Source: Flavobacterium sp. (lineage in GTDB: Bacteria > Bacteroidota > Bacteroidia > Flavobacteriales > Flavobacteriaceae). From it: a DNA stretch of 64,000 nucleotides. The notes below the pieces were generated by a model that had not been told where the DNA came from, did no database searches, and saw only the letters and a program-made list of their open reading frames with translations. Made by a program: the position numbers and the translations under genes. Of the stretch, positions 1 to 64,000 are shown one piece after another (the first letter of the stretch is position 1; each line of letters starts with the position of its first letter). Where the stretch lies: assembly GCF_013823965.1 (NCBI RefSeq), contig NZ_PNNA01000005.1, forward strand, positions 5,419 through 69,418, read 5' to 3'.

Positions 1-483
1 AGGATACCATTGGTCCCAACAAATTAGCGTTCCAATGTTTCCTTTTTTAGTTGGATTATTTTTAAAACCTAAATCACCCGGAGTGAAATAGAATTTTTCG
101 TAAAAAGCTGGATCGTCTGGAATGTGCATTTTACGGTACAATCCCGCTTCCGAACCGTCGGTGTCGATGATGTAGGCGCTGTTGTGGTAAATTCCGGCCA
201 TTCTTTTTTCGAAGAAAGGAACGATAATCACGACGCCCAATTCTTTTGCCAAAGCACTGAAAGCAATAAACGAAGTGCTGTACAAAGGTTCAGCCAAGGC
301 AAAATTATCGACATCTTCGCTTTGACAAAAATAGTGGCTGCTGTACAATTCGGGCAACGAAATCACTTCGGCACCTTGACTGGCGGCATCACGAACCCAA
401 GACAAACATTTTTTCAGGTTGTTTTCGGCAACATCATTTAGATTCAATTGGATAACCGCTATTTTGTATTTTTTCTTAGGCAT
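1..483 (-). CDS. carbon-nitrogen hydrolase (nitrilase superfamily), N-carbamoylputrescine amidase-like; N-terminal 161 codons, C-terminus runs off the left edge
   Basis: Absent from the ORF track because it is open at the window edge. Hand translation from the ATG at 483 gives MPKKKYKIAVIQLN...SLPELY...YRKMHIPD...LICWDQWYP. This is the Glu/Lys/Cys (CWDQW) catalytic context of the family. Confidence 0.75.
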   Translation of the reverse strand, partial: MPKKKYKIAVIQLNLNDVAENNLKKCLSWVRDAASQGAEVISLPELYSSHYFCQSEDVDNFALAEPLYSTSFIAFSALAKELGVVIIVPFFEKRMAGIYHNSAYIIDTDGSEAGLYRKMHIPDDPAFYEKFYFTPGDLGFKNNPTKKGNIGTLICWDQWYP

Positions 484-554
484 AAGGCAAAATTTTTAGA
501 GTGCAAAAATAGGTAAATTTTAAGGAGTAGTAAATACTGTCCCTACTATTGTTT

Positions 555-1427
555 TTAATGTTTTTTTCCAAATATTTTTTTGAACAAATTTACAATTGCC
601 AAAACAATCAATCCGATAATTAGGCCAAAAGTAAATTCTTTTACAATCGAAGGCCATTGTGGAAATACATGATGCAGAAAGTCAATATTGTGCACAAAGA
701 TGCCACCTGCTACCAAAATCAGGGCGATTGTACCTATAACGGATAAACTTTTGATGACTTTGGGCAAGGCTTTCACGAGTACATTTCCTATCGTTTTTGA
801 CAAACTACGTTCTCGCGTACTCAATGCAATCAGTTTGAAACCCATTTCGTCCATTCGTACAATTAGCGCCACAATGCCATAAACACCGATGGTTGCCAAT
901 ATTGCAATTATCGAAACTACGCCAATTTGGGACGTGATAGGCTTTCCGATGACAGTTCCAAGTGCAATGATTACGATTTCTACAGATAGAATAAAATCGG
1001 TCACGATGGCTGATTTTATTTTGTCTTTTTCAAGAGCCAAAATTTCGGTTTCCGTGAAATCTTGTACCAAGATTTCGGTTGTGGCATCCTTGTGGGGAAA
1101 GAAGTATTCGTATATTTTTTCGGCACCTTCATAAGCCAAATAAAGTCCGCCAAGAACCAAGATGATAATAATTGCCAAAGGCAAAAAAGCACTCAGCAGA
1201 AAGGCAATGGGAAGAATGATTAATTTATTGATGAAGGAACCTTTGGCGATGGCCCACAAAACGGGAATTTCCCTGGAAGAAATAAATCCAGAGGCTTTCT
1301 CGGCATTGACGGCCAAATCGTCGCCCAAAATACCCGCCGTTTTTTTGGCTGCCACTTTACTCATTACGGCAACATCATCCATGATTGCTGCGATATCATC
1401 CAATAGTGCGAAAAAACCTGATGCCAT
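555..1427 (-). CDS. DUF808 (YedI-like) inner-membrane protein
   Basis: 290-aa ORF. N-terminus is MASGFFALLDDIAAIMDDVAVMSKVAAKKTAGILGDDLAVNAEKA, followed by several hydrophobic segments, as is typical of DUF808. Confidence 0.7.
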   Translation of the reverse strand: MASGFFALLDDIAAIMDDVAVMSKVAAKKTAGILGDDLAVNAEKASGFISSREIPVLWAIAKGSFINKLIILPIAFLLSAFLPLAIIIILVLGGLYLAYEGAEKIYEYFFPHKDATTEILVQDFTETEILALEKDKIKSAIVTDFILSVEIVIIALGTVIGKPITSQIGVVSIIAILATIGVYGIVALIVRMDEMGFKLIALSTRERSLSKTIGNVLVKALPKVIKSLSVIGTIALILVAGGIFVHNIDFLHHVFPQWPSIVKEFTFGLIIGLIVLAIVNLFKKIFGKKH

Positions 1428-1686
1428 AAAATTAATTTAGAAACGGCCTTGTTTTTGGTATTGATTTACAAAATTTAATCGGCGCGTTTTAATTGTTTAT
1501 TACTGCGAAAGTACTGTTTTTTTGATTGAAAATAGTATAAAATTTAATGACTTCGACTGTCTATAATTTTGCACTATTGATGGCCAAGTCTTCTTGGATT
1601 TTAAAATTTCACTTTAGGATGCATTAACAGCAAATTGCAGCAAAAGAAAATAATTTACTTTAATAATCTAATTAGTTGATGTATGG

Positions 1687-2139
1687 CTATTTATCGGTAA
1701 AGTTTTTAAAATCACTATATTTTGGGTCAAAATCCACCATCCATTCAATGCCGTATTTGTCCCGAAACATCCCAAAATAAGAACCCCAAGGGCTGTCGCT
1801 AATAGGGAATTCAATGGTTCCACCTGCCGAAAGTCCGTGAAATAATTGGTCGGCTTCTTCACGGCTTGCTGCGCTGATGGCTATTTTGGACCTGTTTTCG
1901 TTTTCATTTACCCGTCCTAAAAAATCCGGGACATCATTTCCCATTAAAATGTTGCCGCCAATGGGAAGGGCAATGTGCATTATTTTTTCTGCATCATTTT
2001 CAGCTGCTGGAAATTCGGGACTTACTAAATCTTTGAAACGGACAATCTTGGCAAACTCTCCGCCAAATACCGATTTGTAAAAAGTAAACGCTTCTTCGGC
2101 ATTGCCGTTGAAGTTGATGTGAGGATTAATGAGTGCCAT
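1687..2139 (-). CDS. VOC/glyoxalase-fold protein (PhnB-like)
   Basis: 150-aa ORF starting MALINPHINFNGNAEEAFTFYKSVFGG, which is the typical N-terminus of the PhnB-like VOC family. Confidence 0.7.
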   Translation of the reverse strand: MALINPHINFNGNAEEAFTFYKSVFGGEFAKIVRFKDLVSPEFPAAENDAEKIMHIALPIGGNILMGNDVPDFLGRVNENENRSKIAISAASREEADQLFHGLSAGGTIEFPISDSPWGSYFGMFRDKYGIEWMVDFDPKYSDFKNFTDK

Positions 2140-2248
2140 AGTTTTTGTTTTTTAGTTTGTTTTTTCTGTATAAAGATAAAAAAAAGCTGCAAAATATTTT
2201 CTTGCAGCTTTTTTATCAAATTCAAAGTAGAAGCAGTTTTGTTAATTG

Positions 2249-2325
2249 TGTCCTTTACAATTGGCAATTAAAATATTTTGTTATTGTTTGCTCTCGTTTG
2301 TGGGATTGTAAATCTCCGCTATCGG
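2249..2325. repeat. intergenic repeat, copy 1 (upstream of hsp20)
   Basis: tgtcctttacaattggcaattaaaata...gctctcgtttgtgggattgtaaatctccgctatcgg aligns with 3039-3122 in direct orientation. Confidence 0.8.
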
Positions 2326-2502
2326 GTTGTGTAAAATCGTCAGTTTAGGATAATAGTAAATCTGATATTTTGACATTTTTTTTCTAAAATTTTCTTAAAA
2401 AATAATGACATTTTTTCAGCATTGAAATACTATTTCCAATGGTACAAAATTTGTTGTTTGAGTAAAAGAATAAATTATTATTAACTTTAAAATTTTGTTA
2501 TT

Positions 2503-2955
2503 ATGAACCTTGTAAAACGTAATTCGGCACTTAACAATGCATTGCCAATGTTGTTGGACAACTTTTTTAATCGCGATGCATTTAGAGAAGGTAATTTGAA
2601 TTTTTATGACGCCAGCACCTCTATTCCAGCAGTAAACATCAAAGAGAATGCTGATGGTTATGCTCTTGAAATGGTGGCTCCCGGAATGGCAAAAACAGAT
2701 TTCAAAATAGAGCTGGAAAATGATGTCCTAACCATTAGTGCAGAAAAAAGTAATCAAACTACAGAGAGCGACGAAGGTGTTTATTCAAGAAAAGAATTTT
2801 CATACCAATCACTCAAACGAAGTTTTACCTTCCCTCAAGATATCGTAGATACGGAACGAATAGAAGCCAAATACGAAGATGGAATTTTGTACATCAAGAT
2901 TCCAAAAAAAGAAGAAGTACTGCGCAACAGAATCAAACAGATTGAAATTTCCTGA
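2503..2955 (+). CDS. Hsp20/alpha-crystallin small heat-shock protein
   Basis: 150 aa with an alpha-crystallin core (PAVNIKENADGYALEMVAPGMAKTDFKIELENDVLTISAE...SFTFP). A terminator hairpin follows. Confidence 0.9.
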   Translation: MNLVKRNSALNNALPMLLDNFFNRDAFREGNLNFYDASTSIPAVNIKENADGYALEMVAPGMAKTDFKIELENDVLTISAEKSNQTTESDEGVYSRKEFSYQSLKRSFTFPQDIVDTERIEAKYEDGILYIKIPKKEEVLRNRIKQIEIS

Positions 2956-2979
2956 TTCTAAAATAAATTTTTAAGCTAA

Positions 2980-3007
2980 GCTGTCCCTTCAACGGGACGG
3001 CTTTTTT
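2980..3007 (+). terminator. rho-independent terminator of hsp20
   Basis: Stem gctgtccc/gggacggc followed by a T run. Confidence 0.75.
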
Positions 3008-3038
3008 CACCTTCAATTGTTAGTGATGTTTTGTAAAC

Positions 3039-3122
3039 TGCGTCCTTTCCAATTGGCAATTAAAATATGATATTATAGTTTGCTCTCGCTTGTGGGCACG
3101 GATTGTAAATCCGCGCTATCGG
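3039..3122. repeat. intergenic repeat, copy 2 (downstream of hsp20)
   Basis: tgcgtcctttccaattggcaattaaaata...gctctcgcttgtgggcacggattgtaaatccgcgctatcgg. Contains a small cggat/atccg hairpin. Confidence 0.8.
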
Positions 3123-3255
3123 TGATTTATCAATTTTTTCTCAATTCCAGACTGCATTTATGAAAGTGTATTTGGAAATAATTATAGGAGTGATTGTAGG
3201 TGTAATAATTTTGTTGATTCAAAAAGAATATTTTTAGAAAGATAAACGTTCTCTC

Positions 3256-3327
3256 TAGCCCCGATGGGAGCCAATATCCTTTTGGGCTGGCGTTCAGCCC
3301 AAAAGATATGACGTACAGCGGGAGGGA
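3256..3327. repeat. GC-rich REP-like element with internal hairpin
   Basis: tagccccgatgggagccaatatccttttgggctggcgttcagcccaaaagatatgacgtacagcgggaggg. The arms atatccttttgggctg / cagcccaaaagatat pair with each other. Confidence 0.6.
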
Positions 3328-3357
3328 AGTTGTTATGAAAACTCATCGTTCTGCTCC

Positions 3358-3387
3358 AAAAAAAACACCAATCTTTCGACTGGTGTT
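3358..3387 (-). terminator. rho-independent terminator of clpB
   Basis: On the minus strand, hairpin aacacca/tggtgtt is followed by an 8-nt T run (the A run at 3358-3365 on the plus strand). Confidence 0.7.
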
Positions 3388-3410
3388 TATATTAGTATTT
3401 TTTTGTCTGT

Positions 3411-3452
3411 TCGAGCGCAGTCGAGAACTATAGGCATCTCGACTGCGCTCGA
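3411..3452. repeat. inverted repeat tcgagcgcagtcgaga / tctcgactgcgctcga (dispersed REP family)
   Basis: Perfect 16-bp arms separated by 10 nt. One arm recurs at 63257-63281. Confidence 0.8.
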
Positions 3453-3470
3453 TGTGACAAAATGGAGTAA

Positions 3471-6077
3471 TCAATGAACCAACTCACTCTGATTCCTGAA
3501 AACCAATTCGCCGTCAAAGGAATCCAGTAAAATAATGCTGTCGGTTGTGATTTTTCCGGCGAGGATTTCTTTCGACAATTTGTTCAAGACGTCTCTTTGT
3601 ATCACTCGTTTTACGGGTCTGGCACCAAATTGCGGGTCATAGCCTTTCTCGGTTAAATAGGCAATGGCTTCGGGTGTGGCGTCCATCGTGATGCCTTGTT
3701 GGGCAAGCATTTTGGTCACCGATTTGAGTTGCAAGCCCACGATTTGTGCAATGTTGGCATTGGTCAAAGGTGTAAACATCACGATTTCGTCAATACGATT
3801 GATGAATTCGGGGCGAACAGTTTGTTTCAACAAGCCCAGCACTTCCACTTTGGCGGCTTCGGTGGCGGCTTCGACACTTCCCCTCAAATTCTCGAATTTC
3901 TCTTGAATAATCTGGCTTCCCATATTGGAAGTCATAATGATAATCGTGTTTTTGAAATCGGCCAAGCGTCCTTTGTTGTCCGTCAAACGGCCTTCGTCCA
4001 AGACCTGCAACAAGATGTTGAAGGTGTCGGGATGCGCTTTTTCAATCTCGTCCAACAAAATCACGGAATAGGGTTTGCGGCGCACGGCTTCGGTCAATTG
4101 CCCGCCCTCGTCATAACCCACATAGCCCGGAGGCGCACCCACCAAACGGCTCACGCTGTGGCGTTCCTGGTATTCGCTCATATCAATTCGGGTCATCGCG
4201 TTTTCGTCGTCGAACAAGTATTCGGCCAAGGCTTTGGCCAATTCGGTTTTTCCGACTCCCGTGGTTCCCAAGAACAGGAAGGTTCCCACCGGTTTTTTCA
4301 TATCCTGCAAGCCCGCACGACTTCGGCGCACGGCATCGCTCACGGCTTCGATGGCTTCTTCCTGACCCACAACCCTGCGGTGCAATTCGTCTTCAAGTTT
4401 CAAGAGTTTTTCCCTTTCGCCTTGCAGCATTTTTGTTACCGGAATTCCGGTCCATTTGGCCACGACTTCGGCAATGTCTTCACGGGTTACTTCTTCCTTG
4501 ATTAGGGAAGTTCCACCTTTTTGATCTTCGGCCAATTGTTTTTGGAAGGCGTCCAAGCGTTCTTGGGCTTCCTTGATTTTTCCGTAACGAATTTCGGCCA
4601 CTTTTCCGTAATCGCCTTCTCGCTCGGCGCGTTCGGCTTCGTATTTGAAGTCTTCGATTTCGGTTTTTACAGCTTGAATGTTATCAACCACATCTTTTTC
4701 TGATTTCCATTTGGTAAAGATTTCGTTTCGGTCGTCTTTCAGGTTGGCCAAATCCATTCCCAAAGCTTTGAGTTTGCTTTCGTCTTTCTCGCGTTTGATG
4801 GCGGCAATCTCGATTTCCAATTGCATTATTTTTCGATCCAAAACGTCCAATTCTTCGGGTTTCGAATTGATTTCCATACGGATTTTCGAAGCCGCTTCGT
4901 CCATCAAGTCGATGGCTTTATCGGGCAAAAATCGGTTGGTGATATAACGTTGCGATAATTCGACGGCGGCAATGATGGCATCGTCTTTTATCTGCACTTT
5001 GTGATGTGTTTCGTATTTTTCCTTTATACCTCGAAGGATGGAAATCGCGCTTTCGGTATCGGGTTCCTCGATCATCACTTTTTGGAAACGACGTTCGAGG
5101 GCTTTGTCTTTTTCGAAATATTTTTGGTATTCGTCCAAAGTCGTTGCGCCAATGGCACGCAGTTCACCACGAGCCAAAGCCGGTTTCAGGATATTGGCGG
5201 CATCCATTGCACCTTCGCCACCACCTGCGCCCACCAAAGTGTGGATTTCGTCAATAAACAGGACGATGTCTCCCTCGGCCGAAGTCACTTCTTTTACCAC
5301 CGATTTCAAACGTTCCTCGAATTCTCCTTTGTATTTGGCACCTGCAATCAGGGCGCCCATATCCAAGGAATAAACGATTTTGTCTTTCAGGTTTTCGGGC
5401 ACGTCGCCGTCCACGATTCGGTGTGCGAGACCTTCGGCAATGGCGGTTTTACCCACGCCGGGTTCACCCACGAGCATCGGGTTGTTTTTGGTTCGACGAG
5501 TCAAGATTTGCAACACGCGTCGAATTTCCTCGTCACGCCCAATTACGGGATCGAGTTTTCCGGTACGAGCCAGTTCGTTGAGGTTTTTGGCGTATTTGTT
5601 CAAGGAATTATAAGTTTCCTCAGCCGAAGCGGAGGTCACTCTTTCGCCTTTGCGTAATTCTTCTATGGCGGCTTTCAGTCCTTTTCCGGTTACACCTTGA
5701 TCTTTCAGGATTTGGGCTGCCTTGCTTTTTGAATCAAAAATAGCCAAGATTAAATGTTCGATGGAAACGAATTCGTCGTTCATTTTTTTGGCAATGATTT
5801 CGGCTTCGTTCAATGTTGCATTGGCGGTTCTGGAGAGCATAATTTCGCCTCCGGAAACTTTCGGAAAGCTCTGGATGGTGCTGTCTAATATTTGTTGGAA
5901 CAACGGAACATTTACATTTAGTTTTTTCAAAATGAAAGGCGCCACGTTTTCATCGACTTCAAAAATAGCCTTGAAAATGTGTTCGTTTTCAATTTGTTGT
6001 TGTCCAAAACTTTGAGCCAATTGCTGTGATTGCTGAATGGCTTCCTGCGATTTGATTGTAAATTTATTGATGTTCAT
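3471..6077 (-). CDS. clpB: ATP-dependent chaperone ClpB
   Basis: 868 aa with two AAA+ modules (Walker A GEPGVGKT and GTTGVGKT), a long middle coiled coil and a Clp N domain. Confidence 0.97.
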
Positions 6078-6143
6078 TTTACTTTTTGTTTAAAGTTGAA
6101 TGTTCGTTTTTAATTGGTGTAATCAGTATATATGCTTTTTTTT

Positions 6144-6272
6144 ACCGCAGATTCGCAGATTTTAATAAAATTTTGATAATGTTTAAATCGCTTTCAGCGG
6201 TATTAGCGCAAATTAATTTCTCTATAAACCATAAAATTTAGTTCTCAAAAAATAAATCTGCGAATCTGCGGT
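6144..6272. repeat. inverted repeat accgcagattcgcagattt ... aaatctgcgaatctgcggt in the clpB/ytxJ divergent spacer
   Basis: 19-nt arms made of the tandem octamer cgcagatt, about 90 nt apart. Confidence 0.75.
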
Positions 6273-6434
6273 TGTTTTAAATTCATACGTTTGACTTATT
6301 TATGTGCTTGTGTAAGTTTAAAGATATTGTATCTTTGGCAAAAATCGTCAAATCTTGTTCCATCCCTAAAGTTACGACATTTTGACTGGAAATAAGGGGT
6401 TTATGGAAGACAAAATGACTTAAAAAACGACAAA

Positions 6435-6821
6435 ATGAGTGTTTTTTCAAATCTTTTCGGAAGTTTGGACAATGAAAAATTAAACAGCAAAGTGAATTGG
6501 ATTCCATTACAGCATTTGGGGCAATTGGATGAATTGGCTGCCTTTTCGGACAACAAACCAGCCGTGATATTCAAACACAGCACGCGTTGCAGCGTGAGCC
6601 GATTTGCCTTGAAGCAATTCGAAAACGAATTTGATTTAGACGATAAAGTAGATGCTTATTTCTTGGATTTATTGGAACACAGAGACATTTCTAATGAAAT
6701 TGCTTCTCGTTTTGGAGTGTATCATCAATCGCCACAATTGTTGTTAATCAAGGGAGGGAAATCGGTTTACGATGTTTCCCATAGTGATATTGATGCAGGA
6801 GAGTTGAAAGAGAAGTTGTAA
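6435..6821 (+). CDS. ytxJ: YtxJ-like thioredoxin-fold protein (bacillithiol system, monothiol)
   Basis: 128 aa. The single-Cys motif FKHSTRCSVS sits at the thioredoxin active-site position and the length is typical of DUF2847/YtxJ. Confidence 0.7.
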   Translation: MSVFSNLFGSLDNEKLNSKVNWIPLQHLGQLDELAAFSDNKPAVIFKHSTRCSVSRFALKQFENEFDLDDKVDAYFLDLLEHRDISNEIASRFGVYHQSPQLLLIKGGKSVYDVSHSDIDAGELKEKL

Positions 6822-6889
6822 TTTAATCTTTGTCAAAGTTTCCAATTTTGGCGTAAATATATCCCCCAATCTATTAAAAATCAAAACAA

Positions 6890-7564
6890 ATGAAATTAGG
6901 AAAATGGTTAATAGCCGGAATAGTTGGTGCTCAATTATTAAGTTCTTGTGAAGTAATTCGCATTAGTGAAATCTCAAATTACAAGGATTCACAATTTGTT
7001 TTTGGCTCCAATAAAACAGCTTTATTGGTTGATGATGATGATGTTTTGATAAGTGAATTTACCAAGACATTTGCTAAAAAGTACAAGCAAAAGCACGATT
7101 TTGTCATAGAATATGATAGTTTGTGTGCTGCTACATTGAAACAGGAAAATATTTTTGGTGAAATAAAACACGACAAATCATTTGAATTTGTTTCCAATGA
7201 TCCTTTGACGTTCAATCCGGAGCAACAAAAAAAAGTGGATTCATTGTTTACAAATACAACTGCCGATTACCTGATAAGAATTTCTGGTCATGAAATCACG
7301 AACAGCATACAAGGAAGTCCTGTTATGGCTATGCCTATGGCTGGCGGAGGTATGGGGATGTCCGGCGGTCAAAGTGAAAGTTGCATCATAAATTCCCATT
7401 TTCAGATTTATGACATAAAGACTCGAAAAAAAGTATTGGATTTTGTGTCGAAAGGAAGTGGAGGCGTACTTTTTTTTGCATTTGAAGAAGCCTTTATCAA
7501 AGCCATGAATAATTCCGTGAAAAATTCAGCGGTATATCTCAGAACCGGAAAATTAAAATTTTAA
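6890..7564 (+). CDS. hypothetical lipoprotein
   Basis: Signal peptide with lipobox LLSSC. Has a Met/Gly-rich patch SPVMAMPMAGGGMGMSGG. No recognisable family. Confidence 0.5.
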   Translation: MKLGKWLIAGIVGAQLLSSCEVIRISEISNYKDSQFVFGSNKTALLVDDDDVLISEFTKTFAKKYKQKHDFVIEYDSLCAATLKQENIFGEIKHDKSFEFVSNDPLTFNPEQQKKVDSLFTNTTADYLIRISGHEITNSIQGSPVMAMPMAGGGMGMSGGQSESCIINSHFQIYDIKTRKKVLDFVSKGSGGVLFFAFEEAFIKAMNNSVKNSAVYLRTGKLKF

Positions 7565-7565
7565 A

Positions 7566-7601
7566 TAAAAAAATCCATAAATGTACTTTATGGATTTTTT
7601 T
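7566..7601. terminator. bidirectional terminator between the lipoprotein gene and argH
   Basis: Stem atccataa/ttatggat flanked by an A run and a T run. Confidence 0.7.
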
Positions 7602-7627
7602 GTAAATGTGATTTGTGGGCTTTCGAA

Positions 7628-8908
7628 TTAATAAGAACGCTTCATCTTTTCTTTAATCTCCTCCAGGCAAAGGTTGTTGATGCTTCCTTCGTGGGTGTGT
7701 TTGGTTTCTTTTGGTGATTGGTAAGTTCCCGCTTCCAATTGTTCGGCAACGGCTTTGTAAGCGTCTCTGAAAGGCATTCCAGCTACCACCATTTCGTTTA
7801 AAGTATCAACTGTAAACAGGTAATCGTATTTTTTATCGTTTAAAATACCTTCTTTAACTTTAATATCTTTGATAGAGAAAATAGCAATGTCCAAACAAGC
7901 TTTCAGGTTTTGAATCGCAGGAAACAAACCTTCTTTCAACAATTGAAAATCCCTGTGGTAACCACTTGGTAAATTATTGGTGATTAAAGTGATTTCATAC
8001 GGCAAGGCTTGAATTTTGTTGCATTTTCCACGAATCAACTCGAAAACATCCGGGTTTTTTTTGTGAGGCATAATGCTGGAACCTGTCGTCAAATGGGCTG
8101 GTAAAGTGATGAAATCAAAATTTTGGCTCATATACAAACAAACATCCATAGAGAATTTTGCCAAGGTCGCGGCCACGCTACTCATCGCGAAAGCTACTGT
8201 TTTTTCGGATTTTCCACGGCTCATTTGTGCGGCCACCGAATTGTATTTCAAAGTTTCGAATCCCAATTCCTGGGTCGTGAAAGTTCTGTTGATAGGGAAG
8301 GAGCTTCCGTAACCCGCAGCGGAACCCAAAGGATTTTGATCGACCACTTTTAAAGCGGCATTCAACATCGTGATGTCGTCAATCAAGGTTTCAGCATAAG
8401 CGGAAAACCACATTCCGAAAGAAGAAGGCATCGCAATTTGCAAATGTGTGTAACCTGGCAACAATACGTTTTGGTATTTCTCGGCCGATTCCATCAACAA
8501 ATTGAACAAGGTTTTTACTTGCGATTTGAATTCGGAAACCACGTCTTTGAGGTACAAATTCACGTCAACCAAAACTTGGTCGTTGCGAGAACGTGCCGTG
8601 TGGATTTTCTTTCCGGCATCGCCCAATTTGATGGTCAAGAGGTATTCGATTTTTGAATGCACGTCTTCAAAACTTTCGTCAATTTCGAATGCGCCTTTCT
8701 CAATTTCGATGATGATGTCTTCCAAAGACAAAACCAAGGAATCGGTTTCTTCTTCCGTCAAGAGTCCGATTTGACATAACATTTTGGCGTGGGCAATAGA
8801 ACCCAATGCATCGTATTTGGCCAAAACCAAGTCTAATTCGCGGTCATTTCCAACGGTGAAATGTTCTATTTGTTTATCGGTTGGTATTCCTTTTTCCCAA
8901 AGTTTCAT
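7628..8908 (-). CDS. argH: argininosuccinate lyase
   Basis: Fumarate-lyase signature GSSIMPHKKNPD. The track start at 8914 is a TTG, so I prefer the ATG at 8908 (MKLWEKG). Confidence 0.95.
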   Translation of the reverse strand: MKLWEKGIPTDKQIEHFTVGNDRELDLVLAKYDALGSIAHAKMLCQIGLLTEEETDSLVLSLEDIIIEIEKGAFEIDESFEDVHSKIEYLLTIKLGDAGKKIHTARSRNDQVLVDVNLYLKDVVSEFKSQVKTLFNLLMESAEKYQNVLLPGYTHLQIAMPSSFGMWFSAYAETLIDDITMLNAALKVVDQNPLGSAAGYGSSFPINRTFTTQELGFETLKYNSVAAQMSRGKSEKTVAFAMSSVAATLAKFSMDVCLYMSQNFDFITLPAHLTTGSSIMPHKKNPDVFELIRGKCNKIQALPYEITLITNNLPSGYHRDFQLLKEGLFPAIQNLKACLDIAIFSIKDIKVKEGILNDKKYDYLFTVDTLNEMVVAGMPFRDAYKAVAEQLEAGTYQSPKETKHTHEGSINNLCLEEIKEKMKRSY

Positions 8909-8914
8909 AGTCAA

Positions 8915-8942
8915 TTTTAGATTTTAGATTTTAGATTTTAGA
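8915..8942. repeat. tandem heptamer (ttttaga)x4
   Basis: ttttagattttagattttagattttaga lies immediately upstream of the argH start. The same unit forms inverted arrays at 17143-17220. Confidence 0.85.
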
Positions 8943-8984
8943 TTCAAATAATTTGAAATCCAATAACACTAAAATATATTGTAA

Positions 8985-10055
8985 TTATTGTTTTAAGAAA
9001 TCGCCCAGTATTTTGATGTACAATTGAATTCCTTCTTCTATTTCGTTTACATATATAAATTCGTCGGCCGAGTGGGAACGTAAACTTTCTCCTGGTCCGA
9101 GTTTCAAGGATTTGCAATACAAAACCGATTGGTCGGAAAGGGTAGGCGAGCCGTAAGTGTTTCTACCCAAGGCGATTCCGGCTTGTACCAATCCGTGCGA
9201 AACGGGGATTGACGAAGCATTCAGGTGCATCGAGCGTGGATTTACTTCGGCATTCACGTTGGCTTTTACGGTTTCCAGAATTTCGGTATTGTTGTAGCAA
9301 TCGTTCACCCGAATATCGACCACCAAATGGCATTCGGCGGGAACAACATTGTGTTGTTTTCCAGCGTTCACTTGGGTTACGGTCATTTTTACTGGTCCCA
9401 AAACTTCGGATATTTTCTCGAATTGATAGGTTTTGAACCAGTCAATCACGGGCATTGCATTGTAGATTGGATTGTCGGGATTGTTGTGTGCGGCGTGACT
9501 TGCGGTGCCTTTTACGACGATATCCAAGACCAATAATCCTTTTTCGGCTACGGCCAATTGCATCAAGGTAGGTTCGCCAATGATGGCGCAATCCAGATGG
9601 GGCAAATGTTTCAAAACGCTGTTTAAACCCAGTTTTCCACTGCTTTCCTCCTCTGCCGAAGCCACAATCACGATGTTGTAAGGCAGGTTTTCAGCAGCAT
9701 AAAAATGGGTAAATGTGGCAATCAAGGACACCAAACAACCGCCGGCATCGTTGCTGCCCAAACCATACAATTTGCCGTCTTCCACGATGGCTTCAAACGG
9801 ATTTTTGGTAAAGCCTTGATTCGGTTTAACGGTATCGTGATGCGAATTGAGTAAAAGCGTGGGTTTCGATTCGTCAAAATATTTGTTGTAAGCCCAAATA
9901 TTGTTGTTTTCCCTTTCGAAAGGGATGTTGTTTTGGTTGAACCAATTTTCGATTAAAAGCGCCGTTTGCTGTTCTTCACTTGAAAAGGAAGGAGTTTCAA
10001 TCAGTGATTTTAATAGCGCAATGGCTTCTTGTATGAGGGTTTCTATGTTTTTCAT
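8985..10055 (-). CDS. argE: M20-family deacylase (acetylornithine deacetylase ArgE-like)
   Basis: 356 aa with M20 metal-ligand context (NSHHDTV, GSNDAGG, EEES). Located inside the arg operon. Confidence 0.85.
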   Translation of the reverse strand: MKNIETLIQEAIALLKSLIETPSFSSEEQQTALLIENWFNQNNIPFERENNNIWAYNKYFDESKPTLLLNSHHDTVKPNQGFTKNPFEAIVEDGKLYGLGSNDAGGCLVSLIATFTHFYAAENLPYNIVIVASAEEESSGKLGLNSVLKHLPHLDCAIIGEPTLMQLAVAEKGLLVLDIVVKGTASHAAHNNPDNPIYNAMPVIDWFKTYQFEKISEVLGPVKMTVTQVNAGKQHNVVPAECHLVVDIRVNDCYNNTEILETVKANVNAEVNPRSMHLNASSIPVSHGLVQAGIALGRNTYGSPTLSDQSVLYCKSLKLGPGESLRSHSADEFIYVNEIEEGIQLYIKILGDFLKQ

Positions 10056-10109
10056 TTATTTTGTTTTCAACACAAATTTCACAAATCTGCACGAATTAAT
10101 TTTTAATTT

Positions 10110-10190
10110 ACCATATAAGGTATTCAAGGTCATTTAAGTAGGAATTAAATGCTTGAGCAAACTTATATGAACTTAAATTTCTTATATGGT
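10110..10190. repeat. REP-like inverted repeat accatataag ... cttatatggt in the argE-argB spacer
   Basis: 10-nt perfect arms about 60 nt apart. Confidence 0.6.
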
Positions 10191-10204
10191 TCAAAAATAT
10201 TTTG

Positions 10205-10990
10205 CTATAATTGAATTGTCGTACAAACAGAATCTACATTTTGTAACATTCTATGATGACCAATTTTTATTTTTTGGACTCCTTTGGACAAACTATTGAA
10301 ACAGTTGTCCAATTTTGGAATCATTCCCGAATGAATCGCGCCTTCCTCTTTCAATTGGGCGTAAAGTGCGGAATTGATTTGTTGGATAACCGAATTTTCG
10401 TCCTCAACATCGGTTAGCACTCCCGCTTTTTCGAAGCAATAATTTAGGGTTACTTCAAACACTTCCGATGCAGCAATGGCCAATTCGCTGGCGATGGTAT
10501 CGGCATTGGTGTTCAACAATTGTCCGTTTTTGTCGTGTGTGATGGCACAGAAAACAGGAACAATTCCGCTATTGATCAATGTTTGCAATAAAGGTGTGTT
10601 CACTTTTTGGACATCACCCACAAAACCGTAATTAATTGTTGGATGGTTTCTTTTGGTGGATTGAATTAAATTCCCGTCGGCACCCGAAAATCCCATTGCA
10701 TTGGTGTTGTTGGCCTGCAATTGGACCACGATATTTTTGTTGATTTCACCTGCATAAATCATCACGACTACATCTAGCATTGGTTGGTCGGTAATTCTCC
10801 GTCCGTCAATCATTTGGGGAACCAAGCCAATGCTTTGCGCCATTTTTGTCGCTGATTTTCCGCCACCGTGAACGAGAATTTTGTTGCCTTCAATTTTGGA
10901 AAAATCGGCCAAGAATTGTGCTAATTCCGTTGGGTTATCAATGATGTTTCCACCAATCTTGATGATGGACAAGGATTGTTTATTTTCCAT
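10205..10990 (-). CDS. argB: acetylglutamate kinase
   Basis: 261 aa with amino-acid kinase motifs IKIGGNII and VHGGG. Confidence 0.93.
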   Translation of the reverse strand: MENKQSLSIIKIGGNIIDNPTELAQFLADFSKIEGNKILVHGGGKSATKMAQSIGLVPQMIDGRRITDQPMLDVVVMIYAGEINKNIVVQLQANNTNAMGFSGADGNLIQSTKRNHPTINYGFVGDVQKVNTPLLQTLINSGIVPVFCAITHDKNGQLLNTNADTIASELAIAASEVFEVTLNYCFEKAGVLTDVEDENSVIQQINSALYAQLKEEGAIHSGMIPKLDNCFNSLSKGVQKIKIGHHRMLQNVDSVCTTIQL

Positions 10991-11037
10991 TTATTTTTAT
11001 TTTAGATTTAAACACTTTTAAAAAGTTGTCCAATCTT

Positions 11038-11988
11038 TTATTTTTTACTTTCCAATATTTTTTGCAAAACCAATTGGGCGGAATAAGTTCTGTTGTTGGC
11101 TTCATCAATGACAATCGAATTTTCGCTGTCAATCACTTCGTCGGCTACGATCACGTTTCTACGAACGGGCAAACAGTGCATAAATTTGGCGTTGTTGGTC
11201 AAGGCCATTTTTTCAGCAGTTACCGTCCAATTTGGGTCTGAATTCGTGATTTTTCCGTATTCGTTGTAGTTGCTCCAGTTTTTGGCGTAGATGAAATCAG
11301 CATTTTCAAAGGCCTTGTTTTGGTCGTATTCTATTTTGGAATCTTTGGTAATTTCGGGATTCAGTTCATAACCTTCCGGATGCGTAATCACGAAATCCAT
11401 ATTTTCCTGTTTTTGCATCATTTCCACGAAAGAATTGGGAACCGCTTGAGGCAAAGCTCTTGGATGTGGCGCCCAAGTCAGTACGACTTTGGCTCTGTGT
11501 TTGGTTTTGTGTTCCGCCATCGTAATCGCATCGGCCAGGGATTGCATCGGGTGTCCCGTGGCGCTTTCCATATTCACGATAGGTACGGTGGCGTGTTTCA
11601 AAAATCCTGAAATCACGGTCTCGGCATTGTCTTTTTCTTTGTCCACCAATCCGGCAAAAGCTCTGATGGCAATGATGTCCGCATATTGCGAAACCACAGC
11701 TGCCGCTTCTTTGATGTGTTCCGAAGCACCTTGATCCATAATAGCTCCATCTTCATATTCCAATGTCCAACCCTCGCTGCCAAAGTTCATCACCATCACA
11801 TTCATTCCTAAATTTATGGCTGCTTTTTGGGTACTCAAACGCGTTCTCAAACTGGAGTTGAAAAACAACATTACCAAGGTTTTGTTCTTGCCTAATTTTT
11901 TATTTTTAAGCGGATTTTTTTTGATTTTTAACGCTTGTTTCACCCATTTGTCGAGTGAATCTATGTTTTGTATGGATATAAAGTTCAT
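11038..11988 (-). CDS. argF: N-acyl-L-ornithine carbamoyltransferase (ArgF'-type; acetyl versus succinyl specificity not decidable by eye)
   Basis: 316 aa with carbamoyl-phosphate motif NSSLRTRLST and an HCLP motif. The short Bacteroidota-type transcarbamylase. Confidence 0.9.
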   Translation of the reverse strand: MNFISIQNIDSLDKWVKQALKIKKNPLKNKKLGKNKTLVMLFFNSSLRTRLSTQKAAINLGMNVMVMNFGSEGWTLEYEDGAIMDQGASEHIKEAAAVVSQYADIIAIRAFAGLVDKEKDNAETVISGFLKHATVPIVNMESATGHPMQSLADAITMAEHKTKHRAKVVLTWAPHPRALPQAVPNSFVEMMQKQENMDFVITHPEGYELNPEITKDSKIEYDQNKAFENADFIYAKNWSNYNEYGKITNSDPNWTVTAEKMALTNNAKFMHCLPVRRNVIVADEVIDSENSIVIDEANNRTYSAQLVLQKILESKK

Positions 11989-12057
11989 TGTTTTATTGTT
12001 TAATCGGTTATTTGTTTAATTGATTAATTGAAATTAGCAATTAACCAAATCAACATT

Positions 12058-12819
12058 TTATATGATTTTCGTAAATGATATTTCGTTTTTCAAAGCCTTC
12101 AAAATAAAATTGTCTTCTAGGCCGTTGATAATCCAGGTTTCAATGTTGGCTGCTTTGGCAATGGCTGCCGAATCGATTTTGGACTGCATTCCGCCCGTTC
12201 CGTGGGAAGATTTGGAATCGCCAATTTCTTTTTCCAAAACGCTTAAATCATTTACCAATTCAATGGTTTTGGGAAATTCGTCTTTTAGGGATGCTTTGGT
12301 ATAAATTCCGTTGGTGTTGGTGGCAATTATCAGGATATCAACATTCAACAAAACGGCTGTCAATGCGGCCAATTTATCGTTATCGCCAAACTTGATTTCG
12401 TCCGTGGCAACGGTGTCATTTTCGTTGATAATCGGAATATAACTGTTTTTAACCAAGACGTTTATCGTGTTTACGATGTTGACTTTGGTTTGTTTTTTTT
12501 CAAAATCGGAATAGGAAAGCAAACATTGCGAGGTATGTAAACCCAAATCACTGAAATTCTCGTGATAAATCCGCATCAAATGGGGCTGACCTATCGAAGC
12601 CAAGGCTTGTTTTACGAAAACATCCTTGTCGTGATTGTCGAGTTTTACGAATTGTTTGGCGGCCGCAATGGCACCGGAACTGACAATGATAAACTCGTAT
12701 TCGTCTTTAAGAGCCGCAATCTGCACGCCAATGTCTTCAATCTTTCCTCTCGAAATGTGATTGGTTTCTTTGGTGAGCGTGTTGCTGCCCAACTTTAATA
12801 ATATTCTTTTTTTTGCCAT
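12058..12819 (-). CDS. proB: glutamate 5-kinase (short form, no PUA domain)
   Basis: 253 aa with LKLGSN and SSGAIAAA motifs. Confidence 0.9.
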   Translation of the reverse strand: MAKKRILLKLGSNTLTKETNHISRGKIEDIGVQIAALKDEYEFIIVSSGAIAAAKQFVKLDNHDKDVFVKQALASIGQPHLMRIYHENFSDLGLHTSQCLLSYSDFEKKQTKVNIVNTINVLVKNSYIPIINENDTVATDEIKFGDNDKLAALTAVLLNVDILIIATNTNGIYTKASLKDEFPKTIELVNDLSVLEKEIGDSKSSHGTGGMQSKIDSAAIAKAANIETWIINGLEDNFILKALKNEISFTKII

Positions 12820-12831
12820 TTTTATTTTTTT

Positions 12832-12910
12832 AACCGCAAAGGCGCAAAGTTTTTTTCAATAGGAGTGTTCAAAAAACGCAAAGTTCGCAAAGCTTTAAAT
12901 CTAAAATCTG
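12832..12910. repeat. cgcaaag repeat cluster in the proB-proA spacer
   Basis: cgcaaag occurs 4 times (12835, 12843, 12877, 12886), followed by aaatctaaaatctg. Confidence 0.7.
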
Positions 12911-14107
12911 CTACCTGATTTGTCCGTCGCCGTAAACATACCATTTATTGGTCACCAAGTGTTGCAAACCAATTGGTCCGCGTTGGTGTAATTTGTCTGT
13001 GCTTATCGCCAATTCTCCTCCCAAACCAAATTGACCTCCATCGGTAAATCGGGTAGAAGCGTTTTGATATACTGCTGCGCAATCTACTTGCTCCATAAAT
13101 TCTTGGGCAACTGTATCATTATTTGTGATTATTGAAGCCGAATGTCCACCACAATATTTGTTGATTTTGGCAACCGCTTCTTCGTTGGAGTCCACAATTC
13201 CAACAACAATTTTATAATTTAAAAACTCTTCGTACCAAATTTCTTCGTTTGGAATTACAGGCACCTGTGTCGCATTTGCGAAAGCAGTATCACCCAAAAT
13301 TTCAACCTTGTATTTTTTCAATTCTTCAACCAATTGTAGGGCAAAAACTTCCCAATTAGGCAGTTTGGTGTCAATTAAAACTTTGTCCAAGGCGTTGCAA
13401 ACTCCAATGTTGGTTGTTTTTCCGTTGATGATAATGTCAAGGGCTTTTTTCAAATCGGCTTCTTGATTTACATACACAAAATTATTCCCACGACCGCTCA
13501 CAATCACTGGGCAAGTGGCGTGTTTTTTGGTAAAAGCAATCAATTGTTCGCCACCACGAGGAACTATTAAATCCACTCTTTGCGTTGGGTTTTCCAAGAA
13601 AGCCTGGGTTTCGGCACGATTGTAATTCAAATATTCCACCCAGTCTTTAGAAATATTGTTTTCTTCCAAGGCTTGGTGCCAAAGGGATACAATTTTCAAA
13701 TTGGACAATAAAGATTCTTTTCCGCCTTTGAGCAAGATTTTGTTTCCGGATTTGAAAGCTATTCCACCCGCCTCAACCGTTACGTCAGGACGAGATTCAT
13801 AAATAATCATTATTGTTCCAAAAGCAGCCGTTTTATTGGTCACTTTCATTCCGTTATCGTGAGTGAAATTGAAACGAATTTGTCCCACGGGATCTTCCTG
13901 ACTGGCCAATTGCTGCATCGACAAAATCATTCCGTCAATTTTGGCGTCATCTACCAACAAACGTTTTTCCATAGCCAAATCATCTCCAGAATAATTGCTC
14001 ATATCCTGTTGATTGATACTTTTAAGATTGGCTCTTTCTTGTTCCAAAAGTGTAGCCATTCGGCTTAAAACAGCATTTCTTTTTTCTATGGATAATAATG
14101 TGTTCAT
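12911..14107 (-). CDS. proA: gamma-glutamyl phosphate reductase
   Basis: Aldehyde-dehydrogenase fold with catalytic Cys context GVCNALDKVLI. The track start at 14176 is a TTG. The ATG at 14107 (MNTLLSIEKRN) fits family length. Confidence 0.92.
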   Translation of the reverse strand: MNTLLSIEKRNAVLSRMATLLEQERANLKSINQQDMSNYSGDDLAMEKRLLVDDAKIDGMILSMQQLASQEDPVGQIRFNFTHDNGMKVTNKTAAFGTIMIIYESRPDVTVEAGGIAFKSGNKILLKGGKESLLSNLKIVSLWHQALEENNISKDWVEYLNYNRAETQAFLENPTQRVDLIVPRGGEQLIAFTKKHATCPVIVSGRGNNFVYVNQEADLKKALDIIINGKTTNIGVCNALDKVLIDTKLPNWEVFALQLVEELKKYKVEILGDTAFANATQVPVIPNEEIWYEEFLNYKIVVGIVDSNEEAVAKINKYCGGHSASIITNNDTVAQEFMEQVDCAAVYQNASTRFTDGGQFGLGGELAISTDKLHQRGPIGLQHLVTNKWYVYGDGQIR

Positions 14108-14283
14108 TTTTCTTTTATTATTATGATGAAAAATATAATTCCTATTATAGTCAATGTAAAACCTAATAAAAAACAAATTGTACTGATAGGATGTCCTAGT
14201 TTAGTAGTAAAACCAAAGCCACTCATAAGCCATCCAACAATCATTATCAATAAACTAAGTAATAGTTTTGTATTGTTTTTCAT
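14104..14283 (-). CDS. small (59 aa) two-TM membrane peptide, unknown function
   Basis: Hand-translated as MKNNTKLLLSLLIMIVGWLMSGFGFTTKLGHPISTICFLLGFTLTIIGIIFFIIIIKEK. Its TGA overlaps the proA ATG (ATGA). It falls below the 60-aa ORF-track cutoff. Confidence 0.4.
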   Translation of the reverse strand: MKNNTKLLLSLLIMIVGWLMSGFGFTTKLGHPISTICFLLGFTLTIIGIIFFIIIIKEK

Positions 14284-14295
14284 TTAGCGTTCATT

Positions 14296-14432
14296 ATAAA
14301 ACTTGCTCCGCAATTCCGATAGCTATCGGAAGTGACTTTGAGGATGTATTTGAAGGTTTTTAACCTTCGTTTTGTATGCGGTCAGAGACCGATTCTCACT
14401 TCCACAAAGTCAGAGACTTTGCGGAGCGAATT
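14296..14432. repeat. composite REP-like element
   Basis: Outer inverted repeat gctccgcaa/ttgcggagc, palindrome ttccgatagctatcggaa, hairpin gaaggtt/aaccttc and direct repeat gtcagagac x2. Confidence 0.7.
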
Positions 14433-14440
14433 AAAAAATC

Positions 14441-15580
14441 TTATTGTTTCAATTCTGCCAAAGATTCCTGCAATGCCACGATAAAAGTATCAATAGCAGC
14501 CGTTGTAATCGTCAGCGGAGGAAGAATTCTCAACAGGTTTTTATTGTTGGCTCCACCCGTGAAAATGTATTTTTCGATAATCATTTTCTTTCTCAGGGCA
14601 CTCACGTCAAAATCAAATTCTACGCCCAGCATCAATCCTCTTCCTTTTACTTTGATAATTTCAGGAATCACTTTGATGGCTTCAAAAAAGTATTCTGATA
14701 CTTTGTTCGTGTTGGCAATCAGATTTTGTTTTTCCATCACGTCCAAAACCGCAATTCCGGCAGCACAGGCCAAATGGCTTCCGCCAAAAGTAGTTCCCAA
14801 CAAGCCATAACTCGCTTTGAATTTTGGAGAAATCAATACACCTCCAATAGGGAAACCGTTCCCCATTCCTTTGGCAGTAGTGACGATGTCTGGATTGATT
14901 CCGTGGTGTTGGTGGGCGAAAAACTTCCCGCTTCTTCCGTAACCGGATTGTACTTCGTCCAAAATTAAAACAACCTCATTGGCTTTACAGGCTTTTTCCA
15001 AAGCTTGAAAGAATTCAGTAGTTCCCTGGTCTAAACCGCCAACTCCCTGAATAGGTTCGATGATTACGGCGCAGACATCTCCTTTTTTCAATTCGGTTTC
15101 CACCAAATCGATTTGGTTCAACGGCAAGAAAGTCACTTCTTGTTGTGCGTTTAATGGTGCCACAATTTTTTTGTTGTCCGTCACCGCAACGGCAGCCGAA
15201 GTTCTTCCGTGGAAAGAGTTGTCAAAAGCAATTACTCTTGATTTATTGGTATGAAAAGAAGCCAGTTTCAAGGCATTTTCATTGGCTTCGGCACCCGAAC
15301 TGCAAAGGAACAAGCTGAAATCAGTCAAGCCCGAAGCTTTTCCTAATTTCTCGGCCAATTCTACCTGCAATGGATTTTGGATGGCATTCGAGTAAAAACT
15401 CAAATTATCCAATTGTTCTTTTACTTTGGCCACATAATCCGGTTGGGTGTGACCGATAGAAATTACTCCGTGACCAGAGTATAAATCTAAATATTCGATT
15501 CCTTTATCGTCGTAAATAGTGCAATCTACTGCTTTTACAGGCGTAATAGGATATAATGGGTAAACGTCAAATAAGTTCAT
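14441..15580 (-). CDS. argD: acetylornithine (acyl-ornithine) aminotransferase
   Basis: 379 aa class-III aminotransferase with PLP-Lys context DIVTTAKGMGNGFP. Confidence 0.92.
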   Translation of the reverse strand: MNLFDVYPLYPITPVKAVDCTIYDDKGIEYLDLYSGHGVISIGHTQPDYVAKVKEQLDNLSFYSNAIQNPLQVELAEKLGKASGLTDFSLFLCSSGAEANENALKLASFHTNKSRVIAFDNSFHGRTSAAVAVTDNKKIVAPLNAQQEVTFLPLNQIDLVETELKKGDVCAVIIEPIQGVGGLDQGTTEFFQALEKACKANEVVLILDEVQSGYGRSGKFFAHQHHGINPDIVTTAKGMGNGFPIGGVLISPKFKASYGLLGTTFGGSHLACAAGIAVLDVMEKQNLIANTNKVSEYFFEAIKVIPEIIKVKGRGLMLGVEFDFDVSALRKKMIIEKYIFTGGANNKNLLRILPPLTITTAAIDTFIVALQESLAELKQ

Positions 15581-15638
15581 TTTTTTATTTTTTTATTTTA
15601 AGATTCGAGTGTAAACTGAAATCCCAAACTTGAAACAA

Positions 15639-16115
15639 TTAATTTATTTTATTTTTTAAATTGTCAATTTTATCTTTTGCAGATATTAAATAATCAAGAT
15701 ATACAGTAGCAAACATATCTAGTTCTGAAGCTCTTTCTTTCTGATTTAAAAGAGGAATTGCAAGTACTCTATGTTTTTCTGCAGATTCTAAATCTAAAAA
15801 AATAGAATAAATTGATTCTCTTAATGAATCCTTTAAACTTAAAAATTGGTCAATCTGCATTATCATTTTAAAGTTTGAAATTTCAGTGATAGAAATACCA
15901 TTGAATTGACTTACTTCTCCAGTAATTGGAGACACTATATTGTTTGGAGTTTTCGATGCAAAAGGAGAAATCAATTTATCAATTTTAATAATTTCTATTT
16001 TTAATAATTTCAAAGATTTAATTCTTTGAGAGTATTCTTGATATTTTAAAGTTCCAATTGATGATCCAAATCCAAGTATAACACCTACAATTAATAAAAC
16101 TAAATCTTTTTCCAT
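15639..16115 (-). CDS. hypothetical membrane-anchored protein (low-GC insertion inside the arg operon)
   Basis: 158-aa ORF with N-terminal TM segment LVLLIVGVILGFGSSIG, the rest predicted helical. No family recognised. Clearly more AT-rich than the flanking argC and argD. Confidence 0.55.
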   Translation of the reverse strand: MEKDLVLLIVGVILGFGSSIGTLKYQEYSQRIKSLKLLKIEIIKIDKLISPFASKTPNNIVSPITGEVSQFNGISITEISNFKMIMQIDQFLSLKDSLRESIYSIFLDLESAEKHRVLAIPLLNQKERASELDMFATVYLDYLISAKDKIDNLKNKIN

Positions 16116-16159
16116 TTGTTATTTCTTTAAATCATTAAATTCTTCAATCTTTTAATTAT

Positions 16160-17137
16160 TTAAAATCCGCAAGGTTTCAAATGCAATCCCGTGGTTTCTT
16201 CCAATCCGAACATTAAATTCATATTTTGAACGGCTTGGCCAGAGGCGCCTTTGAGTAAATTGTCAATGGTTGAAGTAATCAAAAGCCGGTTTCCTTTTTT
16301 CAATAAACTGATGATGCATTTGTTCGTTTGTACCACTTGCTTCATATTGATGTTGGTCGTGGTAACGGTTACAAAAGGTTGGTCGGCATAAAAAGCTTCG
16401 TATTTTGCCACCAAATCTTCCAAACTTTCTTCCGATTTCGTGTATAAAGTGGCAAAAATTCCTCTTGGAAAATCTCCCCTGTTCGGTACAAAAATCAATT
16501 CGTCCGTGTAATCAGCTTGCAATTGTTTGATGCTTTGGTTGATTTCTCCCAAATGTTGGTGTTCAAAAACTTTATAATGAGAAAAATTGTTGTTTCTCCA
16601 ACTAAAATGCGAAGTAGCTGCCAATCCCACTCCGGCGCCAGTACTTCCTGTCGTGGCGTTGATGTGTACATCTTCAGTCAGCAAACCGTCAGCAGCTAAT
16701 GGCAATAAAGCCAATTGAATGGCCGTGGCAAAACAACCCGGATTGGCAATATATTGTGCGTTTTTGATGTCGGATTTGTTCAATTCCGGCAAACCGTAAA
16801 CAAATGATTTTCCGTTGAAATCCTTGTCTTTGATTAAACGGAAATCGTTTCCTAAATCGATGATTTTTGTTGCATCGGAGAATTGGTTGTTTTCCAAAAA
16901 TGAAATTGATTTTCCGTGACCCAAGCACAAGAAAACCACGTCCACATTTGGATTGATGGTGTCGGTGAAATTCATTTCGATGTCGCCCAACAAATCGTGA
17001 TGCGCTACCGAAAGCGGTTTTCCCGCATTGGTTGTACTGTATACAAAATCAAGTTTAGCGTTAGGGTGAAACATCAATATTCTGATTAATTCCCCAGCCG
17101 TGTAACCTGAACCGCCAATTATTCCAATAGTAATCAT
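16160..17137 (-). CDS. argC: N-acetyl-gamma-glutamyl-phosphate reductase
   Basis: 325 aa with GGSGYTAGE NAD-binding motif and catalytic Cys in ANPGCFATA. Confidence 0.95.
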   Translation of the reverse strand: MITIGIIGGSGYTAGELIRILMFHPNAKLDFVYSTTNAGKPLSVAHHDLLGDIEMNFTDTINPNVDVVFLCLGHGKSISFLENNQFSDATKIIDLGNDFRLIKDKDFNGKSFVYGLPELNKSDIKNAQYIANPGCFATAIQLALLPLAADGLLTEDVHINATTGSTGAGVGLAATSHFSWRNNNFSHYKVFEHQHLGEINQSIKQLQADYTDELIFVPNRGDFPRGIFATLYTKSEESLEDLVAKYEAFYADQPFVTVTTTNINMKQVVQTNKCIISLLKKGNRLLITSTIDNLLKGASGQAVQNMNLMFGLEETTGLHLKPCGF

Positions 17138-17142
17138 AATTA

Positions 17143-17220
17143 TTTTAGATTTTAGATTTTAGATTTTAGAATTTAGAATTAAGGTTTTTCAACCAAATCT
17201 AAAGTCTAAAATCTAAAATC
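17143..17220. repeat. inverted heptamer arrays (ttttaga)n ... (tctaaaa)n forming a long hairpin in the argG-argC spacer
   Basis: ttttagattttagattttagattttagaatttagaatt ... aaatctaaagtctaaaatctaaaatc. Confidence 0.85.
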
Positions 17221-17230
17221 GTTAATTTTT

Positions 17231-18424
17231 TCACTCGTAAGTTTCATTATTTACCGATGAAAATATGTTTTGGGCATTCCCTAAAATCTTGATAAATCCT
17301 TTCGCATCATCTGATGTCCAAGCGTTGTTCATTTCTCCGTATTGTCCAAAACCAGTGTTCATCAAATCATTTTTAGATTCGATTCCGTCCAATGAAAAGT
17401 GGTATGGTTTCAAAGAAACGGTCACGGTTCCATTTACGGTTTTTTGTGTGTCTTCAAGGAAAGTTTCGATGTTTCTCATTACGGGATCCAAAAATTGCCC
17501 TTCGTGAAACAACATTCCGTACCAGTTTCCTAGTTGTTCTTTCCAGTATTGTTGCCATTTTCCAAGAGTGTGTTTCTCCAATAAATGGTGTGCTTTGATG
17601 ATGATAAGCGGCGCTGCGGCTTCAAAACCAACTCTTCCTTTGATTCCGATAATCGTGTCACCCACGTGAATATCTCTTCCGATTGCGTAAGCATTGGCCA
17701 ATTTTTCAAGAACCACGATATTGTTGGAAGGTTTGTCTTTTTTACCATTTACGGCTACCAATTCCCCTTTCAAGAATTCCAAAGTTACTTTCTCTTCACC
17801 TTCTTTTTGCAATTGCGATGGATAGGCTTCACTTGGCAAGGGTTGGCTTGAAGTCAAGGTTTCTTTTCCTCCAACGCTCGTTCCCCAAAGTCCTTTGTTG
17901 ATGGAATATTGCGCTTTTTCCCAAGAATAGTGAACGCCATTTTTGGCCAAATAATCAACTTCTTCCTGACGAGATAATTTCAAGTCACGGATAGGAGTGA
18001 TGATTTCAATTTCCGGAGCGATAGTTTGGAAAATCAAATCAAAACGAATTTGGTCGTTTCCAGCACCGGTACTTCCGTGAGCGATGGCAGTAGCACCAAC
18101 AGATTTCGCATATTTGATGGCTTCGATGGCTTGAAAAACACGCTCGGCACTTACCGATAATGGATACGTATTGTTTTTCAACACGTTTCCAAAAATCAAA
18201 TATTTAATGGCTTTGTCGTAATATTTATCCAAAATCGTCAAGTTGGCGTGTTTGGCGCTTCCCAATTCATAGGCTCTGTCTTCGATGGCTTGCAATTCAG
18301 CATCGTCAAATCCTCCTGTATTGATCAATACGGTGTGAACTTCATATCCTTGTTCGTTTTTCAAATATTTTAGACAGTATGATGTGTCTAATCCTCCGCT
18401 ATATGCTAATACTACTTTTTTCAT
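17231..18424 (-). CDS. argG: argininosuccinate synthase
   Basis: 397 aa with ATP-binding motif AYSGGLDTS. Confidence 0.96.
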   Translation of the reverse strand: MKKVVLAYSGGLDTSYCLKYLKNEQGYEVHTVLINTGGFDDAELQAIEDRAYELGSAKHANLTILDKYYDKAIKYLIFGNVLKNNTYPLSVSAERVFQAIEAIKYAKSVGATAIAHGSTGAGNDQIRFDLIFQTIAPEIEIITPIRDLKLSRQEEVDYLAKNGVHYSWEKAQYSINKGLWGTSVGGKETLTSSQPLPSEAYPSQLQKEGEEKVTLEFLKGELVAVNGKKDKPSNNIVVLEKLANAYAIGRDIHVGDTIIGIKGRVGFEAAAPLIIIKAHHLLEKHTLGKWQQYWKEQLGNWYGMLFHEGQFLDPVMRNIETFLEDTQKTVNGTVTVSLKPYHFSLDGIESKNDLMNTGFGQYGEMNNAWTSDDAKGFIKILGNAQNIFSSVNNETYE

Positions 18425-18485
18425 TTTGTTTGTTTTTGTGGAGTTTGTAAAGCTCCGATTTCATTTTATTTGAATTGTGTGTTGT

Positions 18486-19115
18486 TTATTTTTCTTTGTT
18501 TTCCAAGAAAAGCGCTGCCTTGATTTCTTTCAATCTATTCCAAATCCGGACATTAAACGGATGTTTCGGCGGGTCTTTCGGTTTTTCTGTTGGGTCGTAC
18601 AGCATTCCGGTACACAAACACATTTTGTTGTCTTTGCTTTTCAGAATTTCGTAATTGGTACAGGTTTGACAACCTTTCCAAAAACTCGGATCACTTGTTA
18701 ATTCCGAGAAAGGAACTGGTTTGTATCCCAAATCGGAATTGATTTTCATTACAGCCAAACCAGTCGTGATACCAAAAACTTTGGCTCCCGGATATTTTTT
18801 TAAGGAATAATTAAAAACGAAGGTTTTTATTTTTTTTGCCAATCCCAAGTTTCTAAAATCAGGATGTACAATCAATCCAGAGTGGGCGACATACTGACCG
18901 TGTTGCCAACTTTCGATGTAACAGAAACCGGCAAAAACACCATTTTTGTCCAATGCAATAACGGCATCTCCGCTACTTATCTTTTTTTTGATGTAGTCTG
19001 GTGTTCTTTTTGCAATTCCAGTACCTCTTAATAAAGCCGAAGTTTCTATAGTGTCGCATATTTCTTGCGCATATTTATAATGTTCTTCTTGGGCTATAAC
19101 TATAGATATTTTCAT
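18486..19115 (-). CDS. GNAT-family acyltransferase, first gene of the arg operon (candidate glutamate N-acyltransferase)
   Basis: 209 aa with a GNAT core (HPDFRNLGLAKKI) and a C-terminal Cys cluster CQTC...CLC. Confidence 0.75.
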   Translation of the reverse strand: MKISIVIAQEEHYKYAQEICDTIETSALLRGTGIAKRTPDYIKKKISSGDAVIALDKNGVFAGFCYIESWQHGQYVAHSGLIVHPDFRNLGLAKKIKTFVFNYSLKKYPGAKVFGITTGLAVMKINSDLGYKPVPFSELTSDPSFWKGCQTCTNYEILKSKDNKMCLCTGMLYDPTEKPKDPPKHPFNVRIWNRLKEIKAALFLENKEK

Positions 19116-19548
19116 TTCAAGAGTTTGAAGTTTGGGTTAAAAAATAAAATTTTTGTTGGTATTGAAAAACGATTCTTATTCGAGTATATCCTGAAATTTG
19201 TGCAATATAAAAGAACTCCTAAAATTAGAGTATAAGATGATAAGCAGAAAAAAATGATGTTTTCAGTATGAAATAATCCGATGGATGATACTAATAATTT
19301 CAAAATAAGAAAAATGAAAAATGAATAAAAATAAAGAAACACGTTTTGGAGCTATGACTATAGCATCCGTACTTCGGGAGAAGTGGTTGGTTTGTTTATC
19401 CGTGAAACAGAAATGATATGTACACTTGTTTTATTCATCGGCGCAAAATTACGATTAATTTATTGAAACACCGGGTATTTTTTGTAACAAATTTAAAATT
19501 AATTGTTAATTTTAATGATGTTGACGCGAATGATGTTAGTGTTTTTTG

Positions 19549-20730
19549 TTAGTTTCTAAATGTGTTTTTGTTGATGAGATCTTTTAATTTCATTTTCAAA
19601 TTTTCGCCTGTGTCATATATCATTTGATCATTTGACGGAAAAGGAACTGCTCTTTTGTCAAAATAAGAAAAGTAATTGTCGTCTGATGCGCGCTTGTCTC
19701 CTTTGTATGTTGCATAAACGTTTTCAAAAACAAATTCACTAACCAATGGAAAGGACTGGATTAATTGATTGTTTCGGAAGTTTATATAATCCACTTTTGC
19801 AGTGATTTGACAAGATTTAAGTTGTCTGGATTCAAAAATTCGCACGGTCACGTTTCTAAGATTGTCCACCATGACAACATTTCCAGAGTTGTCCTTGATT
19901 TCTTTTCCATTGGCATCCAAAAGTTTTTTTTGCCCGTCTTTTATTTGTCGTTCCTTGATAAATTCTTTTTCTTTGATTTGTTCTGGCGATAGGAGTATTT
20001 CTCTAAAACTGATTACCATTGTGTAATCATAATTGATTCCTTTTTGTTTGGTGCCATGAAATACCGTCCATTTATTGTTCAATCCATAAGTGTCAAAATC
20101 CAATAAATCATTTTGCAAACGACTTGGGATAACCATATTGGTTTCGTTTTTTGTGTTAACGTTTACATAGTCCGTTCCTTTGAAAAGGGCTTCATTCATT
20201 AAATCCAAGGTGTTTTTGTAATTTGGATTTATCTGGTTCAAATAATTCAAATCGTCATGTGCTTTGCGAAAATTCATTTTGTCGGAAGTTGACAGCAAGG
20301 ACTTGGCATTGGCATACAAATAACCAGACAAGTTGTTTTTGCTGGCCACGATTTGGTTATTGTAATTTTCCAAAGGGAAAATGGCATTCCTGCCTTCGTT
20401 CAATAATTTTAGCGGAAGCAACGGTTTTATCTTTTCCTGACGATTATTTAATTGCAGATAGGTATTGTATATTTTTTCAAAATTGGCTGGATTTTTGTCT
20501 TTTTCCAACAAATTTATGGTGTTCAAATCGCGTTCTTTGGCTTTGGCGAAAGCTTCTTCGAGCAAATAGACATAATCCTGGTTTCCTTTTTTGTCTTTAT
20601 TGGTACGCAAATTCGAAATCGAATTGTTTATCGCTTCATCATAATTGCCGGAACTCAATAAGTTTTGGGTTTGTTTGACTCCGCAGGAAGTCAATAGTAT
20701 TATTGCTAATAAAAAGTAGTGTTTTTTCAT
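19549..20730 (-). CDS. hypothetical lipoprotein
   Basis: 393-aa ORF with signal peptide and lipobox LLTSC. No family recognised. Confidence 0.55.
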   Translation of the reverse strand: MKKHYFLLAIILLTSCGVKQTQNLLSSGNYDEAINNSISNLRTNKDKKGNQDYVYLLEEAFAKAKERDLNTINLLEKDKNPANFEKIYNTYLQLNNRQEKIKPLLPLKLLNEGRNAIFPLENYNNQIVASKNNLSGYLYANAKSLLSTSDKMNFRKAHDDLNYLNQINPNYKNTLDLMNEALFKGTDYVNVNTKNETNMVIPSRLQNDLLDFDTYGLNNKWTVFHGTKQKGINYDYTMVISFREILLSPEQIKEKEFIKERQIKDGQKKLLDANGKEIKDNSGNVVMVDNLRNVTVRIFESRQLKSCQITAKVDYINFRNNQLIQSFPLVSEFVFENVYATYKGDKRASDDNYFSYFDKRAVPFPSNDQMIYDTGENLKMKLKDLINKNTFRN

Positions 20731-20811
20731 TCTAAAAAGTTTTTTACAAATTTACTATAATTTTCTTACCAGCGAGCCAGTTCGTGAGTCAGTTTCCAGT
20801 TTTTTGTGGTC

Positions 20812-20844
20812 AAAAAAAATCCGACATGTATTGCGATGTCGGAT
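20812..20844 (-). terminator. rho-independent terminator of fahA
   Basis: Stem atccgacat/atgtcggat. On the minus strand an 8-nt T run follows. Confidence 0.75.
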
Positions 20845-20854
20845 TTTAAAAGAT

Positions 20855-22138
20855 TTATTTTCTTACAAATGGTGGCAGCAGTTTACTGGAAACTTCTCCA
20901 AAACCAATTCGGACTCCATTGTTTTTGCAAAATCCTCTCATGATTACGGTGTCTCCGTCGTTTAGAAATTTGCGTTCCGTTCCGTCGTTGAGTTTAATTG
21001 GGTTTTTTCCTCCCCAAGTTAATTCTAGCAAGGACCCATAACTATCGGGAGTAGGACCTGAAATGGTTCCTGAACCCATCATGTCGCCGGAGTTTACGCG
21101 GCAACCATTTGAGGTGTGGTGTGCTAATTGTTGGGTCATGGACCAATACATATACTTAAAGTTGGATCTAGAAACAACAGTTTCCTCTGCGTTTTCTGGC
21201 TGTATGGATACTTCAAGATTAATGTCAAAATTATGTTTTCCTTTTTGTTGTAAATAGGGAAACGGTGCTGGATCTTGTTTGGGGCCTTTGGTTCTGAAAG
21301 GTTCCAAGGCATCCATCGTGATAATCCATGGAGAAATTGATGTGGCGAAGTTTTTTGCCAAGAATGGTCCAAGTGGCACATATTCCCATTTTTGAATGTC
21401 ACGAGCGCTCCAATCGTTCATTAAAACCATTCCAAAAATGTAGTCTTCCGCTTCACTTATGGGAATGTTTTCTCCCATAATGTTGGCATCGGTAGTGATA
21501 AAAGCAGTTTCCAATTCGAAATCCACCGAACGTGAGGGACCAAAAACAGGTGTTGTTTCGCCGTTTGGCAAAGTTTGTCCCATTGGTCTATTCACTGAAA
21601 TTCCAGATGGAATAATGGTGGAACTTCTTCCGTGATATCCCACGGGAACATAAAGCCAATTAGGTAACAAAGCATTTTCAGGGTCACGAAACATTTTTCC
21701 AACATTGGTTGCGTGTTCTTTGCTGGAATAAAAATCAGTGTAATCGCCAATTAATACTGGCAATTGCATTTCAATATGTTTTACATCAAAGATTACGATG
21801 TCTCGGTGTTCTTTATTGTCTCTAAGTTTGGGATTGGTTTCGTCAAATAATTCGGCCAATCGATTTCGAACCATTCTCCATGTTTTTTTTCCATCCGATA
21901 TGAAATCGTTCAGGGTATCTTGCATGAACATGTCGTCAGTCAATTCGATGCCTTCAAAATAATTCAATTGTTGTAGTGCTCCCATGTCTATGGCGCAATT
22001 TCCAATTCGGGTTCCTATGGTTATGACATCGTCTTTGGTAATAAACACACCAAAAGGAATATTTTGAATGGGAAAATCACTGTTCTCGGGAACGTTTATC
22101 CATGATTTTCTATCGGGGTTATTGGCAGATATTGGCAT
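20855..22138 (-). CDS. fahA: fumarylacetoacetase
   Basis: 427 aa with FAH motifs [18 protein letters not shown] and RPMGQ. Confidence 0.92.
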
Positions 22139-22247
22139 ATTAGTGTTAATTATTTTGTTGAGAAATAGTCATCAAATATATCATAATCTAACTGTTTACC
22201 AAACGTTTTTTTGTATTTTTGCGCACAAATTAACTAAAATCAAAGAA

Positions 22248-23522
22248 ATGCAACGCGACGAACAAATTTTTGACCTTATTTTAGAGGAACAAGACAGACA
22301 AATTCACGGACTAGAACTTATAGCTTCCGAGAATTTTGTGAGTGATGAAGTAATGGAAGCAGCTGGTTCTGTTTTAACAAATAAATATGCAGAAGGTTAT
22401 CCCGGTAAAAGATACTATGGTGGTTGTGAAGTAGTTGATGTAATTGAACAAATTGCCATTGACAGAGCCAAGGAATTATTTGGAGCTGAATATGCAAACG
22501 TGCAACCTCACTCGGGTTCACAAGCAAACACGGCGGTTTTCTTTGCTTGTTTGAAACCAGGAGATAAAATTTTAGGTTTCGATTTATCTCACGGTGGTCA
22601 CTTGACGCATGGTTCTCCAGTAAATTTCTCGGGACGTTTATACAATCCTGTTTTTTATGGAGTAGATAAAGAAACGGGAAGATTGGATTATGATAAAATT
22701 CAAGAAATCGCCACAAAAGAGCAACCAAAATTAATTATCGCAGGAGCTTCGGCTTATTCTCGCGACATGGATTTTGAACGTTTCAGGGTAATTGCTGACA
22801 GTGTTGGTGCTATTTTGATGGCCGATATTTCGCATCCAGCAGGATTGATTGCCAAAGGATTGATGAATGATCCAATTCCTCATTGTCATATCGTTACAAC
22901 TACAACACACAAAACATTGCGTGGTCCTCGTGGAGGTTTGATTATGATGGGAAAAGATTTTCCTAATCCATTTGGTTTGACAACTCCAAAAGGCGAAATC
23001 AGAATGATGTCTTCTTTATTGGATTTAGCCGTTTTTCCTGGAAATCAAGGAGGTCCTTTAATGCATATTATTGCTGCCAAAGCAGTTGCTTTTGGAGAAG
23101 CGTTGCAAGATGAATTTTTCACTTATGCTTTGCAATTGCAAAAAAATGCCAATGCCATGGCAGATGCATTCGTAAAAAGAGGATACAACATTATTTCTGG
23201 CGGAACTGACAATCACATGATGTTGATTGATTTGAGAAACAAGAATATTTCTGGAAAAGAAGCTGAAAATGCCTTGGTAAAAGCTGAAATTACCGTAAAC
23301 AAAAACATGGTTCCTTTTGATGACAAATCACCGTTTGTAACTTCGGGAATTCGTGTGGGAACGGCAGCAATCACCACTCGTGGTCTTGTTGAAGAAGACA
23401 TGGAAACCATTGTGGCTTTAATAGATAGAGTTTTGGTAGATCACACTAACGAAGCCGTTATCGAAGAAGTAGCCAATGAAGTTAACGAAATGATGAGTGA
23501 AAGAGCTATTTTCGTTTTCTAA
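22248..23522 (+). CDS. glyA: serine hydroxymethyltransferase
   Basis: PLP-Lys motif [14 protein letters not shown]. The ATG at 22248 ([10 protein letters not shown]) is the family-typical start. The track extension to 22068 overlaps fahA. Confidence 0.96.
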
Positions 23523-23554
23523 AAAGTATAAATAATTTCTTTATTATTTAATTA

Positions 23555-23592
23555 AACCCCTTTTAAAGTTTTAGCTTTGAAAGGGGTTTTTA
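23555..23592 (+). terminator. rho-independent terminator of glyA
   Basis: Perfect 10-bp stem aaaccccttt/aaaggggttt followed by Ts. Confidence 0.8.
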
Positions 23593-24000
23593 TATTTAAT
23601 ACATCGAAAAGATAGTATAAATAAATGATAATTTCCCTATATATTTAATTTGTGAAGAAGTCAAATTTACCCGCTTCTCCCACCATGTTTTTCCATATTT
23701 TTTAAAAATAAAAAGGGTTGATTTTCGGTTTTCCAGAAGAAAATAAGATGTAAATAGAAAATTAAAAAAACTATATCGTTAGCGCTATTTTTGTTTTTTT
23801 TCTTCAAAAACAGCTAAAAAAGATTCATAATTAATTAATAAGATGTAAAAAAAAAGGAATGTGCATTTATTTTGGACAAGGATTGCTGTTTTGCTAAAAA
23901 ACAGCTAGATCAAGTAGTCCATTCACATATTTCGTAAATTTAGAGTATAGAAAAGTAAGATAAATATATCTAAATAGAATAGATAATTAAAACATTAAAA

Positions 24001-26250
24001 ATGGAAAATTTAGTAGAAAGAGTAGCGCTTAATGAAGGGGTCTTGAATAAAGGAGTTTGGAATAATACTATTAATGTACACGATTTCATTTTACAAAACA
24101 TCAAATCATACCAAGGAGATGCCAGTTTTCTTGTAGGCCCATCAGCCAAAACAACCAAATTATGGGATGTATGTAAAGAATCGCTTTTGAAAGAAAGAGA
24201 AAATAACGGTTGTTTGGCAGTGGATACCGAAGTGATTTCCAATATCACCGCTTTTGGCCCTGGTTATATCCAAAAAGAAAATGAAACCATTGTGGGACTT
24301 CAAACAGACGAGCTTTTGAAAAGATCGATGAAACCTTTTGGAGGAATCAAATTGGTGGAATCTGCAGTTGCCGAAAGAGGATTGAAAGTTTCAGATAGAG
24401 TAGTTGATATTTTCAATTATGCCAGAAACCACAACCAAGCCGTATTCGATGCTTATGACGGTGAGATTAAAACATACAGATCAAAACACGTATTAACTGG
24501 TTTACCTGATAATTATGCTAGAGGAAGAATCATTGGCGATTTCAGGAGAGTGGCTCTTTACGGAATTGACAGATTGATTGCCGAAAAGAAAGCAGACAAA
24601 GAGAAAGTTTCAGGTGATATGAACGATGCCAAAGTTCGTTTGCGTGAAGAAATTGCCGAGCAAATCAACGCCTTGCTTGACATGAAAAAAATGGCGCTGA
24701 CTTATGGAATTGACATTTCAAAGCCAGCCGTTAACGCTCACGAAGCAGTGCAGTTTACTTACTTGGCTTATTTAAGTGCTGTTAAGGAACAAGACGGGGC
24801 TGCAATGTCTCTAGGAAATGTTTCTTCTTTCTTGGATGTTTATATTCAAAACGATTTAGAAGCCGGAATTATCGATGAGGAACAAGCCCAAGAATACATT
24901 GACCAATTCGTGATGAAATTGCGTTTGGTGCGTCACCTTCGTCCAGGAGCTTACGATGCCATCTTTGGTGGGGATCCAACTTGGGTTACCGAAGCTATCG
25001 GTGGTCAATTGCACGATGGAAGAACCAAAGTAACCAAAACTTCTTTCCGTTTCTTGCAAACTCTTTACAACTTGGGAGCTTCTCCAGAACCAAACTTGAC
25101 TATTCTTTGGTCTGAAAGCTTGCCACAAGGATTCAAGGATTTCTGTGCACAGGTTTCTATCGACACTTCTTCACTTCAATACGAAAATGACGATTTGATG
25201 AGAGACAATCGTGGTTCTGACGATTACGGTATTGCTTGTTGCGTTTCTTACCAACACATCGGAAAAACAATACAACACTTTGGTGCTCGTGCCAATTTGC
25301 CAAAAGCGCTTTTGATGGCTTTGAACGGTGGTAGGGAAGAAGCCCATGGTGTGCAAGTGGTAAACAATATCTCTGAGATGGATGACGAAGTATTGGATTA
25401 CGACACCGTAATGAAATCTTTCAAGAAAACATTGGCCGAAGTAGCTCGTGTGTATGCCAAATCGATGTACATCATTCACTACATGCACGACAAATATTAC
25501 TATGAAAGAGCCCAAATGTCCTTGATTGACTCCAATCCAAATATTGACATTGCTTATGGTGCTGCCGGAATTTCCATTATTGCCGATTCACTTTCTGCCA
25601 TCAAATATGCCAAAGTATCTCCAATCAGAAACGAATTCGGATTGACTACAGACTTCAACATCGAAGGGGATTATCCAAAATTTGGTAACGACGACGATAG
25701 AGTGGACAGCATTGCACAAGAAGTGACCAAAATCTTTATTGACGAGTTGAGAAAACACAAAACTTATAAAAATGCAACTCCTACACTTTCATTGCTTACC
25801 ATTACATCAAACGTAATGTACGGTTCCAATACTGGTGCAACTCCAGACGGACGTAAAGCAGGTGAGGCTTTTGCACCGGGAGCAAATCCAATGCACGGTA
25901 GAGACGAAAACGGAGCGATTGCTTCCTTGAACTCAGTTAGTAAATTGAATTACAACGACGCCCAAGACGGAATCTCCTATACTTTCACCATGGTTCCTAA
26001 ATCTTTGGGTAACAATTTGGAAGAGCAAGTAGCCAATTTAACTACTACTTTGGATGCTTATTTCGGAAGAAATGCCCACCACTTGAATGTTAACGTGTTG
26101 AACAAGGAAACTTTGGTGGATGCCTACAATCATCCAGAAAATTATCCTCAATTGACCATCCGTGTTTCTGGTTATGCTGTTAATTTCGTACGTTTGTCTA
26201 AAGCGCACCAATTAGAAGTAATCAGCAGAACATTCCATGACACTATGTAA
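24001..26250 (+). CDS. pflB: formate C-acetyltransferase (pyruvate formate-lyase)
   Basis: 749 aa with glycyl-radical motif RVSGYAV near the C-terminus and the active-site Cys pair in IACCVSY. Confidence 0.96.
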
Positions 26251-26284
26251 TTGATTGCAAAGCTTCGATAAAAGCTGGCTTTAT

Positions 26285-26324
26285 AAATGCTATTTCTTTA
26301 AAATTTATTAAAGGAATAGCATTT
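26285..26324 (+). promoter_or_regulatory. intercistronic stem-loop between pflB and pflA
   Basis: 10-bp arms aaatgctatt/aatagcattt with a 20-nt AT loop. It could attenuate transcription or stabilise the pflB message. Confidence 0.4.
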
Positions 26325-26348
26325 AATAAATCAATTAAAAAATAAAAT

Positions 26349-27125
26349 ATGTACTTCCCAGAACAACCCAACCATCTATTAAACGATACCGATTTTGATT
26401 CATTAAGAATACATTCACTGGAAACCTTTGGAACACACGATGGGCCGGGAATACGAATGATTGTATTCGTGCAGGGATGCCAATTTCGATGCCTGTATTG
26501 TCAAAATCCGGATTCGATAGATATTCACGGCGGTTCATTGGTCACCATCGATGAACTCGTTACCAAAGCGTTAAAACAAAAATCTTATTTTGGAAAAAAA
26601 GGAGGAGTCACCGTTTCGGGCGGAGAACCCTTGTTGCAAAGATCCAAATTGATTACCTTCTTTGACCGTTTGCACGAACAAGGCATCAACACTTGCCTGG
26701 ACTCGAATGGACGCGTTTTGGATGCCCAAACCAAAGAAGTTTTGGATAGAACCGATTTGTTGATGCTGGACGTAAAGCACATCAACGAAGAATGGCACAA
26801 AAAATTGACTGGCTTGAACAATGCCACCACCCTAAAAGTGGCAGAATACCGCGAAAGCACCGGAAAACCGATGTGGTTGCGCTATGTTTTGGTTCCGGGA
26901 TGGTCAGACCAAGAGGAATATTTGCACGAATGGGCGAAACATTTTTCGGGTTACAAAACAGTCGAAAGGGTCGAAATCATTCCTTTTCACCAACTGGGAA
27001 AACACAAATGGGAATTGATGAACATGAAATATGAACTTGCCGAAACACCGACTCCCACAGCAGAAACGTTGGATAAAGTAAAAGCCATTTTTGACTTGTA
27101 TTTGGATAACGTGAAAATAAAATAA
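26349..27125 (+). CDS. pflA: pyruvate formate-lyase activating enzyme (radical SAM)
   Basis: 258 aa with CX3CX2C cluster motif CQFRCLYCQNPD and GGEPLLQ. Confidence 0.93.
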   Translation: MYFPEQPNHLLNDTDFDSLRIHSLETFGTHDGPGIRMIVFVQGCQFRCLYCQNPDSIDIHGGSLVTIDELVTKALKQKSYFGKKGGVTVSGGEPLLQRSKLITFFDRLHEQGINTCLDSNGRVLDAQTKEVLDRTDLLMLDVKHINEEWHKKLTGLNNATTLKVAEYRESTGKPMWLRYVLVPGWSDQEEYLHEWAKHFSGYKTVERVEIIPFHQLGKHKWELMNMKYELAETPTPTAETLDKVKAIFDLYLDNVKIK

Positions 27126-27154
27126 ATTCAAGAAAAAGTATTTAAGAAATTAAA

Positions 27155-28333
27155 ATGAAAAAAAATAAATATTTGATTGTCTTGGCCGGAATGATCATGC
27201 AGCTGTCAATCGGGTCTATTTACGCCTATAGTAAATGGATTGAACCCTTGTCGAAAGAATTGAATTGGGATGCCCACGACACCAAAACAGGCTTTAGTTT
27301 GGCCATTTGCTTTTTGGGCTTGACGGCGGCTTTTATGGGTAAATTTGCCCAAAAAGTAGGACCAACCAAAGCAGGATTATTGGCCGCCCTGTTTTTAACG
27401 GTGGGATTATTGGGTGGTGCTTTGGCCGTCAACATAGGTTCCATTTTCTTGTTTTACTGGACATTTGGCGTTTTGCAGGGAATTGGTTTGGGATTTGGAT
27501 ACGTGGTTCCGGTTTACACCGTAGTGAAATGGTTTCCGGATCGTCCGGGATTTGCTTCGGGAATCATCATCATGTCCTTTGCTTTGGGCTCGTTGTTGGC
27601 TTCTTTCTTGATTAGTCCATTAATTGCTTCCGCGGGATTGTCCGGTGCATTTGCCGTCTTGGGAATTGCCTACGGAATTTGCATGTTGTTGAGCGCCTTG
27701 TATTTGGCAAATCCTGCAACAGCCGAAACAAAACACCATGCCCATGTTGATTTGACTCCAAAAGAAATCATTACCGACAAACGTTTTATAGCTCTTTGGT
27801 TGTTATTGTTTTTGAACGTATGTGGCGGTATCGCCATTATTTCGAAAGCGGCCGTTTTGGGACAAGAAGTGGTAGGAATGAGTGCGGCACAATCTACCTT
27901 GTTTGTGGCCATCATTGGATTGTTCAACGGAATCGGGCGTTTGTTCTGGTCCAGTATTTCGGATAAAATAGGTTGTTGGACCACTTTTATGGTTTTTATT
28001 GGGGTAAATGCAATTTGTTTTGCCTTGATTCCCAGTTTTTCAACCAATAATACCTCTTTCCAAATCTTGACTTATGTCATCATTGCGGGTTATGGCGCCG
28101 GTTTTGCCACGATGCCTTCTTTCGTGAAAAGCATTTTTGGAACAGAAAATTACGGACAAGTATTGGGTTACACCTTGACGGCTTGGTCGGCTGCGGCCTT
28201 TGTTGGTCCATTGTTGTTGGGATTGAGCACGGAAATCACTATTTTCTACTTGTTTGCCATATTGTTGGCAGTTGCCTTGATTGTTGGATTTTGGTTGAAA
28301 GGATTATTGTCAAAACCCTTGGTTGTGGCATAG
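27155..28333 (+). CDS. MFS transporter, oxalate/formate antiporter (OFA)-like
   Basis: 392 aa with about 12 hydrophobic segments. The N-terminus YAYSKWIEPL...GFSLAICFLGL is typical of OFA-family MFS. Lies immediately downstream of pflA. Confidence 0.75.
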   Translation: MKKNKYLIVLAGMIMQLSIGSIYAYSKWIEPLSKELNWDAHDTKTGFSLAICFLGLTAAFMGKFAQKVGPTKAGLLAALFLTVGLLGGALAVNIGSIFLFYWTFGVLQGIGLGFGYVVPVYTVVKWFPDRPGFASGIIIMSFALGSLLASFLISPLIASAGLSGAFAVLGIAYGICMLLSALYLANPATAETKHHAHVDLTPKEIITDKRFIALWLLLFLNVCGGIAIISKAAVLGQEVVGMSAAQSTLFVAIIGLFNGIGRLFWSSISDKIGCWTTFMVFIGVNAICFALIPSFSTNNTSFQILTYVIIAGYGAGFATMPSFVKSIFGTENYGQVLGYTLTAWSAAAFVGPLLLGLSTEITIFYLFAILLAVALIVGFWLKGLLSKPLVVA

Positions 28334-28361
28334 TTACTTTATTTTTATATATTGTTGAATG

Positions 28362-28393
28362 GCCCACGGTTTCAATCGTGGGCTATTTTTTTT
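28362..28393 (+). terminator. rho-independent terminator of the pfl/MFS unit
   Basis: Stem gcccacg/cgtgggc followed by an 8-nt T run. Confidence 0.8.
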
Positions 28394-28422
28394 ATTGCAA
28401 TCAATGGTTTTGACAGTGGATT

Positions 28423-28992
28423 TTATTCTATGACCAATTCGTGTTTGAACAAAAGTCCTTTTACTTCGTTCAACGAAAAAACAGCCTTTTTAAGCTTTGT
28501 TTTCGTCGGGTCGATGGTGTAATTGTAACTGGTCTTGAAATTGGCCTTGTCGGCCTTGGCTTTCGCAAATTCGGAACGGTATAAATCGCAGTTGTCGAAA
28601 ATCGCTTCGGTCAAATCGGCGGCCATAAAATCCACGGCGACAAGACTGCAATCGGTAAAGGTGGTTCCCTTGATTTTCAGGGTGTAAAATTTGGAGAAAT
28701 CCAATACGCATTCCTTGAAATGGATTTCAAAAATGAGTTTGTCGCACATCGCAAAATTCACGTCTTCGATTCGGCATCGATTGAAAAATACGCTTCTTAA
28801 TGCCACGTGGTTGATTTTGCCTCCGCTAAAAATGCAATCGTTGAAGGTGCAATCGATAAAAACGACCCCGATAAAATTGCATTGCGAGAAATCGCAATGG
28901 TTGAAAGTACAGCATTCAAATTCCTTCAAATTGACTTCTTGTTCACCATAAACGATGTTGTTGTACTCGATGTCAAGGAAATAATCAGGCAT
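28423..28992 (-). CDS. pentapeptide-repeat protein
   Basis: 189 aa of consecutive A(D/N)LxF-type pentapeptides (CTFNHCDFSQCNFIGVVFIDCTFNDCIFSGG...). Confidence 0.8.
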   Translation of the reverse strand: MPDYFLDIEYNNIVYGEQEVNLKEFECCTFNHCDFSQCNFIGVVFIDCTFNDCIFSGGKINHVALRSVFFNRCRIEDVNFAMCDKLIFEIHFKECVLDFSKFYTLKIKGTTFTDCSLVAVDFMAADLTEAIFDNCDLYRSEFAKAKADKANFKTSYNYTIDPTKTKLKKAVFSLNEVKGLLFKHELVIE

Positions 28993-29142
28993 TTGTTTGA
29001 AACAAGTTTGTAAAAATTAGTCGTCAACAAAGAAACAAATTAAAAAACTTGCATAATCCCGAAATACGGATAATCTTGTCTTTTTAAAAAAAAGTTAAAA
29101 TTAGTTTATTGCTGGGACTTTGTTATTAAATTCGCCGACAAT

Positions 29143-29526
29143 ATGAGAACAGTTGTTTTTTATCTTTACATTAGTCTCCTTCTGCTATGTGGCGGAAACA
29201 ATTCGTATGCAACTGTACGTCATTCTGAAAAGAATTCTTCTTTTGCCCAAAATCTTGATGTAAAACAGCAAGTAAAGCATAAAAATTCAAAACATCATGA
29301 GACATTAAAAGAGAGTTCCGATATTGAAGTGGATGAAGAATTCCATACAAGTGATGATTACAATGATACTATATCCAATAAATTTTTAGCTGAAAAACAA
29401 AGTCTGTTTTTGACCTTCTTCCGTCAAAACCTTTATAAAGATTCCTCCCATAATTTTAAAATCTTCGCGCCCTTAAGCGTTCATTCCAATCCTATTTATC
29501 TTCGAATAGGCGTTTTTCGAATATGA
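29143..29526 (+). CDS. hypothetical secreted protein
   Basis: 127-aa ORF with an N-terminal signal-like segment and a His/Lys-rich stretch. No family recognised. Confidence 0.4.
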   Translation: MRTVVFYLYISLLLLCGGNNSYATVRHSEKNSSFAQNLDVKQQVKHKNSKHHETLKESSDIEVDEEFHTSDDYNDTISNKFLAEKQSLFLTFFRQNLYKDSSHNFKIFAPLSVHSNPIYLRIGVFRI

Positions 29527-29696
29527 TATTTACGATACATCAGTTACCCAAGGCGTAATTGTATGTAGCTGAATAAGGCTGTCATATCTATTTCATCTTG
29601 TTGGACGGTTCAGGTCTTGCCTGGTGACTGATGCTGTTTTATGTTGAAAGGAATTCCTTGATTCCAAGCATTATCGTTTAATATCATTTTTATATC

Positions 29697-30779
29697 ATGA
29701 AGAAAATAATCGTGTTCACGGGCTTGATGGCCTTGACGTGTCTTGTAAGTTGTACACCCAAAAAAGTAGAAAAAGAAGAAGCCGAAAAATATACCGTTAC
29801 CAATCCGGTCGTAATTGACACTTCGTTTACCAAACAATATGTTTCCCAAATAAAATCGGTGAGAAACATTGAAATTCGTGCCCAAGAAAAAGGCTATTTG
29901 CAAAATATTTATGTGGATGAAGGCCAGTTTGTAAAAGCCGGTCAAGTCTTGTTCCGAATCATGCCAGGCTTGTATCAAGCAGAATTATTGAAAGCACAAG
30001 CCGAAGCCAAAGCGGCCGAAATAGAATTGCAAAATGCCAAATCCCTTGCCGATAAAAACATAGTTTCGAAAAGCGAGCAAGCCATTGCCCAAGCCAAATT
30101 GGAACAAGCAAGAGCCGAAGTTTCCTTGGCGAAACTTCATTTGTCTTTTACCGAAATCCGAGCACCATTCGACGGAACCATCGACAGAATCCCCAAAAAA
30201 CTGGGAAGTCTTATCGACGAAGGCGAATTATTGACCAGCCTTTCGGACAACAGCCAAATGTTTGCTTATTTCAACGTTTCCGAACCGGAATACATCCAAT
30301 ACCAAACGGACGTGAAAGACCGTGCCGCAAATGACGTGAATCTGGTTTTGGCCAATGGTGAATCCTTCAAACACAAAGGAAAAGTGGAAGTTATCGAAAG
30401 CGAATTTGACAATGAAACTGGAAATATCGCTTTCAGGGCTAGATTCTCCAATTCAGAAAAATTGCTTAGAAACGGTGAAACAGGGCAGGTTCAAATGCTT
30501 GTGCCTCTTAGAAACGCCATCTTGATTCCACAAAAAGCCACTTATGAAATCCAGGACAAAAAGTATGTTTTTGTCGTGGACAAGAACAACAAAGTGAGTT
30601 CAAGGGAAATCACCATCGCGGGTGAAATTCCAGATTTGTACGTTGTGAAAAGCGGTGTTACCGCCAATGACAAAATTCTGTTTGAAGGCGTTCAAAAAGT
30701 GAAAGAAAACGACAAAATCAATTTCGAATACCTGGCACCCCAAAAAGTAATCCAAAATTTACGATTAAAAGCGGAGTAG
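29697..30779 (+). CDS. RND efflux periplasmic adaptor (MFP) lipoprotein
   Basis: 360 aa with lipobox LVSC, a coiled-coil hairpin (AELLKAQAEAKAAEIELQNAK...) and beta-barrel domains. Confidence 0.9.
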   Translation: MKKIIVFTGLMALTCLVSCTPKKVEKEEAEKYTVTNPVVIDTSFTKQYVSQIKSVRNIEIRAQEKGYLQNIYVDEGQFVKAGQVLFRIMPGLYQAELLKAQAEAKAAEIELQNAKSLADKNIVSKSEQAIAQAKLEQARAEVSLAKLHLSFTEIRAPFDGTIDRIPKKLGSLIDEGELLTSLSDNSQMFAYFNVSEPEYIQYQTDVKDRAANDVNLVLANGESFKHKGKVEVIESEFDNETGNIAFRARFSNSEKLLRNGETGQVQMLVPLRNAILIPQKATYEIQDKKYVFVVDKNNKVSSREITIAGEIPDLYVVKSGVTANDKILFEGVQKVKENDKINFEYLAPQKVIQNLRLKAE

Positions 30780-30781
30780 TT

Positions 30782-30861
30782 TACAGTAATCAGCTTACAG
30801 TATTTAGTAATCAGTATTCGGTCCCGGGTAACTCTGAATACTGTAAACTGCAAACTGAACA
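30782..30861. repeat. inverted heptamer arrays (xCAGTAx)n ... (CTGxAxA)n around a cccggg centre, between the MFP and RND pump genes
   Basis: acagtaatcagcttacagtatttagtaatcagtattcggtcccgggtaactctgaatactgtaaactgcaaactgaacac. Same repeat family as 42301-42870. Confidence 0.8.
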
Positions 30862-30897
30862 CTTCCAATTTGGTTTAATCATTAAAAAAATAAATAG

Positions 30898-33800
30898 ATG
30901 TTTAATAAATTTATACAAAGACCCGTACTGTCGATAGTAATATCGCTGATAATTGTCTTTTTGGGTGTGTTGTCGGTAATGAGTTTGCCTATTACACAGT
31001 TCCCTTCCATTTCTCCTCCAATGGTAAATGTTACGGCAGATTACCCTGGTTCCAATGGAGAATTGATGATCAAATCGGTTGTTATTCCTTTGGAAAGAGC
31101 CTTGAATGGAGTTCCGGGAATGAAATACATGACTTCCGATGCCGGAAATGACGGGGAAGCGAGTATCCAAATCGTTTTCAACTTGGGTACCGATCCCAAT
31201 CAAGCGGCCATTAACGTTCAAAACCGTGTGGCTTCGGTTACCAATAAACTGCCGCCATTGGTAGTAAGAGAGGGTGTGAAGATTACCCGTGAAGTACCGA
31301 GTATGTTGATGTACGTGAACCTTTATAGTAAGGACAAAAATACCGACATGAAGTTTTTGTACAATTATGCCGATATCAACGTACTTTCGGAATTAAAAAG
31401 GGTAAATGGTGTTGGATCTGGAGATATTTTGGGAACACGAGAATATGCGATGCGTATTTGGTTGAAACCCGATCGTATGTTGGCTTACAAAATTTCTGCC
31501 GATGAGGTAATGGAAGCCTTGTCAAGCCAAAGTTTGGAAGCTTCGCCAGGAAAAACGGGAGAAGCCTCTGGAAAACGTTCCCAAGCATTCGAATATGTAT
31601 TGAAATATTCCGGGCGTTTTACCACCAAGGAGCAATACGAAAATATTGTGGTGCGATCCAACAGCAACGGGGAACTTTTGCGTTTGAAAGACATTGCCAA
31701 TGTGGAGTTTGGAAGTTCGATGTATGATATTTACTCGAATTTGAACGGAAAACCATCTGCGGCCATCGTGTTGAAACAATCTTTTGGAAGTAATGCCAAC
31801 CAGGTTATTGCAGACGTAAAATCCAAATTGGAAAACATCAAGAAGAAATTTCCAAAAGGGATGGATTATGAAATCTCTTATGACGTTTCTTCCTTCTTGG
31901 ATGCTTCCATCGAAAAAGTAATCCACACCTTGATTGAAGCTTTTGTCTTGGTAGGATTGGTGGTGTTTCTTTTCTTGGGCGATTGGCGTTCCACCATCAT
32001 CACGGCAATTGCGGTTCCGGTTTCGTTGATTGGAACATTCATGTTTATGCAATTCTTCGATATTTCCTTGAACTTGATTACGTTGTTTGCTCTGGTTTTG
32101 GCCATTGGAGTCGTCGTCGACAACGCGATCGTGGTTATCGAGGCGGTTCACGCCAAGATGGAAGAAGAGCATCTCGGGCCATTGAAAGCGACCAAAAAAG
32201 TAATGCACGAAATTGCTGGAGCCATTATTGCCATTACCTTCTTGATGGCTGCGGTATTTATTCCGGTAGCCTTTATGTCTGGTCCAGTTGGGGTTTTCTA
32301 CAGACAGTTTTCGATAACGATGGCAACGGCCATTATTCTTTCCGGTATTGTTGCCTTGACTTTGACACCGGCACTTTGTGCGGTAATGTTGAAGAATACC
32401 CATGGCAAACATAGTAAGGTAACGCCAGCCAGCAAATTTATAGACAGTTTCAACAAAAGATTTAATTTGGTACAAGGCAAGTATCAAAATCTATTGGGTA
32501 AAATTGTGACCAGAAGATCCGTTACTTTTATTTCCCTTTTGGCATTTTGTGCCGGAACTTGGTTGATTAGCAGCACCGTTCCTTCCGGATTTATTCCGAA
32601 TGAGGATCAAGGGATGTTCTATGCCATTATTCAAACGCCTCCGGGGTCGTCCTTGGAAAGAACCAATGATATTGCGTCGAAATTGCAAAAAATCGCCGAA
32701 AAAATTGATGGAGTAAAATCCGTTTCTTCCCTTGCTGGTTATGAAATTTTGACGGAAGGTACCGGATCCAATGCGGGAACTTGTTTGATCAATCTTAAAG
32801 ATTGGAGCGACAGAAAAGAATCGGTTCAAGAAATCATGACGGAATTGGAAGAAAAGTCGAAAGACATTCCGGGTGCCAATATCGAGTTTTTCCAACCGCC
32901 AGCTGTACCGGGGTACGGAGCGGCAGGTGGATTTGAGCTTCGTTTGTTGGATAAAACGGGTTCTGGGGATTACAAAAAAATGGAATCCATCAATACCGAT
33001 TTCGTGAAAGAGTTGAACAAGCGTCCTGAATTGTCCAACGTGTTTAGCTTTTACAGTGCCAGTTTCCCTCAGTACATGATGAAAGTGGACAATGATTTGG
33101 CACAACAAAAAGAAGTTTCCATTGAAAATGCGATGAACACTTTGTCAACGCTCGTGGGTAGTAACTACGAAATCAGTTTTATCAAATATGGAATCAATTA
33201 TAAAGTTATCGTACAAGCGGCTCCTGAATACAGGTCCCAACCAAACGATATTTTGAAACTTTACGTCAAAAATAATCGGGATGAAATGGTGCCTTTCTCG
33301 GCCTTCATGAAATTGGAAAAAGTGTACGGTCTTTCGGAAATCACGAGACACAACATGTACACTTCCACCGAAATTAGTGGTGGACCGGCTTCGGGATACA
33401 GTAGTGGTACGGCCATTAAAGCCATCCAGGAAGTGGCGGAGAAAAAATTGCCTCGTGGTTATGATATTGATTGGGCTGGTATTTCTGCCGATGAGGTGGG
33501 GCAAGGAAATCAGGCCATTTGGGTATTCTTGATCTGTTTGGGCTTTGTTTACCTGGTTTTGGCAGCCCAATACGAAAGTTTCATTCTGCCATTTTCGGTA
33601 ATTCTTTCTTTGCCGGCAGGTATTTTTGGAGCATTCCTTTTGATAAAAATGACGGGATTGGAAAACAACATTTATGCGCAGGTTGCCATGGTAATGCTTA
33701 TTGGTTTGCTGGGTAAAAATGCGGTGTTGATTGTGGAATTTGCGATACAAAGACACGCGGCAGGAAAATCGGTTTTGGAAGCCGCAATTGAAGGTGCCAA

Positions 33801-34065
33801 AGCGAGGTTCCGTGCCATTTTGATGACATCCTTTGCTTTTGTGGCCGGATTGCTTCCATTGGCAATGGCAACGGGGCCGGGTAAAATTGGTAACCGAACC
33901 ATTGGTACCGCAGCAGCCGGAGGCATGTTCATAGGAACTGTTTGTGGCGTGTTCGTGATTCCCGGATTGTATTACATTTTTGCAAAAATAGCCGAGAAAT
34001 ACAAGTTGGTTAAACACGAAGCAGAGAATCCATTAACCGAAGAAATAGACAACAATCATGTATAA
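30898..34065 (+). CDS. RND efflux permease (AcrB/HAE1-like)
   Basis: 1055 aa. N-terminus MFNKFIQRPVLSIVISLIIVFLGV, 12-TM architecture and two large periplasmic loops. Confidence 0.95.
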   Translation: MFNKFIQRPVLSIVISLIIVFLGVLSVMSLPITQFPSISPPMVNVTADYPGSNGELMIKSVVIPLERALNGVPGMKYMTSDAGNDGEASIQIVFNLGTDPNQAAINVQNRVASVTNKLPPLVVREGVKITREVPSMLMYVNLYSKDKNTDMKFLYNYADINVLSELKRVNGVGSGDILGTREYAMRIWLKPDRMLAYKISADEVMEALSSQSLEASPGKTGEASGKRSQAFEYVLKYSGRFTTKEQYENIVVRSNSNGELLRLKDIANVEFGSSMYDIYSNLNGKPSAAIVLKQSFGSNANQVIADVKSKLENIKKKFPKGMDYEISYDVSSFLDASIEKVIHTLIEAFVLVGLVVFLFLGDWRSTIITAIAVPVSLIGTFMFMQFFDISLNLITLFALVLAIGVVVDNAIVVIEAVHAKMEEEHLGPLKATKKVMHEIAGAIIAITFLMAAVFIPVAFMSGPVGVFYRQFSITMATAIILSGIVALTLTPALCAVMLKNTHGKHSKVTPASKFIDSFNKRFNLVQGKYQNLLGKIVTRRSVTFISLLAFCAGTWLISSTVPSGFIPNEDQGMFYAIIQTPPGSSLERTNDIASKLQKIAEKIDGVKSVSSLAGYEILTEGTGSNAGTCLINLKDWSDRKESVQEIMTELEEKSKDIPGANIEFFQPPAVPGYGAAGGFELRLLDKTGSGDYKKMESINTDFVKELNKRPELSNVFSFYSASFPQYMMKVDNDLAQQKEVSIENAMNTLSTLVGSNYEISFIKYGINYKVIVQAAPEYRSQPNDILKLYVKNNRDEMVPFSAFMKLEKVYGLSEITRHNMYTSTEISGGPASGYSSGTAIKAIQEVAEKKLPRGYDIDWAGISADEVGQGNQAIWVFLICLGFVYLVLAAQYESFILPFSVILSLPAGIFGAFLLIKMTGLENNIYAQVAMVMLIGLLGKNAVLIVEFAIQRHAAGKSVLEAAIEGAKARFRAILMTSFAFVAGLLPLAMATGPGKIGNRTIGTAAAGGMFIGTVCGVFVIPGLYYIFAKIAEKYKLVKHEAENPLTEEIDNNHV

Positions 34066-35488
34066 ATTTAAAACCTATAAATATCTTGTCCCGCTAAGCA
34101 TCTGCTTGGCGGTGGCAAGTTGCACACCAGCATTGGCACCTTTGGCCGAAAAGAAAGCGGTTCCCGAATCTTTCGACAAGAGTACCGACACGACCAATGT
34201 GTCCAGTACGCCTTGGCGAACTTATTTCAAAGATTCAAATTTGGTCAATTTGATCGATACCGCCTTGAAAAACAATCAGGAATTGCAGATTACCTTGCAG
34301 GAAATCGAAATTGCCAAGAACGATATTCGCGTTCGAAAAGGCGCTCTTTTGCCAACTGTTGGAGTAGGAGCGGGAGCGGGAATCGAAAAAGTGGGGCGTT
34401 ATACCAGCCAAGGTGCCGGTGATGCTTCCACGGAAATAAAGCCGGGCAAGGAAATGCCGGATCCGTTGGCCGATTTCAAGTTGGCGGCCTATGCCAATTG
34501 GGAAGTCGATATTTGGAAAAAATTGCGCAATTCCAAGAAAGCCGCCGTTAGCCGTTATTTGGCAACCGTTGAAGGGAAGAATTTCGTAATCACGAACCTT
34601 ATTGCCGAGGTGGCCGATTCCTATTACGAATTGCTGGCCTTGGATAGTCAATTGGATATTGTAAGACAAAATATTGCCTTGCAAACCAATGCTTTGGAAA
34701 TCGTGAAAATCCAGAAAGAAGCTGCCAGAACAACCGAATTGGCCGTTCAAAAGTTTAATGCCGAGGTTTTGGCTTCCAAGAGTATGGAGTTTGATATTCT
34801 TCAAAACATCAAGGAAACGGAGAATAAAATCAACTTTTTGCTGGGACAATATCCACAGGAAATCAAAAGGGACAAAACCAACTTTGCGAGCTTAATGCCT
34901 TCGATGATTCATTCGGGAGTTCCTTCGCAATTGTTGGCCAATCGTCCAGACATAAAACAAGCCGAATTGGAATTGGAAGCCGCCAAGTTGGACGTGAAAG
35001 TAGCTCGTGCCGAGTTTTTTCCTTCATTGGAGATTAATGCGGCATTAGGATTTAATGCCTTCAAGCCTTCTTACTTGTTTACGATGCCGGAATCGTTGTT
35101 GTATTCGTTGGCGGGAGATTTGGCAGCGCCGGTCATCAACAGGAATGCCATCAAGGCCGAATATAGTTCTGCCAATGCCAGACAATTGCAGGCTTTGTAC
35201 AACTACGAAAGAACCATCTTGAATGCCTATCTTGAGGTTTCGAGCCAGCTTTCCAAAATCAACAATTTGGAAAAGAGCTACGAATTGAAATCGCAACAAG
35301 TGGCGGCAATGAACCGCTCGATTGACGTGGCCGGTGATTTGTTCAAGTCTGCCAAAGCGGATTATTTCGAAGTTTTGATGACCCAACGCGATGCTTTGGA
35401 ATCCAAACTCGAATTGATTGAAACCAAAAAAGCACAACTCAACGCCACGGTTCACGTATATCGCGACCTAGGCGGAGGTTGGAAATAA
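34058..35488 (+). CDS. RND efflux outer-membrane factor lipoprotein (TolC/NodT family)
   Basis: 476 aa with lipobox VASC and a C-terminal YRDLGGGW motif. Overlaps the pump stop by 8 nt. Confidence 0.9.
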   Translation: MYKFKTYKYLVPLSICLAVASCTPALAPLAEKKAVPESFDKSTDTTNVSSTPWRTYFKDSNLVNLIDTALKNNQELQITLQEIEIAKNDIRVRKGALLPTVGVGAGAGIEKVGRYTSQGAGDASTEIKPGKEMPDPLADFKLAAYANWEVDIWKKLRNSKKAAVSRYLATVEGKNFVITNLIAEVADSYYELLALDSQLDIVRQNIALQTNALEIVKIQKEAARTTELAVQKFNAEVLASKSMEFDILQNIKETENKINFLLGQYPQEIKRDKTNFASLMPSMIHSGVPSQLLANRPDIKQAELELEAAKLDVKVARAEFFPSLEINAALGFNAFKPSYLFTMPESLLYSLAGDLAAPVINRNAIKAEYSSANARQLQALYNYERTILNAYLEVSSQLSKINNLEKSYELKSQQVAAMNRSIDVAGDLFKSAKADYFEVLMTQRDALESKLELIETKKAQLNATVHVYRDLGGGWK

Positions 35489-35513
35489 TACTATTTTCTT
35501 TGTTGCCAAAAGT

Positions 35514-35548
35514 CCTAAACATTCTTGAGTGTTTGGGGCTTTTTTTTG
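35514..35548 (+). terminator. rho-independent terminator of the RND operon
   Basis: Stem cctaaaca/tgtttggg followed by an 8-nt T run. Confidence 0.75.
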
Positions 35549-35664
35549 TCTCATCCTGAAATTTTTCAAAAAACATTTGTGCAACCGAAAACTTGTGCAT
35601 ATTTTGCAATCAATTGGTTTAGAAAGAATAAGCCAATTAGTACTAAACCTAAATACACTAAATT

Positions 35665-36042
35665 ATGAAAAACAAAATCACCTTCGTTTTAAGTCTGTTG
35701 TTTGGACTGATGTTTATCAATGCAGGATTGAACAAGTTCTTGAACTATATGCCAATGCCGGAGCATTTGCCCGAGAAAATGATGAAAGCAATGGCAGCCT
35801 TTACCGAAATTGGTTGGCTTATGCCGCTTGTGGGAACAGTCGAGGCTTTGGGCGGGTTGTTGATCATCATTCCAAAAACTAGAGCATTGGGCGCTTTGAT
35901 GATTTTTCCCATTATGGTCGGGATTGTGCTGACGAATATCGTTCAGGATTCCAGCGGTTTGCCTATTGCGGGAGTTTTTAGCGCCATCTTGATTTGGATA
36001 ATGTTCGTGAACAAAGAAAAATACGCACCATTATTTAGATAA
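35665..36042 (+). CDS. DoxX-family small membrane protein
   Basis: 125 aa with four hydrophobic segments and an INAGLNKF motif. Confidence 0.65.
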   Translation: MKNKITFVLSLLFGLMFINAGLNKFLNYMPMPEHLPEKMMKAMAAFTEIGWLMPLVGTVEALGGLLIIIPKTRALGALMIFPIMVGIVLTNIVQDSSGLPIAGVFSAILIWIMFVNKEKYAPLFR

Positions 36043-36069
36043 ATGGTCACATTAATCAGCAATAAAAAA

Positions 36070-36105
36070 CCCTAAATTACTTGTAATAAGTATTTTAGGG
36101 TTTTG
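36070..36105. terminator. bidirectional terminator (DoxX gene / tRNA-Arg)
   Basis: Stem ccctaaa/tttaggg flanked by an A run and a T run. Confidence 0.7.
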
Positions 36106-36110
36106 TTTTG

Positions 36111-36184
36111 TGACCTCGACTGGATTCAAACCAGTAACCTTCTGAGCCGTAATCAGATGCGCTATTCAGTTGCGCCACGAGGCC
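36111..36184 (-). tRNA. tRNA-Arg (anticodon ACG), 74 nt, CCA not encoded
   Basis: Hand-folded cloverleaf from GGCCTCGTGGCGCAACTGAATAGCGCATCTGATTACGGCTCAGAAGGTTACTGGTTTGAATCCAGTCGAGGTCA. Acceptor stem is 7 bp (one G-U), D stem GCGC/GCGC, anticodon stem TCTGA/TCAGA with loop TTACGGC, and T stem ACTGG/CCAGT. Confidence 0.85.
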
Positions 36185-36290
36185 TTAATGCGGGTGCAAA
36201 TATAGGCAAATTTTGCAATCGTACAAACCTAAACGTGAAAATATCCAGAAATATTTTTTTTATCTAAAATCTGCAATCAATAATCTGAAA

Positions 36291-36434
36291 TCAACGTTCT
36301 AATGCTCTTGTAGTTACATAATAGCGGTAGGCGATGACGGCTTTTTGCCATTTGGAGGCTTTGGCCAAATCCAGTCTTTTTTTGGTAAAACTCGGCAAAA
36401 GGAACTTGTTGAGTTGGGCTAGAATTTTGAACAT
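36291..36434 (-). CDS. possible small (47 aa) basic protein
   Basis: Hand-translated as MFKILAQLNKFLLPSFTKKRLDLAKASKWQKAVIAYRYYVTTRALER. It is in a different frame from the 83-aa track ORF 36277-36528, which looks spurious. Confidence 0.3.
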   Translation of the reverse strand: MFKILAQLNKFLLPSFTKKRLDLAKASKWQKAVIAYRYYVTTRALER

Positions 36435-36508
36435 AATTGATTTTTTTCAAAGATATAAAAAAAGAAGGTCTTGATTGGGGACCGTCTTTTTTGGTTTTTA
36501 CGGAAATC

Positions 36509-38392
36509 TTATTTCCCGTTCTTTGCATTCATTTTCAATTGGTATTCTTTCATTTGTTGCTCGTAGATTTTCATTTTCTTGTCGAAAGCTTCCATCTCGG
36601 CATTGAATGGTTCCATTTGTTTGTCAAATTCTTCCATTTTTTTCTCAAAAATTTTCATTTCCGGTTCCATTGCCTCCATTTTTTTGTTAAACTCTTCCAT
36701 TTTGCTTTCAAATTCTTTCCAGGCTTTTTTGTCTCCGTGCATTGGATCGCCTTTTGGAGCTTTTGGAGCCTTTGGAAAAACGGGTGGTTTCGGATTCTTG
36801 AGCGTAAATGTTGGCGGTGTTGGCGGTGTTGGCGGTGTCGGGATTTCAACATCAACGGATGATTGTGTAACAGTTTTGGTTGTTATTCGGATTGTCTTTT
36901 CATTTTTGTTGACGTCCATTTTATCAATTGAATTTTGGTCTAAAAGCAGTAACTCATTTTTGTCCACTTTTTCTCCATTGATGTAAATGTCGTTATCATC
37001 GAGTGTTTTGGAAAATTTTTTGGTAGTAATTCTGATGGTTCCTTTGTCGGATTTTTTGATGACGTCCATTCTCTCTATTTCATTCGGGTCAAGTTTATCT
37101 AACTCTTCCTGACTTGATTTTGAGCCGTTGATAAATATTTCTTTATCAGTCGATAAAGGTGTATTTGGAGAAATCAGGACACTTTTTTGGTTAATCACGG
37201 TGTCATCTGTCCCAAAATCAACAATCAATAATCCATTTTCATTCTTGGAAACGATAATGCCAAATGTTTTGATGGCTGCAGTTCCTTTGGTTGCCATTTT
37301 TTTGGAAATTTCTTTTCCTTTTTTCAAATCAACTTCTATGGCAATCAATTCATTGTTAGCATTTCTTTCAATACCTGAAAAAGAAAGTGTAATATTGTAT
37401 TTCTCTTTTAAAGCGCTGGTTTTTTCTTTTAATTCGGCATCGGTGGTGTTTTTGTTTATTTTGTAAATGTCTACCAAATTTTCATTTGTTTTTGAATGTT
37501 CAACGGTAGTTGGTTCTGAAGTTTTCTCCTGTGCGACCACTTTCACTTGAAAGAAAAAGACAAATGCTCCCAATATCGGAAGTATTAGCGCATACTTCCA
37601 GGAATTCCTTTTGTTTGATTGATTTTTGTTTAACATAACGATTCGTTTTTTGATTAATGATTGATAAAAATGATTGGTAATCGCAACACAATTTTCCTGT
37701 GTTGTTATTTTTAAAAGCGTCATTTGATAGGCTTTTTTGTCGGAGATATTTTTGGAAGCTTCATAATCGGCTATGAATTCCAGATTTTGAAGAATGGCTT
37801 TTTTGTACAACCACATCAACGGATGGAACCAAAAAACGATGCAAAACAATCTCGAAATCAAAACGTCGATGGTGTGATTTTGAGCGCTGTGTACTTTTTC
37901 GTGTTCCAATATGTTTTCCAATTCGGTCTCGCTGTATAGTGATGAGTTATACACAATAGAATTGAAATAGGAAAAAGGAGAAACATTTTCATTTATGTCA
38001 ATAAACTTGAAATCGGCTTGATGCTGGATGGTTTTGCCTTTTAGAACTTTAGAAAGACTGAAAAAATCAAAAGCGAATTTCATCAAGAATGCCAGAATTC
38101 CAATGGAATACGCAATGGCAAAAACAAGATACCAATTGATTTCAAACGCTTCATTTTCGACTGGAGTTGTCACAGGAATTTTCGACCAATCAAAATTGGT
38201 TGGACTTGGGTCAACCCAAACTATTTTTGTAAAAACAATCAATGGCAATACGACCGAGGTAATTAATCCCGCCAATAAAAACCAACGATTGCTGTTGAAA
38301 AAAGTTTCTTTTCGCAACAAAAGAACATAGGACAAATAGAACATTCCTATTAATCCGCAAGATTTGATGAGGTAAATGAATAGCGTTTCCAT
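36509..38392 (-). CDS. BlaR1/MecR1-like M56 peptidase signal transducer with a non-canonical C-terminal sensor region
   Basis: 627 aa with an N-terminal multi-TM M56 domain and zinc motif HEKVH. The C-terminal half lacks a penicillin-binding domain. It instead has duplicated roughly 40-aa units, a PTPPTPPTPPT stretch and a Met/Phe heptad tail. Confidence 0.85.
   Translation of the reverse strand: METLFIYLIKSCGLIGMFYLSYVLLLRKETFFNSNRWFLLAGLITSVVLPLIVFTKIVWVDPSPTNFDWSKIPVTTPVENEAFEINWYLVFAIAYSIGILAFLMKFAFDFFSLSKVLKGKTIQHQADFKFIDINENVSPFSYFNSIVYNSSLYSETELENILEHEKVHSAQNHTIDVLISRLFCIVFWFHPLMWLYKKAILQNLEFIADYEASKNISDKKAYQMTLLKITTQENCVAITNHFYQSLIKKRIVMLNKNQSNKRNSWKYALILPILGAFVFFFQVKVVAQEKTSEPTTVEHSKTNENLVDIYKINKNTTDAELKEKTSALKEKYNITLSFSGIERNANNELIAIEVDLKKGKEISKKMATKGTAAIKTFGIIVSKNENGLLIVDFGTDDTVINQKSVLISPNTPLSTDKEIFINGSKSSQEELDKLDPNEIERMDVIKKSDKGTIRITTKKFSKTLDDNDIYINGEKVDKNELLLLDQNSIDKMDVNKNEKTIRITTKTVTQSSVDVEIPTPPTPPTPPTFTLKNPKPPVFPKAPKAPKGDPMHGDKKAWKEFESKMEEFNKKMEAMEPEMKIFEKKMEEFDKQMEPFNAEMEAFDKKMKIYEQQMKEYQLKMNAKNGK
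36810..36836. repeat. in-frame 9-bp tandem repeat (gttggcggt)x3 encoding PTPPTPPTP on the minus strand
   Basis: gttggcggtgttggcggtgttggcggt lies inside the BlaR1-like CDS. Confidence 0.9.
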
Positions 38393-38396
38393 GCGA

Positions 38397-38753
38397 TTAT
38401 TTATTTTCGATCATGGCTAAAATCTCTCGTAACTCTTCGGCTGAAATCTTTTCTTCTTTGGCAAAAAACGACACCATATTTTTATAAGAACTATCAAAAT
38501 AGGTATCGATTGCCGTATTCATAAACCGCTTTCTATAGTCTTCCATTTTCACGATAGGGAAGTATTGGTGTGTGTTCCCAAAAGCATTGTGAGATACAAA
38601 ACCTTTTTCTTCCAGATTCCTGATAATGGTCGAAAGCGTGTTGTAATGCGGTTGTTCCTCGGTAATTTCAGCCAGAACTTCTTTTACGAAAGCCTTTTCC
38701 AGCTTCCATAAAATTTGCATGATTTCCTCTTCTTTGTTGGTTAGTTTTTGCAT
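38397..38753 (-). CDS. BlaI/MecI/CopY-family transcriptional repressor
   Basis: 118 aa from the ATG at 38753 (MQKLTNKEEEIMQILW...), a winged-helix penicillinase-repressor fold. The stop lies 4 nt before the BlaR1-like start. The track start at 38792 is a TTG. Confidence 0.88.
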   Translation of the reverse strand: MQKLTNKEEEIMQILWKLEKAFVKEVLAEITEEQPHYNTLSTIIRNLEEKGFVSHNAFGNTHQYFPIVKMEDYRKRFMNTAIDTYFDSSYKNMVSFFAKEEKISAEELREILAMIENK

Positions 38754-38800
38754 GGTTGTATCCTTTTTGTCATCTTGGGAACAAACGTACAACTATATTT

Positions 38801-38836
38801 TTAGTTAGTAAACTATTTTTATAGTTATTTAACTAA
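38801..38836. promoter_or_regulatory. 36-bp nested palindrome, candidate BlaI-family operator
   Basis: TTAGTTA-gta-AACTAT-tttt-ATAGTT-att-TAACTAA lies 48-83 nt upstream of the blaI-like ATG. A partial extra half-site, aactatatttttagtt, is at 38791. Confidence 0.5.
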
Positions 38837-38866
38837 ATTTTAAGTTTTGAATAAAATAATCTGGAT

Positions 38867-40084
38867 TTATTGCTTTTCCGTTTGTACCAATCGTTGCAAC
38901 CAAAGGTTGAAAAACATCGCCACGACACCAAAACTTCCCATAAGGAACCAGTTGGTCGCATAACCAAATCTTCCGATGATTTCAAGTCCCACTTTTGAAC
39001 TCACAATATGGGCAAGGCTAAAACTCATCGTGTACAAAGCCATATAGCGTCCTTCTTGTCCTCGTGGAGCTCTTCCCATGGCAAAAGCATTCGAAAAGGG
39101 GAATGATAAAATCTCCCCAAATGTTACGATTACTATGCTGATGCCCAAGATTCCAACCCAGACATCCATCAACAAAACATAGAAACTCAAAGAGATAAGA
39201 AACGCTCCCCAAAAGATGATTTTTATGCGGTTGACTTGTTTTCGTTCCATAATGCTGACAATCGGCATTTCGAACATAAAAATCAGGATGCCGTTTAGCG
39301 AAAGCAATAATCCGGTTTCAAATTCAGACAAGCCATACTTTTCATGATGAAATAGGGGCAAAGTGGTGAAAATTTGGAAAAACAACATCGCCGTCGTGAA
39401 ACTTACAAACAGGAAAACCCAAAACGGCTTGTCCCGAAATACAGATTTTGGAACTAACAATACCGTCGATTCATCTTCGTGCGCCGTTATTTTTTTCTTT
39501 TCTTTGACGAAATAGGCAAATATCAAAATGGCCAAAATACAGGTGCTGCCATCAATCCAAAACAATCCTTGGTAGCCCATTCCCAGAATGATGAGTCCGC
39601 CAAGAACTGGTCCGGTGGCAAAACCCAAATTCACGGACAAACGTACCAATGAAAGCGCTCGCACCCTGTTTTCGGGTTTTGCATATACGCCAAGCGACAC
39701 AAACATTGCGGGACGAAACATGTCGGCAATGGTCATAATGGCAAAAACACCAAAACACAATCCCCAAAATGAGGTAATGTATTGCAAGCCGAAAAACATG
39801 ACGCCACTAGTAAAAAGGCTAAAAACCATTACTTTGTAAAACCCAATTTTGTCGGATAATTTTCCTCCCAACCACGAACCCAGCATCGAACCCACACCAA
39901 ACGAAACCATGATCCATCCCACTTCGCCATAAGTAAAATGTAGATTTTCCTTCAAATATTTGGATAAAAACGGCAAAACCATCGTTCCCGCCCTGTTGAT
40001 AAAAGTGATGAGGGCAAGAATCCAAACTTCACGTCTAAAGCCTTTGAAATTGTTGATGTAGCGACTTAAGGCGGTTTTTAGCAT
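38867..40084 (-). CDS. MFS transporter
   Basis: 405 aa with about 12 TM segments and MFS motif context GKLSDKIG. Confidence 0.85.
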   Translation of the reverse strand: MLKTALSRYINNFKGFRREVWILALITFINRAGTMVLPFLSKYLKENLHFTYGEVGWIMVSFGVGSMLGSWLGGKLSDKIGFYKVMVFSLFTSGVMFFGLQYITSFWGLCFGVFAIMTIADMFRPAMFVSLGVYAKPENRVRALSLVRLSVNLGFATGPVLGGLIILGMGYQGLFWIDGSTCILAILIFAYFVKEKKKITAHEDESTVLLVPKSVFRDKPFWVFLFVSFTTAMLFFQIFTTLPLFHHEKYGLSEFETGLLLSLNGILIFMFEMPIVSIMERKQVNRIKIIFWGAFLISLSFYVLLMDVWVGILGISIVIVTFGEILSFPFSNAFAMGRAPRGQEGRYMALYTMSFSLAHIVSSKVGLEIIGRFGYATNWFLMGSFGVVAMFFNLWLQRLVQTEKQ

Positions 40085-40215
40085 GGGATAAATTTCTTTT
40101 TTGCAAAGTTACAAAGTTTTTTATTGTGTGTCTTTACGAGAATTCAAGCAATCTTTCCCAAATATTAACATTGTGGCTTTCTAACTTTTAAACTATTTTT
40201 GCTCAAAATAATAAA

Positions 40216-40818
40216 ATGAAAACAATTCAAACCTTGGTTTTTTTGATGCTGTTAAATTTTGGCTTTGGCCAAGAAAAATTCGATAGCGCTGCCGTTGAGA
40301 AATTTCAAAAAGAATTAAATACCGAATATGCCGATGCCAAAACCAGTCCGCTGACCGCCGAGGATTTGGCAGTTTTCAAAACATTGGAGTTCTATCCCAT
40401 AAACGAAAAGTTCTTTGTAACAGCCAAATTCGTTAGAACCGAAAGCGAAAAACCGTTCGAAATGAAAACCTCGACCGATAGAAAACCCTTGTATGTAAAA
40501 TACGGCGAGGCCCATTTTGTGATTGATGGTTTGGACTACAAACTGAATTTATACAGAAACATCGAATTGTCGAAAAAAGAAGAATACAAAGACTATTTAT
40601 TTTTGCCTTTTTCAGATTTGACTTCGGGCAAGGAAAGTTACATTGGCGGAAAATATATCGACATGAAAATCCCAAAAGGAGAAACAATTGTTATTGATTT
40701 CAACACTTCCTACAATCCATATTGTGCTTACAATCCTAAATATTCTTGTCCCAAAGTCCCATTGGAAAACGATTTGAACATCGAAATTAAAGCAGGAGTC
40801 AAGAAATTCCACGACTGA
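40216..40818 (+). CDS. DUF1684 domain protein
   Basis: 200 aa with a signal peptide. KTSPLTAEDLAVFKTLEFYPINEKFFVTAKF matches the DUF1684 N-terminal pattern. Confidence 0.7.
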   Translation: MKTIQTLVFLMLLNFGFGQEKFDSAAVEKFQKELNTEYADAKTSPLTAEDLAVFKTLEFYPINEKFFVTAKFVRTESEKPFEMKTSTDRKPLYVKYGEAHFVIDGLDYKLNLYRNIELSKKEEYKDYLFLPFSDLTSGKESYIGGKYIDMKIPKGETIVIDFNTSYNPYCAYNPKYSCPKVPLENDLNIEIKAGVKKFHD

Positions 40819-41468
40819 TGAAATTCTTCAATTTGCATACGCATCAATTCACGAACCAACCGGACGTGTTGGAACTGGTCAATCAATATCCGCAGGAATT
40901 TGATGCCGCAATTCCGTTTTATTCCATCGGGATTCATCCGTTGTTTATAGACGAAAACCGATTGGACAAAGATTTTCAAGTGATGGAGCAGAAATTGGCT
41001 TTGCCGGAATGTTTGGCTCTTGGCGAATGTGGTTTGGATAAAAGAAGCGAAACTTCATTTGAAGTGCAACAGTTGGTTTTCGAAAAACAATTGATTTTGG
41101 CCGAAAAACACCAAAAACCGGTAGTGATTCATTGCGTTGCCGCTTTTCAAGAACTTATTGAAATCAAGAAAAGATTGAAAATCAAGGTTCCAATGATTGT
41201 TCACGGATTTTCAAAAAAAGTCGAACTTGCCAAGCAATTAATTGACAACGGATTTTATGTTTCGTTTGGAAAAAACTTGTTGCGAAACCCAGAATTGGAA
41301 TCGGTTTTTAAAAGTATTCAAAACGATAGATTCTTGTTGGAAACCGATATGGTTGAGGAAGGAATTCAAGAAGTATATGCTTTGGCAGCGAAATATAAAG
41401 GATTAGAATTAAGCGAATTACAGGAAATCGTGAATAAAAATTATAGTAAAGTTTTTTGTCAGAAATGA
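40818..41468 (+). CDS. TatD-family metal-dependent hydrolase
   Basis: 216 aa with HTH near the N-terminus, GECGLD and VIHCV motifs. The start overlaps the previous stop (TGATG). Confidence 0.85.
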   Translation: MKFFNLHTHQFTNQPDVLELVNQYPQEFDAAIPFYSIGIHPLFIDENRLDKDFQVMEQKLALPECLALGECGLDKRSETSFEVQQLVFEKQLILAEKHQKPVVIHCVAAFQELIEIKKRLKIKVPMIVHGFSKKVELAKQLIDNGFYVSFGKNLLRNPELESVFKSIQNDRFLLETDMVEEGIQEVYALAAKYKGLELSELQEIVNKNYSKVFCQK

Positions 41469-41586
41469 CAAAGTTGTACTGTTTTTGTTTTTAAAGTAAT
41501 GATTTAAAACGAATTGTTGGAATTTCAGAATCTCAGGAATCCTAAACAAAAAAAAACTAAACAATAAACAATAAACCCAAAAAGAA

Positions 41587-42300
41587 ATGGCAGAATGGAC
41601 AGAGAGAGCCGAGCTCTTATTTAAAGCAGAAGGATTAGACAAATTAAGAAACTCCAATGTTTTAGTCGTGGGATTGGGAGGAGTTGGTTCCTTTGCCGCC
41701 GAATTTTTGGCAAGAGCCGGAGTGGGAAAAATGACGATTGTCGATGGCGACATTGTAGATATTACCAACATCAACAGACAATTGCCTGCTTTGCATTCGA
41801 CAGTGGGACAACCCAAAGTGACCATCGTTGGCGACCGATTGATGGACATTAATCCAGAATTGAAATTGACTAGAATTCGCGAATTTTTATCACCGGAACG
41901 TGCCTTCGAAATTGTTTCGGAGGAGTTTGACTATGTTTTGGACTGTATTGACAGCATAACTCCAAAACTGAATTTAATCATTGCTGCCAAGCGAAAAAGA
42001 GTCAAAATTATTTCCTCGATGGGAGCTGGAGGAAAGATGGAAGCTTCCAAAGTGAAGGTTGCCGATATTAATAGCACTATAAATTGTTTCTTGGCAAAAA
42101 CCATTCGCCGTAGATTGAAAGAATTTAAAATTGACAAATTGAAAGTCGTATTTTCGTCGGAAATTCAAGATAATAGTAGTTTGAAAATGACTGATGGTTC
42201 CAATTTTAAAAAATCTTTTTACGGAACAAACAGTTATATGCCGGGATTATTTGGCTTGTATGCTGCTGAAACGGTGATTCGATATTTGCTAAAGAAATAG
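41587..42300 (+). CDS. tcdA: tRNA threonylcarbamoyladenosine dehydratase (ThiF/E1-like)
   Basis: 237 aa with nucleotide-binding loop VVGLGGVGSFAAEFLARAG and a DxDxxxxxNxNRQ context. Confidence 0.85.
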   Translation: MAEWTERAELLFKAEGLDKLRNSNVLVVGLGGVGSFAAEFLARAGVGKMTIVDGDIVDITNINRQLPALHSTVGQPKVTIVGDRLMDINPELKLTRIREFLSPERAFEIVSEEFDYVLDCIDSITPKLNLIIAAKRKRVKIISSMGAGGKMEASKVKVADINSTINCFLAKTIRRRLKEFKIDKLKVVFSSEIQDNSSLKMTDGSNFKKSFYGTNSYMPGLFGLYAAETVIRYLLKK

Positions 42301-42337
42301 TGGTCAGTGATCAGTGAACAGTGTTCAGTGTTCAGAG
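42301..42337. repeat. heptamer array (xxxCAGT)x5, left flank of the four-helix-bundle gene
   Basis: tggtcagtgatcagtgaacagtgttcagtgttcagag. Confidence 0.85.
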
Positions 42338-42386
42338 TATCAAAAAAGCAGTATTCATTGGAAAAAATAATCTAAAAAAACAATTT

Positions 42387-42755
42387 ATGAGATTTCAAGA
42401 CTTATTAGTCTATCAGAAATCATTTTCATTGGCAATGAGAATTTTTGAAATGACAAAATCATTTCCCAAGGAAGAAATGTATTCTTTGACTGACCAAATT
42501 AGGTGTTCTTCGAGAAGTGTTCCTGCTAATATTGCAGAGGCATATCGGAAAAGGGTTTATCCTAAAAATTTCCATAGTAAATTGACGGATTCGGATGCTG
42601 AAAATTCTGAGACTCAAGTTTGGCTTGAATTTTCATTCAAATGCAACTACATAAATGCAACTGTTTATAATGAATTGTTGAATGAAAGCAATGAAGTAGG
42701 AAAATTAATTAATTATATGATTCTAAATCCTCAAAAATTTGGAGTAACCATTTAA
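42387..42755 (+). CDS. four-helix-bundle protein (23S rRNA intervening-sequence protein family)
   Basis: 122 aa from the ATG at 42387, with family-typical MRFQDLLVYQKSF...QIRCSSRSVPANIAEAY...ENSETQVWLEF. The track start at 42321 is a GTG inside the repeat. Confidence 0.8.
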   Translation: MRFQDLLVYQKSFSLAMRIFEMTKSFPKEEMYSLTDQIRCSSRSVPANIAEAYRKRVYPKNFHSKLTDSDAENSETQVWLEFSFKCNYINATVYNELLNESNEVGKLINYMILNPQKFGVTI

Positions 42756-42870
42756 TAGTGTTCAGTATTCAGTATTCAGTATGTGTTACCACTAACCACT
42801 ACTAGTTTATTCCAACAATTGAACACTGAACACTGAACACTGAATACTGACCACTGAATAATAATCACTA
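42756..42870. repeat. heptamer arrays, right flank: direct (gttcagt attcagt attcagt), then inverted (gaacact x3, gaatact, gaccact ...)
   Basis: The two right-hand arrays are mutually inverted and could form a hairpin. The inverted array is also the reverse complement of the left-flank array at 42301-42337. Confidence 0.85.
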
Positions 42871-42873
42871 AAT

Positions 42874-43800
42874 ATGAACTACCTTAAACTAATTCGCTAC
42901 CAAAACCTTTTAATGCTGGCATTTTTGCAGTTTATTTTTAGATATGGTTTTCTCGGATTGCAAAATATTCCTTTGGCTTTGGCTGATTGGCAATTTGGTA
43001 TCTTGGTTTTGGCAACGGTTTTTATCGCTGCTGGAGGTTATATCGTCAACAATATTTTCGACGTGGAAACCGACACAGAAAACAAGCCAGAAAACGTCAT
43101 CGTGGGCAAGTTCATTTCCGAAACCAAAGCATATAATCTCTACATTGGTTTTACCGTTATTGGTGTGGTGATGGGATTTTATTTGTCGAATGTAATCAAC
43201 AAACCTAGTTTTGCAGCCATATTTATCATCATTGCGGCGACGCTTTATTTTTATGCGACGAGCTTGAAACAAAGCTTGCTTATTGGCAATTTTATCGTGG
43301 CTTTGTTGCTTTCGTTTAGCGTGATTATCATTGGGATTTTTGATCTGTATCCTGTAACTTTTGAGGAAAACAAGGCTGTTATGGGACTGCTTTTTGGCAT
43401 TCTTTTGGATTATGCCATTTTTGCTTTCATCATTAATTTTATCCGAGAGATTGTTAAAGATTTGCAGGACGTGAATGGCGATTTCAATCAGGGAATGAAT
43501 ACGTTGCCGATTGTTTTTGGAGTGAAACGAACTGCAAAACTGGTTTTTGTCTTGAGTTTCATTCCAATAATTTGCATTATTAATTACATCAATGTCAATT
43601 TGTTTTCGGCGGGATTGTTATATGCAACGCTATTCGGATTGATTTTTATATTGGCGCCATTATTATATTTTACAATTAAAATTGGGTCGGCGACAAAAAC
43701 GCAAGATTTTCATCATTTGAGTACCGTTTTAAAATGGATTTTGTTCTTCGGAATCCTTTCTATCGTGGTCATCAGTCTAAACATAAAATACAATGCTTAA
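42874..43800 (+). CDS. UbiA-family prenyltransferase
   Basis: 308 aa, polytopic, with Asp-rich motif NNIFDVETD and a second motif KDLQDVNGD. Confidence 0.85.
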   Translation: MNYLKLIRYQNLLMLAFLQFIFRYGFLGLQNIPLALADWQFGILVLATVFIAAGGYIVNNIFDVETDTENKPENVIVGKFISETKAYNLYIGFTVIGVVMGFYLSNVINKPSFAAIFIIIAATLYFYATSLKQSLLIGNFIVALLLSFSVIIIGIFDLYPVTFEENKAVMGLLFGILLDYAIFAFIINFIREIVKDLQDVNGDFNQGMNTLPIVFGVKRTAKLVFVLSFIPIICIINYINVNLFSAGLLYATLFGLIFILAPLLYFTIKIGSATKTQDFHHLSTVLKWILFFGILSIVVISLNIKYNA

Positions 43801-44377
43801 AAATAAATTACAAAAATACAAGCTGATTTTGGCTTCGGGTTCACCAAGACGCCAGCAATTCTTCAAGGATTTGGACCTGGATTTTGAAATCCGTTTGAAA
43901 GAAATCGAGGAAATTTTTCCACCGGAATTAAAAGCCGAAGAAATCACCAATTATTTGGCGGAATTGAAAGCCAACGCCTTTGAAGGCGAATTGAAAGCTA
44001 ATGAAATCCTCATCACCAGCGATACCATAGTTTGGCACAACAATAAAGCATTGGGCAAACCAAAAGATGCGCAAGACGCCTTTGAAATATTAAAATCATT
44101 GTCGAATGCGACTCATCAAGTAATTACCTCGGTTTGTTTTAAAACCCCTACAGATTCAACTTTGATTTACGAAGTGACCCAAGTCACTTTCAACGAATTG
44201 AGCGATGAAGCCATTCGATATTACATAGAAAACTACAAACCATTTGACAAAGCGGGAGCTTATGGCATCCAGGAATGGATTGGTTTTGTGGGTGTTTCAA
44301 AAATAGAAGGTTCTTATGCCAATGTGATGGGAATGCCAACCGATAAAGTTTACGAATATTTGAGTAATTTAGCATAA
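43793..44377 (+). CDS. maf: Maf-family nucleoside-triphosphate pyrophosphatase
   Basis: 194 aa with LASGSPRR, DT(I/V)V and GAYGIQ motifs. Confidence 0.9.
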   Translation: MLKNKLQKYKLILASGSPRRQQFFKDLDLDFEIRLKEIEEIFPPELKAEEITNYLAELKANAFEGELKANEILITSDTIVWHNNKALGKPKDAQDAFEILKSLSNATHQVITSVCFKTPTDSTLIYEVTQVTFNELSDEAIRYYIENYKPFDKAGAYGIQEWIGFVGVSKIEGSYANVMGMPTDKVYEYLSNLA

Positions 44378-44389
44378 AAACAAGAGGCT

Positions 44390-44920
44390 ATGGTATTTTT
44401 CAAAGATTATGCTCAAGAAATAATTGGCACCGGAATTCTATTGGTTTTGGTAATGTTGTCACGACTAATTGTTTCAAAATTGGTTAGAAGTTTTGCCAAA
44501 AGAAGCCAAACCATAGAAAAAAGAACCCGATTAGTGCTTAAATACATTCATTTGTTAATGAATATTATGGCTGTAATCGCTTTGATAATCATTTGGGGAG
44601 TCCAAACAAAAGATATTTTCATAGTGATTTCTTCCATTACCACAGTCGTTGGCGTGGCCATGTTTGCCCAATGGTCTATTTTGAGCAATATTACGTCAGG
44701 AATAATTTTGTTTTTTTCTTTTCCGTATAAAATTGGGGACTTTATTTTCATTCACGACAAAGATTTTCCCATTGAAGCCGAAATCGAGGATATTGGAGCT
44801 TTTCACGTGTATTTGAAAACCAAAAAAGGGGAAATAATAGTCTATCCCAATAATTTGATGTTGCAAATAGGAATAACAATTTTAAAACATCCTGAAGAGC
44901 AAATCGAGTTTACGGATTGA
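44390..44920 (+). CDS. small mechanosensitive-channel (MscS-like) family protein
   Basis: 176 aa with 3 TM segments, then a beta-domain pattern YKIGDFIFI...GEIIVYPNNLM. Confidence 0.65.
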   Translation: MVFFKDYAQEIIGTGILLVLVMLSRLIVSKLVRSFAKRSQTIEKRTRLVLKYIHLLMNIMAVIALIIIWGVQTKDIFIVISSITTVVGVAMFAQWSILSNITSGIILFFSFPYKIGDFIFIHDKDFPIEAEIEDIGAFHVYLKTKKGEIIVYPNNLMLQIGITILKHPEEQIEFTD

Positions 44921-45029
44921 TTTAAAGTGGCATCAAGTCGTTCCTTTTTCCCAAAGAAAATGTAAAATACTATCCAGAAATTCATTTAATTACTACATTT
45001 GGACTAATTGCCAATTAAATTCCAGAAAA

Positions 45030-47555
45030 ATGCAGAAAGTCTTGATTCAATCTCTTGTTATATTCCTTCTTTCTTTCCAAATAATAAAGGCACAACAACC
45101 CCAAAAACCAAACTCCGTAGAAATTTACAACCAAATCCAGAAATTGAATTTCTTGGGTTCCATACTTTATGTGGCAGCTCATCCCGATGATGAAAATACC
45201 CGATTGATTTCTTATTTTTCCAATGAAACCAATGCAAGAACGGCCTATTTATCCTTGACACGAGGCGATGGTGGACAAAATTTGATTGGACCACAATTGC
45301 GGGAATTACTGGGAGTTATCAGGACGCAGGAATTGATGGAAGCCCGAAAAATTGACGGTGGAGAACAATTTTTTACGCGTGCCAATGATTTTGGTTTCTC
45401 CAAAAATCCGGAAGAAACATTGGAAATTTGGAACAAGGAAAAAGTGCTTGCCGACATCATCTGGACCATCAGGAAATTTCAACCCGATGTCATCATCAAC
45501 CGTTTTGACCATCGAACGTCGGGAAACACGCACGGACATCATTCGGCATCGGCAATGTTGAGTGTGGAAAGTTTTGAAAAAGCCAGTAATCCCGCTGTTT
45601 TTCCAGAGCAATTGGGTTTGGTACAACCTTGGCAAACCAAACGCCAGTTTTTTAATCCATCGTGGTGGTTTTATGGAAGCAAGGAAAAATTTGCCGCCGC
45701 CGACAAATCTAATTTTGTCACAATCGAAACGGGTGTTTATTATCCATCTGTAGGGAAATCAAATCAGGAAATCTCGGCCTTGAGCCGCAGTTGCCATCAA
45801 TCGCAAGGTTTTGGTAGCACGGGAAGTCGGGGTGAGGATATCGAATATTTGGAACAAATAAACGGTGATGTTTTAAAAAATAAAGTTGATGTTTTTGAAG
45901 GAATAGACACTTCTTGGAATCGCGTGAAAGGAGGGAAATCCATTGGAGAATTACTTTCTAAAATAACTTCAGAATTTGATTTCAAAAATCCCTCGGCAAG
46001 TATTCCAGATTTGGTAAAAGCCTATTCGATGATGCAAGCTTTGGATGAAAATCATTGGAAACCCATCAAATCCGAAGAGATAAAAAATGTCATTGCGTCT
46101 TGTGCGGGATTGTATCTGGAGGCTCGTGCCAACATTCAAGAAATTACGCCGGCAAACAAACTATTGATCAGTGTCGAAGCGATAAACAGAAGTCCAATCG
46201 CCATACAATTGACAAGCTTGACCACTTTGCCGGATTCTAAAAATACTGTTCAAAATTTAGTGTTGAATAATAATGTTTTGCAAAACATAAATCTTGATTT
46301 GCAACTCCCTGCAACGATGGAATACACGCAACCGTTTTGGCTGAAAGAAGAAGGAACAGAAGGAATGTACACGGTTGCCGACCAGAAAAACATTGGAATT
46401 CCGGACATCATTCGAGAGGTGAAAGTGGTTTTCAATATGCAAATCAATGGGGTCAAAATTCCGTTTGAAAGAACCGTAATTTACAAACACAATGACAAGG
46501 TAAAAGGGGAAGTTTATAATTATTTAGACATAGTTCCCGACCTAACCACCAGTATTTTGGATAAAGTATCGCTTTTTGCAAACATCAAAAAGAAATACAT
46601 TGCCGTAAAAATCAAGGCAGGAAAAGATGCGGTGAAAGGCGATTTGCAACTCGAATTGCCTAAAAATTGGACTGTGGTTCCTAAATCGATACCTTTTAGT
46701 TTAGATCAAAAAGGAAAGGAACAAACAGTGTATTTTGAAGTGACTCCGCCAAATTCACAAGAGGAAGCCGTGGCCAAAAGTGTGGCCATTATCGATGGCA
46801 AACGATACGACAAGGAGCAAATCATCATCGATTTTGACCATATCACCAAACAACAAGTATTGCAACCGGCCGAAGCCAAGTTTATTCGACTGGATTTAAA
46901 AACAGAAGAGAAAAAAATTGCCTATATTATGGGAGCCGGCGATGAAGTACCCAATAGTTTGATGCAAATGGGATACAAAGTGACTTTGATCAATCCAGAA
47001 GAAATCACACCCGAAAAAATGGAGGGTTTTGATGTTGTGATGACCGGAATTAGGGCTTTTAACACAATCGAAGCATTGGCAAACAAACTAAATATTCTTT
47101 ATGATTTCGTGAAATCGGGAAAAACAATGATTGTACAATACAATACTCCCGATTTAGTATATCAAATTGCGCCTTTTTCCATGAATCTCTCCCAGGACAG
47201 GGTTACGGACGAAAATGCAGAAGTTCGATTTTTGGCACCGAATCATCCTGTTTTAAATTCGCCAAATAAAATTACTGCCAAAGATTTTCAAGGCTGGAAA
47301 CAGGAGCAAGGCTTGTATTATCCCAATTCATTTGACAAAGCATTCACGCCGATATTGTCATCCAATGACAAACGTGAAAGTCCCAAAGATGGCGCATTGT
47401 TGATTGCTCCCTACGGAAAAGGGCATTATATTTATACCGGATTGAGTTTTTTTAGGGAATTGCCGGAAGGCATTTCGGGAGCTTATAAATTATTGGCCAA
47501 CATGATATCCGTGAAATCGACAGTGACCATTCCCGCTGAAAAAGGCAAACTTTAA
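45030..47555 (+). CDS. PIG-L/LmbE-family deacetylase, large multidomain form
   Basis: 841 aa with a signal peptide, the LmbE zinc motif AAHPDDEN and a long C-terminal extension. Confidence 0.8.
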   Translation: MQKVLIQSLVIFLLSFQIIKAQQPQKPNSVEIYNQIQKLNFLGSILYVAAHPDDENTRLISYFSNETNARTAYLSLTRGDGGQNLIGPQLRELLGVIRTQELMEARKIDGGEQFFTRANDFGFSKNPEETLEIWNKEKVLADIIWTIRKFQPDVIINRFDHRTSGNTHGHHSASAMLSVESFEKASNPAVFPEQLGLVQPWQTKRQFFNPSWWFYGSKEKFAAADKSNFVTIETGVYYPSVGKSNQEISALSRSCHQSQGFGSTGSRGEDIEYLEQINGDVLKNKVDVFEGIDTSWNRVKGGKSIGELLSKITSEFDFKNPSASIPDLVKAYSMMQALDENHWKPIKSEEIKNVIASCAGLYLEARANIQEITPANKLLISVEAINRSPIAIQLTSLTTLPDSKNTVQNLVLNNNVLQNINLDLQLPATMEYTQPFWLKEEGTEGMYTVADQKNIGIPDIIREVKVVFNMQINGVKIPFERTVIYKHNDKVKGEVYNYLDIVPDLTTSILDKVSLFANIKKKYIAVKIKAGKDAVKGDLQLELPKNWTVVPKSIPFSLDQKGKEQTVYFEVTPPNSQEEAVAKSVAIIDGKRYDKEQIIIDFDHITKQQVLQPAEAKFIRLDLKTEEKKIAYIMGAGDEVPNSLMQMGYKVTLINPEEITPEKMEGFDVVMTGIRAFNTIEALANKLNILYDFVKSGKTMIVQYNTPDLVYQIAPFSMNLSQDRVTDENAEVRFLAPNHPVLNSPNKITAKDFQGWKQEQGLYYPNSFDKAFTPILSSNDKRESPKDGALLIAPYGKGHYIYTGLSFFRELPEGISGAYKLLANMISVKSTVTIPAEKGKL

Positions 47556-47568
47556 AAAGAATCAAATT

Positions 47569-47676
47569 ATGAAAAATAAAAAAGTGGATACTTGGAAAAA
47601 AAGTTACACCTGGGTTCTGGTGGCCAATGGTGTTTATATTTTGATTTTTTATTTTTTAATGAAATTATATTCCTAA
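47569..47676 (+). CDS. possible 35-aa single-TM peptide upstream of the symporter
   Basis: Hand-translated as MKNKKVDTWKKSYTWVLVANGVYILIFYFLMKLYS. The stop lies 4 nt before the symporter ATG. Confidence 0.35.
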   Translation: MKNKKVDTWKKSYTWVLVANGVYILIFYFLMKLYS

Positions 47677-47680
47677 AATT

Positions 47681-49402
47681 ATGCAATTATTCGATTGGAT
47701 TGTGCTTGTTGTGACCTTGCTGTTTATCGTAATTTACGGCGTATGGAAAACCAAGGGAAGCAAAAATGTGGAAGATTACATTTTGGGCAGCAACGAAACG
47801 CCTTGGTACACCGTGGGGCTTTCGGTTATGGCGACACAGGCCAGTGCGATTACTTTTCTGTCGACTCCGGGACAAGCTTATCATGACGGAATGGGCTTTT
47901 TGCAGTTCTATTTTGGACTGCCCATTGCCATGGTGGTTATTTGCTTGACTTTTATACCATTATACCACAAATACAAGGTGTTTACGGCTTATGAATACCT
48001 TGAAAAAAGATTTGATTTAAAAACCCGTTCGCTTGCCGCCATTTTGTTTTTGGTGCAAAGAGGTTTGGGAACAGGTTTGACCATTTATGCGCCAGCGATA
48101 ATTTTGTCGGCATTGTTGGGTTGGAATTTGACCGTGATGAACATCGTGATTGGTGTTCTGGTAATCATTTATACATTTTCGGGTGGAACCAAGGCTGTCA
48201 ATGTTACCCAAAAACAACAAATGTTCGTGATTATGTCCGGAATGTTTATCACTTTCTTTTTGATTTTGTATTATTTGCCTAACGACATGACCTTTACCAG
48301 TGCCTTGCATATTGCTGGTGCCAATGACAAAATGGATATCGTGGATTTTTCATTTGATCCGGAAGAAAAATATACTTTTTGGAGCGGAATTACCGGTGGA
48401 TTTTTTCTGGCCTTGGCTTATTTTGGTACCGACCAATCGCAGGTGGGACGCTATTTGTCGGGGAAGTCGGTTCGGGAAAGCCAAATGGGATTGATCATGA
48501 ACGGTATTCTCAAAGTACCGATGCAATTTTTTATTTTGCTTACCGGTGTCATGGTTTTTGTGTTCTTCCAATTCAATCCGGTTCCTTTGAATTTTAATCC
48601 AAACAACAAAGCAATAATAGAAAAATCTCCTTTCAAGAACGAATATCATTCCTTGGAAAAACAATTGGAAGCCCTTTCCGAAGACAAGAAAGTAATCAAT
48701 TTGTTATACATTGACCAGCTCAACCAAGATTATGACAACCCAATTCTTCGAAAAGAATTGGTTGGATTGTCCAGCAAGGAAAAGGATTTAAGGGATCGTG
48801 CCAAGGAAATCATTACGAAAGCCGATAGCCGTAGCGAAACAAATGACAAGGATTACGTGTTTTTTCACTTCATATTGCACTATTTGCCCAAGGGTTTGAT
48901 TGGCTTGTTGCTTGCGGTAATTATTTCGGCTGCGATGTCATCCACGGCTTCGGGATTGAATGCATTGGCATCGACCACGGCCATCGATATTTACAAGCGC
49001 AATGTAAAGGAAGAAAAATCGGAAAAGCATTATGTGAACGTGACCAAATTTTTCACGCTATTTTGGGGAATTGTCGCCATTCTTTTTGCCAGTATCGGAA
49101 CATTGTTCGAAAACTTGATTCAATTGGTCAACATCATCGGTTCTATTTTCTACGGAACGGTTTTGGGGATTTTCTTGGTAGGTTTTTATATAAAATACGT
49201 GCAGGCAAAAGCTATTTTTTATAGTGCGGTCATTAGCCAGGCCACCATTTTTATCATTTATTATTTTGCCATTTTCATCTATCCAAGTGGCGAAGAAAAA
49301 CTGGGTTATTTATGGCTCAATTTTATCGGGGCTTTGCTGACCATTGTATTGTCAATTATTGTGCAGGCCATTTTTAGAAATGAAAAAAGGAGTATTGCCT
49401 AA
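47681..49402 (+). CDS. sodium:solute symporter (SSF) family transporter
   Basis: 573 aa with about 13-14 TM segments and a typical SSF N-terminus and central loop. Confidence 0.9.
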   Translation: MQLFDWIVLVVTLLFIVIYGVWKTKGSKNVEDYILGSNETPWYTVGLSVMATQASAITFLSTPGQAYHDGMGFLQFYFGLPIAMVVICLTFIPLYHKYKVFTAYEYLEKRFDLKTRSLAAILFLVQRGLGTGLTIYAPAIILSALLGWNLTVMNIVIGVLVIIYTFSGGTKAVNVTQKQQMFVIMSGMFITFFLILYYLPNDMTFTSALHIAGANDKMDIVDFSFDPEEKYTFWSGITGGFFLALAYFGTDQSQVGRYLSGKSVRESQMGLIMNGILKVPMQFFILLTGVMVFVFFQFNPVPLNFNPNNKAIIEKSPFKNEYHSLEKQLEALSEDKKVINLLYIDQLNQDYDNPILRKELVGLSSKEKDLRDRAKEIITKADSRSETNDKDYVFFHFILHYLPKGLIGLLLAVIISAAMSSTASGLNALASTTAIDIYKRNVKEEKSEKHYVNVTKFFTLFWGIVAILFASIGTLFENLIQLVNIIGSIFYGTVLGIFLVGFYIKYVQAKAIFYSAVISQATIFIIYYFAIFIYPSGEEKLGYLWLNFIGALLTIVLSIIVQAIFRNEKRSIA

Positions 49403-49431
49403 ATATTTTTTTTTGGAATTTGAATATCATT

Positions 49432-49460
49432 AAACTGTCTTTTTTGAGACAGTTTTTTTG
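49432..49460 (+). terminator. rho-independent terminator of the symporter gene
   Basis: Stem actgtct/agacagt followed by a 7-nt T run. Confidence 0.8.
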
Positions 49461-49662
49461 TTTTAGAACTAACTTTCTTTAAATCATTTGATTAAAAAAA
49501 TTTTTCCACGCAAAGAGAAAACAGGACAAAATCATCTCTTTTTTGTAAATTTTATCTCATTAACAATTTATTTAAAAAAATGATTGTTATTTTCAAAAAC
49601 AGTGACTTCAAAAAAAATGTTTTTTGCCATTGAAATTTGAAGAAAAATCTTTTTAAAATAAT

Positions 49663-49677
49663 TTGATTAAGAATCAA
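49663..49677. promoter_or_regulatory. 15-bp palindrome TTGATT-aag-AATCAA upstream of moaA (candidate operator)
   Basis: Perfect 6-nt arms, centre about 139 nt upstream of the moaA ATG. Crp/Fnr-like half-sites but non-canonical spacing. Confidence 0.25.
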
Positions 49678-49808
49678 CGAAAATACTTGAAATACTATGC
49701 TTCTAATTGACTAATTTGAATATAATAGCTTAATTTTAAATCGAAATAGTTCGCGTACAAATGTTGCCAAGCCTCACAAATAGGCAAGAAAACAGAAAAA
49801 AAATAATT

Positions 49809-50789
49809 ATGTTGAAAGATAATTTTGGGAGAACACACGAATACCTTCGGATTTCGCTTACCGATGTTTGCAATTTCAGGTGCCAATATTGCATTCCGGA
49901 CGAGAAAACCTCTTTTATGCCTTCTTCCAGGTTGATGACGGTCGATGAAATTGATACTATCGCCCGAGAATTTGTAAAATTGGGAGTCCAAAAAATACGT
50001 TTGACCGGTGGAGAACCTTTGGTTAGAAAAGATGTTGCCCAAATTTTATGGGCACTTTCGAAATATCCAATAGAACTCACTTTAACCACAAACGGTTTGC
50101 GAACCAATGAATTTATTGACGTTTTTAAAAAAACTGGAATAAAATCCATCAATATTAGCTTGGACACACTCGATAAAGACCAATTTTTCAGCATTACCAA
50201 ACGCAATGTTTTTGATAAAGTTTGGAACAACATCCAGCAACTTATCGACGAAGGTTTTCACGTAAAAATAAATACGGTCGTGATGCGTGATTTTAATGAT
50301 GCTGAAATTCTCGATTTTATCGAATGGACAAAAAAACACCCCGTTCACGTGAGATTTATTGAGTTTATGCCTTTTGATAAAAACCAATGGAACACACAGA
50401 AAGTGTTTAGTTATCAGGAAATTATGGATAAGGCTGCAACAAAATACAGTTTTATCCGAATGAAAGACGGTATGAATGAAACTGCCAAAAAATTCAAACC
50501 CTTTGGCCACGAAGGTACTTTTGCCGTTATCAGTACGATGAGCGCACCGTTTTGCGGGAATTGTAACCGAATGAGACTCACCGCCGATGGTAAAATGAAA
50601 AATTGTTTGTTTTCTAAAGGCGAAGCCGATATTTTGTCTGCATTACGAAATTCAGAAAATATTGTGCCAATAATAAAACAATGTGTGGCCAGTAAAGCAG
50701 AAGCCTTGGGCGGACAATTTGAAGGCGATTACACCAAAATTGATACCACCAAAATTACCAACAGAAGTATGATCAACATAGGCGGATAA
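49809..50789 (+). CDS. moaA: GTP 3',8-cyclase (radical SAM)
   Basis: The ATG at 49809 gives the family-typical start MLKDNFGRTHEYLRISLTDVCNFRCQYC (CX3CX2C). The second cluster, CGNCNRMRLTADG, is also present. Confidence 0.93.
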   Translation: MLKDNFGRTHEYLRISLTDVCNFRCQYCIPDEKTSFMPSSRLMTVDEIDTIAREFVKLGVQKIRLTGGEPLVRKDVAQILWALSKYPIELTLTTNGLRTNEFIDVFKKTGIKSINISLDTLDKDQFFSITKRNVFDKVWNNIQQLIDEGFHVKINTVVMRDFNDAEILDFIEWTKKHPVHVRFIEFMPFDKNQWNTQKVFSYQEIMDKAATKYSFIRMKDGMNETAKKFKPFGHEGTFAVISTMSAPFCGNCNRMRLTADGKMKNCLFSKGEADILSALRNSENIVPIIKQCVASKAEALGGQFEGDYTKIDTTKITNRSMINIGG

Positions 50790-50836
50790 CCCTTTTTTTT
50801 GAACATCGTTATTCCTTTTTTGGCATATCGAAAAAA

Positions 50837-52021
50837 ATGATGCAAATGATAAATGTAAAAGACGCAAAACAGCTAATTGATGAAAATTGCTGTTCTCAAA
50901 AAGTGAAAATGGTAACCTTGCTGGAAGCCAATGGAAGCATTTTGGCACAACCTGTTCATGCAGTCATGGACACGCCGCCTTTTGACCAATCGGCGATGGA
51001 TGGCTATGCTTTTTCCTATGAAAATTGGGATAAAAAAAGCCATTTAAAGGTAATTGGCGAAATACAAACGGGTAATTATTCTACTGAAAATGTGCTTGCC
51101 AATGAAGCGGTTAGGATTTTTACGGGAGCGCCCATTCCGCCCGGAACTGATACGGTTGTGATGCAGGAAAAAATCAGTCGGAACGAAAATGAGATTCAAA
51201 TTCTAGATACTTTTTTGATCAAAGGAGCCAATGTTCGACCGCAAGGTTCACAAACCAAAAAGGGAGAATTAGCGCTGCAAGAAGGACAATTATTGTCACC
51301 GGTTGCGATTTCTTTTTTAGCCGGAATAGGCATCAGTAAAGTGAAAGTTTTTTCGAAACCGACTGTCAGCATTATTGTAACGGGGAAAGAACTAGTTAAA
51401 TCCGATGACACGATTACCGATGGAAAAATTTTCGAATCCAACTCCATTGGTTTAATTGCGGCATTGCAACAATTAGATATAAATCCAGTTTCGGTTGAAG
51501 TGGTTGATGATGTCGAAGCAGAAATTGAAAAAGCCATTTCGAATCAATTGACTTCCGATATTCTCATTCTTACAGGCGGTGTTTCGGTGGGCGATTATGA
51601 TTTGGTTCCCGCTTCTTTGGAGCAATGTGGGGTTCAAAAAATATTCCATAAAATCAAACAAAAACCAGGAAAGCCCTTTTATTTTGGGCGTTTCAACCAA
51701 ACCTTGGTATTTGCTTTACCCGGAAATCCTGCGGCGGTCATGAGTTGTTTTTATGAATATGTGGCCCAGGCCATCGGTCATTTTACTAAGAAAGAGTATT
51801 TTAAAAAAAGAGCGTTTCCATTGGCCGAAGATTTTAATAAAAAAGCGGGACTTACTTATTTTCTAAAAGGAAAAATGGGTGAGAAAGCCGTGACGGTTTT
51901 GAACAATCAAGAGAGTTACAAGCTGAATTCTTTTGCCGTGGCAGATTGTTTGGTTGAATTTGATGAAGAGGGCGAGAATTTCAAAAAAGGAGATTTGGTC
52001 AATGTTAGAATGATTTTATAA
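50837..52021 (+). CDS. moeA: molybdopterin molybdenumtransferase
   Basis: 394 aa with FDQSAMDGYA and LPGNPAAV motifs. Confidence 0.92.
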   Translation: MMQMINVKDAKQLIDENCCSQKVKMVTLLEANGSILAQPVHAVMDTPPFDQSAMDGYAFSYENWDKKSHLKVIGEIQTGNYSTENVLANEAVRIFTGAPIPPGTDTVVMQEKISRNENEIQILDTFLIKGANVRPQGSQTKKGELALQEGQLLSPVAISFLAGIGISKVKVFSKPTVSIIVTGKELVKSDDTITDGKIFESNSIGLIAALQQLDINPVSVEVVDDVEAEIEKAISNQLTSDILILTGGVSVGDYDLVPASLEQCGVQKIFHKIKQKPGKPFYFGRFNQTLVFALPGNPAAVMSCFYEYVAQAIGHFTKKEYFKKRAFPLAEDFNKKAGLTYFLKGKMGEKAVTVLNNQESYKLNSFAVADCLVEFDEEGENFKKGDLVNVRMIL

Positions 52022-52043
52022 AGCTTTTTTAAACTAAAAAACG

Positions 52044-52376
52044 ATGAAAAATTTAATAATCAAAGGACATCTTTCGATAGAAAACAGCAAGGGACATTTG
52101 ATGGGAATGGGCAAAAAAGAATTGCTCGAAAGAATCAGGGAAACAGGTTCTATCAGTGCTGCTGCCAAAGAAATGCAAATTTCCTACCGACACGCTTGGG
52201 AGATGATAAAAAAAATCAATTCCATTTCAGACAAACCCATTGTCATAAAAAACACGGGAGGTTCCAGTGGTGGTGGCTCCATCGTTACAAAAGAAGGGGA
52301 GGAGTTGATTGCCTGCTACATCAAATTGAATGCTGCTTTTGAGGAATTTAAAGAACAAATCTGTAAAACAATTTGA
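52044..52376 (+). CDS. ModE N-terminal-like winged-helix regulator (no Mop/TOBE domains)
   Basis: 110 aa. LLERIRETGSISAAAKEMQISYRHAWEMIKKIN...GGSSGGGSIVTKEGEEL matches the ModE/LysR-type HTH N-domain. Confidence 0.7.
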   Translation: MKNLIIKGHLSIENSKGHLMGMGKKELLERIRETGSISAAAKEMQISYRHAWEMIKKINSISDKPIVIKNTGGSSGGGSIVTKEGEELIACYIKLNAAFEEFKEQICKTI

Positions 52377-52379
52377 TAT

Positions 52380-53111
52380 ATGTACCAAGAGATTTTGTTT
52401 TACGTGTTGTTGGCATTGGTCGCTTTTCTCTATTCTTCCGTGGGACATGGCGGAGCAAGCGGATATTTGGCCTTGATGGCCTTCTTTTCATTTGCGCCGG
52501 AAACAATGCGTCCTACGGCTTTGTTGATCAATATTTTTGTTTCTTTAATCGCTTTTGTTCAATATTATCGTGGTGGTTTTTTTAAATGGAATTTGTTTTG
52601 GCCCTTTGCGCTAGCTTCTTTTCCGGCGGCATTTGTCGGGGGAATGATAAGTGTTGATGTTGGTTTGTATAAAAAAATACTGGCGGTACTTTTGCTGTTT
52701 TCAGTGGCAAGATTATTGGGGATCAAATTCAAAAGGGCAACATTCGATGTAAAGCAAAACCTCTACCTCGCACTTTTGATTGGAGCCATCATCGGATTGT
52801 TTTCAGGAATGATGGGAATAGGTGGCGGCATTATTTTGAGTCCCATAATTTTACTCATGCATTGGGCAGACATGAAAAAAACAGCCGCAGTTTCGGCCTT
52901 GTTCATTTTTGTTAATTCAATTGCCGGTTTTGCCGGTCTTTTTGCCAAAGGTTTCGAATTTAAAACTGAAATGGGAGTAATGATAGTCCTTGCTTTAATG
53001 GGTGGAATTGCAGGTTCTTATTATGGTGCCAATAAATTTAAAAATGATTTTTTGAATAAAATATTGGCTCTAGTCTTGATTATTGCATCCATAAAACTAA
53101 TTGTTGCCTGA
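52380..53111 (+). CDS. TauE/SafE (DUF81) family anion permease
   Basis: 243 aa with about 7-8 TM segments and internal duplication with GxGGG motifs (VGHGGASG, MGIGGGII). Confidence 0.85.
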   Translation: MYQEILFYVLLALVAFLYSSVGHGGASGYLALMAFFSFAPETMRPTALLINIFVSLIAFVQYYRGGFFKWNLFWPFALASFPAAFVGGMISVDVGLYKKILAVLLLFSVARLLGIKFKRATFDVKQNLYLALLIGAIIGLFSGMMGIGGGIILSPIILLMHWADMKKTAAVSALFIFVNSIAGFAGLFAKGFEFKTEMGVMIVLALMGGIAGSYYGANKFKNDFLNKILALVLIIASIKLIVA

Positions 53112-53113
53112 CG

Positions 53114-53935
53114 ATGGATACTCAAACGAAACCTATGAACGCCTATATTCTTGCAGGTGGAAAAAGCTCCAGAATGGGCACTGATAAAGGCTTGACTCTC
53201 TTTGAAGGAAAAGCCATGATCCTGCATGTCATCGAACAATTGCAAGCTGTTTTCAATAAATTGGTTATTGTTTCCAATAATCCCGAATATGAAAAATTTG
53301 GATTGGAAGTGATTCCTGATTTGATAAAAGATATTGGTCCCGCTGGTGGAATTTACACCGCTTTGAAGCATTCGAAATCCAAATTGAATTTTATGGTGAG
53401 TTGTGACATGCCTTTTATTACCAAAGAAGCAATTGAATTTACTGTAAAAAATGTTGATAAAAACCAAATCGTTTTATTGGAAAATCAAGGAAAATTAGAA
53501 CCCTTGTTTGGAATATATTCTAAAGATTGCGAAGCCGTTTGGTTGGAACTCATTCATCAAAATACCGTTAAATTACAGAAAATGGTTGCGTGCTTCGAGT
53601 TAAAAATCATTCCTGTTGAAAACAATGAAATTTTTAACGCGTCTTTTTTCAAAAACATCAATACAAAAGAGGACTTTGACAACGCTTCAAACAAATTTAA
53701 AATGGAAATAAACATACTTGCCTTTGGACAAATTACCGATATAACGGGTAAATCAGCATGGAAAATGACTGGAATAAAAGACACGGACGAGTTGGTGAAA
53801 AACTTGCACGAACAATTTCCCGCATTGTCCAGAACTCGCTATTCTATTGCCGTAAACAAAAAATTGGTACAAGAAAACAAGGTATTTACCGAGAATGACA
53901 CAATAGCTTTACTTCCACCATTTTCTGGCGGATAA
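53114..53935 (+). CDS. mobA: molybdenum cofactor guanylyltransferase MobA fused in frame to a MoaD-like sulfur-carrier domain
   Basis: N-terminal roughly 195 aa carries ILAGGKSSRMG (MobA). The C-terminal 77 aa (from the in-frame ATG at 53702, MEINILAFGQI...) ends in the ubiquitin-like LLPPFSGG-stop. No stop codon separates the two parts. Confidence 0.8.
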   Translation: MDTQTKPMNAYILAGGKSSRMGTDKGLTLFEGKAMILHVIEQLQAVFNKLVIVSNNPEYEKFGLEVIPDLIKDIGPAGGIYTALKHSKSKLNFMVSCDMPFITKEAIEFTVKNVDKNQIVLLENQGKLEPLFGIYSKDCEAVWLELIHQNTVKLQKMVACFELKIIPVENNEIFNASFFKNINTKEDFDNASNKFKMEINILAFGQITDITGKSAWKMTGIKDTDELVKNLHEQFPALSRTRYSIAVNKKLVQENKVFTENDTIALLPPFSGG

Positions 53936-53946
53936 AATAATATAAT

Positions 53947-55065
53947 ATGGATTCAAATAGATACAGGTACCAAAGACAAGTGCAACTCAAGGAAATTGGG
54001 GCAGTTGGCCAGGACAAAATTCGAAAAGCAAAAGTGTTGGTTATTGGCGCAGGCGGTTTAGGTTGTCCTGCCTTGCAATACCTTGCTGCTGCAGGAGTGG
54101 GGACGATTGGCATTGTCGATTTTGATGTGGTTGAAATTTCAAATCTGCAACGTCAAATACTGTATACCGTGGATGATTTAGGTCAATCAAAAGCAATCAC
54201 GGCTGCCAAAAGGATGGAAGCGCTAAACCCGGAAATTACAATCCAATCCCATAATTTTCAATTGACCAATAAGAATGCGCTCGAGATTCTGGAAAATTAC
54301 GATATTGTTATCGATGGTTCCGATAATTTTGCCACGCGATACCTCATTAATGACGCGTGCATGTTGCTTGATAAACCATTAATTTATGGCGCTGTTTTGC
54401 GTTTTGAAGGACAAATTGGCGTTTTCAATTTAGAAGACACAGAAACTCGTGTTAAAACCAATTATCGGGATTTATTTCCAAAACCACCCGATTCGACATC
54501 CGCAATTTCCTGTAATGACGTGGGTGTTTTGGGAGTAATTCCAGGAATTATTGGAACGATGCAAGCCACGGAAGCACTCAAAATCATTACTGGTGTTGGC
54601 AAACCATTGACAAATAAAATAATTTCATGCAACGCCCTGGAAAACACCTTTCATAATTTTGAAATTGTTCCAAGCACTAATCAATCCTTCGATTTTCCGA
54701 AAAGCAAAATGGCTTTTTTAGACTTCAATTACGATTGGATGTGCACCCCAAATGTGAATTTTGACATGCTTTCTGTCGAAGAATTTGATATTCTCAGAAT
54801 AAACGAAAAAATCACCATTGTTGATGTGCGTGAAAAAGGGGAACTTCCCTTAGTGGAGGAATTTCCCGTTGTATTGATTCCATTGAGTGAATTTGAAAAT
54901 TTGGTTTCGACCATTTCCCAGGAGTACAAAATAATATTTTTTTGCAAATCGGGTCAACGCAGCCTAAAAGCCTTAAAATTATTCAAAGAAAAATTCCCTG
55001 ATTGTCAAGCTTACAGTTTAACTGGAGGCATCGAATATTGGAAAAATAACAAGTATAAAATATAA
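53947..55065 (+). CDS. moeB: molybdopterin-synthase adenylyltransferase/sulfurtransferase (MoeB/MoeZ type with rhodanese domain)
   Basis: 372 aa with E1-like loop VIGAGGLGCP and a C-terminal rhodanese active-site loop FFCKSGQRS. Confidence 0.9.
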   Translation: MDSNRYRYQRQVQLKEIGAVGQDKIRKAKVLVIGAGGLGCPALQYLAAAGVGTIGIVDFDVVEISNLQRQILYTVDDLGQSKAITAAKRMEALNPEITIQSHNFQLTNKNALEILENYDIVIDGSDNFATRYLINDACMLLDKPLIYGAVLRFEGQIGVFNLEDTETRVKTNYRDLFPKPPDSTSAISCNDVGVLGVIPGIIGTMQATEALKIITGVGKPLTNKIISCNALENTFHNFEIVPSTNQSFDFPKSKMAFLDFNYDWMCTPNVNFDMLSVEEFDILRINEKITIVDVREKGELPLVEEFPVVLIPLSEFENLVSTISQEYKIIFFCKSGQRSLKALKLFKEKFPDCQAYSLTGGIEYWKNNKYKI

Positions 55066-55071
55066 CTACTC

Positions 55072-55518
55072 ATGAAGGAGAAAAAAAAGCACAATGTGTT
55101 TGTCAATGGGCCTATAACGCCTGATTTTATTGCCAACAGCATTGCCAAACACAGCTCAAAAACAGACATTGGAGCACACGACATCTTTTTGGGACAAGTC
55201 CGAAGCGACATAATTGATAAAAAAACAGTGGTGGCCATCAACTATGAAGCCTATCAAGAAATGGCGGATGATCTTTTTTACGAGATACGCGAAGCCGCGT
55301 TTTCAAAATACAATTTAGTGTGCATGCACATTTATCACAGCCTTGGAGTGGTAAAAACGGGTGAAATTTGCCTCTTTGTATTTGTGTCATCCAAACACCG
55401 CAAAGAAGCTTTTGATGCCTGTAAAGACATTGTGGAACAAATAAAAGCGATGACACCAGTTTGGGGCAAAGAAATTTTTGAAGATGATTCGTATGTCTGG
55501 AAGGAGAATCAATCTTGA
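55072..55518 (+). CDS. moaE: molybdopterin synthase catalytic subunit
   Basis: 148 aa with a MoaE fold pattern (...VGEICLFVFVSSKHRKEAF...PVWGKE). Confidence 0.88.
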   Translation: MKEKKKHNVFVNGPITPDFIANSIAKHSSKTDIGAHDIFLGQVRSDIIDKKTVVAINYEAYQEMADDLFYEIREAAFSKYNLVCMHIYHSLGVVKTGEICLFVFVSSKHRKEAFDACKDIVEQIKAMTPVWGKEIFEDDSYVWKENQS

Positions 55519-55575
55519 AACCCCAACGTTTAAAACCGTTGGCTATAAAATAATTAATATTTAAATTACAAAATA

Positions 55576-56487
55576 ATGGTCGATATAACATTCAAATCGA
55601 ATACCCTTCGCGTCGCAAATGCGCAAGCCATAGTAAAAGTCAGTAAAAAAGAGACAATCGATGCCATTGTAAACAAAACGGTTCCCAAAGGAGATGTTTT
55701 CGAAATGGCCAAAACTGCAGGACTCTTTGCCGTAAAACGCACCAGTGACATGATTCCGGATTGTCATCCAATTCCAGTTGAATTTACGGCCGTGAGTTAT
55801 GATATAAAGGAGTTGGAAATTACCATAGGAGTGGAAGTGCATACCATTTATAAAACAGGAGTGGAAGTGGAGGCGATGCACGGCGCATCAGTGGTTGCGC
55901 TTACCATGTATGACATGTTGAAGCCTATCGACAAAGAAATCGAAATTCATTCCATCAAATTGTTGGAAAAAAAAGGGGGCAAATCTGATTTTACGGATAA
56001 ATTTCGCACGGATTTAAAAGCTGCCGTAATTGTTTGTTCGGACAGTATTTCGGCTGGAAAGAAATTCGACAGAGCTGGAAAGGCCATAATCCAAAAATTA
56101 GAATTTTGCAAAGTGGGCATCACCGATTATTCCATCATTCCTGACGATATTGTAGGAATTCAAGAAAAAGTTTTGGACTTGCATGCACAAAACATAGACC
56201 TTGTTATACTGACCGGAGGCACAGGGCTTTCGCCAAGGGACAACTCACCCGAAGCGATAAAACCTCTTTTGGACAGGGAAATACCTGGAATTATGGAAGC
56301 GGCACGCCATTATGGCCAAGATCGCACACCGTTCTCAATGTTATCACGCGGAATCGCCGGAATGAAAGGCAAAACACTTATCATGACATTACCGGGTTCT
56401 ACCAAAGGAGCACAGGAATCCATGGACGCATTATTTCCTTCTCTTTTACACATTTTTAGGGTTGTTGAGGGGAAACAACACGATTAA
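55576..56487 (+). CDS. moaC: bifunctional MoaC (cyclic pyranopterin monophosphate synthase) / MoaB-MogA domain protein
   Basis: 303 aa. The N-terminal half is MoaC-like (MIPDCHPI...VEAMHGASV). The C-terminal half carries the MogA/MoaB motif [10 protein letters not shown]. Confidence 0.92.
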
Positions 56488-56699
56488 AAAATAGTTAGTT
56501 TTTTTATATAATTATTCTTTCAAACTTAATTTTTTGTTCTTTTTTCGTGAGTATAAAATAGGATAAAAACATCTTTTTTACACTGATTTTTGTTAAAAAA
56601 ATAGATTTTAAAAAGGTTTTTACAAATAAAACTAGATTTTATATGTTTTTTAGTTGAATTTTAATGAATTCTTAGATTTATCGCTAATTTTTAAAAATA

Positions 56700-56711
56700 T
56701 GATAATTGTCA
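56700..56711. promoter_or_regulatory. TGATAATTGTCA box upstream of the hexaheme cytochrome gene (candidate Crp/Fnr-family site)
   Basis: TGAT-N4-GTCA, centre about 110 nt upstream of the ATG at 56815. It shares 10 of 12 positions with the box at 59564-59575. Confidence 0.3.
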
Positions 56712-56814
56712 GTTAAATTTTTTAGTTCATTTTATAAATTTAACATCATAAGAATAAGTTAAAATATAGTTAAAAAAAACCAAATACAAATCAAATAAAT
56801 TAAACAAAAAAATT

Positions 56815-57888
56815 ATGAAAACAGTCAAACAAATTATGTTAGTTGTTTTAGGACTTCTTTTTTTCGCCTTGCAGGGATGTTCTCACGACGACTATATTCC
56901 TGTTCCAGGTCCAGCTGGTGCTGATGGCACAAATGGCACAAATGGTATTAACGGAACTACAGAATGTGCTACTTGTCACTCTAAAGCACATACAGACCCA
57001 GTTAATATTTCTTATGCTTTGTCTGTTCATGCTATTGAAACGTTACATGAAACTACAAATGCAAGTGGCGCCACAATTACTCTAAAGACTTCAGAATACA
57101 CTAACAGAACTGGTTGTACCCAGTGTCATACCAGTCAAGGTTATATTGACAAATTGAATGGTGATGTTCAAAAAACGGGAACAGGAACTGCGTTAGGTTT
57201 TCCTGCTTATCCTGGAGGCAAACAAGCAATCTCTTGTACAACTTGCCACAATAAACATTCTAGTTTTGATTTTAAAAATGATGGTAATGATTATGCCCTT
57301 AGACAAGGTTTTACACCAGTTGCTTTAGATACAGACCCAACCTACAAAATGGATATGGGTACAAGTAATACCTGTGTTAACTGTCACCAATCAAGAAGTT
57401 TGCCTCCAACATCAGGAGACGTAAAATTAAGTAGTCGTTTTGGTCCTCACCATGGTCCACAATCTTCATTATTAGAAGGTATTCAAGGAGCTTTAATTGT
57501 TGGAACTACTCCTTATCCAGCTCCAAAATCTGCTAAACATAGATCAGGTGCTTCTTGTGTGACTTGTCACATGGGTAAAACTTCTGACGGTAAAAACGGT
57601 GCGCACACTTGGCATCCAACTCCAAATGCTTGTACTACTTGTCATACAGGAGGTGCGCCAGCTGCTGTTGCTGGTTTTGCAGCTGACATGGCAACATTAC
57701 AAGGTTTATTGGTAGCAAAAGGAGCTTACAATGCTACCACAAAAGCTTTCACTACAAATACTGTTCCTATTAAAGTTGCCCAAGCTGCTTGGAATTATGC
57801 CATGTTGCTGGAAGATAGAAGTAATGGAGTTCATAATCCAACTTATGCAAAAGCCTTGTTGAAAAACTCAATCGAAGCTTTACAATAA
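56815..57888 (+). CDS. hexaheme c-type cytochrome lipoprotein
   Basis: 357 aa with a signal peptide and Cys (FALQGC). Six CxxCH motifs: CATCH, CTQCH, CTTCH, CVNCH, CVTCH, CTTCH. Six Gly-X-Y triplets (GPAGADGTNGTNGINGTT) follow directly after the lipidation site. Confidence 0.85.
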   Translation: MKTVKQIMLVVLGLLFFALQGCSHDDYIPVPGPAGADGTNGTNGINGTTECATCHSKAHTDPVNISYALSVHAIETLHETTNASGATITLKTSEYTNRTGCTQCHTSQGYIDKLNGDVQKTGTGTALGFPAYPGGKQAISCTTCHNKHSSFDFKNDGNDYALRQGFTPVALDTDPTYKMDMGTSNTCVNCHQSRSLPPTSGDVKLSSRFGPHHGPQSSLLEGIQGALIVGTTPYPAPKSAKHRSGASCVTCHMGKTSDGKNGAHTWHPTPNACTTCHTGGAPAAVAGFAADMATLQGLLVAKGAYNATTKAFTTNTVPIKVAQAAWNYAMLLEDRSNGVHNPTYAKALLKNSIEALQ

Positions 57889-58078
57889 AATTATAAAATC
57901 AACACCTCTGGAACTTTGTCCAGGGGTTGTTGATTTGAAAAACTAATTATCCTGAACACTTTAATTTGGTGCGGTATTCTTTAGTAATTCAGCGATTGCT
58001 TACGGAATTTTAAATCTTTTGACAATGAAAATTGTTGAATGACTATTTACGGCAATTATTCAATTTAAAAATAAAAAG

Positions 58079-58462
58079 ATGAAAAAAATAATTCAATATT
58101 TAATGATGCTAATGGTGAGTTTGATGGCAACATCTTGTTACTATGACGAAATGCCGCCAGAAGCCGTCATCCCGATTCCAGAAACGGTTTCTTACTCAAA
58201 AGATGTCCAGCCTTTGTGGAATCAAGATTGTATCAGTTGTCATAAGCCAGGCGCAACGGCACCTGATTTGACTACGGCAAATTCTTACAGTGCATTAGTG
58301 ACAAACAATAAATATGTTATTCCGGGAAATGCTGTTGGTAGTAAACTACACAAATCTCTTGTTGCCGATGGCGTATCTCTAATGCCAACCACCGAAAAAT
58401 GGAGTGATTCAAAAATTGCTTTGGTAGACAAATGGATTACTGATGGTGCCCTTAATAACTAA
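58079..58462 (+). CDS. small monoheme c-type cytochrome lipoprotein
   Basis: 127 aa with lipobox MATSC and a single CISCH motif. Confidence 0.7.
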   Translation: MKKIIQYLMMLMVSLMATSCYYDEMPPEAVIPIPETVSYSKDVQPLWNQDCISCHKPGATAPDLTTANSYSALVTNNKYVIPGNAVGSKLHKSLVADGVSLMPTTEKWSDSKIALVDKWITDGALNN

Positions 58463-58478
58463 CTATAAATAGAAAGTC

Positions 58479-59342
58479 ATGAAATTATATAAAAAAATAT
58501 TTATAGCCGTGTTTGCTTTTCCAATGGTGTTATTGGCACAGGAACAAAAAGATACTATTGCTGCCGTTGAGGAAGACAGTATTGCACCAGTGGTAGAAGT
58601 AGAATTGGAGCGTGCCGCTTTTGAAAGCACTTCATTAATAGAAAATCAAACGAATAGGGTTTACTCCAAAGGAACCATAGAAATGATCATGAATCACCGT
58701 TTTGGCGTTGTCAGCGGAACCAATGACTTGATTGGGATTTGGGCACCGTCCAATATTCGTATAGCGGTAAATTACTCCATCACGGATCGTATTACTGTTG
58801 GTTTTGGAACTACAAAGGACAATAGATTGCAGGATTTTAGTCTTAAAGTTGCTTTATTGAGGCAAACGGTTAATGGAAAAATGCCTGTGAGTGTCACTTA
58901 TTATGGAAATGCCAGCATCAATGCAATGCCCAAAGAGAATTTCTATCACACCTCTGACCGTCATTCTTTTTTTAACCAAATCATTATTGCAAAACGATTC
59001 TGCAAAGCATTTTCATTACAACTAGCACCAAGTTATTCTCATTACAACGTTGTTGACGCTCCAATGAGTAATGATTTGTTTGCCGTTGAATTAGGCGGTC
59101 GTCTAAAAGTGGCTTCAGATATTTCCATCCTTTTTGATGTGAATCAGCCTTTTACTTCACAAGAAATTGCTCCTAAATCTGGTATTTCCATTGGAACCGA
59201 GTTTTCAACTGTTGGGCATTCCTTCCAGATTTTTGTGAGTAATTATCGAGGAATCATAAATCAACAAAACAACATGTTCAATCAAAATGATTTTTTCGAA
59301 GGCGATTTTGCCATTGGATTTAACATTTCCAGAACCTGGTAA
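58479..59342 (+). CDS. outer-membrane beta-barrel protein (DUF5777-like)
   Basis: 287 aa with a signal peptide (VLLAQE), alternating hydrophobic beta-strand pattern and a C-terminal aromatic end ...GFNISRTW. Confidence 0.65.
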   Translation: MKLYKKIFIAVFAFPMVLLAQEQKDTIAAVEEDSIAPVVEVELERAAFESTSLIENQTNRVYSKGTIEMIMNHRFGVVSGTNDLIGIWAPSNIRIAVNYSITDRITVGFGTTKDNRLQDFSLKVALLRQTVNGKMPVSVTYYGNASINAMPKENFYHTSDRHSFFNQIIIAKRFCKAFSLQLAPSYSHYNVVDAPMSNDLFAVELGGRLKVASDISILFDVNQPFTSQEIAPKSGISIGTEFSTVGHSFQIFVSNYRGIINQQNNMFNQNDFFEGDFAIGFNISRTW

Positions 59343-59355
59343 TATTTTAAAAAGC

Positions 59356-59384
59356 CATTTGTGTAAAAAACTACAAATGTTTTT
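59356..59384 (+). terminator. rho-independent terminator after the barrel gene
   Basis: Stem catttgt/acaaatg followed by Ts. Confidence 0.7.
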
Positions 59385-59406
59385 CCAATAAATTTAAATT
59401 AGAAGA

Positions 59407-59451
59407 AGAGGATTCTCGTTCCAATTAGTATGAGTTTATCCTCTTTTTTTT
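59407..59451 (+). terminator. second tandem terminator
   Basis: Stem agaggat/atcctct followed by a 7-8 nt T run. Confidence 0.7.
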
Positions 59452-59562
59452 GGATAGGGAAAACAAAGAAGTCTTTTTGAAATCATTGGTCGTAAAGCCT
59501 TGATTTAATTGGGATTGAACTGTGTGAAAATAGAAAAATTAGGGTTAAAATAATTTTTAAGT

Positions 59563-59576
59563 ATGATAAATATCAT
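59563..59576. promoter_or_regulatory. ATGAT-aaat-ATCAT palindrome upstream of the NrfC-like gene (candidate Crp/Fnr-family site)
   Basis: TGAT-N4-ATCA core, centre about 112 nt upstream of the ATG at 59682. Confidence 0.35.
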
Positions 59577-59681
59577 TGAAATTTAGCCACAAAATTCTGA
59601 AATTTACAAGGCAATTAAGCCAACTTATTTTAAATAAGTGTAATGCATTTTGTGATTAATTTCTAAAAGCAATATAACAAT

Positions 59682-60617
59682 ATGGAAAAAGAAAATAACA
59701 ATTCAAGCCGCCGTAATTTCCTAAGGCTAGGTGCTTTGGGAGGGATAGCCTTGGCAGGAACTGCAATTGCTAAAGCAGTTACTGATGAAAGTCCAAAAAC
59801 TACTGGCAAAAAAGTCAAAGTTCTTACTGCTGATGGAAAATTAATAGAAATAGACAGTTCTCACGTTGATCACCATGCCTCAAATGACGGCTTCTCCAGT
59901 GAAGAAGTGCGACAAGGTGTTGAAGGTAAGAAATTTATAAGGGTTATTGATTTGGCCAAATGTGCCAACGAAAGAAAATGCATAACAGGATGTCAAAAAG
60001 CACATAATATTTTGGCTCCCATCGAGTATATCAAGGTAAAGAAAATGCAGGATTCAGAGCTTGCGGCTCCTTATTGGTTTCCTACAATGTGCTACCATTG
60101 CGACAATCCTCCATGCGTAAAAGTATGTCCGGTTGACGCCACCTTTAAACGTTCTGACGGAATAGTTGCCATGGATTACGATCGATGCATTGGTTGCAAA
60201 TTCTGTATGGCAGCTTGTCCATATTCTGCCCGTACGTTCAACTTTGGAAGACCCGAACAATTAAAATTTACCGAAGAGCATAAAAACGATACTTCAGATC
60301 CAAACCACTGTACAACTCCTTATGCACAAGAAGGAACTGTTGCAAAATGTGATTTCTGTACGGATCGTTCTGCAAAAGGATTATTGCCTGCATGTGTTGT
60401 CGAATGTCCAAATGGCGCCATATATCACGGTGACGAACTTGAAGACGTGGTTAGTAATGGTGAAGAAACCCTTAGATTGAAAAAACTATTGCAAGACAGG
60501 GCTGGATATCGTCAATTTGAAGAATTGGGAACTAAACCCCGCGTCTATTATTTGCCGCCTGTAGAACGTGATTTCCCGTTTGAAGATGCAGCCGAAGCAC
60601 AAAACACAAAAGAATAA
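59682..60617 (+). CDS. Tat-exported 4Fe-4S ferredoxin-type subunit (NrfC/PsrB/ActB2-like)
   Basis: 311 aa with twin-arginine signal SRRNFLRLG. Cys clusters: C-x5-C-x3-C, CYHCDNPPCVKVCP, CIGCKFCMAACP and CDFC...CVVECP. Confidence 0.88.
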   Translation: MEKENNNSSRRNFLRLGALGGIALAGTAIAKAVTDESPKTTGKKVKVLTADGKLIEIDSSHVDHHASNDGFSSEEVRQGVEGKKFIRVIDLAKCANERKCITGCQKAHNILAPIEYIKVKKMQDSELAAPYWFPTMCYHCDNPPCVKVCPVDATFKRSDGIVAMDYDRCIGCKFCMAACPYSARTFNFGRPEQLKFTEEHKNDTSDPNHCTTPYAQEGTVAKCDFCTDRSAKGLLPACVVECPNGAIYHGDELEDVVSNGEETLRLKKLLQDRAGYRQFEELGTKPRVYYLPPVERDFPFEDAAEAQNTKE

Positions 60618-60636
60618 TCTTTAAAACAGTAAAATT

Positions 60637-62016
60637 ATGTCTGAAGATATAAATATCACGGAATCTACCAATAAACACGAGACCTTTACCCAAGAAGAGT
60701 ATATGGTCATGAAAAATGACCTGCTCCGTCCCATCGAAAAAATTGGAAAAGCCGGTAAAATATGGATTGCATTCCTCATAACCGTTTTCTTGGCCGGAAT
60801 TTTTGCTTATTACATACAAGAAACAAGAGGAAAATATACAACTATTAGCCTAAGAGATTATACAATGTGGGGAATTTACATTTCCAACTTTTTGTTTATG
60901 GTTGCCATAGGTTTAGTGGGTGTGTTGATGTCGGCCATACTGAAACTCACCCATTTTGAATGGTACCGGCCTCTTTCCAGAATAGCAGAAGTTATCGCCA
61001 TTGGCGCCATAATGTTTGCCGGAATAAGCATCGTTGTAGCTATGGGGCGACCTGACAGGCTGTATAATTTGCTTTTGCACGGACGTATTCAATCCCCGAT
61101 TGTATGGGATGTTATCGGAATTTCGACTGATTTGGCAGCCAGTCTTATTTTACTTTTTATTCCGCTAATTCCTTCATTGATAACGTGTAGGAACAATTTG
61201 AAAAACTTGCCAAAATGGCAATTGAAAATGTACAATTTTCTTTCCTTTGGATGGCAAGGAACGCCGGAACAATGGAAAATATTGAAAAAAACAATGAGGA
61301 TTTTGACCATCTTGCTAATTCCTCTGGGTATTTTAATTTGTACCATTACGGCATGGTTATTTGCCACGACCCTCAGACCGGAATGGGACAGTACTAATTT
61401 TGGTGCCTATTTTGTTTCAAATGCCTTTTTGTTGAGTGTGGCCGTAATGACTTTATCCACTTTTATTTTTAGAAATGCATACAACTTGGAAAAATACTTG
61501 ACCGAACTGCATTTTGATAAATTGGGCAAAGCAATGGTATTAATGGCTTTAATTCACGGTTATTTCAACATAAACGAATACTTGATTCCAGCTTATAAAA
61601 TGTCCGGCTTGCATCAAAATCATCTCTTGAACTTATTCGTGGGCAAAGATGCTTTGTTTTATTGGTCTGTGGTGATTTTTGGAATTATAGTTCCTTTTTT
61701 GTTGCCATTGTTTCCCAAATTGCGAAAACCAATTCCTCTGACCATAATTTCGGTTATCGTATTGATAGCGGGTTGGTTTAGACTTTATTTAGTGGTTATT
61801 CCAGGATTATTGCAACCTTATCTTCCTATACAGGATGTTCCTGAATCGTGGACACATTACTTCCCAAGTTTGGTCGAAATGACTATCGTGGCAGCAACTT
61901 TTGCCGGTGTATTATTGATAGTGACCTTGTTCTCGAGGTTTTTCCCAATCGTTTCTGTTTGGGAAGTAGCCGAAGGCCAATTGGAAGGAAAAGAAGAAAT
62001 AATTAACTATAAATAA
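60637..62016 (+). CDS. NrfD/PsrC-family integral-membrane quinone-interacting subunit (long, ActC/HmcC-like form)
   Basis: 459 aa with about 10 hydrophobic segments by eye. Family-typical stretch GRPDRLYNLLLHGRIQSPIVWDV. Confidence 0.88.
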   Translation: MSEDINITESTNKHETFTQEEYMVMKNDLLRPIEKIGKAGKIWIAFLITVFLAGIFAYYIQETRGKYTTISLRDYTMWGIYISNFLFMVAIGLVGVLMSAILKLTHFEWYRPLSRIAEVIAIGAIMFAGISIVVAMGRPDRLYNLLLHGRIQSPIVWDVIGISTDLAASLILLFIPLIPSLITCRNNLKNLPKWQLKMYNFLSFGWQGTPEQWKILKKTMRILTILLIPLGILICTITAWLFATTLRPEWDSTNFGAYFVSNAFLLSVAVMTLSTFIFRNAYNLEKYLTELHFDKLGKAMVLMALIHGYFNINEYLIPAYKMSGLHQNHLLNLFVGKDALFYWSVVIFGIIVPFLLPLFPKLRKPIPLTIISVIVLIAGWFRLYLVVIPGLLQPYLPIQDVPESWTHYFPSLVEMTIVAATFAGVLLIVTLFSRFFPIVSVWEVAEGQLEGKEEIINYK

Positions 62017-62023
62017 TTCCCAG

Positions 62024-62575
62024 ATGGAAAAGTACAACTATTTTATAGCCACCTGCATGATGATTTTGTTCTCCTTGACAACTTCTAATGCCCAAGATAA
62101 AGAAGCCAAAATCACCTTGACTTTTGAAAAAGCGGATTCACTCTATGTGTGTAAAGCTTTGGTAACTTCTGATGGAATTCCGGTAAGCGAAGTACCCGTA
62201 AATTTATCAGTGAAACGCTTGTTTAGTAACCTCCCAATAGGTGATCCTGTGGCAACAGATTCCATTGGCGTGGCCACTTTTGAAGTGCCACAAGATATTC
62301 CTTCACGTAATGGAAAATTAATTATATTTGCTAATATAGTTGATGATGAGAACTATATGAACACTGAAACTAGCGGAACAGTCAATTGGGGTATGGTTGT
62401 TGTTAGTGATAACTCAAATATAGAAGACCGTTCCATTTCCGCAGGAAGAGATAAAGCTCCCATTTATTTTATAACGGCATCTCTTTTGATTATTTTCTTG
62501 ATATGGGGAACTTTATTTTATGCAGTATTGCAAGTATTTAAGATAAAACGATTAGGCAAAGCAAACATCGAATAA
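62024..62575 (+). CDS. hypothetical exported protein with C-terminal membrane anchor
   Basis: 183 aa with a signal peptide (SNAQD), a roughly 110-aa beta-rich domain and a C-terminal TM segment (IYFITASLLIIFLIWGTLFYAVL). No cofactor motif. Confidence 0.5.
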   Translation: MEKYNYFIATCMMILFSLTTSNAQDKEAKITLTFEKADSLYVCKALVTSDGIPVSEVPVNLSVKRLFSNLPIGDPVATDSIGVATFEVPQDIPSRNGKLIIFANIVDDENYMNTETSGTVNWGMVVVSDNSNIEDRSISAGRDKAPIYFITASLLIIFLIWGTLFYAVLQVFKIKRLGKANIE

Positions 62576-62606
62576 CAATTTAAAAACAACAATTAAAATT
62601 AAAACT

Positions 62607-63020
62607 ATGAAAAACATGAAAAAAATCCTTTTTGGGCTAGCTGTTTTGGCTGCCTTTACATTCACTCAAACTACTAATGCACAAGCAAAACCAAAAGGAA
62701 AAGAATGGAAAACTCCTGCGGCTGACGCCAAAAAGAAAAGTCCCATAAATTTGAGTGATGCTTCTGCCATTAGTGCAGGAAAATCACTTTGGGGAACCAA
62801 TTGCAAGTCTTGTCACGGTGTGAAAGGTCTTGGAGATGGAACAAAAGCGGAAAAAATTGATATTTCTTGCGGTGATTTCTCTTCAAAAGAATTTCAATCA
62901 TCTTCTGATGGAGATATGTTTTACAAAACAAAAATTGGTAGAAAACCAATGCCTTCTTACAAAGAAAAACTGAGCGATTCAGAAATTTGGCAATTAGTGG
63001 CCTACATGAGAACGATGTAA
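62607..63020 (+). CDS. monoheme class-I c-type cytochrome
   Basis: 137 aa with a signal peptide, CKSCH and a distal Met context GRKPMPSY. Confidence 0.85.
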   Translation: MKNMKKILFGLAVLAAFTFTQTTNAQAKPKGKEWKTPAADAKKKSPINLSDASAISAGKSLWGTNCKSCHGVKGLGDGTKAEKIDISCGDFSSKEFQSSSDGDMFYKTKIGRKPMPSYKEKLSDSEIWQLVAYMRTM

Positions 63021-63049
63021 AAATATTTTTTAAATTTATGATAAAAAAA

Positions 63050-63076
63050 GGGTTTGAGCAATCAAACCCTTTTTTT
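63050..63076 (+). terminator. rho-independent terminator of the NrfCD-like unit
   Basis: Stem gggtttg/caaaccc followed by a 7-nt T run. Confidence 0.8.
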
Positions 63077-63256
63077 GTGTGAATTTAGAAAACAACACTT
63101 TGCCACTGAAGTTGAAATTGCTGGATATGAATAATCAAAATTCTTTAGGATGCTATTCTTTGATGAAGGCGATAAACTTCAAGAGGCAATTTTGTTTCCC
63201 GATTTCTTCGTGTCAAAATACCGGGTTGAGTAGTAAGGTTCAGTCCTAAATTATTT

Positions 63257-63281
63257 TGTCAAATCGAGCGCAGTCGAGATG
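63257..63281. repeat. second copy of the tcgagcgcagtcgaga REP arm
   Basis: ttgtcaaatcgagcgcagtcgagatg is nearly identical to the reverse complement of 3433-3458. Confidence 0.75.
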
Positions 63282-63331
63282 TTCTATATGATAAATTATA
63301 ATTGATTAAATATATCCGCCCAAAAATCAGA

Positions 63332-63366
63332 ATAAAAAAAATCCTGTTAGCCTTGACCAACAGGAT
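63332..63366 (-). terminator. rho-independent terminator of the DUF2911 gene
   Basis: Stem atcctgtt/aacaggat. On the minus strand a long T run follows. Confidence 0.75.
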
Positions 63367-63388
63367 TCATTTTATAATTTTGGAGTTC

Positions 63389-64000
63389 TTATTTACTCCA
63401 CTCGGCAATACTGTCTTTGTTCATTTTTACATAGTCTTGATTTTTGGCTGCTTCAGCACCGGCAAGGGATATTTTTGCAGTTTCTATGGCTCCTTTTTTG
63501 TCGCCATTTTTGGCTTGGATCAATGACTTTAAACGATAATAATAAAAAGGTTTGTCTTTGCTCATTTCTAAAGCTTTGTTGCTGTAAATCAAGGCTTTTG
63601 AGATGTCTCCATTGGACTGGAATAAATATTGTGCCGATGCATAATAATCGCCGGCAGTGGGTCCAGCCAAAGCTTTGTCTATGCTCGCCATTGCTGTTTT
63701 TTGTGTTGGAACTTCAAACTTGATGGCCACCAATGTTTTTTCCCAAGATATTTCTAAATGGGCATAATTATGGTCCAGATTGTTGATGCCAATGGTAAGA
63801 CTTTCTACATTTCTGCCCAACATTTCAGGTTTGGCATTGGTTCTCAAGGCTACTTTTGTTTCGTCCCAAGTTTCAGGATTTCCCCAATTATTGGTGTCCG
63901 AATAGAAAACTATTTCCCAATTGTCGGCTCTTGGAGTTGTGTACAAAGCATATTTTCCTTTAGGCAATGTTTTTCCGTCTATAACGACATCGTCACTAAA
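63389..64000 (-). CDS. DUF2911 domain protein with C-terminal TPR-like region; N-terminus off the right edge
   Basis: The frame stays open to position 64000 (…FSDDVVIDGKTLPKGKYALYTTPRADNWEIVFY...). The track M at 63967 is a TTG inside the domain. Confidence 0.7.
   Translation of the reverse strand, partial: FSDDVVIDGKTLPKGKYALYTTPRADNWEIVFYSDTNNWGNPETWDETKVALRTNAKPEMLGRNVESLTIGINNLDHNYAHLEISWEKTLVAIKFEVPTQKTAMASIDKALAGPTAGDYYASAQYLFQSNGDISKALIYSNKALEMSKDKPFYYYRLKSLIQAKNGDKKGAIETAKISLAGAEAAKNQDYVKMNKDSIAEWSK

Follow-up and report, generated by a model that had tools for sequence, protein, structure and literature searches.

Within the window, i.e. the whole 64-kb stretch of DNA analysed here, seven co-oriented open reading frames (g1 to g7; Table 1) lie exactly where the original prediction had placed them. 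To their right, the predicted boundary stood as far as the convergent DUF2911 gene downstream is concerned, but not with respect to the terminator: the T-run hairpin next to g7 is on the minus strand, and a plus-strand hairpin candidate at this site was no better than shuffled sequence. The cofactor-biosynthesis genes described on the left are indeed present upstream of g1 as a molybdenum-cofactor (Moco) operon, yet only as an accidental, lineage-specific neighbour, since in a close relative (L087) the cluster lies directly behind an SSF gene and lacks the Moco operon. Genes for pyruvate formate-lyase and its activase also lie in the window and suggest that the host is a facultative anaerobe. 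As foreseen, the scanned ORFs of the window included no molybdopterin oxidoreductase, NrfA or NosZ. The hairpin just past g1 is a candidate terminator or RNA-stabilising element, and the one after g3 is intrinsic-terminator-like and divides g2-g3 from g4-g7; given these two hairpins, g1 to g7 do not form a single operon.

Table 1. Features of the seven-gene cluster and its surroundings, in window coordinates
Feature	Position	Strand	Description
Moco biosynthesis operon	49761-56487		Upstream of g1
Putative CRP/FNR-type operator ATGATAATTGTCAG	56699..56712	+	Upstream of g1; core TGAT-N4-GTCA at 56700-56711
Bacteroidetes -7-like element TAAATTTA	56735-56742	+	22 nt past g1 operator
g1	56815..57888	+	Hexaheme c-type cytochrome lipoprotein, 357 aa; lipobox Cys22
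Hairpin	57896..57936	+	Just past g1 stop codon; -23.3 kcal/mol, z = -5.7
g2	58079..58462	+	Monoheme c-type cytochrome lipoprotein, 127 aa; lipobox Cys20, one CISCH at 51
g3	58479..59342	+	DUF5777 outer-membrane beta-barrel, E = 2.9e-73
Hairpin then U8 tract	59401..59452	+	After g3; -17.7 kcal/mol, z = -3.2
Second operator copy ATGATAAATATCAT	59563..59576	+	Upstream of g4; the window has no other exact match to this 14-mer
GAAATTTA	59599-59606	+	22 nt past g4 operator
g4	59682..60617	+	NrfC/DsrO/ActB2-like iron-sulfur protein, 311 aa, Tat-exported (motif SRRNFLRLG); Fer4_11
g5	60637..62016	+	ActC-type NrfD-family integral membrane subunit, E = 2.5e-25; 9-10 TM segments
g6	62024..62575	+	Accessory membrane protein, 183 aa; signal peptide, beta-sandwich-like domain, one C-terminal TM
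g7	62607..63020	+	Class I cytochrome c, secreted, one heme (CKSCH at 66); distant similarity to ActE
T-run hairpin	63339-63368	-	Right of g7

Relative to the predicted transcription start, the operator upstream of g1 lies at about -41.5. Among 76 related loci, 67 have its core motif in the 250 bp before g1, in most cases at a constant distance, and the conserved consensus, aTGAY-N4-RTCAt, is of the FNR/CRP type. The same motif precedes nrfC (28/90), the accessory heme gene EB_dh (5/9) and hemA (in four cases). We infer from this conservation alone that it is a CRP/FNR-family site, and the cluster is probably switched on at low oxygen; a regulator gene was not found near the cluster. A second palindrome, tGTAAC-N4-GTTACa, which equals the predicted HcpR2 motif (PMC1274295), occurs in 14 g1 and five nrfC promoters, whereas the window and its closest relatives lack this GTAAC box.

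The comparison of gene neighbourhoods revealed that the seven genes travel together. Of the related loci in other Flavobacteriaceae species, 59 extend 7.5 kb or more past g1; of these, 53 carry all seven genes in order and 58 at least six, the remaining one (L067) having g1-g3 only, with an H-NOX sensor nearby. This arrangement, spanning about 20 genera, is far from chance; the cluster is real and conserved in many sediment Flavobacteriaceae. No recurrent catalytic gene was found near the cluster in 80 homologous loci, where only heme-biosynthesis genes recur. This speaks against a known catalytic gene that is always adjacent elsewhere, and upholds the notion of an uncharacterised, self-contained quinol:cytochrome system without a catalytic subunit. 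The cluster has two modules, the core g4-g7 and the terminal triad g1-g3. Tandem triads share one core in L088, L046 and L012, triads partner with at least three NrfD lineages, and extra core-like quartets exist without a triad of their own. Conceivably, then, the modules are functionally unrelated, with g4-g7 feeding aerobic oxidases and g1-g3 serving otherwise, e.g. in outer-membrane heme or iron handling. While the solitary triad, the triad-less quartets and the terminator-like hairpins, which cut the cluster into three transcription units, would agree with such a split, adjacency and order were retained in 58/59 loci despite core-lineage exchange and triad duplication, and an identical operator sits at an identical distance before g1 and nrfC. 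We regard this reading as highly improbable.

The core resembles a slimmed-down version of alternative complex III (ACIII). The predicted echo of actB2-C-D-E was recovered for g5, the presumed site of menaquinol binding, which matched ActC (2e-45) and otherwise only ACIII chains; for g7 (ActE, 4.7e-6); and for g4, whose 16 cysteines fall into four cluster-binding groups and which matched ArrB, PsrB and ActB (C-terminus, 2e-18). It failed for g6: an ActD-like identity was rejected, as there is no detectable similarity and the topology differs. This protein has neither a Pfam or PDB match nor conserved redox ligands. Its relatives, with a median length of 291 aa vs 183, are extended on the periplasmic side and conserve the C-terminal TM helix. 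The best NCBIfam match of g4 was DsrO, and none of the equivalog cut-offs was reached (DsrO, 179 < 200 bits; DsrP, 87 < 350; QrcC, 102 < 400; NrfC, 103 < 378). In addition, g7 resembles c552 and cbb3-CcoP type cytochromes, which feed oxidases.

With its six hemes, g1 is distantly related to OcwA and NrfA. The CxxCH motifs are at residues 51, 101, 141, 187, 248 and 273, and the protein combines a linker of six collagen-like G-X-Y triplets, a c554/MtrC-like N-terminal module and, at the C-terminus, an NrfA/OcwA-like two-heme plus helix module (NrfA, 2e-7; octaheme nitrite reductase, 2e-6; OcwA, 2.5e-5). It scored 42.8 bits against Pfam MtrC/MtrF_II-IV (cut-off 30) and passed none of the NCBIfam models, those for Nrf proteins included. 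Foldseek ranked OcwA first, but the structure model is poor (pLDDT 60), so that heme coordination and active site are unreadable from it. The possibility that g1 is orthologous to some characterised enzyme or to an ACIII/Qrc subunit did not hold up, as it is not ActA and its PDB profile matches (best E = 2e-7) span the C-terminal third only. Might g1 nonetheless be a pruned NrfA/ONR-type enzyme that reduces or detoxifies nitrite, NO or hydroxylamine in the periplasm, with heme 2 as the catalytic one and the NrfCD-like core acting as in NrfABCD? The motif of heme 2 (CTQCH) lines up with CIQCK, which marks the catalytic heme in the octaheme nitrite reductase from Trichlorobacter, and g1 has an invariant GPHHGPQ, while OcwA, which reduces nitrite and hydroxylamine, bears a His-His motif above its open hemes (PMC6703420). 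Members of the superfamily were all active as nitrite or NO reductases in vitro (PMC9250108), and the HcpR2-like palindromes as well as the H-NOX sensor beside the lone triad point in the same direction. However, g1 has no CxxCK and no counterpart of the NrfA/ONR catalytic His (FQHPE), its six invariant non-motif histidines would permit bis-His ligation of all six hemes, and the GTAAC box is missing from the window and its closest relatives. Freely diffusing N-oxides would also leave the barrel, the lipid anchor and the stalk unaccounted for. An N-oxide reductase seems improbable to us.

The barrel g3, with its conserved N-terminal segment and C-terminal aromatic residue, models as a small channel of 12 strands (pLDDT 79), NanC and GalP being most similar; the best Foldseek matches were NanC, GalP, FapF and Tsx (E about 2e-6; target-normalised TM-score up to 0.69). 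For comparison, sheaths of the MtrB type are built from 26 strands, Cyc2 from 16 (PMC8406198). An MtrAB-type cytochrome sheath therefore finds no support, the barrel being too small for a conduit of the Shewanella type, and the proposed extracellular conduit of hexaheme protein and barrel fails if it is understood as an MtrAB or porin-cytochrome complex. Genuine extracellular electron transfer could take another form: g1, perhaps together with g2, would be flipped to the surface in the manner of Bacteroidota surface lipoproteins and would pass electrons to insoluble Fe(III)/Mn(IV) oxides, humics, electrodes or partner cells, with the barrel either carrying a diffusible shuttle or both threading and anchoring the Gly-X-Asp linker. 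LES-like acidic residues at +4/+5 are found in g1 (C-S-H-D-D), in g2 (C-Y-Y-D-E, conserved family-wide) and in the accessory EB_dh lipoprotein (C-T-H-[DE]-D), yet most g1 homologs have a single acidic residue behind the lipid Cys (C-T-S-D-P-I). A collagen-like stalk of 6-9 G-X-Y triplets is present in 72/79 g1 homologs, and the mature g1 domain has been swapped between close strains (34% identity vs 70-93% for all neighbouring genes), as is typical for exposed proteins. The closest structural relatives of g1, OcwA and OmhA, are surface reductases, its passing of the MtrC/MtrF model fits in, and FapF is a 12-stranded polypeptide transporter. On the other hand, a barrel as small as the modelled one could not hold a cytochrome, no heme chain would cross the membrane, no decaheme periplasmic partner is encoded, and the best 150 family representatives included no fused cytochrome-barrel proteins. 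Surface reduction is rather unlikely in our view; if true, it would add a third outer-membrane architecture to MtrAB and Cyc2.

Electrons might also flow the other way, the cluster oxidising a donor from outside or from the periplasm, e.g. Fe(II) or a reduced S or N compound, that comes in by way of the barrel, with g2 and g3 as a split Cyc2-like pair. Electrons would then reach terminal oxidases along with g7, or quinone by uphill transfer via the ACIII-like core. The oxidase-feeding relatives of g7 would suit this direction, as would the weak similarity of g2 to PccH, a Geobacter monoheme cytochrome with a role in electron uptake. A monoheme cytochrome beside a small barrel recalls Cyc2, whose pore Fe2+ has to enter (PMC8406198), and hydroxylamine oxidation is possible for OcwA/HAO superfamily members (PMC6703420). 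Yet g2 and g3 are separate proteins and the barrel falls short of 16 strands, the hosts are heterotrophic Flavobacteriaceae, for which reverse electron flow has no obvious use, the triad is nearly always tied to the quinol-dehydrogenase core, and co-regulation with heme synthesis through an FNR-type site fits oxygen limitation. Donor oxidation is quite improbable in our view.

We favour, with moderate confidence, a low-oxygen-induced, modular respiratory side-branch that draws electrons from menaquinol and hands them to a multiheme cytochrome at its end. Gene content, homologies, synteny, barrel size and the conservation and position of the operator are observed, whereas we infer which way electrons run, how the carriers are ordered, where the proteins sit, what the acceptor is, and which regulator acts on which signal. 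Menaquinol would be oxidised at g5, and electrons would pass through the four FeS clusters of g4, a periplasmic Tat substrate, to leave the core via g7, with g6 as a single-pass, non-redox accessory subunit. At the outer membrane, the terminal module would receive them on g2 and on g1, a putative OcwA/NrfA/c554-superfamily terminal reductase, while g3 would be the passage for a product, a shuttle or an acceptor that is small or chelated; it may also dock the lipoproteins but would house no cytochrome. A CRP/FNR-family activator binding near -41.5 could turn on g1 together with g4-g7, as well as hemA and the extra heme lipoprotein in relatives. Counting against this explanation, ACIII-type modules have reportedly been proposed to work backwards in iron-oxidising organisms. 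Nor would an anion as small as nitrite require a channel of its own. Likewise, the stretches that begin at the lipid Cys of g1 (CSHDDY) and of g2 (CYYDE) agree with the signal for surface export in Bacteroidetes (PMC5080379), by which both proteins would lie outside the cell rather than in the periplasm.

With ACIII (ActABCDEF; 6BTM, 6F0K), which occurs in the same phylum, the core shares the order FeS protein, NrfD, small membrane protein and monoheme cytochrome. In contrast to ACIII, g4 lacks the molybdopterin-like B1 domain (311 aa vs about 950-1040 aa in ActB), pentaheme ActA and the second NrfD-like subunit ActF are missing, g6 is unrelated to ActD, and coupling would be to outer-membrane lipoprotein cytochromes and a barrel instead of an oxidase. 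In DsrMKJOP, by way of its DsrOP part, and in the NrfCD pair of Melioribacter, quinol electrons likewise reach c-type cytochromes through an FeS protein and an NrfD-like subunit, with no molybdopterin subunit involved, and we take Shewanella SirCD and Geobacter Cbc4 to be further catalytic-subunit-less quinol dehydrogenases of the NrfCD type. These systems have other partner cytochromes, and g6 and g7 are specific to our cluster. In the literature, NrfCD pairs without a catalytic subunit already count as quinol dehydrogenases that serve multiheme cytochromes of the periplasm (PMC3534657).

The best sequence and Foldseek matches of g1 lie in the NrfA/ONR/c554 multiheme superfamily with OmhA (6QVM) and OcwA (Thermincola potens, 6I5B), a terminal Fe(III) reductase (PMC6703420). 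Like these two, g1 has a c554/MtrC-like N-terminal part, an NrfA-like C-terminal two-heme module with helices, an S-x-G-x-H-N-P motif, a conserved His-His motif and CxxCH, not CxxCK, at the heme aligned with the catalytic position. It differs in having six hemes instead of nine or eleven, in an identity of about 20% and in being a diderm lipoprotein with a collagen-like linker, whereas OcwA/OmhA are monoderm cell-wall proteins. As in MtrCAB, porin-cytochrome and Cyc2 systems, multiheme or monoheme cytochromes are encoded beside an outer-membrane barrel; g1 shares the Pfam domain II/IV model with MtrC/MtrF, and the modules are paralogous and interchangeable, as are mtrCAB and mtrFED. Unlike in these systems, the modelled barrel has 12 strands, no periplasmic decaheme protein is inserted in it as in MtrCAB, cytochrome and barrel are not fused as in Cyc2, and the cytochromes are lipoproteins. 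Finally, the g3 model resembles the NanC/KdgM family, VhGalP, Tsx and FapF in size and polar lumen, but with 6-12% identity and no sequence similarity g3 belongs to DUF5777, and, unlike NanC/Tsx-type channels, it is encoded directly behind a monoheme lipoprotein cytochrome gene in the loci studied.

The ORF listing bore out that seven co-oriented genes, g1 to g7, occupy 56815-63020, as the original prediction had stated on the basis of the DNA alone; given the hairpins after g1 and g3, they do not form a single operon. A pattern scan with one genome per species matched 599 stretches, 587 of which encode a relative of the six-heme lipoprotein cytochrome g1, i.e. such relatives occur in at least 587 stretches of this species-representative genome collection. 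The best 80 loci among these are all from Flavobacteriales (Lutibacter, Muriicola, Robiginitalea, Eudoraea, Yeosuana, Ulvibacterium, Maribacter, Seonamhaeicola and others), almost all have the full cluster, and many stem from sediment metagenomes. When synteny was scored by tblastn with all window proteins in the 59 loci whose sequence extends 7.5 kb or more beyond g1, all seven genes were found in the same order in 53 and at least six genes in 58, while one locus (L067) had g1-g3 alone. In L067, no NrfCD core lies within 8.5 kb of g1-g3, a phage-type integrase is encoded upstream, and an H-NOX (heme-NO-binding) protein and a PAS/GAF histidine kinase are found 6 kb downstream.

The cluster consists of two modules, namely the triad of g1, the monoheme lipoprotein g2 and the DUF5777 barrel g3, and the quartet of the NrfC-like iron-sulfur protein g4, the NrfD-family protein g5, the accessory membrane protein g6 and the monoheme cytochrome c g7. 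Two loci carry complete tandem triads before a single quartet, and a third has an extra monoheme-barrel pair ahead of a full triad, with a single core behind. The quartet itself comes in at least three NrfD lineages (~34-45% identity among lineages), any of which can follow a triad, and two cores of different lineages are often adjacent. A single heme was seen in all g2 (74/74) and g7 (70/70) homologs.

Features of the window and of related loci from other genomes that carry a g1 relative (L-numbers); coordinates without a locus refer to the window
Feature	Position	Remarks
g1	56815-57888	357 aa; lipobox ALQG-C22; six CxxCH at residues 51, 101, 141, 187, 248, 273
Collagen-like run of g1 (putative)	56878-56895	g1 residues 22-47
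Hairpin 3' of g1	57896-57936	-23.3 kcal/mol, z = -5.7
g2	58079-58462	127 aa; lipobox ATS-C20; one CISCH
g3	58479-59342	full-length DUF5777, E = 2.9e-73
Hairpin and U8 tract 3' of g3	59401-59452	z = -3.2
g4	59682-60617	311 aa; twin-arginine signal SRRNFLRLG; 16 Cys in four groups
N-terminal extension of g4	59682-59960	KVKVLTADGKLIEID
g5	60637-62016	NrfD-family, E = 2.5e-25; 9-10 hydrophobic segments
g6	62024-62575	signal peptide; single TM helix at the C-terminus; no family match
g7	62607-63020	class I monoheme cytochrome c
Putative operator, copy 1	56699-56712	followed by TAAATTTA at 56735-56742
Putative operator, copy 2	59563-59576	followed by GAAATTTA at 59599-59606
Pyruvate formate-lyase; radical-SAM activase	24001-26250; 26349-27125	
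MFS transporter gene	27155-28333	after activase
SSF transporter gene	47681-49402	
Moco operon	49761-56487	left of cluster; moaA, moeA, small HTH protein, tauE, mobA-moaD fusion, moeB, moaE, moaC-moaB
mobA-moaD ORF	53114-53935	273 aa
DUF2911 gene		right of cluster, convergent
Tandem triads	L088:8075-14102; L046:10001-15104	
Extra monoheme-barrel pair and triad	L012:8447-12484	
Regions noted in the locus with g1-g3 alone	L067:510-1688; L067:12987-15641	
Variant six-heme genes	L085:8047-9420; L087:8094-9422; L088:8075-9421 and 11328-12656	counterparts of window 56815-57888
EB_dh lipoprotein genes	L050:11705-12955; L009:11297-12565; L012:7108-8367; L016:2333-3568; L017:6775-8007	
90-aa Tat ORF (example)	L062:12466-12744	YQTLLKPDGTAVKVK
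hemA after g7 (example)	L030:16442-17665	
Wider-neighbourhood genes	L085:1-1479, 17908-20864; L088:1-794	

Within the quartet, g5 matched ActC of the alternative complex III (ACIII) of Flavobacterium johnsoniae (6btm_C) at E = 2.2e-45 over residues 22-444, and its PDB matches at E < 0.01 were ACIII chains only (four ActC chains and, weakly, ActF). The iron-sulfur protein g4, whose domains are Fer4 only, matched ArrB (3e-27), PsrB (5e-24) and ActB (2e-18), the last solely over its C-terminal FeS portion (residues 773-945 of 949); its best NCBIfam model was DsrO, and no equivalog cut-off was reached. For g6, we found no PDB match at E < 1 (ActD chains included), no Pfam or NCBIfam match and no Cys, His or Met conserved across homologs, which speaks against g6 being ActD and against an actD-like member in the previously proposed echo of the act gene order. 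The conserved portion of g6 is its C-terminal TM helix; relatives have a longer periplasmic part (median length 291 aa vs 183 in the window), consistent with extra copies of a beta-sandwich-like domain. The homologies of g4, g5 and g7 suggest that the quartet is an ACIII-core-like quinol dehydrogenase devoid of the B1 domain, ActA and ActF. That catalytic-subunit-less NrfCD pairs may feed periplasmic multiheme cytochromes is an idea already published (PMC3534657). Besides, in 21 loci the barrel gene and nrfC are separated by an ORF of 90 aa that has a twin-arginine signal of its own; the window is devoid of it, and the N-terminal extension of the window NrfC resembles that ORF.

On the triad side, six hemes are preserved in 74 of the 79 g1 homologs. 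Residues 46-194 of g1, harbouring hemes 1-4, matched PF22113 (MtrC/MtrF domain II/IV; 42.8 bits, cut-off 30), and the same region gave a weak c554 signal. A g1 profile built from 22 homologs matched NrfA (2e-7), the Trichlorobacter octaheme nitrite reductase (2e-6; spanning g1 residues 88-344) and OcwA (2.5e-5), yet no ActA chain at E <= 1. These matches run across the last two hemes and a helical C-terminus with the motif S-N-G-V-H-N-P, and the C-terminal helices are predicted at pLDDT ~90; g1 thereby shares the NrfA-like heme module with three-helix bundle of the OcwA/NrfA/c554 multiheme cytochrome superfamily. Foldseek placed OcwA (6I5B), a Thermincola surface terminal reductase, first (2.6e-4) and OmhA next, ranks that are indicative only at the pLDDT of 60 of the g1 AlphaFold model. 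Kinship with NrfA, the His-His motif of g1 and an HcpR2-like promoter box (see below) would fit an N-oxide reductase or detoxifier. However, all six heme motifs are CxxCH, with no CxxCK; in the alignment with the octaheme nitrite reductase, heme 2 (CTQCH) falls on the catalytic CIQCK, and g1 has no counterpart of the catalytic His (FQHPE). With catalytic Lys and His both missing, and the barrel and lipid anchor left unexplained, we consider such an activity clearly unlikely. In line with the original prediction, g1 is no ortholog of a characterised protein. Outside the heme motifs, His72, 148, 212, 242, 264 and 340 are invariant and could make every g1 heme bis-His, and a nearly invariant His213 yields the sequence GPHHGPQ. 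OcwA has His-His motifs above its two open hemes (PMC6703420); a sub-sequence search of GPHHGPQ against these gave no usable alignment.

Several features of g1 and its neighbours bear on cellular location. The lipid Cys is directly followed, in 72 of 79 homologs, by a series of 6-9 G-X-Y triplets (for the most part G-[V/I/T]-D) predicted to form an acidic, collagen-like stalk; the Pfam collagen repeat was matched by one g1 homolog. The lipoprotein surface-export signal (LES) of Bacteroidota consists of a polar or basic residue and then two acidic ones at +4/+5 after the lipidated Cys (PMC5080379). The window g1 (C-S-H-D-D) and g2 (C-Y-Y-D-E) have two acidic residues at +4/+5, whereas most g1 homologs read C-T-S-D-P-I, with a single acidic residue. 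A strongly LES-like N-terminus (C-T-H-[DE]-D) is also present in a ~415-aa EB_dh (PF09459) heme-binding lipoprotein with a conserved CTVTCH (CX3CH-like) motif, encoded between g1 and g2 in nine loci. Moreover, in three close Flavobacterium relatives (L085, L087, L088), whose neighbouring genes are 70-93% identical to those of the window, mature g1 is a 442-457-aa six-heme variant with 34% identity to window g1, ~100 aa of insertions, and an identical signal peptide and lipobox, which looks like cassette-type allele replacement. Together with the stalk and the swapping of alleles, the LES-like residues and the relationship to OcwA would be in keeping with extracellular electron transfer by g1 and g2 exposed on the cell surface, a possible but somewhat unlikely reading that leaves the passage across the outer membrane unexplained.

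The original prediction offered, as one option, an extracellular electron conduit working with the barrel; in the sense of a barrel that encloses a cytochrome, this did not withstand closer inspection of g3. The protein matched PF19089 (DUF5777) over profile positions 1-247 of 247 (246.6 bits, cut-off 23.1), and its model, derived from a 45-sequence alignment (pLDDT 79, pTM 0.75), is a 12-stranded barrel with a polar lumen containing many small residues. The best structural matches were the 12-stranded channels NanC (1.7e-6; TM 0.67 to target), VhGalP (TM 0.69), FapF and Tsx. Strand numbers are 26 in MtrB-type sheaths and 16 in Cyc2 (PMC8406198); a barrel of 12 strands, as modelled here, cannot house a cytochrome, and a decaheme gene is absent from the cluster. 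The DUF5777 family comprises 1,724 clusters at 50% identity, and the best 150 of them are all stand-alone barrels without a cytochrome-barrel fusion, the two long hits being one tandem barrel and one probable mis-called start. The stand-alone partner g2, a small monoheme domain of the His/Met type, faintly resembles PccH. Donor oxidation in the manner of a split Cyc2, i.e. with the monoheme domain and the porin as separate proteins, seems quite improbable to us. Our literature search retrieved no paper mentioning DUF5777 and, for Flavobacteriaceae, Lutibacter and Bacteroidota, nothing on this cluster.

To find a catalytic partner, all ORFs of 80 loci (±10 kb) were clustered and the recurrent families annotated. 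No recurrent catalytic enzyme emerged, be it a molybdopterin enzyme, NrfA or NosZ, and the window ORFs scanned included no molybdopterin oxidoreductase, NrfA or NosZ either. As heme biosynthesis and housekeeping genes alone recur, we reject an adjacent catalytic partner; the cluster is self-contained, as first proposed, with no sign of a relocated catalytic gene. hemA directly follows g7 in 32 loci, hemN-like, hemE, hemL and hemB genes flank the cluster in Lutibacter, and heme genes were recorded downstream in L004, L010 and L028; a 253-aa lipoprotein without assigned function is a further recurrent neighbour. The molybdenum cofactor (Moco) operon lies upstream only in the nearest relatives (L001, L002, L085, L088). 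Since L087 lacks it and has the cytochrome gene right after the SSF gene, its adjacency to the cluster is accidental, and we reject a functional link with this lineage-specific block. Within the operon, mobA and moaD form one ORF in the window and two genes (195 and 77 aa) in L085 and L088, tauE is shared by the window and L088 and lacking in L085, and the presence of MobA implies that the genome encodes a bis-MGD enzyme at another site. In the close relatives L085 and L088, the wider neighbourhood also includes, upstream of the Moco operon, a Pyr_redox_2 (SQR/FCC-like) gene accompanied by genes for DsrC-like and DsrE-like proteins and, downstream, a gene for a ResB/CcsA fusion protein of cytochrome c biogenesis; a further multiheme cytochrome, of 598 aa, is encoded in this neighbourhood as well.

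With respect to regulation, a palindrome, aTGAY-N4-RTCAt, was observed upstream of g1, its core being located within 250 bp in 67 of 76 loci, at a density of 3.7 hits/kb vs ~0.8/kb in other intergenic DNA (an estimate derived from counts). It mostly lies 74-85 bp 5' of the g1 start codon, recurs upstream of nrfC in 28 of 90 regions, is found ahead of the EB_dh gene (5/9), hemA (four loci) and the small Tat ORF (three), and is practically missing upstream of g2, g3, g5 and g7. Alignment of 49 promoters on this box revealed the box, 22 nt and then TAnTTTTA, which we take to resemble the Bacteroidetes -7 promoter element. Because of this spacing, the box centre is predicted near -41.5, the position of class II CRP/FNR activators, and the 5-4-5 palindrome would take the place of the upstream promoter element. 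The FNR/DNR site TTGAT-N4-ATCAA has the same geometry (PMC1274295); as a candidate, this classical consensus was only weakly enriched, the real motif having A/T-swapped flanks. Evidence for the operator is comparative, as in the window alone it lacks significance (8 core matches vs 5.1 expected), and no CRP/FNR regulator gene was found among the window ORFs scanned. Another palindrome, tGTAAC-N4-GTTACa, equals the motif predicted for HcpR2, an NO/nitrite-responsive CRP/FNR regulator (PMC1274295), and occurs in 14 g1 promoters (L006, L008, L009, L017, L033, L043, L050 and others) and five nrfC promoters (L006, L008, L055, L062, L070) but not in the window. It starts 20 bp after the first box start in most of the former and 20 bp before it in all five of the latter. 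That triad and core are merely unrelated neighbours is highly improbable, as this is contradicted by their synteny and by the operator common to both modules. The pyruvate formate-lyase and activase genes indicate a probably fermentative, facultatively anaerobic lifestyle of this Flavobacterium and, together with the operators, point to putative expression of the cluster under oxygen limitation.

Building on the homologies, synteny, modularity, barrel size and operator documented here, we infer the direction of flow, carrier order, localisation and acceptor as follows. Menaquinol would be oxidised at g5, and electrons would pass through the FeS clusters of g4 to g7 and then across the periplasm to g2 and g1, the lipoproteins at the outer membrane, the latter of which would be reducing the terminal acceptor, while g3 would let through a small or chelated acceptor, product or shuttle and perhaps dock its two lipoproteins. 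This proposed role of g3 would account for the fact that g1 variants are each accompanied by a g2 and a g3 of their own. The cluster may well be such a low-oxygen branch from menaquinol to a terminal cytochrome, with g1 as terminal reductase and g3 as small channel, a view to which we give even credence. A bolder and rather unlikely reading is a hitherto unrecognised electron exchange with the outside peculiar to Flavobacteriaceae, in which surface lipoprotein cytochromes (g1, g2 and, in some species, EB_dh), each with a private 12-stranded DUF5777 barrel, are driven by a miniature ACIII-type quinol dehydrogenase. If true, electron transfer at the outer membrane would have a third architecture, next to Cyc2 and the sheaths of MtrAB type, and a family seen as aerobic polysaccharide degraders would have an oxygen-independent respiratory outlet in sediments.

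In coastal waters and sediments, Flavobacteriaceae, which are commonly regarded as aerobes, rank among the chief degraders of organic matter, both algal and particulate. A low-oxygen outlet to metals, humics, N-oxides or a shuttle would alter models of their carbon turnover in hypoxic sediments, and a compact, genetically modular quinol-to-cytochrome pathway would join the known systems. The DUF5777 barrel family obtains a first functional context, and a putative FNR-type regulon in Flavobacteriia is defined and amenable to testing.

Compared with known systems, the cluster shares with ACIII the NrfD-like ActC (10 TM), matched by g5. However, the FeS domain B2 of ActB is joined to a molybdopterin-like domain, B1, at the N-terminus, whereas g4 corresponds to the ActB C-terminus only, and genes for the pentaheme ActA and the second NrfD-like protein ActF are absent from 56815-63020. 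Of the remaining two subunits, ActE is matched by g7 at 4.7e-6, with cytochrome c552 matching g7 better (5e-17), and ActD has no match in g6. The original prediction likewise saw an echo of actB2-C-D-E without B1, ActA and ActF. NrfABCD differs by its pentaheme, CxxCK-containing NrfA and by model scores (nrfC 103 bits vs 378; nrfB 22-25 vs 167-184; NCBIfam), DsrMKJOP by scores below cut-off (DsrO 179 < 200, DsrP 87 < 350) and the absence of DsrJ/M/K genes from the cluster, and Qrc likewise (QrcC 102 < 400; no QrcA/B genes). MtrCAB shares the MtrC/MtrF-type multiheme domain of g1, yet builds a ~26-strand barrel around a periplasmic decaheme cytochrome, and Cyc2 unites a monoheme domain and a 16-strand porin in one polypeptide, as opposed to the separate g2 and modelled 12-strand g3. 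The cluster thus belongs to none of ACIII, Nrf, Dsr, Qrc, MtrCAB and Cyc2. It would function like an NrfCD/ACIII-type quinol dehydrogenase that lacks a catalytic subunit and feeds multiheme cytochromes, which is a known kind. What is new is that this is constantly combined with a pair of lipoprotein cytochromes and with a DUF5777 barrel of its own, modelled with 12 strands; also new are g6, the duplication of modules and swapping of alleles, the wide spread in Flavobacteriaceae and the putative FNR-type regulon.

What the first reader, a model, noticed from the sequence alone, without database searches (positions are those of the whole stretch)
56815..58462. Both lipoprotein cytochromes carry acidic residues right after the lipidated Cys, plus a Gly-X-Y tether: possible cell-surface exposure
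**What the sequence shows.**
- The hexaheme protein matures at ...FALQG-C-SHDDY. The monoheme protein matures at ...MATS-C-YYDEM.
- Each therefore has two acidic residues at +3/+4.
- The other four lipoproteins in the window lack this feature: C-EVIR, C-GVKQ, C-TPKK and C-TPAL.
- The hexaheme protein continues with six uninterrupted Gly-X-Y triplets (GPA GAD GTN GTN GIN GTT) before the first heme motif. This looks like an extended spacer.

**Established knowledge.** In Bacteroidota a short acidic motif shortly after the +1 Cys acts as a lipoprotein export signal that sends lipoproteins to the cell surface.

**Inference.** One or both cytochromes may be surface-exposed. That would be unusual for this phylum and would point to extracellular electron transfer.
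Basis: partly seen in the sequence, partly recalled or inferred. Interest (0 to 1): 0.65.

Follow-up and report, generated by a model that had tools for sequence, protein, structure and literature searches.

The report
Lipoprotein cytochromes of a Flavobacterium outer-membrane redox cluster
Two lipid-anchored cytochromes in a freshwater Flavobacterium belong to a widely conserved, undescribed gene cluster that probably carries electrons between the cell's quinone pool and the cell surface, but their surface location has not been shown.

Summary
**Observation.** It is correct. The hexaheme gene (56815-57888) matures at C-SHDDY and is followed by six Gly-X-Y triplets. The monoheme gene (58079-58462) matures at C-YYDEM. 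The four other lipoproteins in the window lack the acidic pair.

**Interpretation.** It is partly supported.
- Only one acidic residue is conserved in each family. In the hexaheme family this is D/E at +4 (Cys = +1) in 115 of 119 homologs. In the monoheme family C-Y-Y-D is nearly invariant.
- Acidic N-termini are common among neighbouring lipoproteins, so the motif alone is weak evidence.
- Independent evidence points the same way:
  - The best structural matches are the cell-surface iron reductases OcwA and OmhA.
  - A relative carries a type IX secretion tail.
  - The monoheme gene always sits just upstream of an outer-membrane barrel gene (DUF5777).
  - That pair is followed by a quinol-dehydrogenase-like pair, an anchored protein and a periplasmic cytochrome c.
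  - The gene upstream is interchangeable (hexaheme, diheme or heme-b lipoprotein) but keeps the same C-T/S-H/S-D/E start.
- The Gly-X-Y tract is present across the family, at 3-16 triplets.

**Open points.** Location, direction of electron flow and the way electrons cross the outer membrane are all untested. I found no paper describing the cluster.

The parts
56815..57888 (+). Hexaheme c-type cytochrome lipoprotein (357 aa) of the OcwA/NrfA-like fold
   Evidence: It has six CXXCH motifs. Pfam PF22113 (MtrC/MtrF domain II/IV) scores 42.8 bits against a threshold of 30. The AlphaFold model has pLDDT 82. Foldseek best hits are OcwA 6i5b (E 7e-7) and OmhA 6qvm (E 2.6e-5). A profile search of PDB sequences hits the NrfA C-terminal module (E 1e-7) and OcwA (E 1.4e-6).
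56815..56880 (+). Signal peptide and lipobox of the hexaheme, ...FALQG-C22
   Evidence: Heuristic lipobox scan. A lipobox Cys is present in 119 of 120 homologs.
56881..56892 (+). S-H-D-D at +2 to +5, a candidate lipoprotein export signal
   Evidence: It matches the published minimal signal (PMC5080379). Across homologs +2 is T/S in 100%, +3 is S/H/T in 98%, +4 is D/E in 97% and +5 is D/E in 30%.
56908..56961 (+). Six Gly-X-Y triplets (aa 32-49), ending one residue before the first heme Cys
   Evidence: Read directly from the sequence. The tract has 4-12 triplets in 119 homologs and 3-16 in the diverse representatives. Model confidence is below 50 here. A 9-bp tandem repeat lies at 56924-56945.
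57904..57927 (+). Terminator-like hairpin after the hexaheme gene
   Evidence: Consensus scan only. An RNA-seq contig nevertheless runs across it.
58079..58462 (+). Monoheme c-type cytochrome lipoprotein (127 aa), ...MATS-C20-YYDEM, heme motif C51ISCH
   Evidence: C-Y-Y-D is nearly invariant in about 190 sequences. A conserved 'MP' motif in 10 of 13 diverse members suggests His/Met ligation. Hits to PccH are weak and below threshold.
58479..59342 (+). DUF5777 outer-membrane beta-barrel protein (287 aa), always directly downstream of the monoheme gene
   Evidence: Pfam PF19089 scores 247 bits. It has a signal peptide and a C-terminal aromatic residue. The model shows about 12 strands but at low confidence, pLDDT 46. 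H73, H188 and H247 are at least 95% conserved in 79 sequences.
59682..60617 (+). Twin-arginine-exported 4Fe-4S protein, DsrO/NrfC-like
   Evidence: Pfam Fer4_11. NCBIfam DsrO scores 179 bits, below its cut-off of 200. The SRRNFLRLG motif is visible.
60637..62016 (+). NrfD/DsrP-like integral membrane quinone-interacting subunit
   Evidence: Pfam NrfD scores 90 bits. NCBIfam DsrP scores 87 bits, below its cut-off.
62024..62575 (+). Conserved unknown protein (183 aa) with a signal peptide and a C-terminal transmembrane helix
   Evidence: No family hit. It is conserved in this position in most loci, where it is about 290 aa outside Flavobacterium.
62607..63020 (+). Periplasmic class I cytochrome c (137 aa)
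   Evidence: Pfam Cytochrom_C and Cytochrome_CBB3. It has a signal peptide and a PMP motif. It is conserved at the end of the cluster.

Best explanation
**Proposed system.** The two cytochromes are outer-membrane lipoproteins of a seven-gene redox module that is widespread in Flavobacteriaceae.

**Proposed path (outward).**
1. Menaquinol is oxidised by the NrfD/DsrP-like membrane subunit.
2. Electrons pass to the DsrO/NrfC-like iron-sulfur subunit, which works with a small anchored protein.
3. They move to the soluble periplasmic cytochrome c.
4. They reach an outer-membrane pair made of the lipidated monoheme cytochrome and the DUF5777 barrel.
5. They end at a surface-exposed 'head' lipoprotein. 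Here the head is an OcwA-like hexaheme cytochrome held off the membrane by a 5-8 nm Gly-X-Y stalk. It would reduce an extracellular acceptor such as Fe(III), Mn(IV), humic substances or possibly oxygen.

**Shown here.**
- The gene content and its conservation.
- The lipoboxes.
- The conserved D/E at +4.
- The family-wide Gly-X-Y tract.
- The fold relationship to OcwA, OmhA and NrfA.

**Inferred.**
- Surface exposure.
- The order of carriers.
- The outward direction.
- How electrons cross the outer membrane.
For: **Cluster conservation.**
- In 80 metagenome loci seeded on DUF5777, the monoheme gene is directly upstream of the barrel wherever flank exists. FeS-NrfD-orfX-cyt c follow in nearly all.
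- The gene upstream is interchangeable. It is a hexaheme in 25 of 34 loci with enough flank (sometimes two copies). Otherwise it is an EB_dh heme-b lipoprotein or a diheme lipoprotein. All of these start C-T/S-H/S-D/E.

**Fold and family.**
- The best solved-structure matches are two cell-surface iron reductases, OcwA and OmhA, ahead of periplasmic NrfA (PMC6703420, PMC9250108).
- Pfam MtrC/MtrF domain II/IV scores above its threshold.
- P0485 has 18 heme motifs and matches the hexaheme profile at E 8e-57. It carries a type IX secretion C-terminal domain scoring 46 bits. Other relatives carry PKD or LRR domains.

**Export signal.**
- The window proteins match the experimentally defined signal at the optimal position.
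- D/E at +4 is present in 97% of hexaheme homologs, against 40% in background lipoproteins.
- The RND-pump lipoproteins in the window lack it.

**Expression.** Wastewater RNA-seq assemblies cover the coding regions with dips in the intergenic gaps.

**Direction.** Tight linkage to a quinone-interacting module in heterotrophs favours a path that ends at the quinone pool.
Against: - No localisation data exist.
- Only one acidic residue is conserved, whereas the defined minimal signal needs two.
- Acidic lipoprotein N-termini are common in this group (n = 25 only).
- The NrfA-like fold and the NrfCD-like partners are classic periplasmic respiratory parts.
- Nothing in the cluster obviously spans the outer membrane with hemes. 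The barrel has only about 12 strands in a low-confidence model, and the monoheme domain is too large to sit inside it.
- The monoheme and the 137-aa cytochrome are probably His/Met, high-potential carriers. That fits inward flow to an oxidase at least as well as outward flow.
- Export of a folded six-heme lipoprotein by the Bacteroidota pathway has no precedent that I found.
Confidence: 0.42

Rival explanations
1. Periplasmic chain. Both cytochromes are lipoproteins that face the periplasm, anchored in the inner leaflet of the outer membrane or in the inner membrane. With the NrfCD-like pair and cytochrome c they form a periplasmic respiratory branch, like NrfABCD or a reduced alternative complex III. 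The hexaheme acts as a reductase or shuttle for a soluble substrate, and DUF5777 is merely the porin that admits that substrate. The acidic residues are then a sorting or spacing feature unrelated to surface export.
For: - The C-terminal module is homologous to NrfA (E 1e-7).
- The FeS and NrfD subunits are closest to DsrO/DsrP, NrfC and TtrB.
- An invariant H212-H213 pair lies at a spacing similar to the HH 380/381 motif over the open heme 5 of OcwA. A substrate-binding heme is therefore possible.
- The second acidic residue is not conserved.
- The acidic background is high.
Against: - There is no CXXCK motif.
- The closest folds are surface reductases, not NrfA.
- Relatives are type IX secretion cargo or carry PKD or LRR domains.
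- The heads are interchangeable but share a conserved N-terminal motif.
- The barrel gene is strictly paired with a lipidated cytochrome in 80 loci, which is unusual for a simple substrate porin.
Confidence: 0.25
2. Inward electron uptake. The cytochromes are surface-exposed but work in reverse. The hexaheme takes electrons from an extracellular donor such as Fe(II), reduced humics or a mineral. It passes them through the monoheme/barrel pair, a split analogue of the fused cytochrome-porin Cyc2, to the periplasmic class I cytochrome c and on to a terminal oxidase. The NrfCD-like module is a side branch to the quinone pool.
For: - The monoheme probably has His/Met ligation, and the 137-aa cytochrome is class I with a weak resemblance to oxidase donors.
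- The layout of a monoheme plus a small barrel plus periplasmic cytochrome c plus an ACIII-like module resembles neutrophilic iron oxidisers. This comparison is from my own knowledge and was not tested.
- There is a weak, sub-threshold resemblance to PccH, a Geobacter cytochrome linked to electron uptake.
Against: - Flavobacteriaceae are organoheterotrophs with no obvious need for reverse electron flow.
- The closest structural relatives are reductases.
- Homology between DUF5777 and the Cyc2 barrel was not tested.
Confidence: 0.15
3. Collagen-like trimer. The Gly-X-Y tract is not a passive spacer. It is a short collagen-type triple helix that trimerises the cytochrome into an 18-heme assembly on a rigid stalk. 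This is compatible with either topology.
For: - Strict period-3 glycine occurs in every homolog despite length changes of 3-16 triplets.
- Composition is biased: X is T, V or I, and Y is D in 55% of positions.
- One homolog is flagged with the Pfam Collagen family.
Against: - Six to nine triplets are far shorter than known stable bacterial collagen-like helices (my own knowledge).
- Pfam Collagen did not match the window protein.
- The monomer model gives no structure here.
- OcwA is a monomer/dimer mixture in solution.
Confidence: 0.15

Closest known systems
OcwA (Thermincola potens, PDB 6I5B) and OmhA (Carboxydothermus ferrireducens, PDB 6QVM), cell-surface multiheme terminal reductases of the NrfA/cytochrome c554 superfamily
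   Same: - They are the best structural matches (E 7e-7 and 2.6e-5).
- The C-terminal heme pair and helices with the G-x-H-N-P motif are shared.
- A conserved His-His pair lies upstream of the heme 5 motif, as with HH 380/381 in OcwA.
   Different: - The window protein has six hemes, not nine or eleven.
- TM-score is only 0.43.
- It comes from a Gram-negative host, is lipid-anchored and has a Gly-X-Y stalk.
- Heme ligation is unknown.
MtrC/OmcA-MtrA-MtrB porin-cytochrome conduit of Shewanella
   Same: - It combines a lipoprotein multiheme cytochrome, an outer-membrane barrel and a quinol dehydrogenase in one locus.
- Pfam MtrC/MtrF domain II/IV scores above its threshold.
- The terminal cytochromes are interchangeable.
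   Different: - There is no decaheme MtrA-like periplasmic insert and no 26-strand MtrB.
- The barrel is an unrelated DUF5777 with about 12 strands.
- The quinol module is NrfCD-like, not CymA.
- Export would use the Bacteroidota lipoprotein signal, not type II secretion.
Bacteroidota surface lipoproteins carrying the lipoprotein export signal (Lauber et al. 2016, PMC5080379), typically paired with a barrel (SusD-SusC, BtuG-BtuB)
   Same: - A lipobox Cys is followed by a polar residue and then acidic residues at +4/+5.
- A lipoprotein gene lies adjacent to a barrel gene.
   Different: - The cargo is a cytochrome.
- The barrel is small and not TonB-dependent.
- Only one acidic residue is conserved family-wide.
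- The C-Y-Y-D motif is much more rigid than the degenerate signal.
Cyc2, the fused monoheme cytochrome-porin of iron oxidisers
   Same: One c-type heme is associated with an outer-membrane barrel and followed by periplasmic class I cytochrome c.
   Different: - Here there are two separate genes.
- The cytochrome is lipidated.
- The barrel is smaller.
- Sequence homology was not tested.
NrfABCD, alternative complex III and DsrMKJOP quinone modules
   Same: A twin-arginine-exported FeS subunit and an NrfD-type membrane subunit are encoded next to c-type cytochromes.
   Different: - Scores are below the equivalog cut-offs.
- There is no molybdopterin-like subunit.
- There is no CXXCK nitrite-reductase heme.
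- An outer-membrane barrel is present.

Membership tests
Bacteroidota surface lipoproteins with a lipoprotein export signal | Signal peptidase II signal peptide with a lipobox cysteine | tested here: met
   A heuristic scan finds ...LQG-C and ...ATS-C. A lipobox is present in 119 of 120 hexaheme homologs and in nearly all monoheme homologs. No dedicated predictor was run.
Bacteroidota surface lipoproteins with a lipoprotein export signal | A polar or basic residue followed by two acidic residues close to +1, optimally at +4/+5 | tested here: inconclusive
   The two window proteins meet it (S-H-D-D and Y-Y-D-E). Family-wide, only +4 is conserved: +4 and +5 are both acidic in 30% of hexaheme homologs, and monoheme +5 is E 45%, A 22%, D 10%. 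Background is 24%.
Bacteroidota surface lipoproteins with a lipoprotein export signal | Demonstrated exposure on the cell surface | not testable with these tools
   This needs protease shaving, labelling or microscopy.
MtrC/OmcA outer-membrane decaheme cytochromes | Ten hemes in two pentaheme domains alternating with two beta-barrel domains | tested here: not met
   The protein has six CXXCH motifs in 357 aa. Only residues 46-194 match domain II/IV. MtrC ranks behind NrfA and OcwA in the sequence search (E about 1e-3) and is absent from the top fold hits.
MtrC/OmcA outer-membrane decaheme cytochromes | Partner MtrA-like decaheme and MtrB-like large porin | tested here: not met
   The cluster holds no such genes. 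The barrel is DUF5777.
NrfA/OcwA/octaheme superfamily | C-terminal heme pair plus long helices with a G-x-H-N-P motif | tested here: met
   Profile search against PDB gives E 1e-7 for NrfA and 1.4e-6 for OcwA. Foldseek gives E 7e-7.
NrfA/OcwA/octaheme superfamily | A penta-coordinated catalytic heme (CXXCK in NrfA; a distal His-His pocket in OcwA) | tested here: inconclusive
   There is no CXXCK. Six non-motif His are invariant and H213 is nearly invariant, including the H212-H213 pair. The ligation of each heme could not be assigned without coordinates.
Collagen-like triple-helix repeat proteins (PF01391) | A long uninterrupted Gly-X-Y run that forms a trimer | tested here: not met
   Periodicity is perfect, but there are only 6 triplets (3-16 in the family). 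There is no Pfam Collagen hit for the window protein. Trimerisation was not testable.
NrfCD/DsrOP-type quinone-interacting modules | A twin-arginine-exported four-cluster ferredoxin plus an NrfD-family membrane protein | tested here: met
   Pfam Fer4_11 and NrfD are above threshold. DsrO scores 179 bits and DsrP 87 bits, both below equivalog cut-offs. The module is related but is not a named equivalog.
Cyc2 fused cytochrome-porin | A single polypeptide with an N-terminal monoheme domain and a C-terminal barrel; homology to Cyc2 | not tested
   No Cyc2 sequence or model was at hand. The genes here are separate.

The most novel reading that the evidence does not exclude
Aerobic Flavobacteriaceae carry a new class of outer-membrane electron conduit. 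It consists of a lipidated monoheme cytochrome with an invariant C-Y-Y-D anchor and a small DUF5777 barrel with three invariant histidines, working like a split Cyc2. This pair passes electrons across the outer membrane to interchangeable redox heads (an OcwA-like hexaheme on a collagen-like stalk, a diheme cytochrome, or a DOMON-type heme-b protein). The heads would be surface-targeted by the lipoprotein export signal. The conduit is wired to the quinone pool by a DsrOP-like module.
Probability: 0.3. Interest if true: 0.8.

Novelty: new variant of a known kind. Interest (0 to 1): 0.6.

Why it matters
- Flavobacteriaceae are among the most abundant heterotrophs in oceans, lakes and wastewater, and are regarded as plain aerobic polymer degraders.
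- A conserved surface-directed electron conduit would give them access to iron, manganese, humic or electrode redox chemistry. It might also explain some extracellular superoxide production.
- It would be the first cytochrome cargo for the Bacteroidota lipoprotein export pathway.
- It would assign a role to DUF5777.
- Cultured carriers exist for testing: Flavobacterium franklandianum, F. alvei, F. fluvii, Lutibacter oceani, Yeosuana marina and Robiginitalea sp. SC105.
- If the proteins instead face the periplasm, the cluster is an ordinary, though unnamed, respiratory branch.

Tried and rejected
- **DUF5777 structure.** The AlphaFold model was poor (pLDDT 46) because the listed homologs were all at least 79% identical. 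I did not run a fold search on it. The strand count of about 12 is only indicative.
- **Sequence searches of solved structures.** DUF5777 gave nothing. The monoheme gave only non-significant hits.
- **Link to molybdenum cofactor genes.** The upstream biosynthesis genes (49761-56487) are syntenic only within Flavobacterium and mostly absent in other genera. I rejected a functional link.
- **MtrC membership.** Rejected, as set out in the membership test.
- **'All six hemes bis-His, hence a pure electron carrier'.** This was my first reading, from six invariant extra histidines. I withdrew it after noting the H212-H213 pair and the OcwA His-His motif.
- **Promoters.** A Bacteroidota-type promoter pattern (TTTG...TAnnTTTG) has no match in the cluster's intergenic regions. 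The sigma-70 scan is uninformative for this phylum.
- **Literature.** No paper mentions DUF5777. None links the export signal to cytochromes. None describes this cluster in Flavobacteria.
- **Small twin-arginine ORF.** Robiginitalea has one between the barrel and the FeS gene. The window has none.
Full report
**1. The observation.**
- ORF 56815-57888 (+) encodes a 357-aa protein with six CXXCH motifs. Its N-terminus reads MKTVKQIMLVVLGLLFFALQG-C-SHDDY-IPVP-GPA-GAD-GTN-GTN-GIN-GTT-E-CATCH.
- ORF 58079-58462 (+) encodes a 127-aa protein with one CXXCH. It reads ...SLMATS-C-YYDEM.
- With Cys as +1, the acidic pairs lie at +4/+5.
- Two of the four without an acidic pair are the membrane-fusion and outer-membrane-factor proteins of an RND pump. 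These must face the periplasm.

**2. Is it more than chance?**
- Not for a single protein. Among 25 other predicted lipoproteins in about 90 Flavobacteriia loci, 40% have D/E at +4 and 24% have it at both +4 and +5.
- The signal lies in conservation.
- In 119 hexaheme homologs (43-96% identity), +2 is T/S in all, +3 is S/H/T in 98% and +4 is D/E in 97%. Position +5 is acidic in only 30%.
- In the monoheme family C-Y-Y-D is almost invariant in 120 Flavobacterium homologs and about 70 diverse metagenomic ones, while +5 varies.
- More distant hexaheme relatives begin C-T-K-E-G or C-E-G-P.
- So one acidic residue is under selection, not two.
- The published signal is C-X-K-(D/E)2 or Q-A-(D/E)2 in Capnocytophaga and S-D-D-F-E in F. 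johnsoniae (PMC5080379). The window proteins fit it. The families fit it only loosely.

**3. The Gly-X-Y tract.**
- All 119 homologs have it, at 4-12 triplets. So do all 123 lipobox-bearing members among 130 full-length representatives of a library clustered at 50% identity, at 3-16 triplets. A Kapabacteria relative at 29% identity has it too.
- X is mostly T, V or I, and Y is D in 55% of positions.
- The tract ends one residue before the first heme cysteine in 89 of 119 homologs.
- Its length varies while the period never breaks, and the coding DNA holds a 9-bp repeat.
- The structure model has no confidence there.
- It is a conserved stalk of roughly 5-8 nm if extended. Whether it forms a collagen-type trimer is open.

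**4. What the hexaheme is.**
- Pfam places residues 46-194 in the MtrC/MtrF domain II/IV family (42.8 bits, threshold 30).
- A profile of 50 homologs finds the C-terminal module of NrfA (E 1e-7), OcwA (1.4e-6) and, weakly, MtrC (1e-3) among solved structures.
- The AlphaFold model (pLDDT 82) matches OcwA best (E 7e-7, TM 0.43). Next is the S-layer undecaheme OmhA (2.6e-5), and only then the nitrite reductases.
- OcwA and OmhA are cell-surface iron reductases of Gram-positive bacteria (PMC6703420, PMC9250108).
- Six non-motif histidines are invariant and H213 is nearly so. The H212-H213 pair lies at a spacing similar to OcwA's HH 380/381, which covers an open heme. Heme ligation is therefore unresolved.
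- The family is large: 460 clusters at E below 1e-30.
- Some members are multi-module proteins with PKD or LRR domains. One, P0485 with 18 heme motifs, ends in a type IX secretion sorting domain (46 bits). The module is therefore deployed outside the outer membrane in at least some relatives.

**5. The surroundings.**
- Downstream of the monoheme gene lie, in order:
  - a DUF5777 'membrane bound beta barrel' (247 bits);
  - a twin-arginine-exported FeS protein closest to DsrO;
  - an NrfD/DsrP-like membrane protein;
  - an unknown protein with a signal peptide and a C-terminal helix;
  - a class I cytochrome c.
- In 80 metagenome loci seeded on DUF5777, the monoheme gene is directly upstream of the barrel wherever flank exists, and the four downstream genes follow in nearly all.
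- The gene upstream of the monoheme is variable. A hexaheme is present in 25 of 34 loci with enough flank, sometimes in two tandem copies. Otherwise there is a roughly 415-aa EB_dh (DOMON-like heme-b) lipoprotein or a roughly 292-aa diheme lipoprotein. These mostly start C-T/S-H/S-D/E, commonly C-T-H-D-D.
- The molybdenum cofactor genes upstream in the window are syntenic only within Flavobacterium.
- DUF5777 ends in an aromatic residue and has about 12 strands in a low-confidence model. H73, H188 and H247 are conserved in 79 sequences.

**6. Expression and source.**
- The organism is a freshwater or wastewater Flavobacterium, with 84-87% protein identity to F. franklandianum and related genomes.
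- Two wastewater RNA-seq assemblies hold contigs over the coding regions, with dips at 56356-56969 and 59119-59732. One contig runs from the hexaheme gene into DUF5777.
- This suggests transcription and possibly co-transcription. The tool warns that contig depth is a poor measure and that DNA may be present.

**7. Mechanism.**
- The best-supported reading is an outer-membrane redox module linked to the quinone pool. The hexaheme is an interchangeable, probably surface-exposed head on a stalk.
- I favour outward flow for two reasons. The cluster is tied to a quinone-interacting module in heterotrophs, and the nearest structural relatives are terminal reductases.
- Against this, the monoheme (conserved MP motif) and the 137-aa cytochrome look like high-potential His/Met carriers, which suits inward flow to an oxidase.
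- No component obviously carries electrons through the membrane.
- A purely periplasmic chain with a substrate porin remains a serious rival.

**8. Novelty.**
- No paper in the searchable library mentions DUF5777, links the export signal to cytochromes, or describes this cluster.
- Predicted secreted multiheme cytochromes in other Bacteroidota have been reported (PMC11495043).
- I rate it a new variant of a known kind, the porin-cytochrome conduits. It is of moderate to high interest and is directly testable in cultured carriers.

Noticed in passing
window 49761-56487: A complete molybdenum cofactor biosynthesis block: moaA, moeA, a small HTH protein, TauE, a mobA-moaD fusion, moeB with a rhodanese domain, moaE and a moaC-mog fusion. 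It sits directly upstream of the cytochrome cluster. The adjacency is conserved within Flavobacterium and mostly absent in other genera (one metagenome locus, L087, also shows MoeA- and MoaC-like ORFs upstream). No molybdoenzyme gene lies in the window.
   Followed up: partly
window 58479-59342: DUF5777 has three histidines (H73, H188, H247) and many charged residues conserved at 95% or more across 79 sequences. These could be metal or heme ligands in a small outer-membrane barrel. This is unexplained.
   Followed up: partly
L017 14918-17092; also L042, L060, L069, L072, L092: A second, paralogous FeS + NrfD pair often follows the cluster. In L017 a gene for a small twin-arginine-signal protein of about 90 aa precedes it. 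L020 has a similar small gene between the barrel and its FeS gene.
   Followed up: no
L027 3608-7867; L038, L042, L046, L054: Some loci hold two monoheme-DUF5777 pairs (L027) or two tandem hexaheme genes. The module duplicates locally.
   Followed up: no
P0400, P0440, P0443, P0469, P0485 (one search hits): Large relatives carry 13-24 heme motifs together with PKD or Ig domains or a type IX secretion tail. P0443, with six heme motifs, is instead fused to LRR domains. P0469 keeps the lipobox, the C-E-G-P start and eight Gly-X-Y triplets.
   Followed up: partly
window 62024-62575: The conserved unknown protein is 183 aa in Flavobacterium but about 290 aa in other genera. It has a signal peptide and a C-terminal transmembrane helix, and no family hit.
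   Followed up: partly
L019 7452-7829; L084 2357-2767: A small rhodanese-domain protein is encoded upstream of the cluster in L019. L084 has an ORF with a similar N-terminal sequence. This may hint at sulfur chemistry or may be coincidence.
   Followed up: no
window 29697-35488: An RND efflux operon with a membrane-fusion lipoprotein, an AcrB-type pump and an outer-membrane-factor lipoprotein. I used these as periplasm-facing controls.
   Followed up: yes
window 56924-56945: A perfect 9-bp tandem repeat (ATGGCACAA, 2.4 copies) lies inside the Gly-X-Y coding tract. This fits length change by slippage.
   Followed up: yes
L005 6710-7474 (-): Next to the Kapabacteria hexaheme relative lies a TTHB210-like lipoprotein starting C-S-D-D-K. 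The seven-gene cluster is absent there.
   Followed up: no
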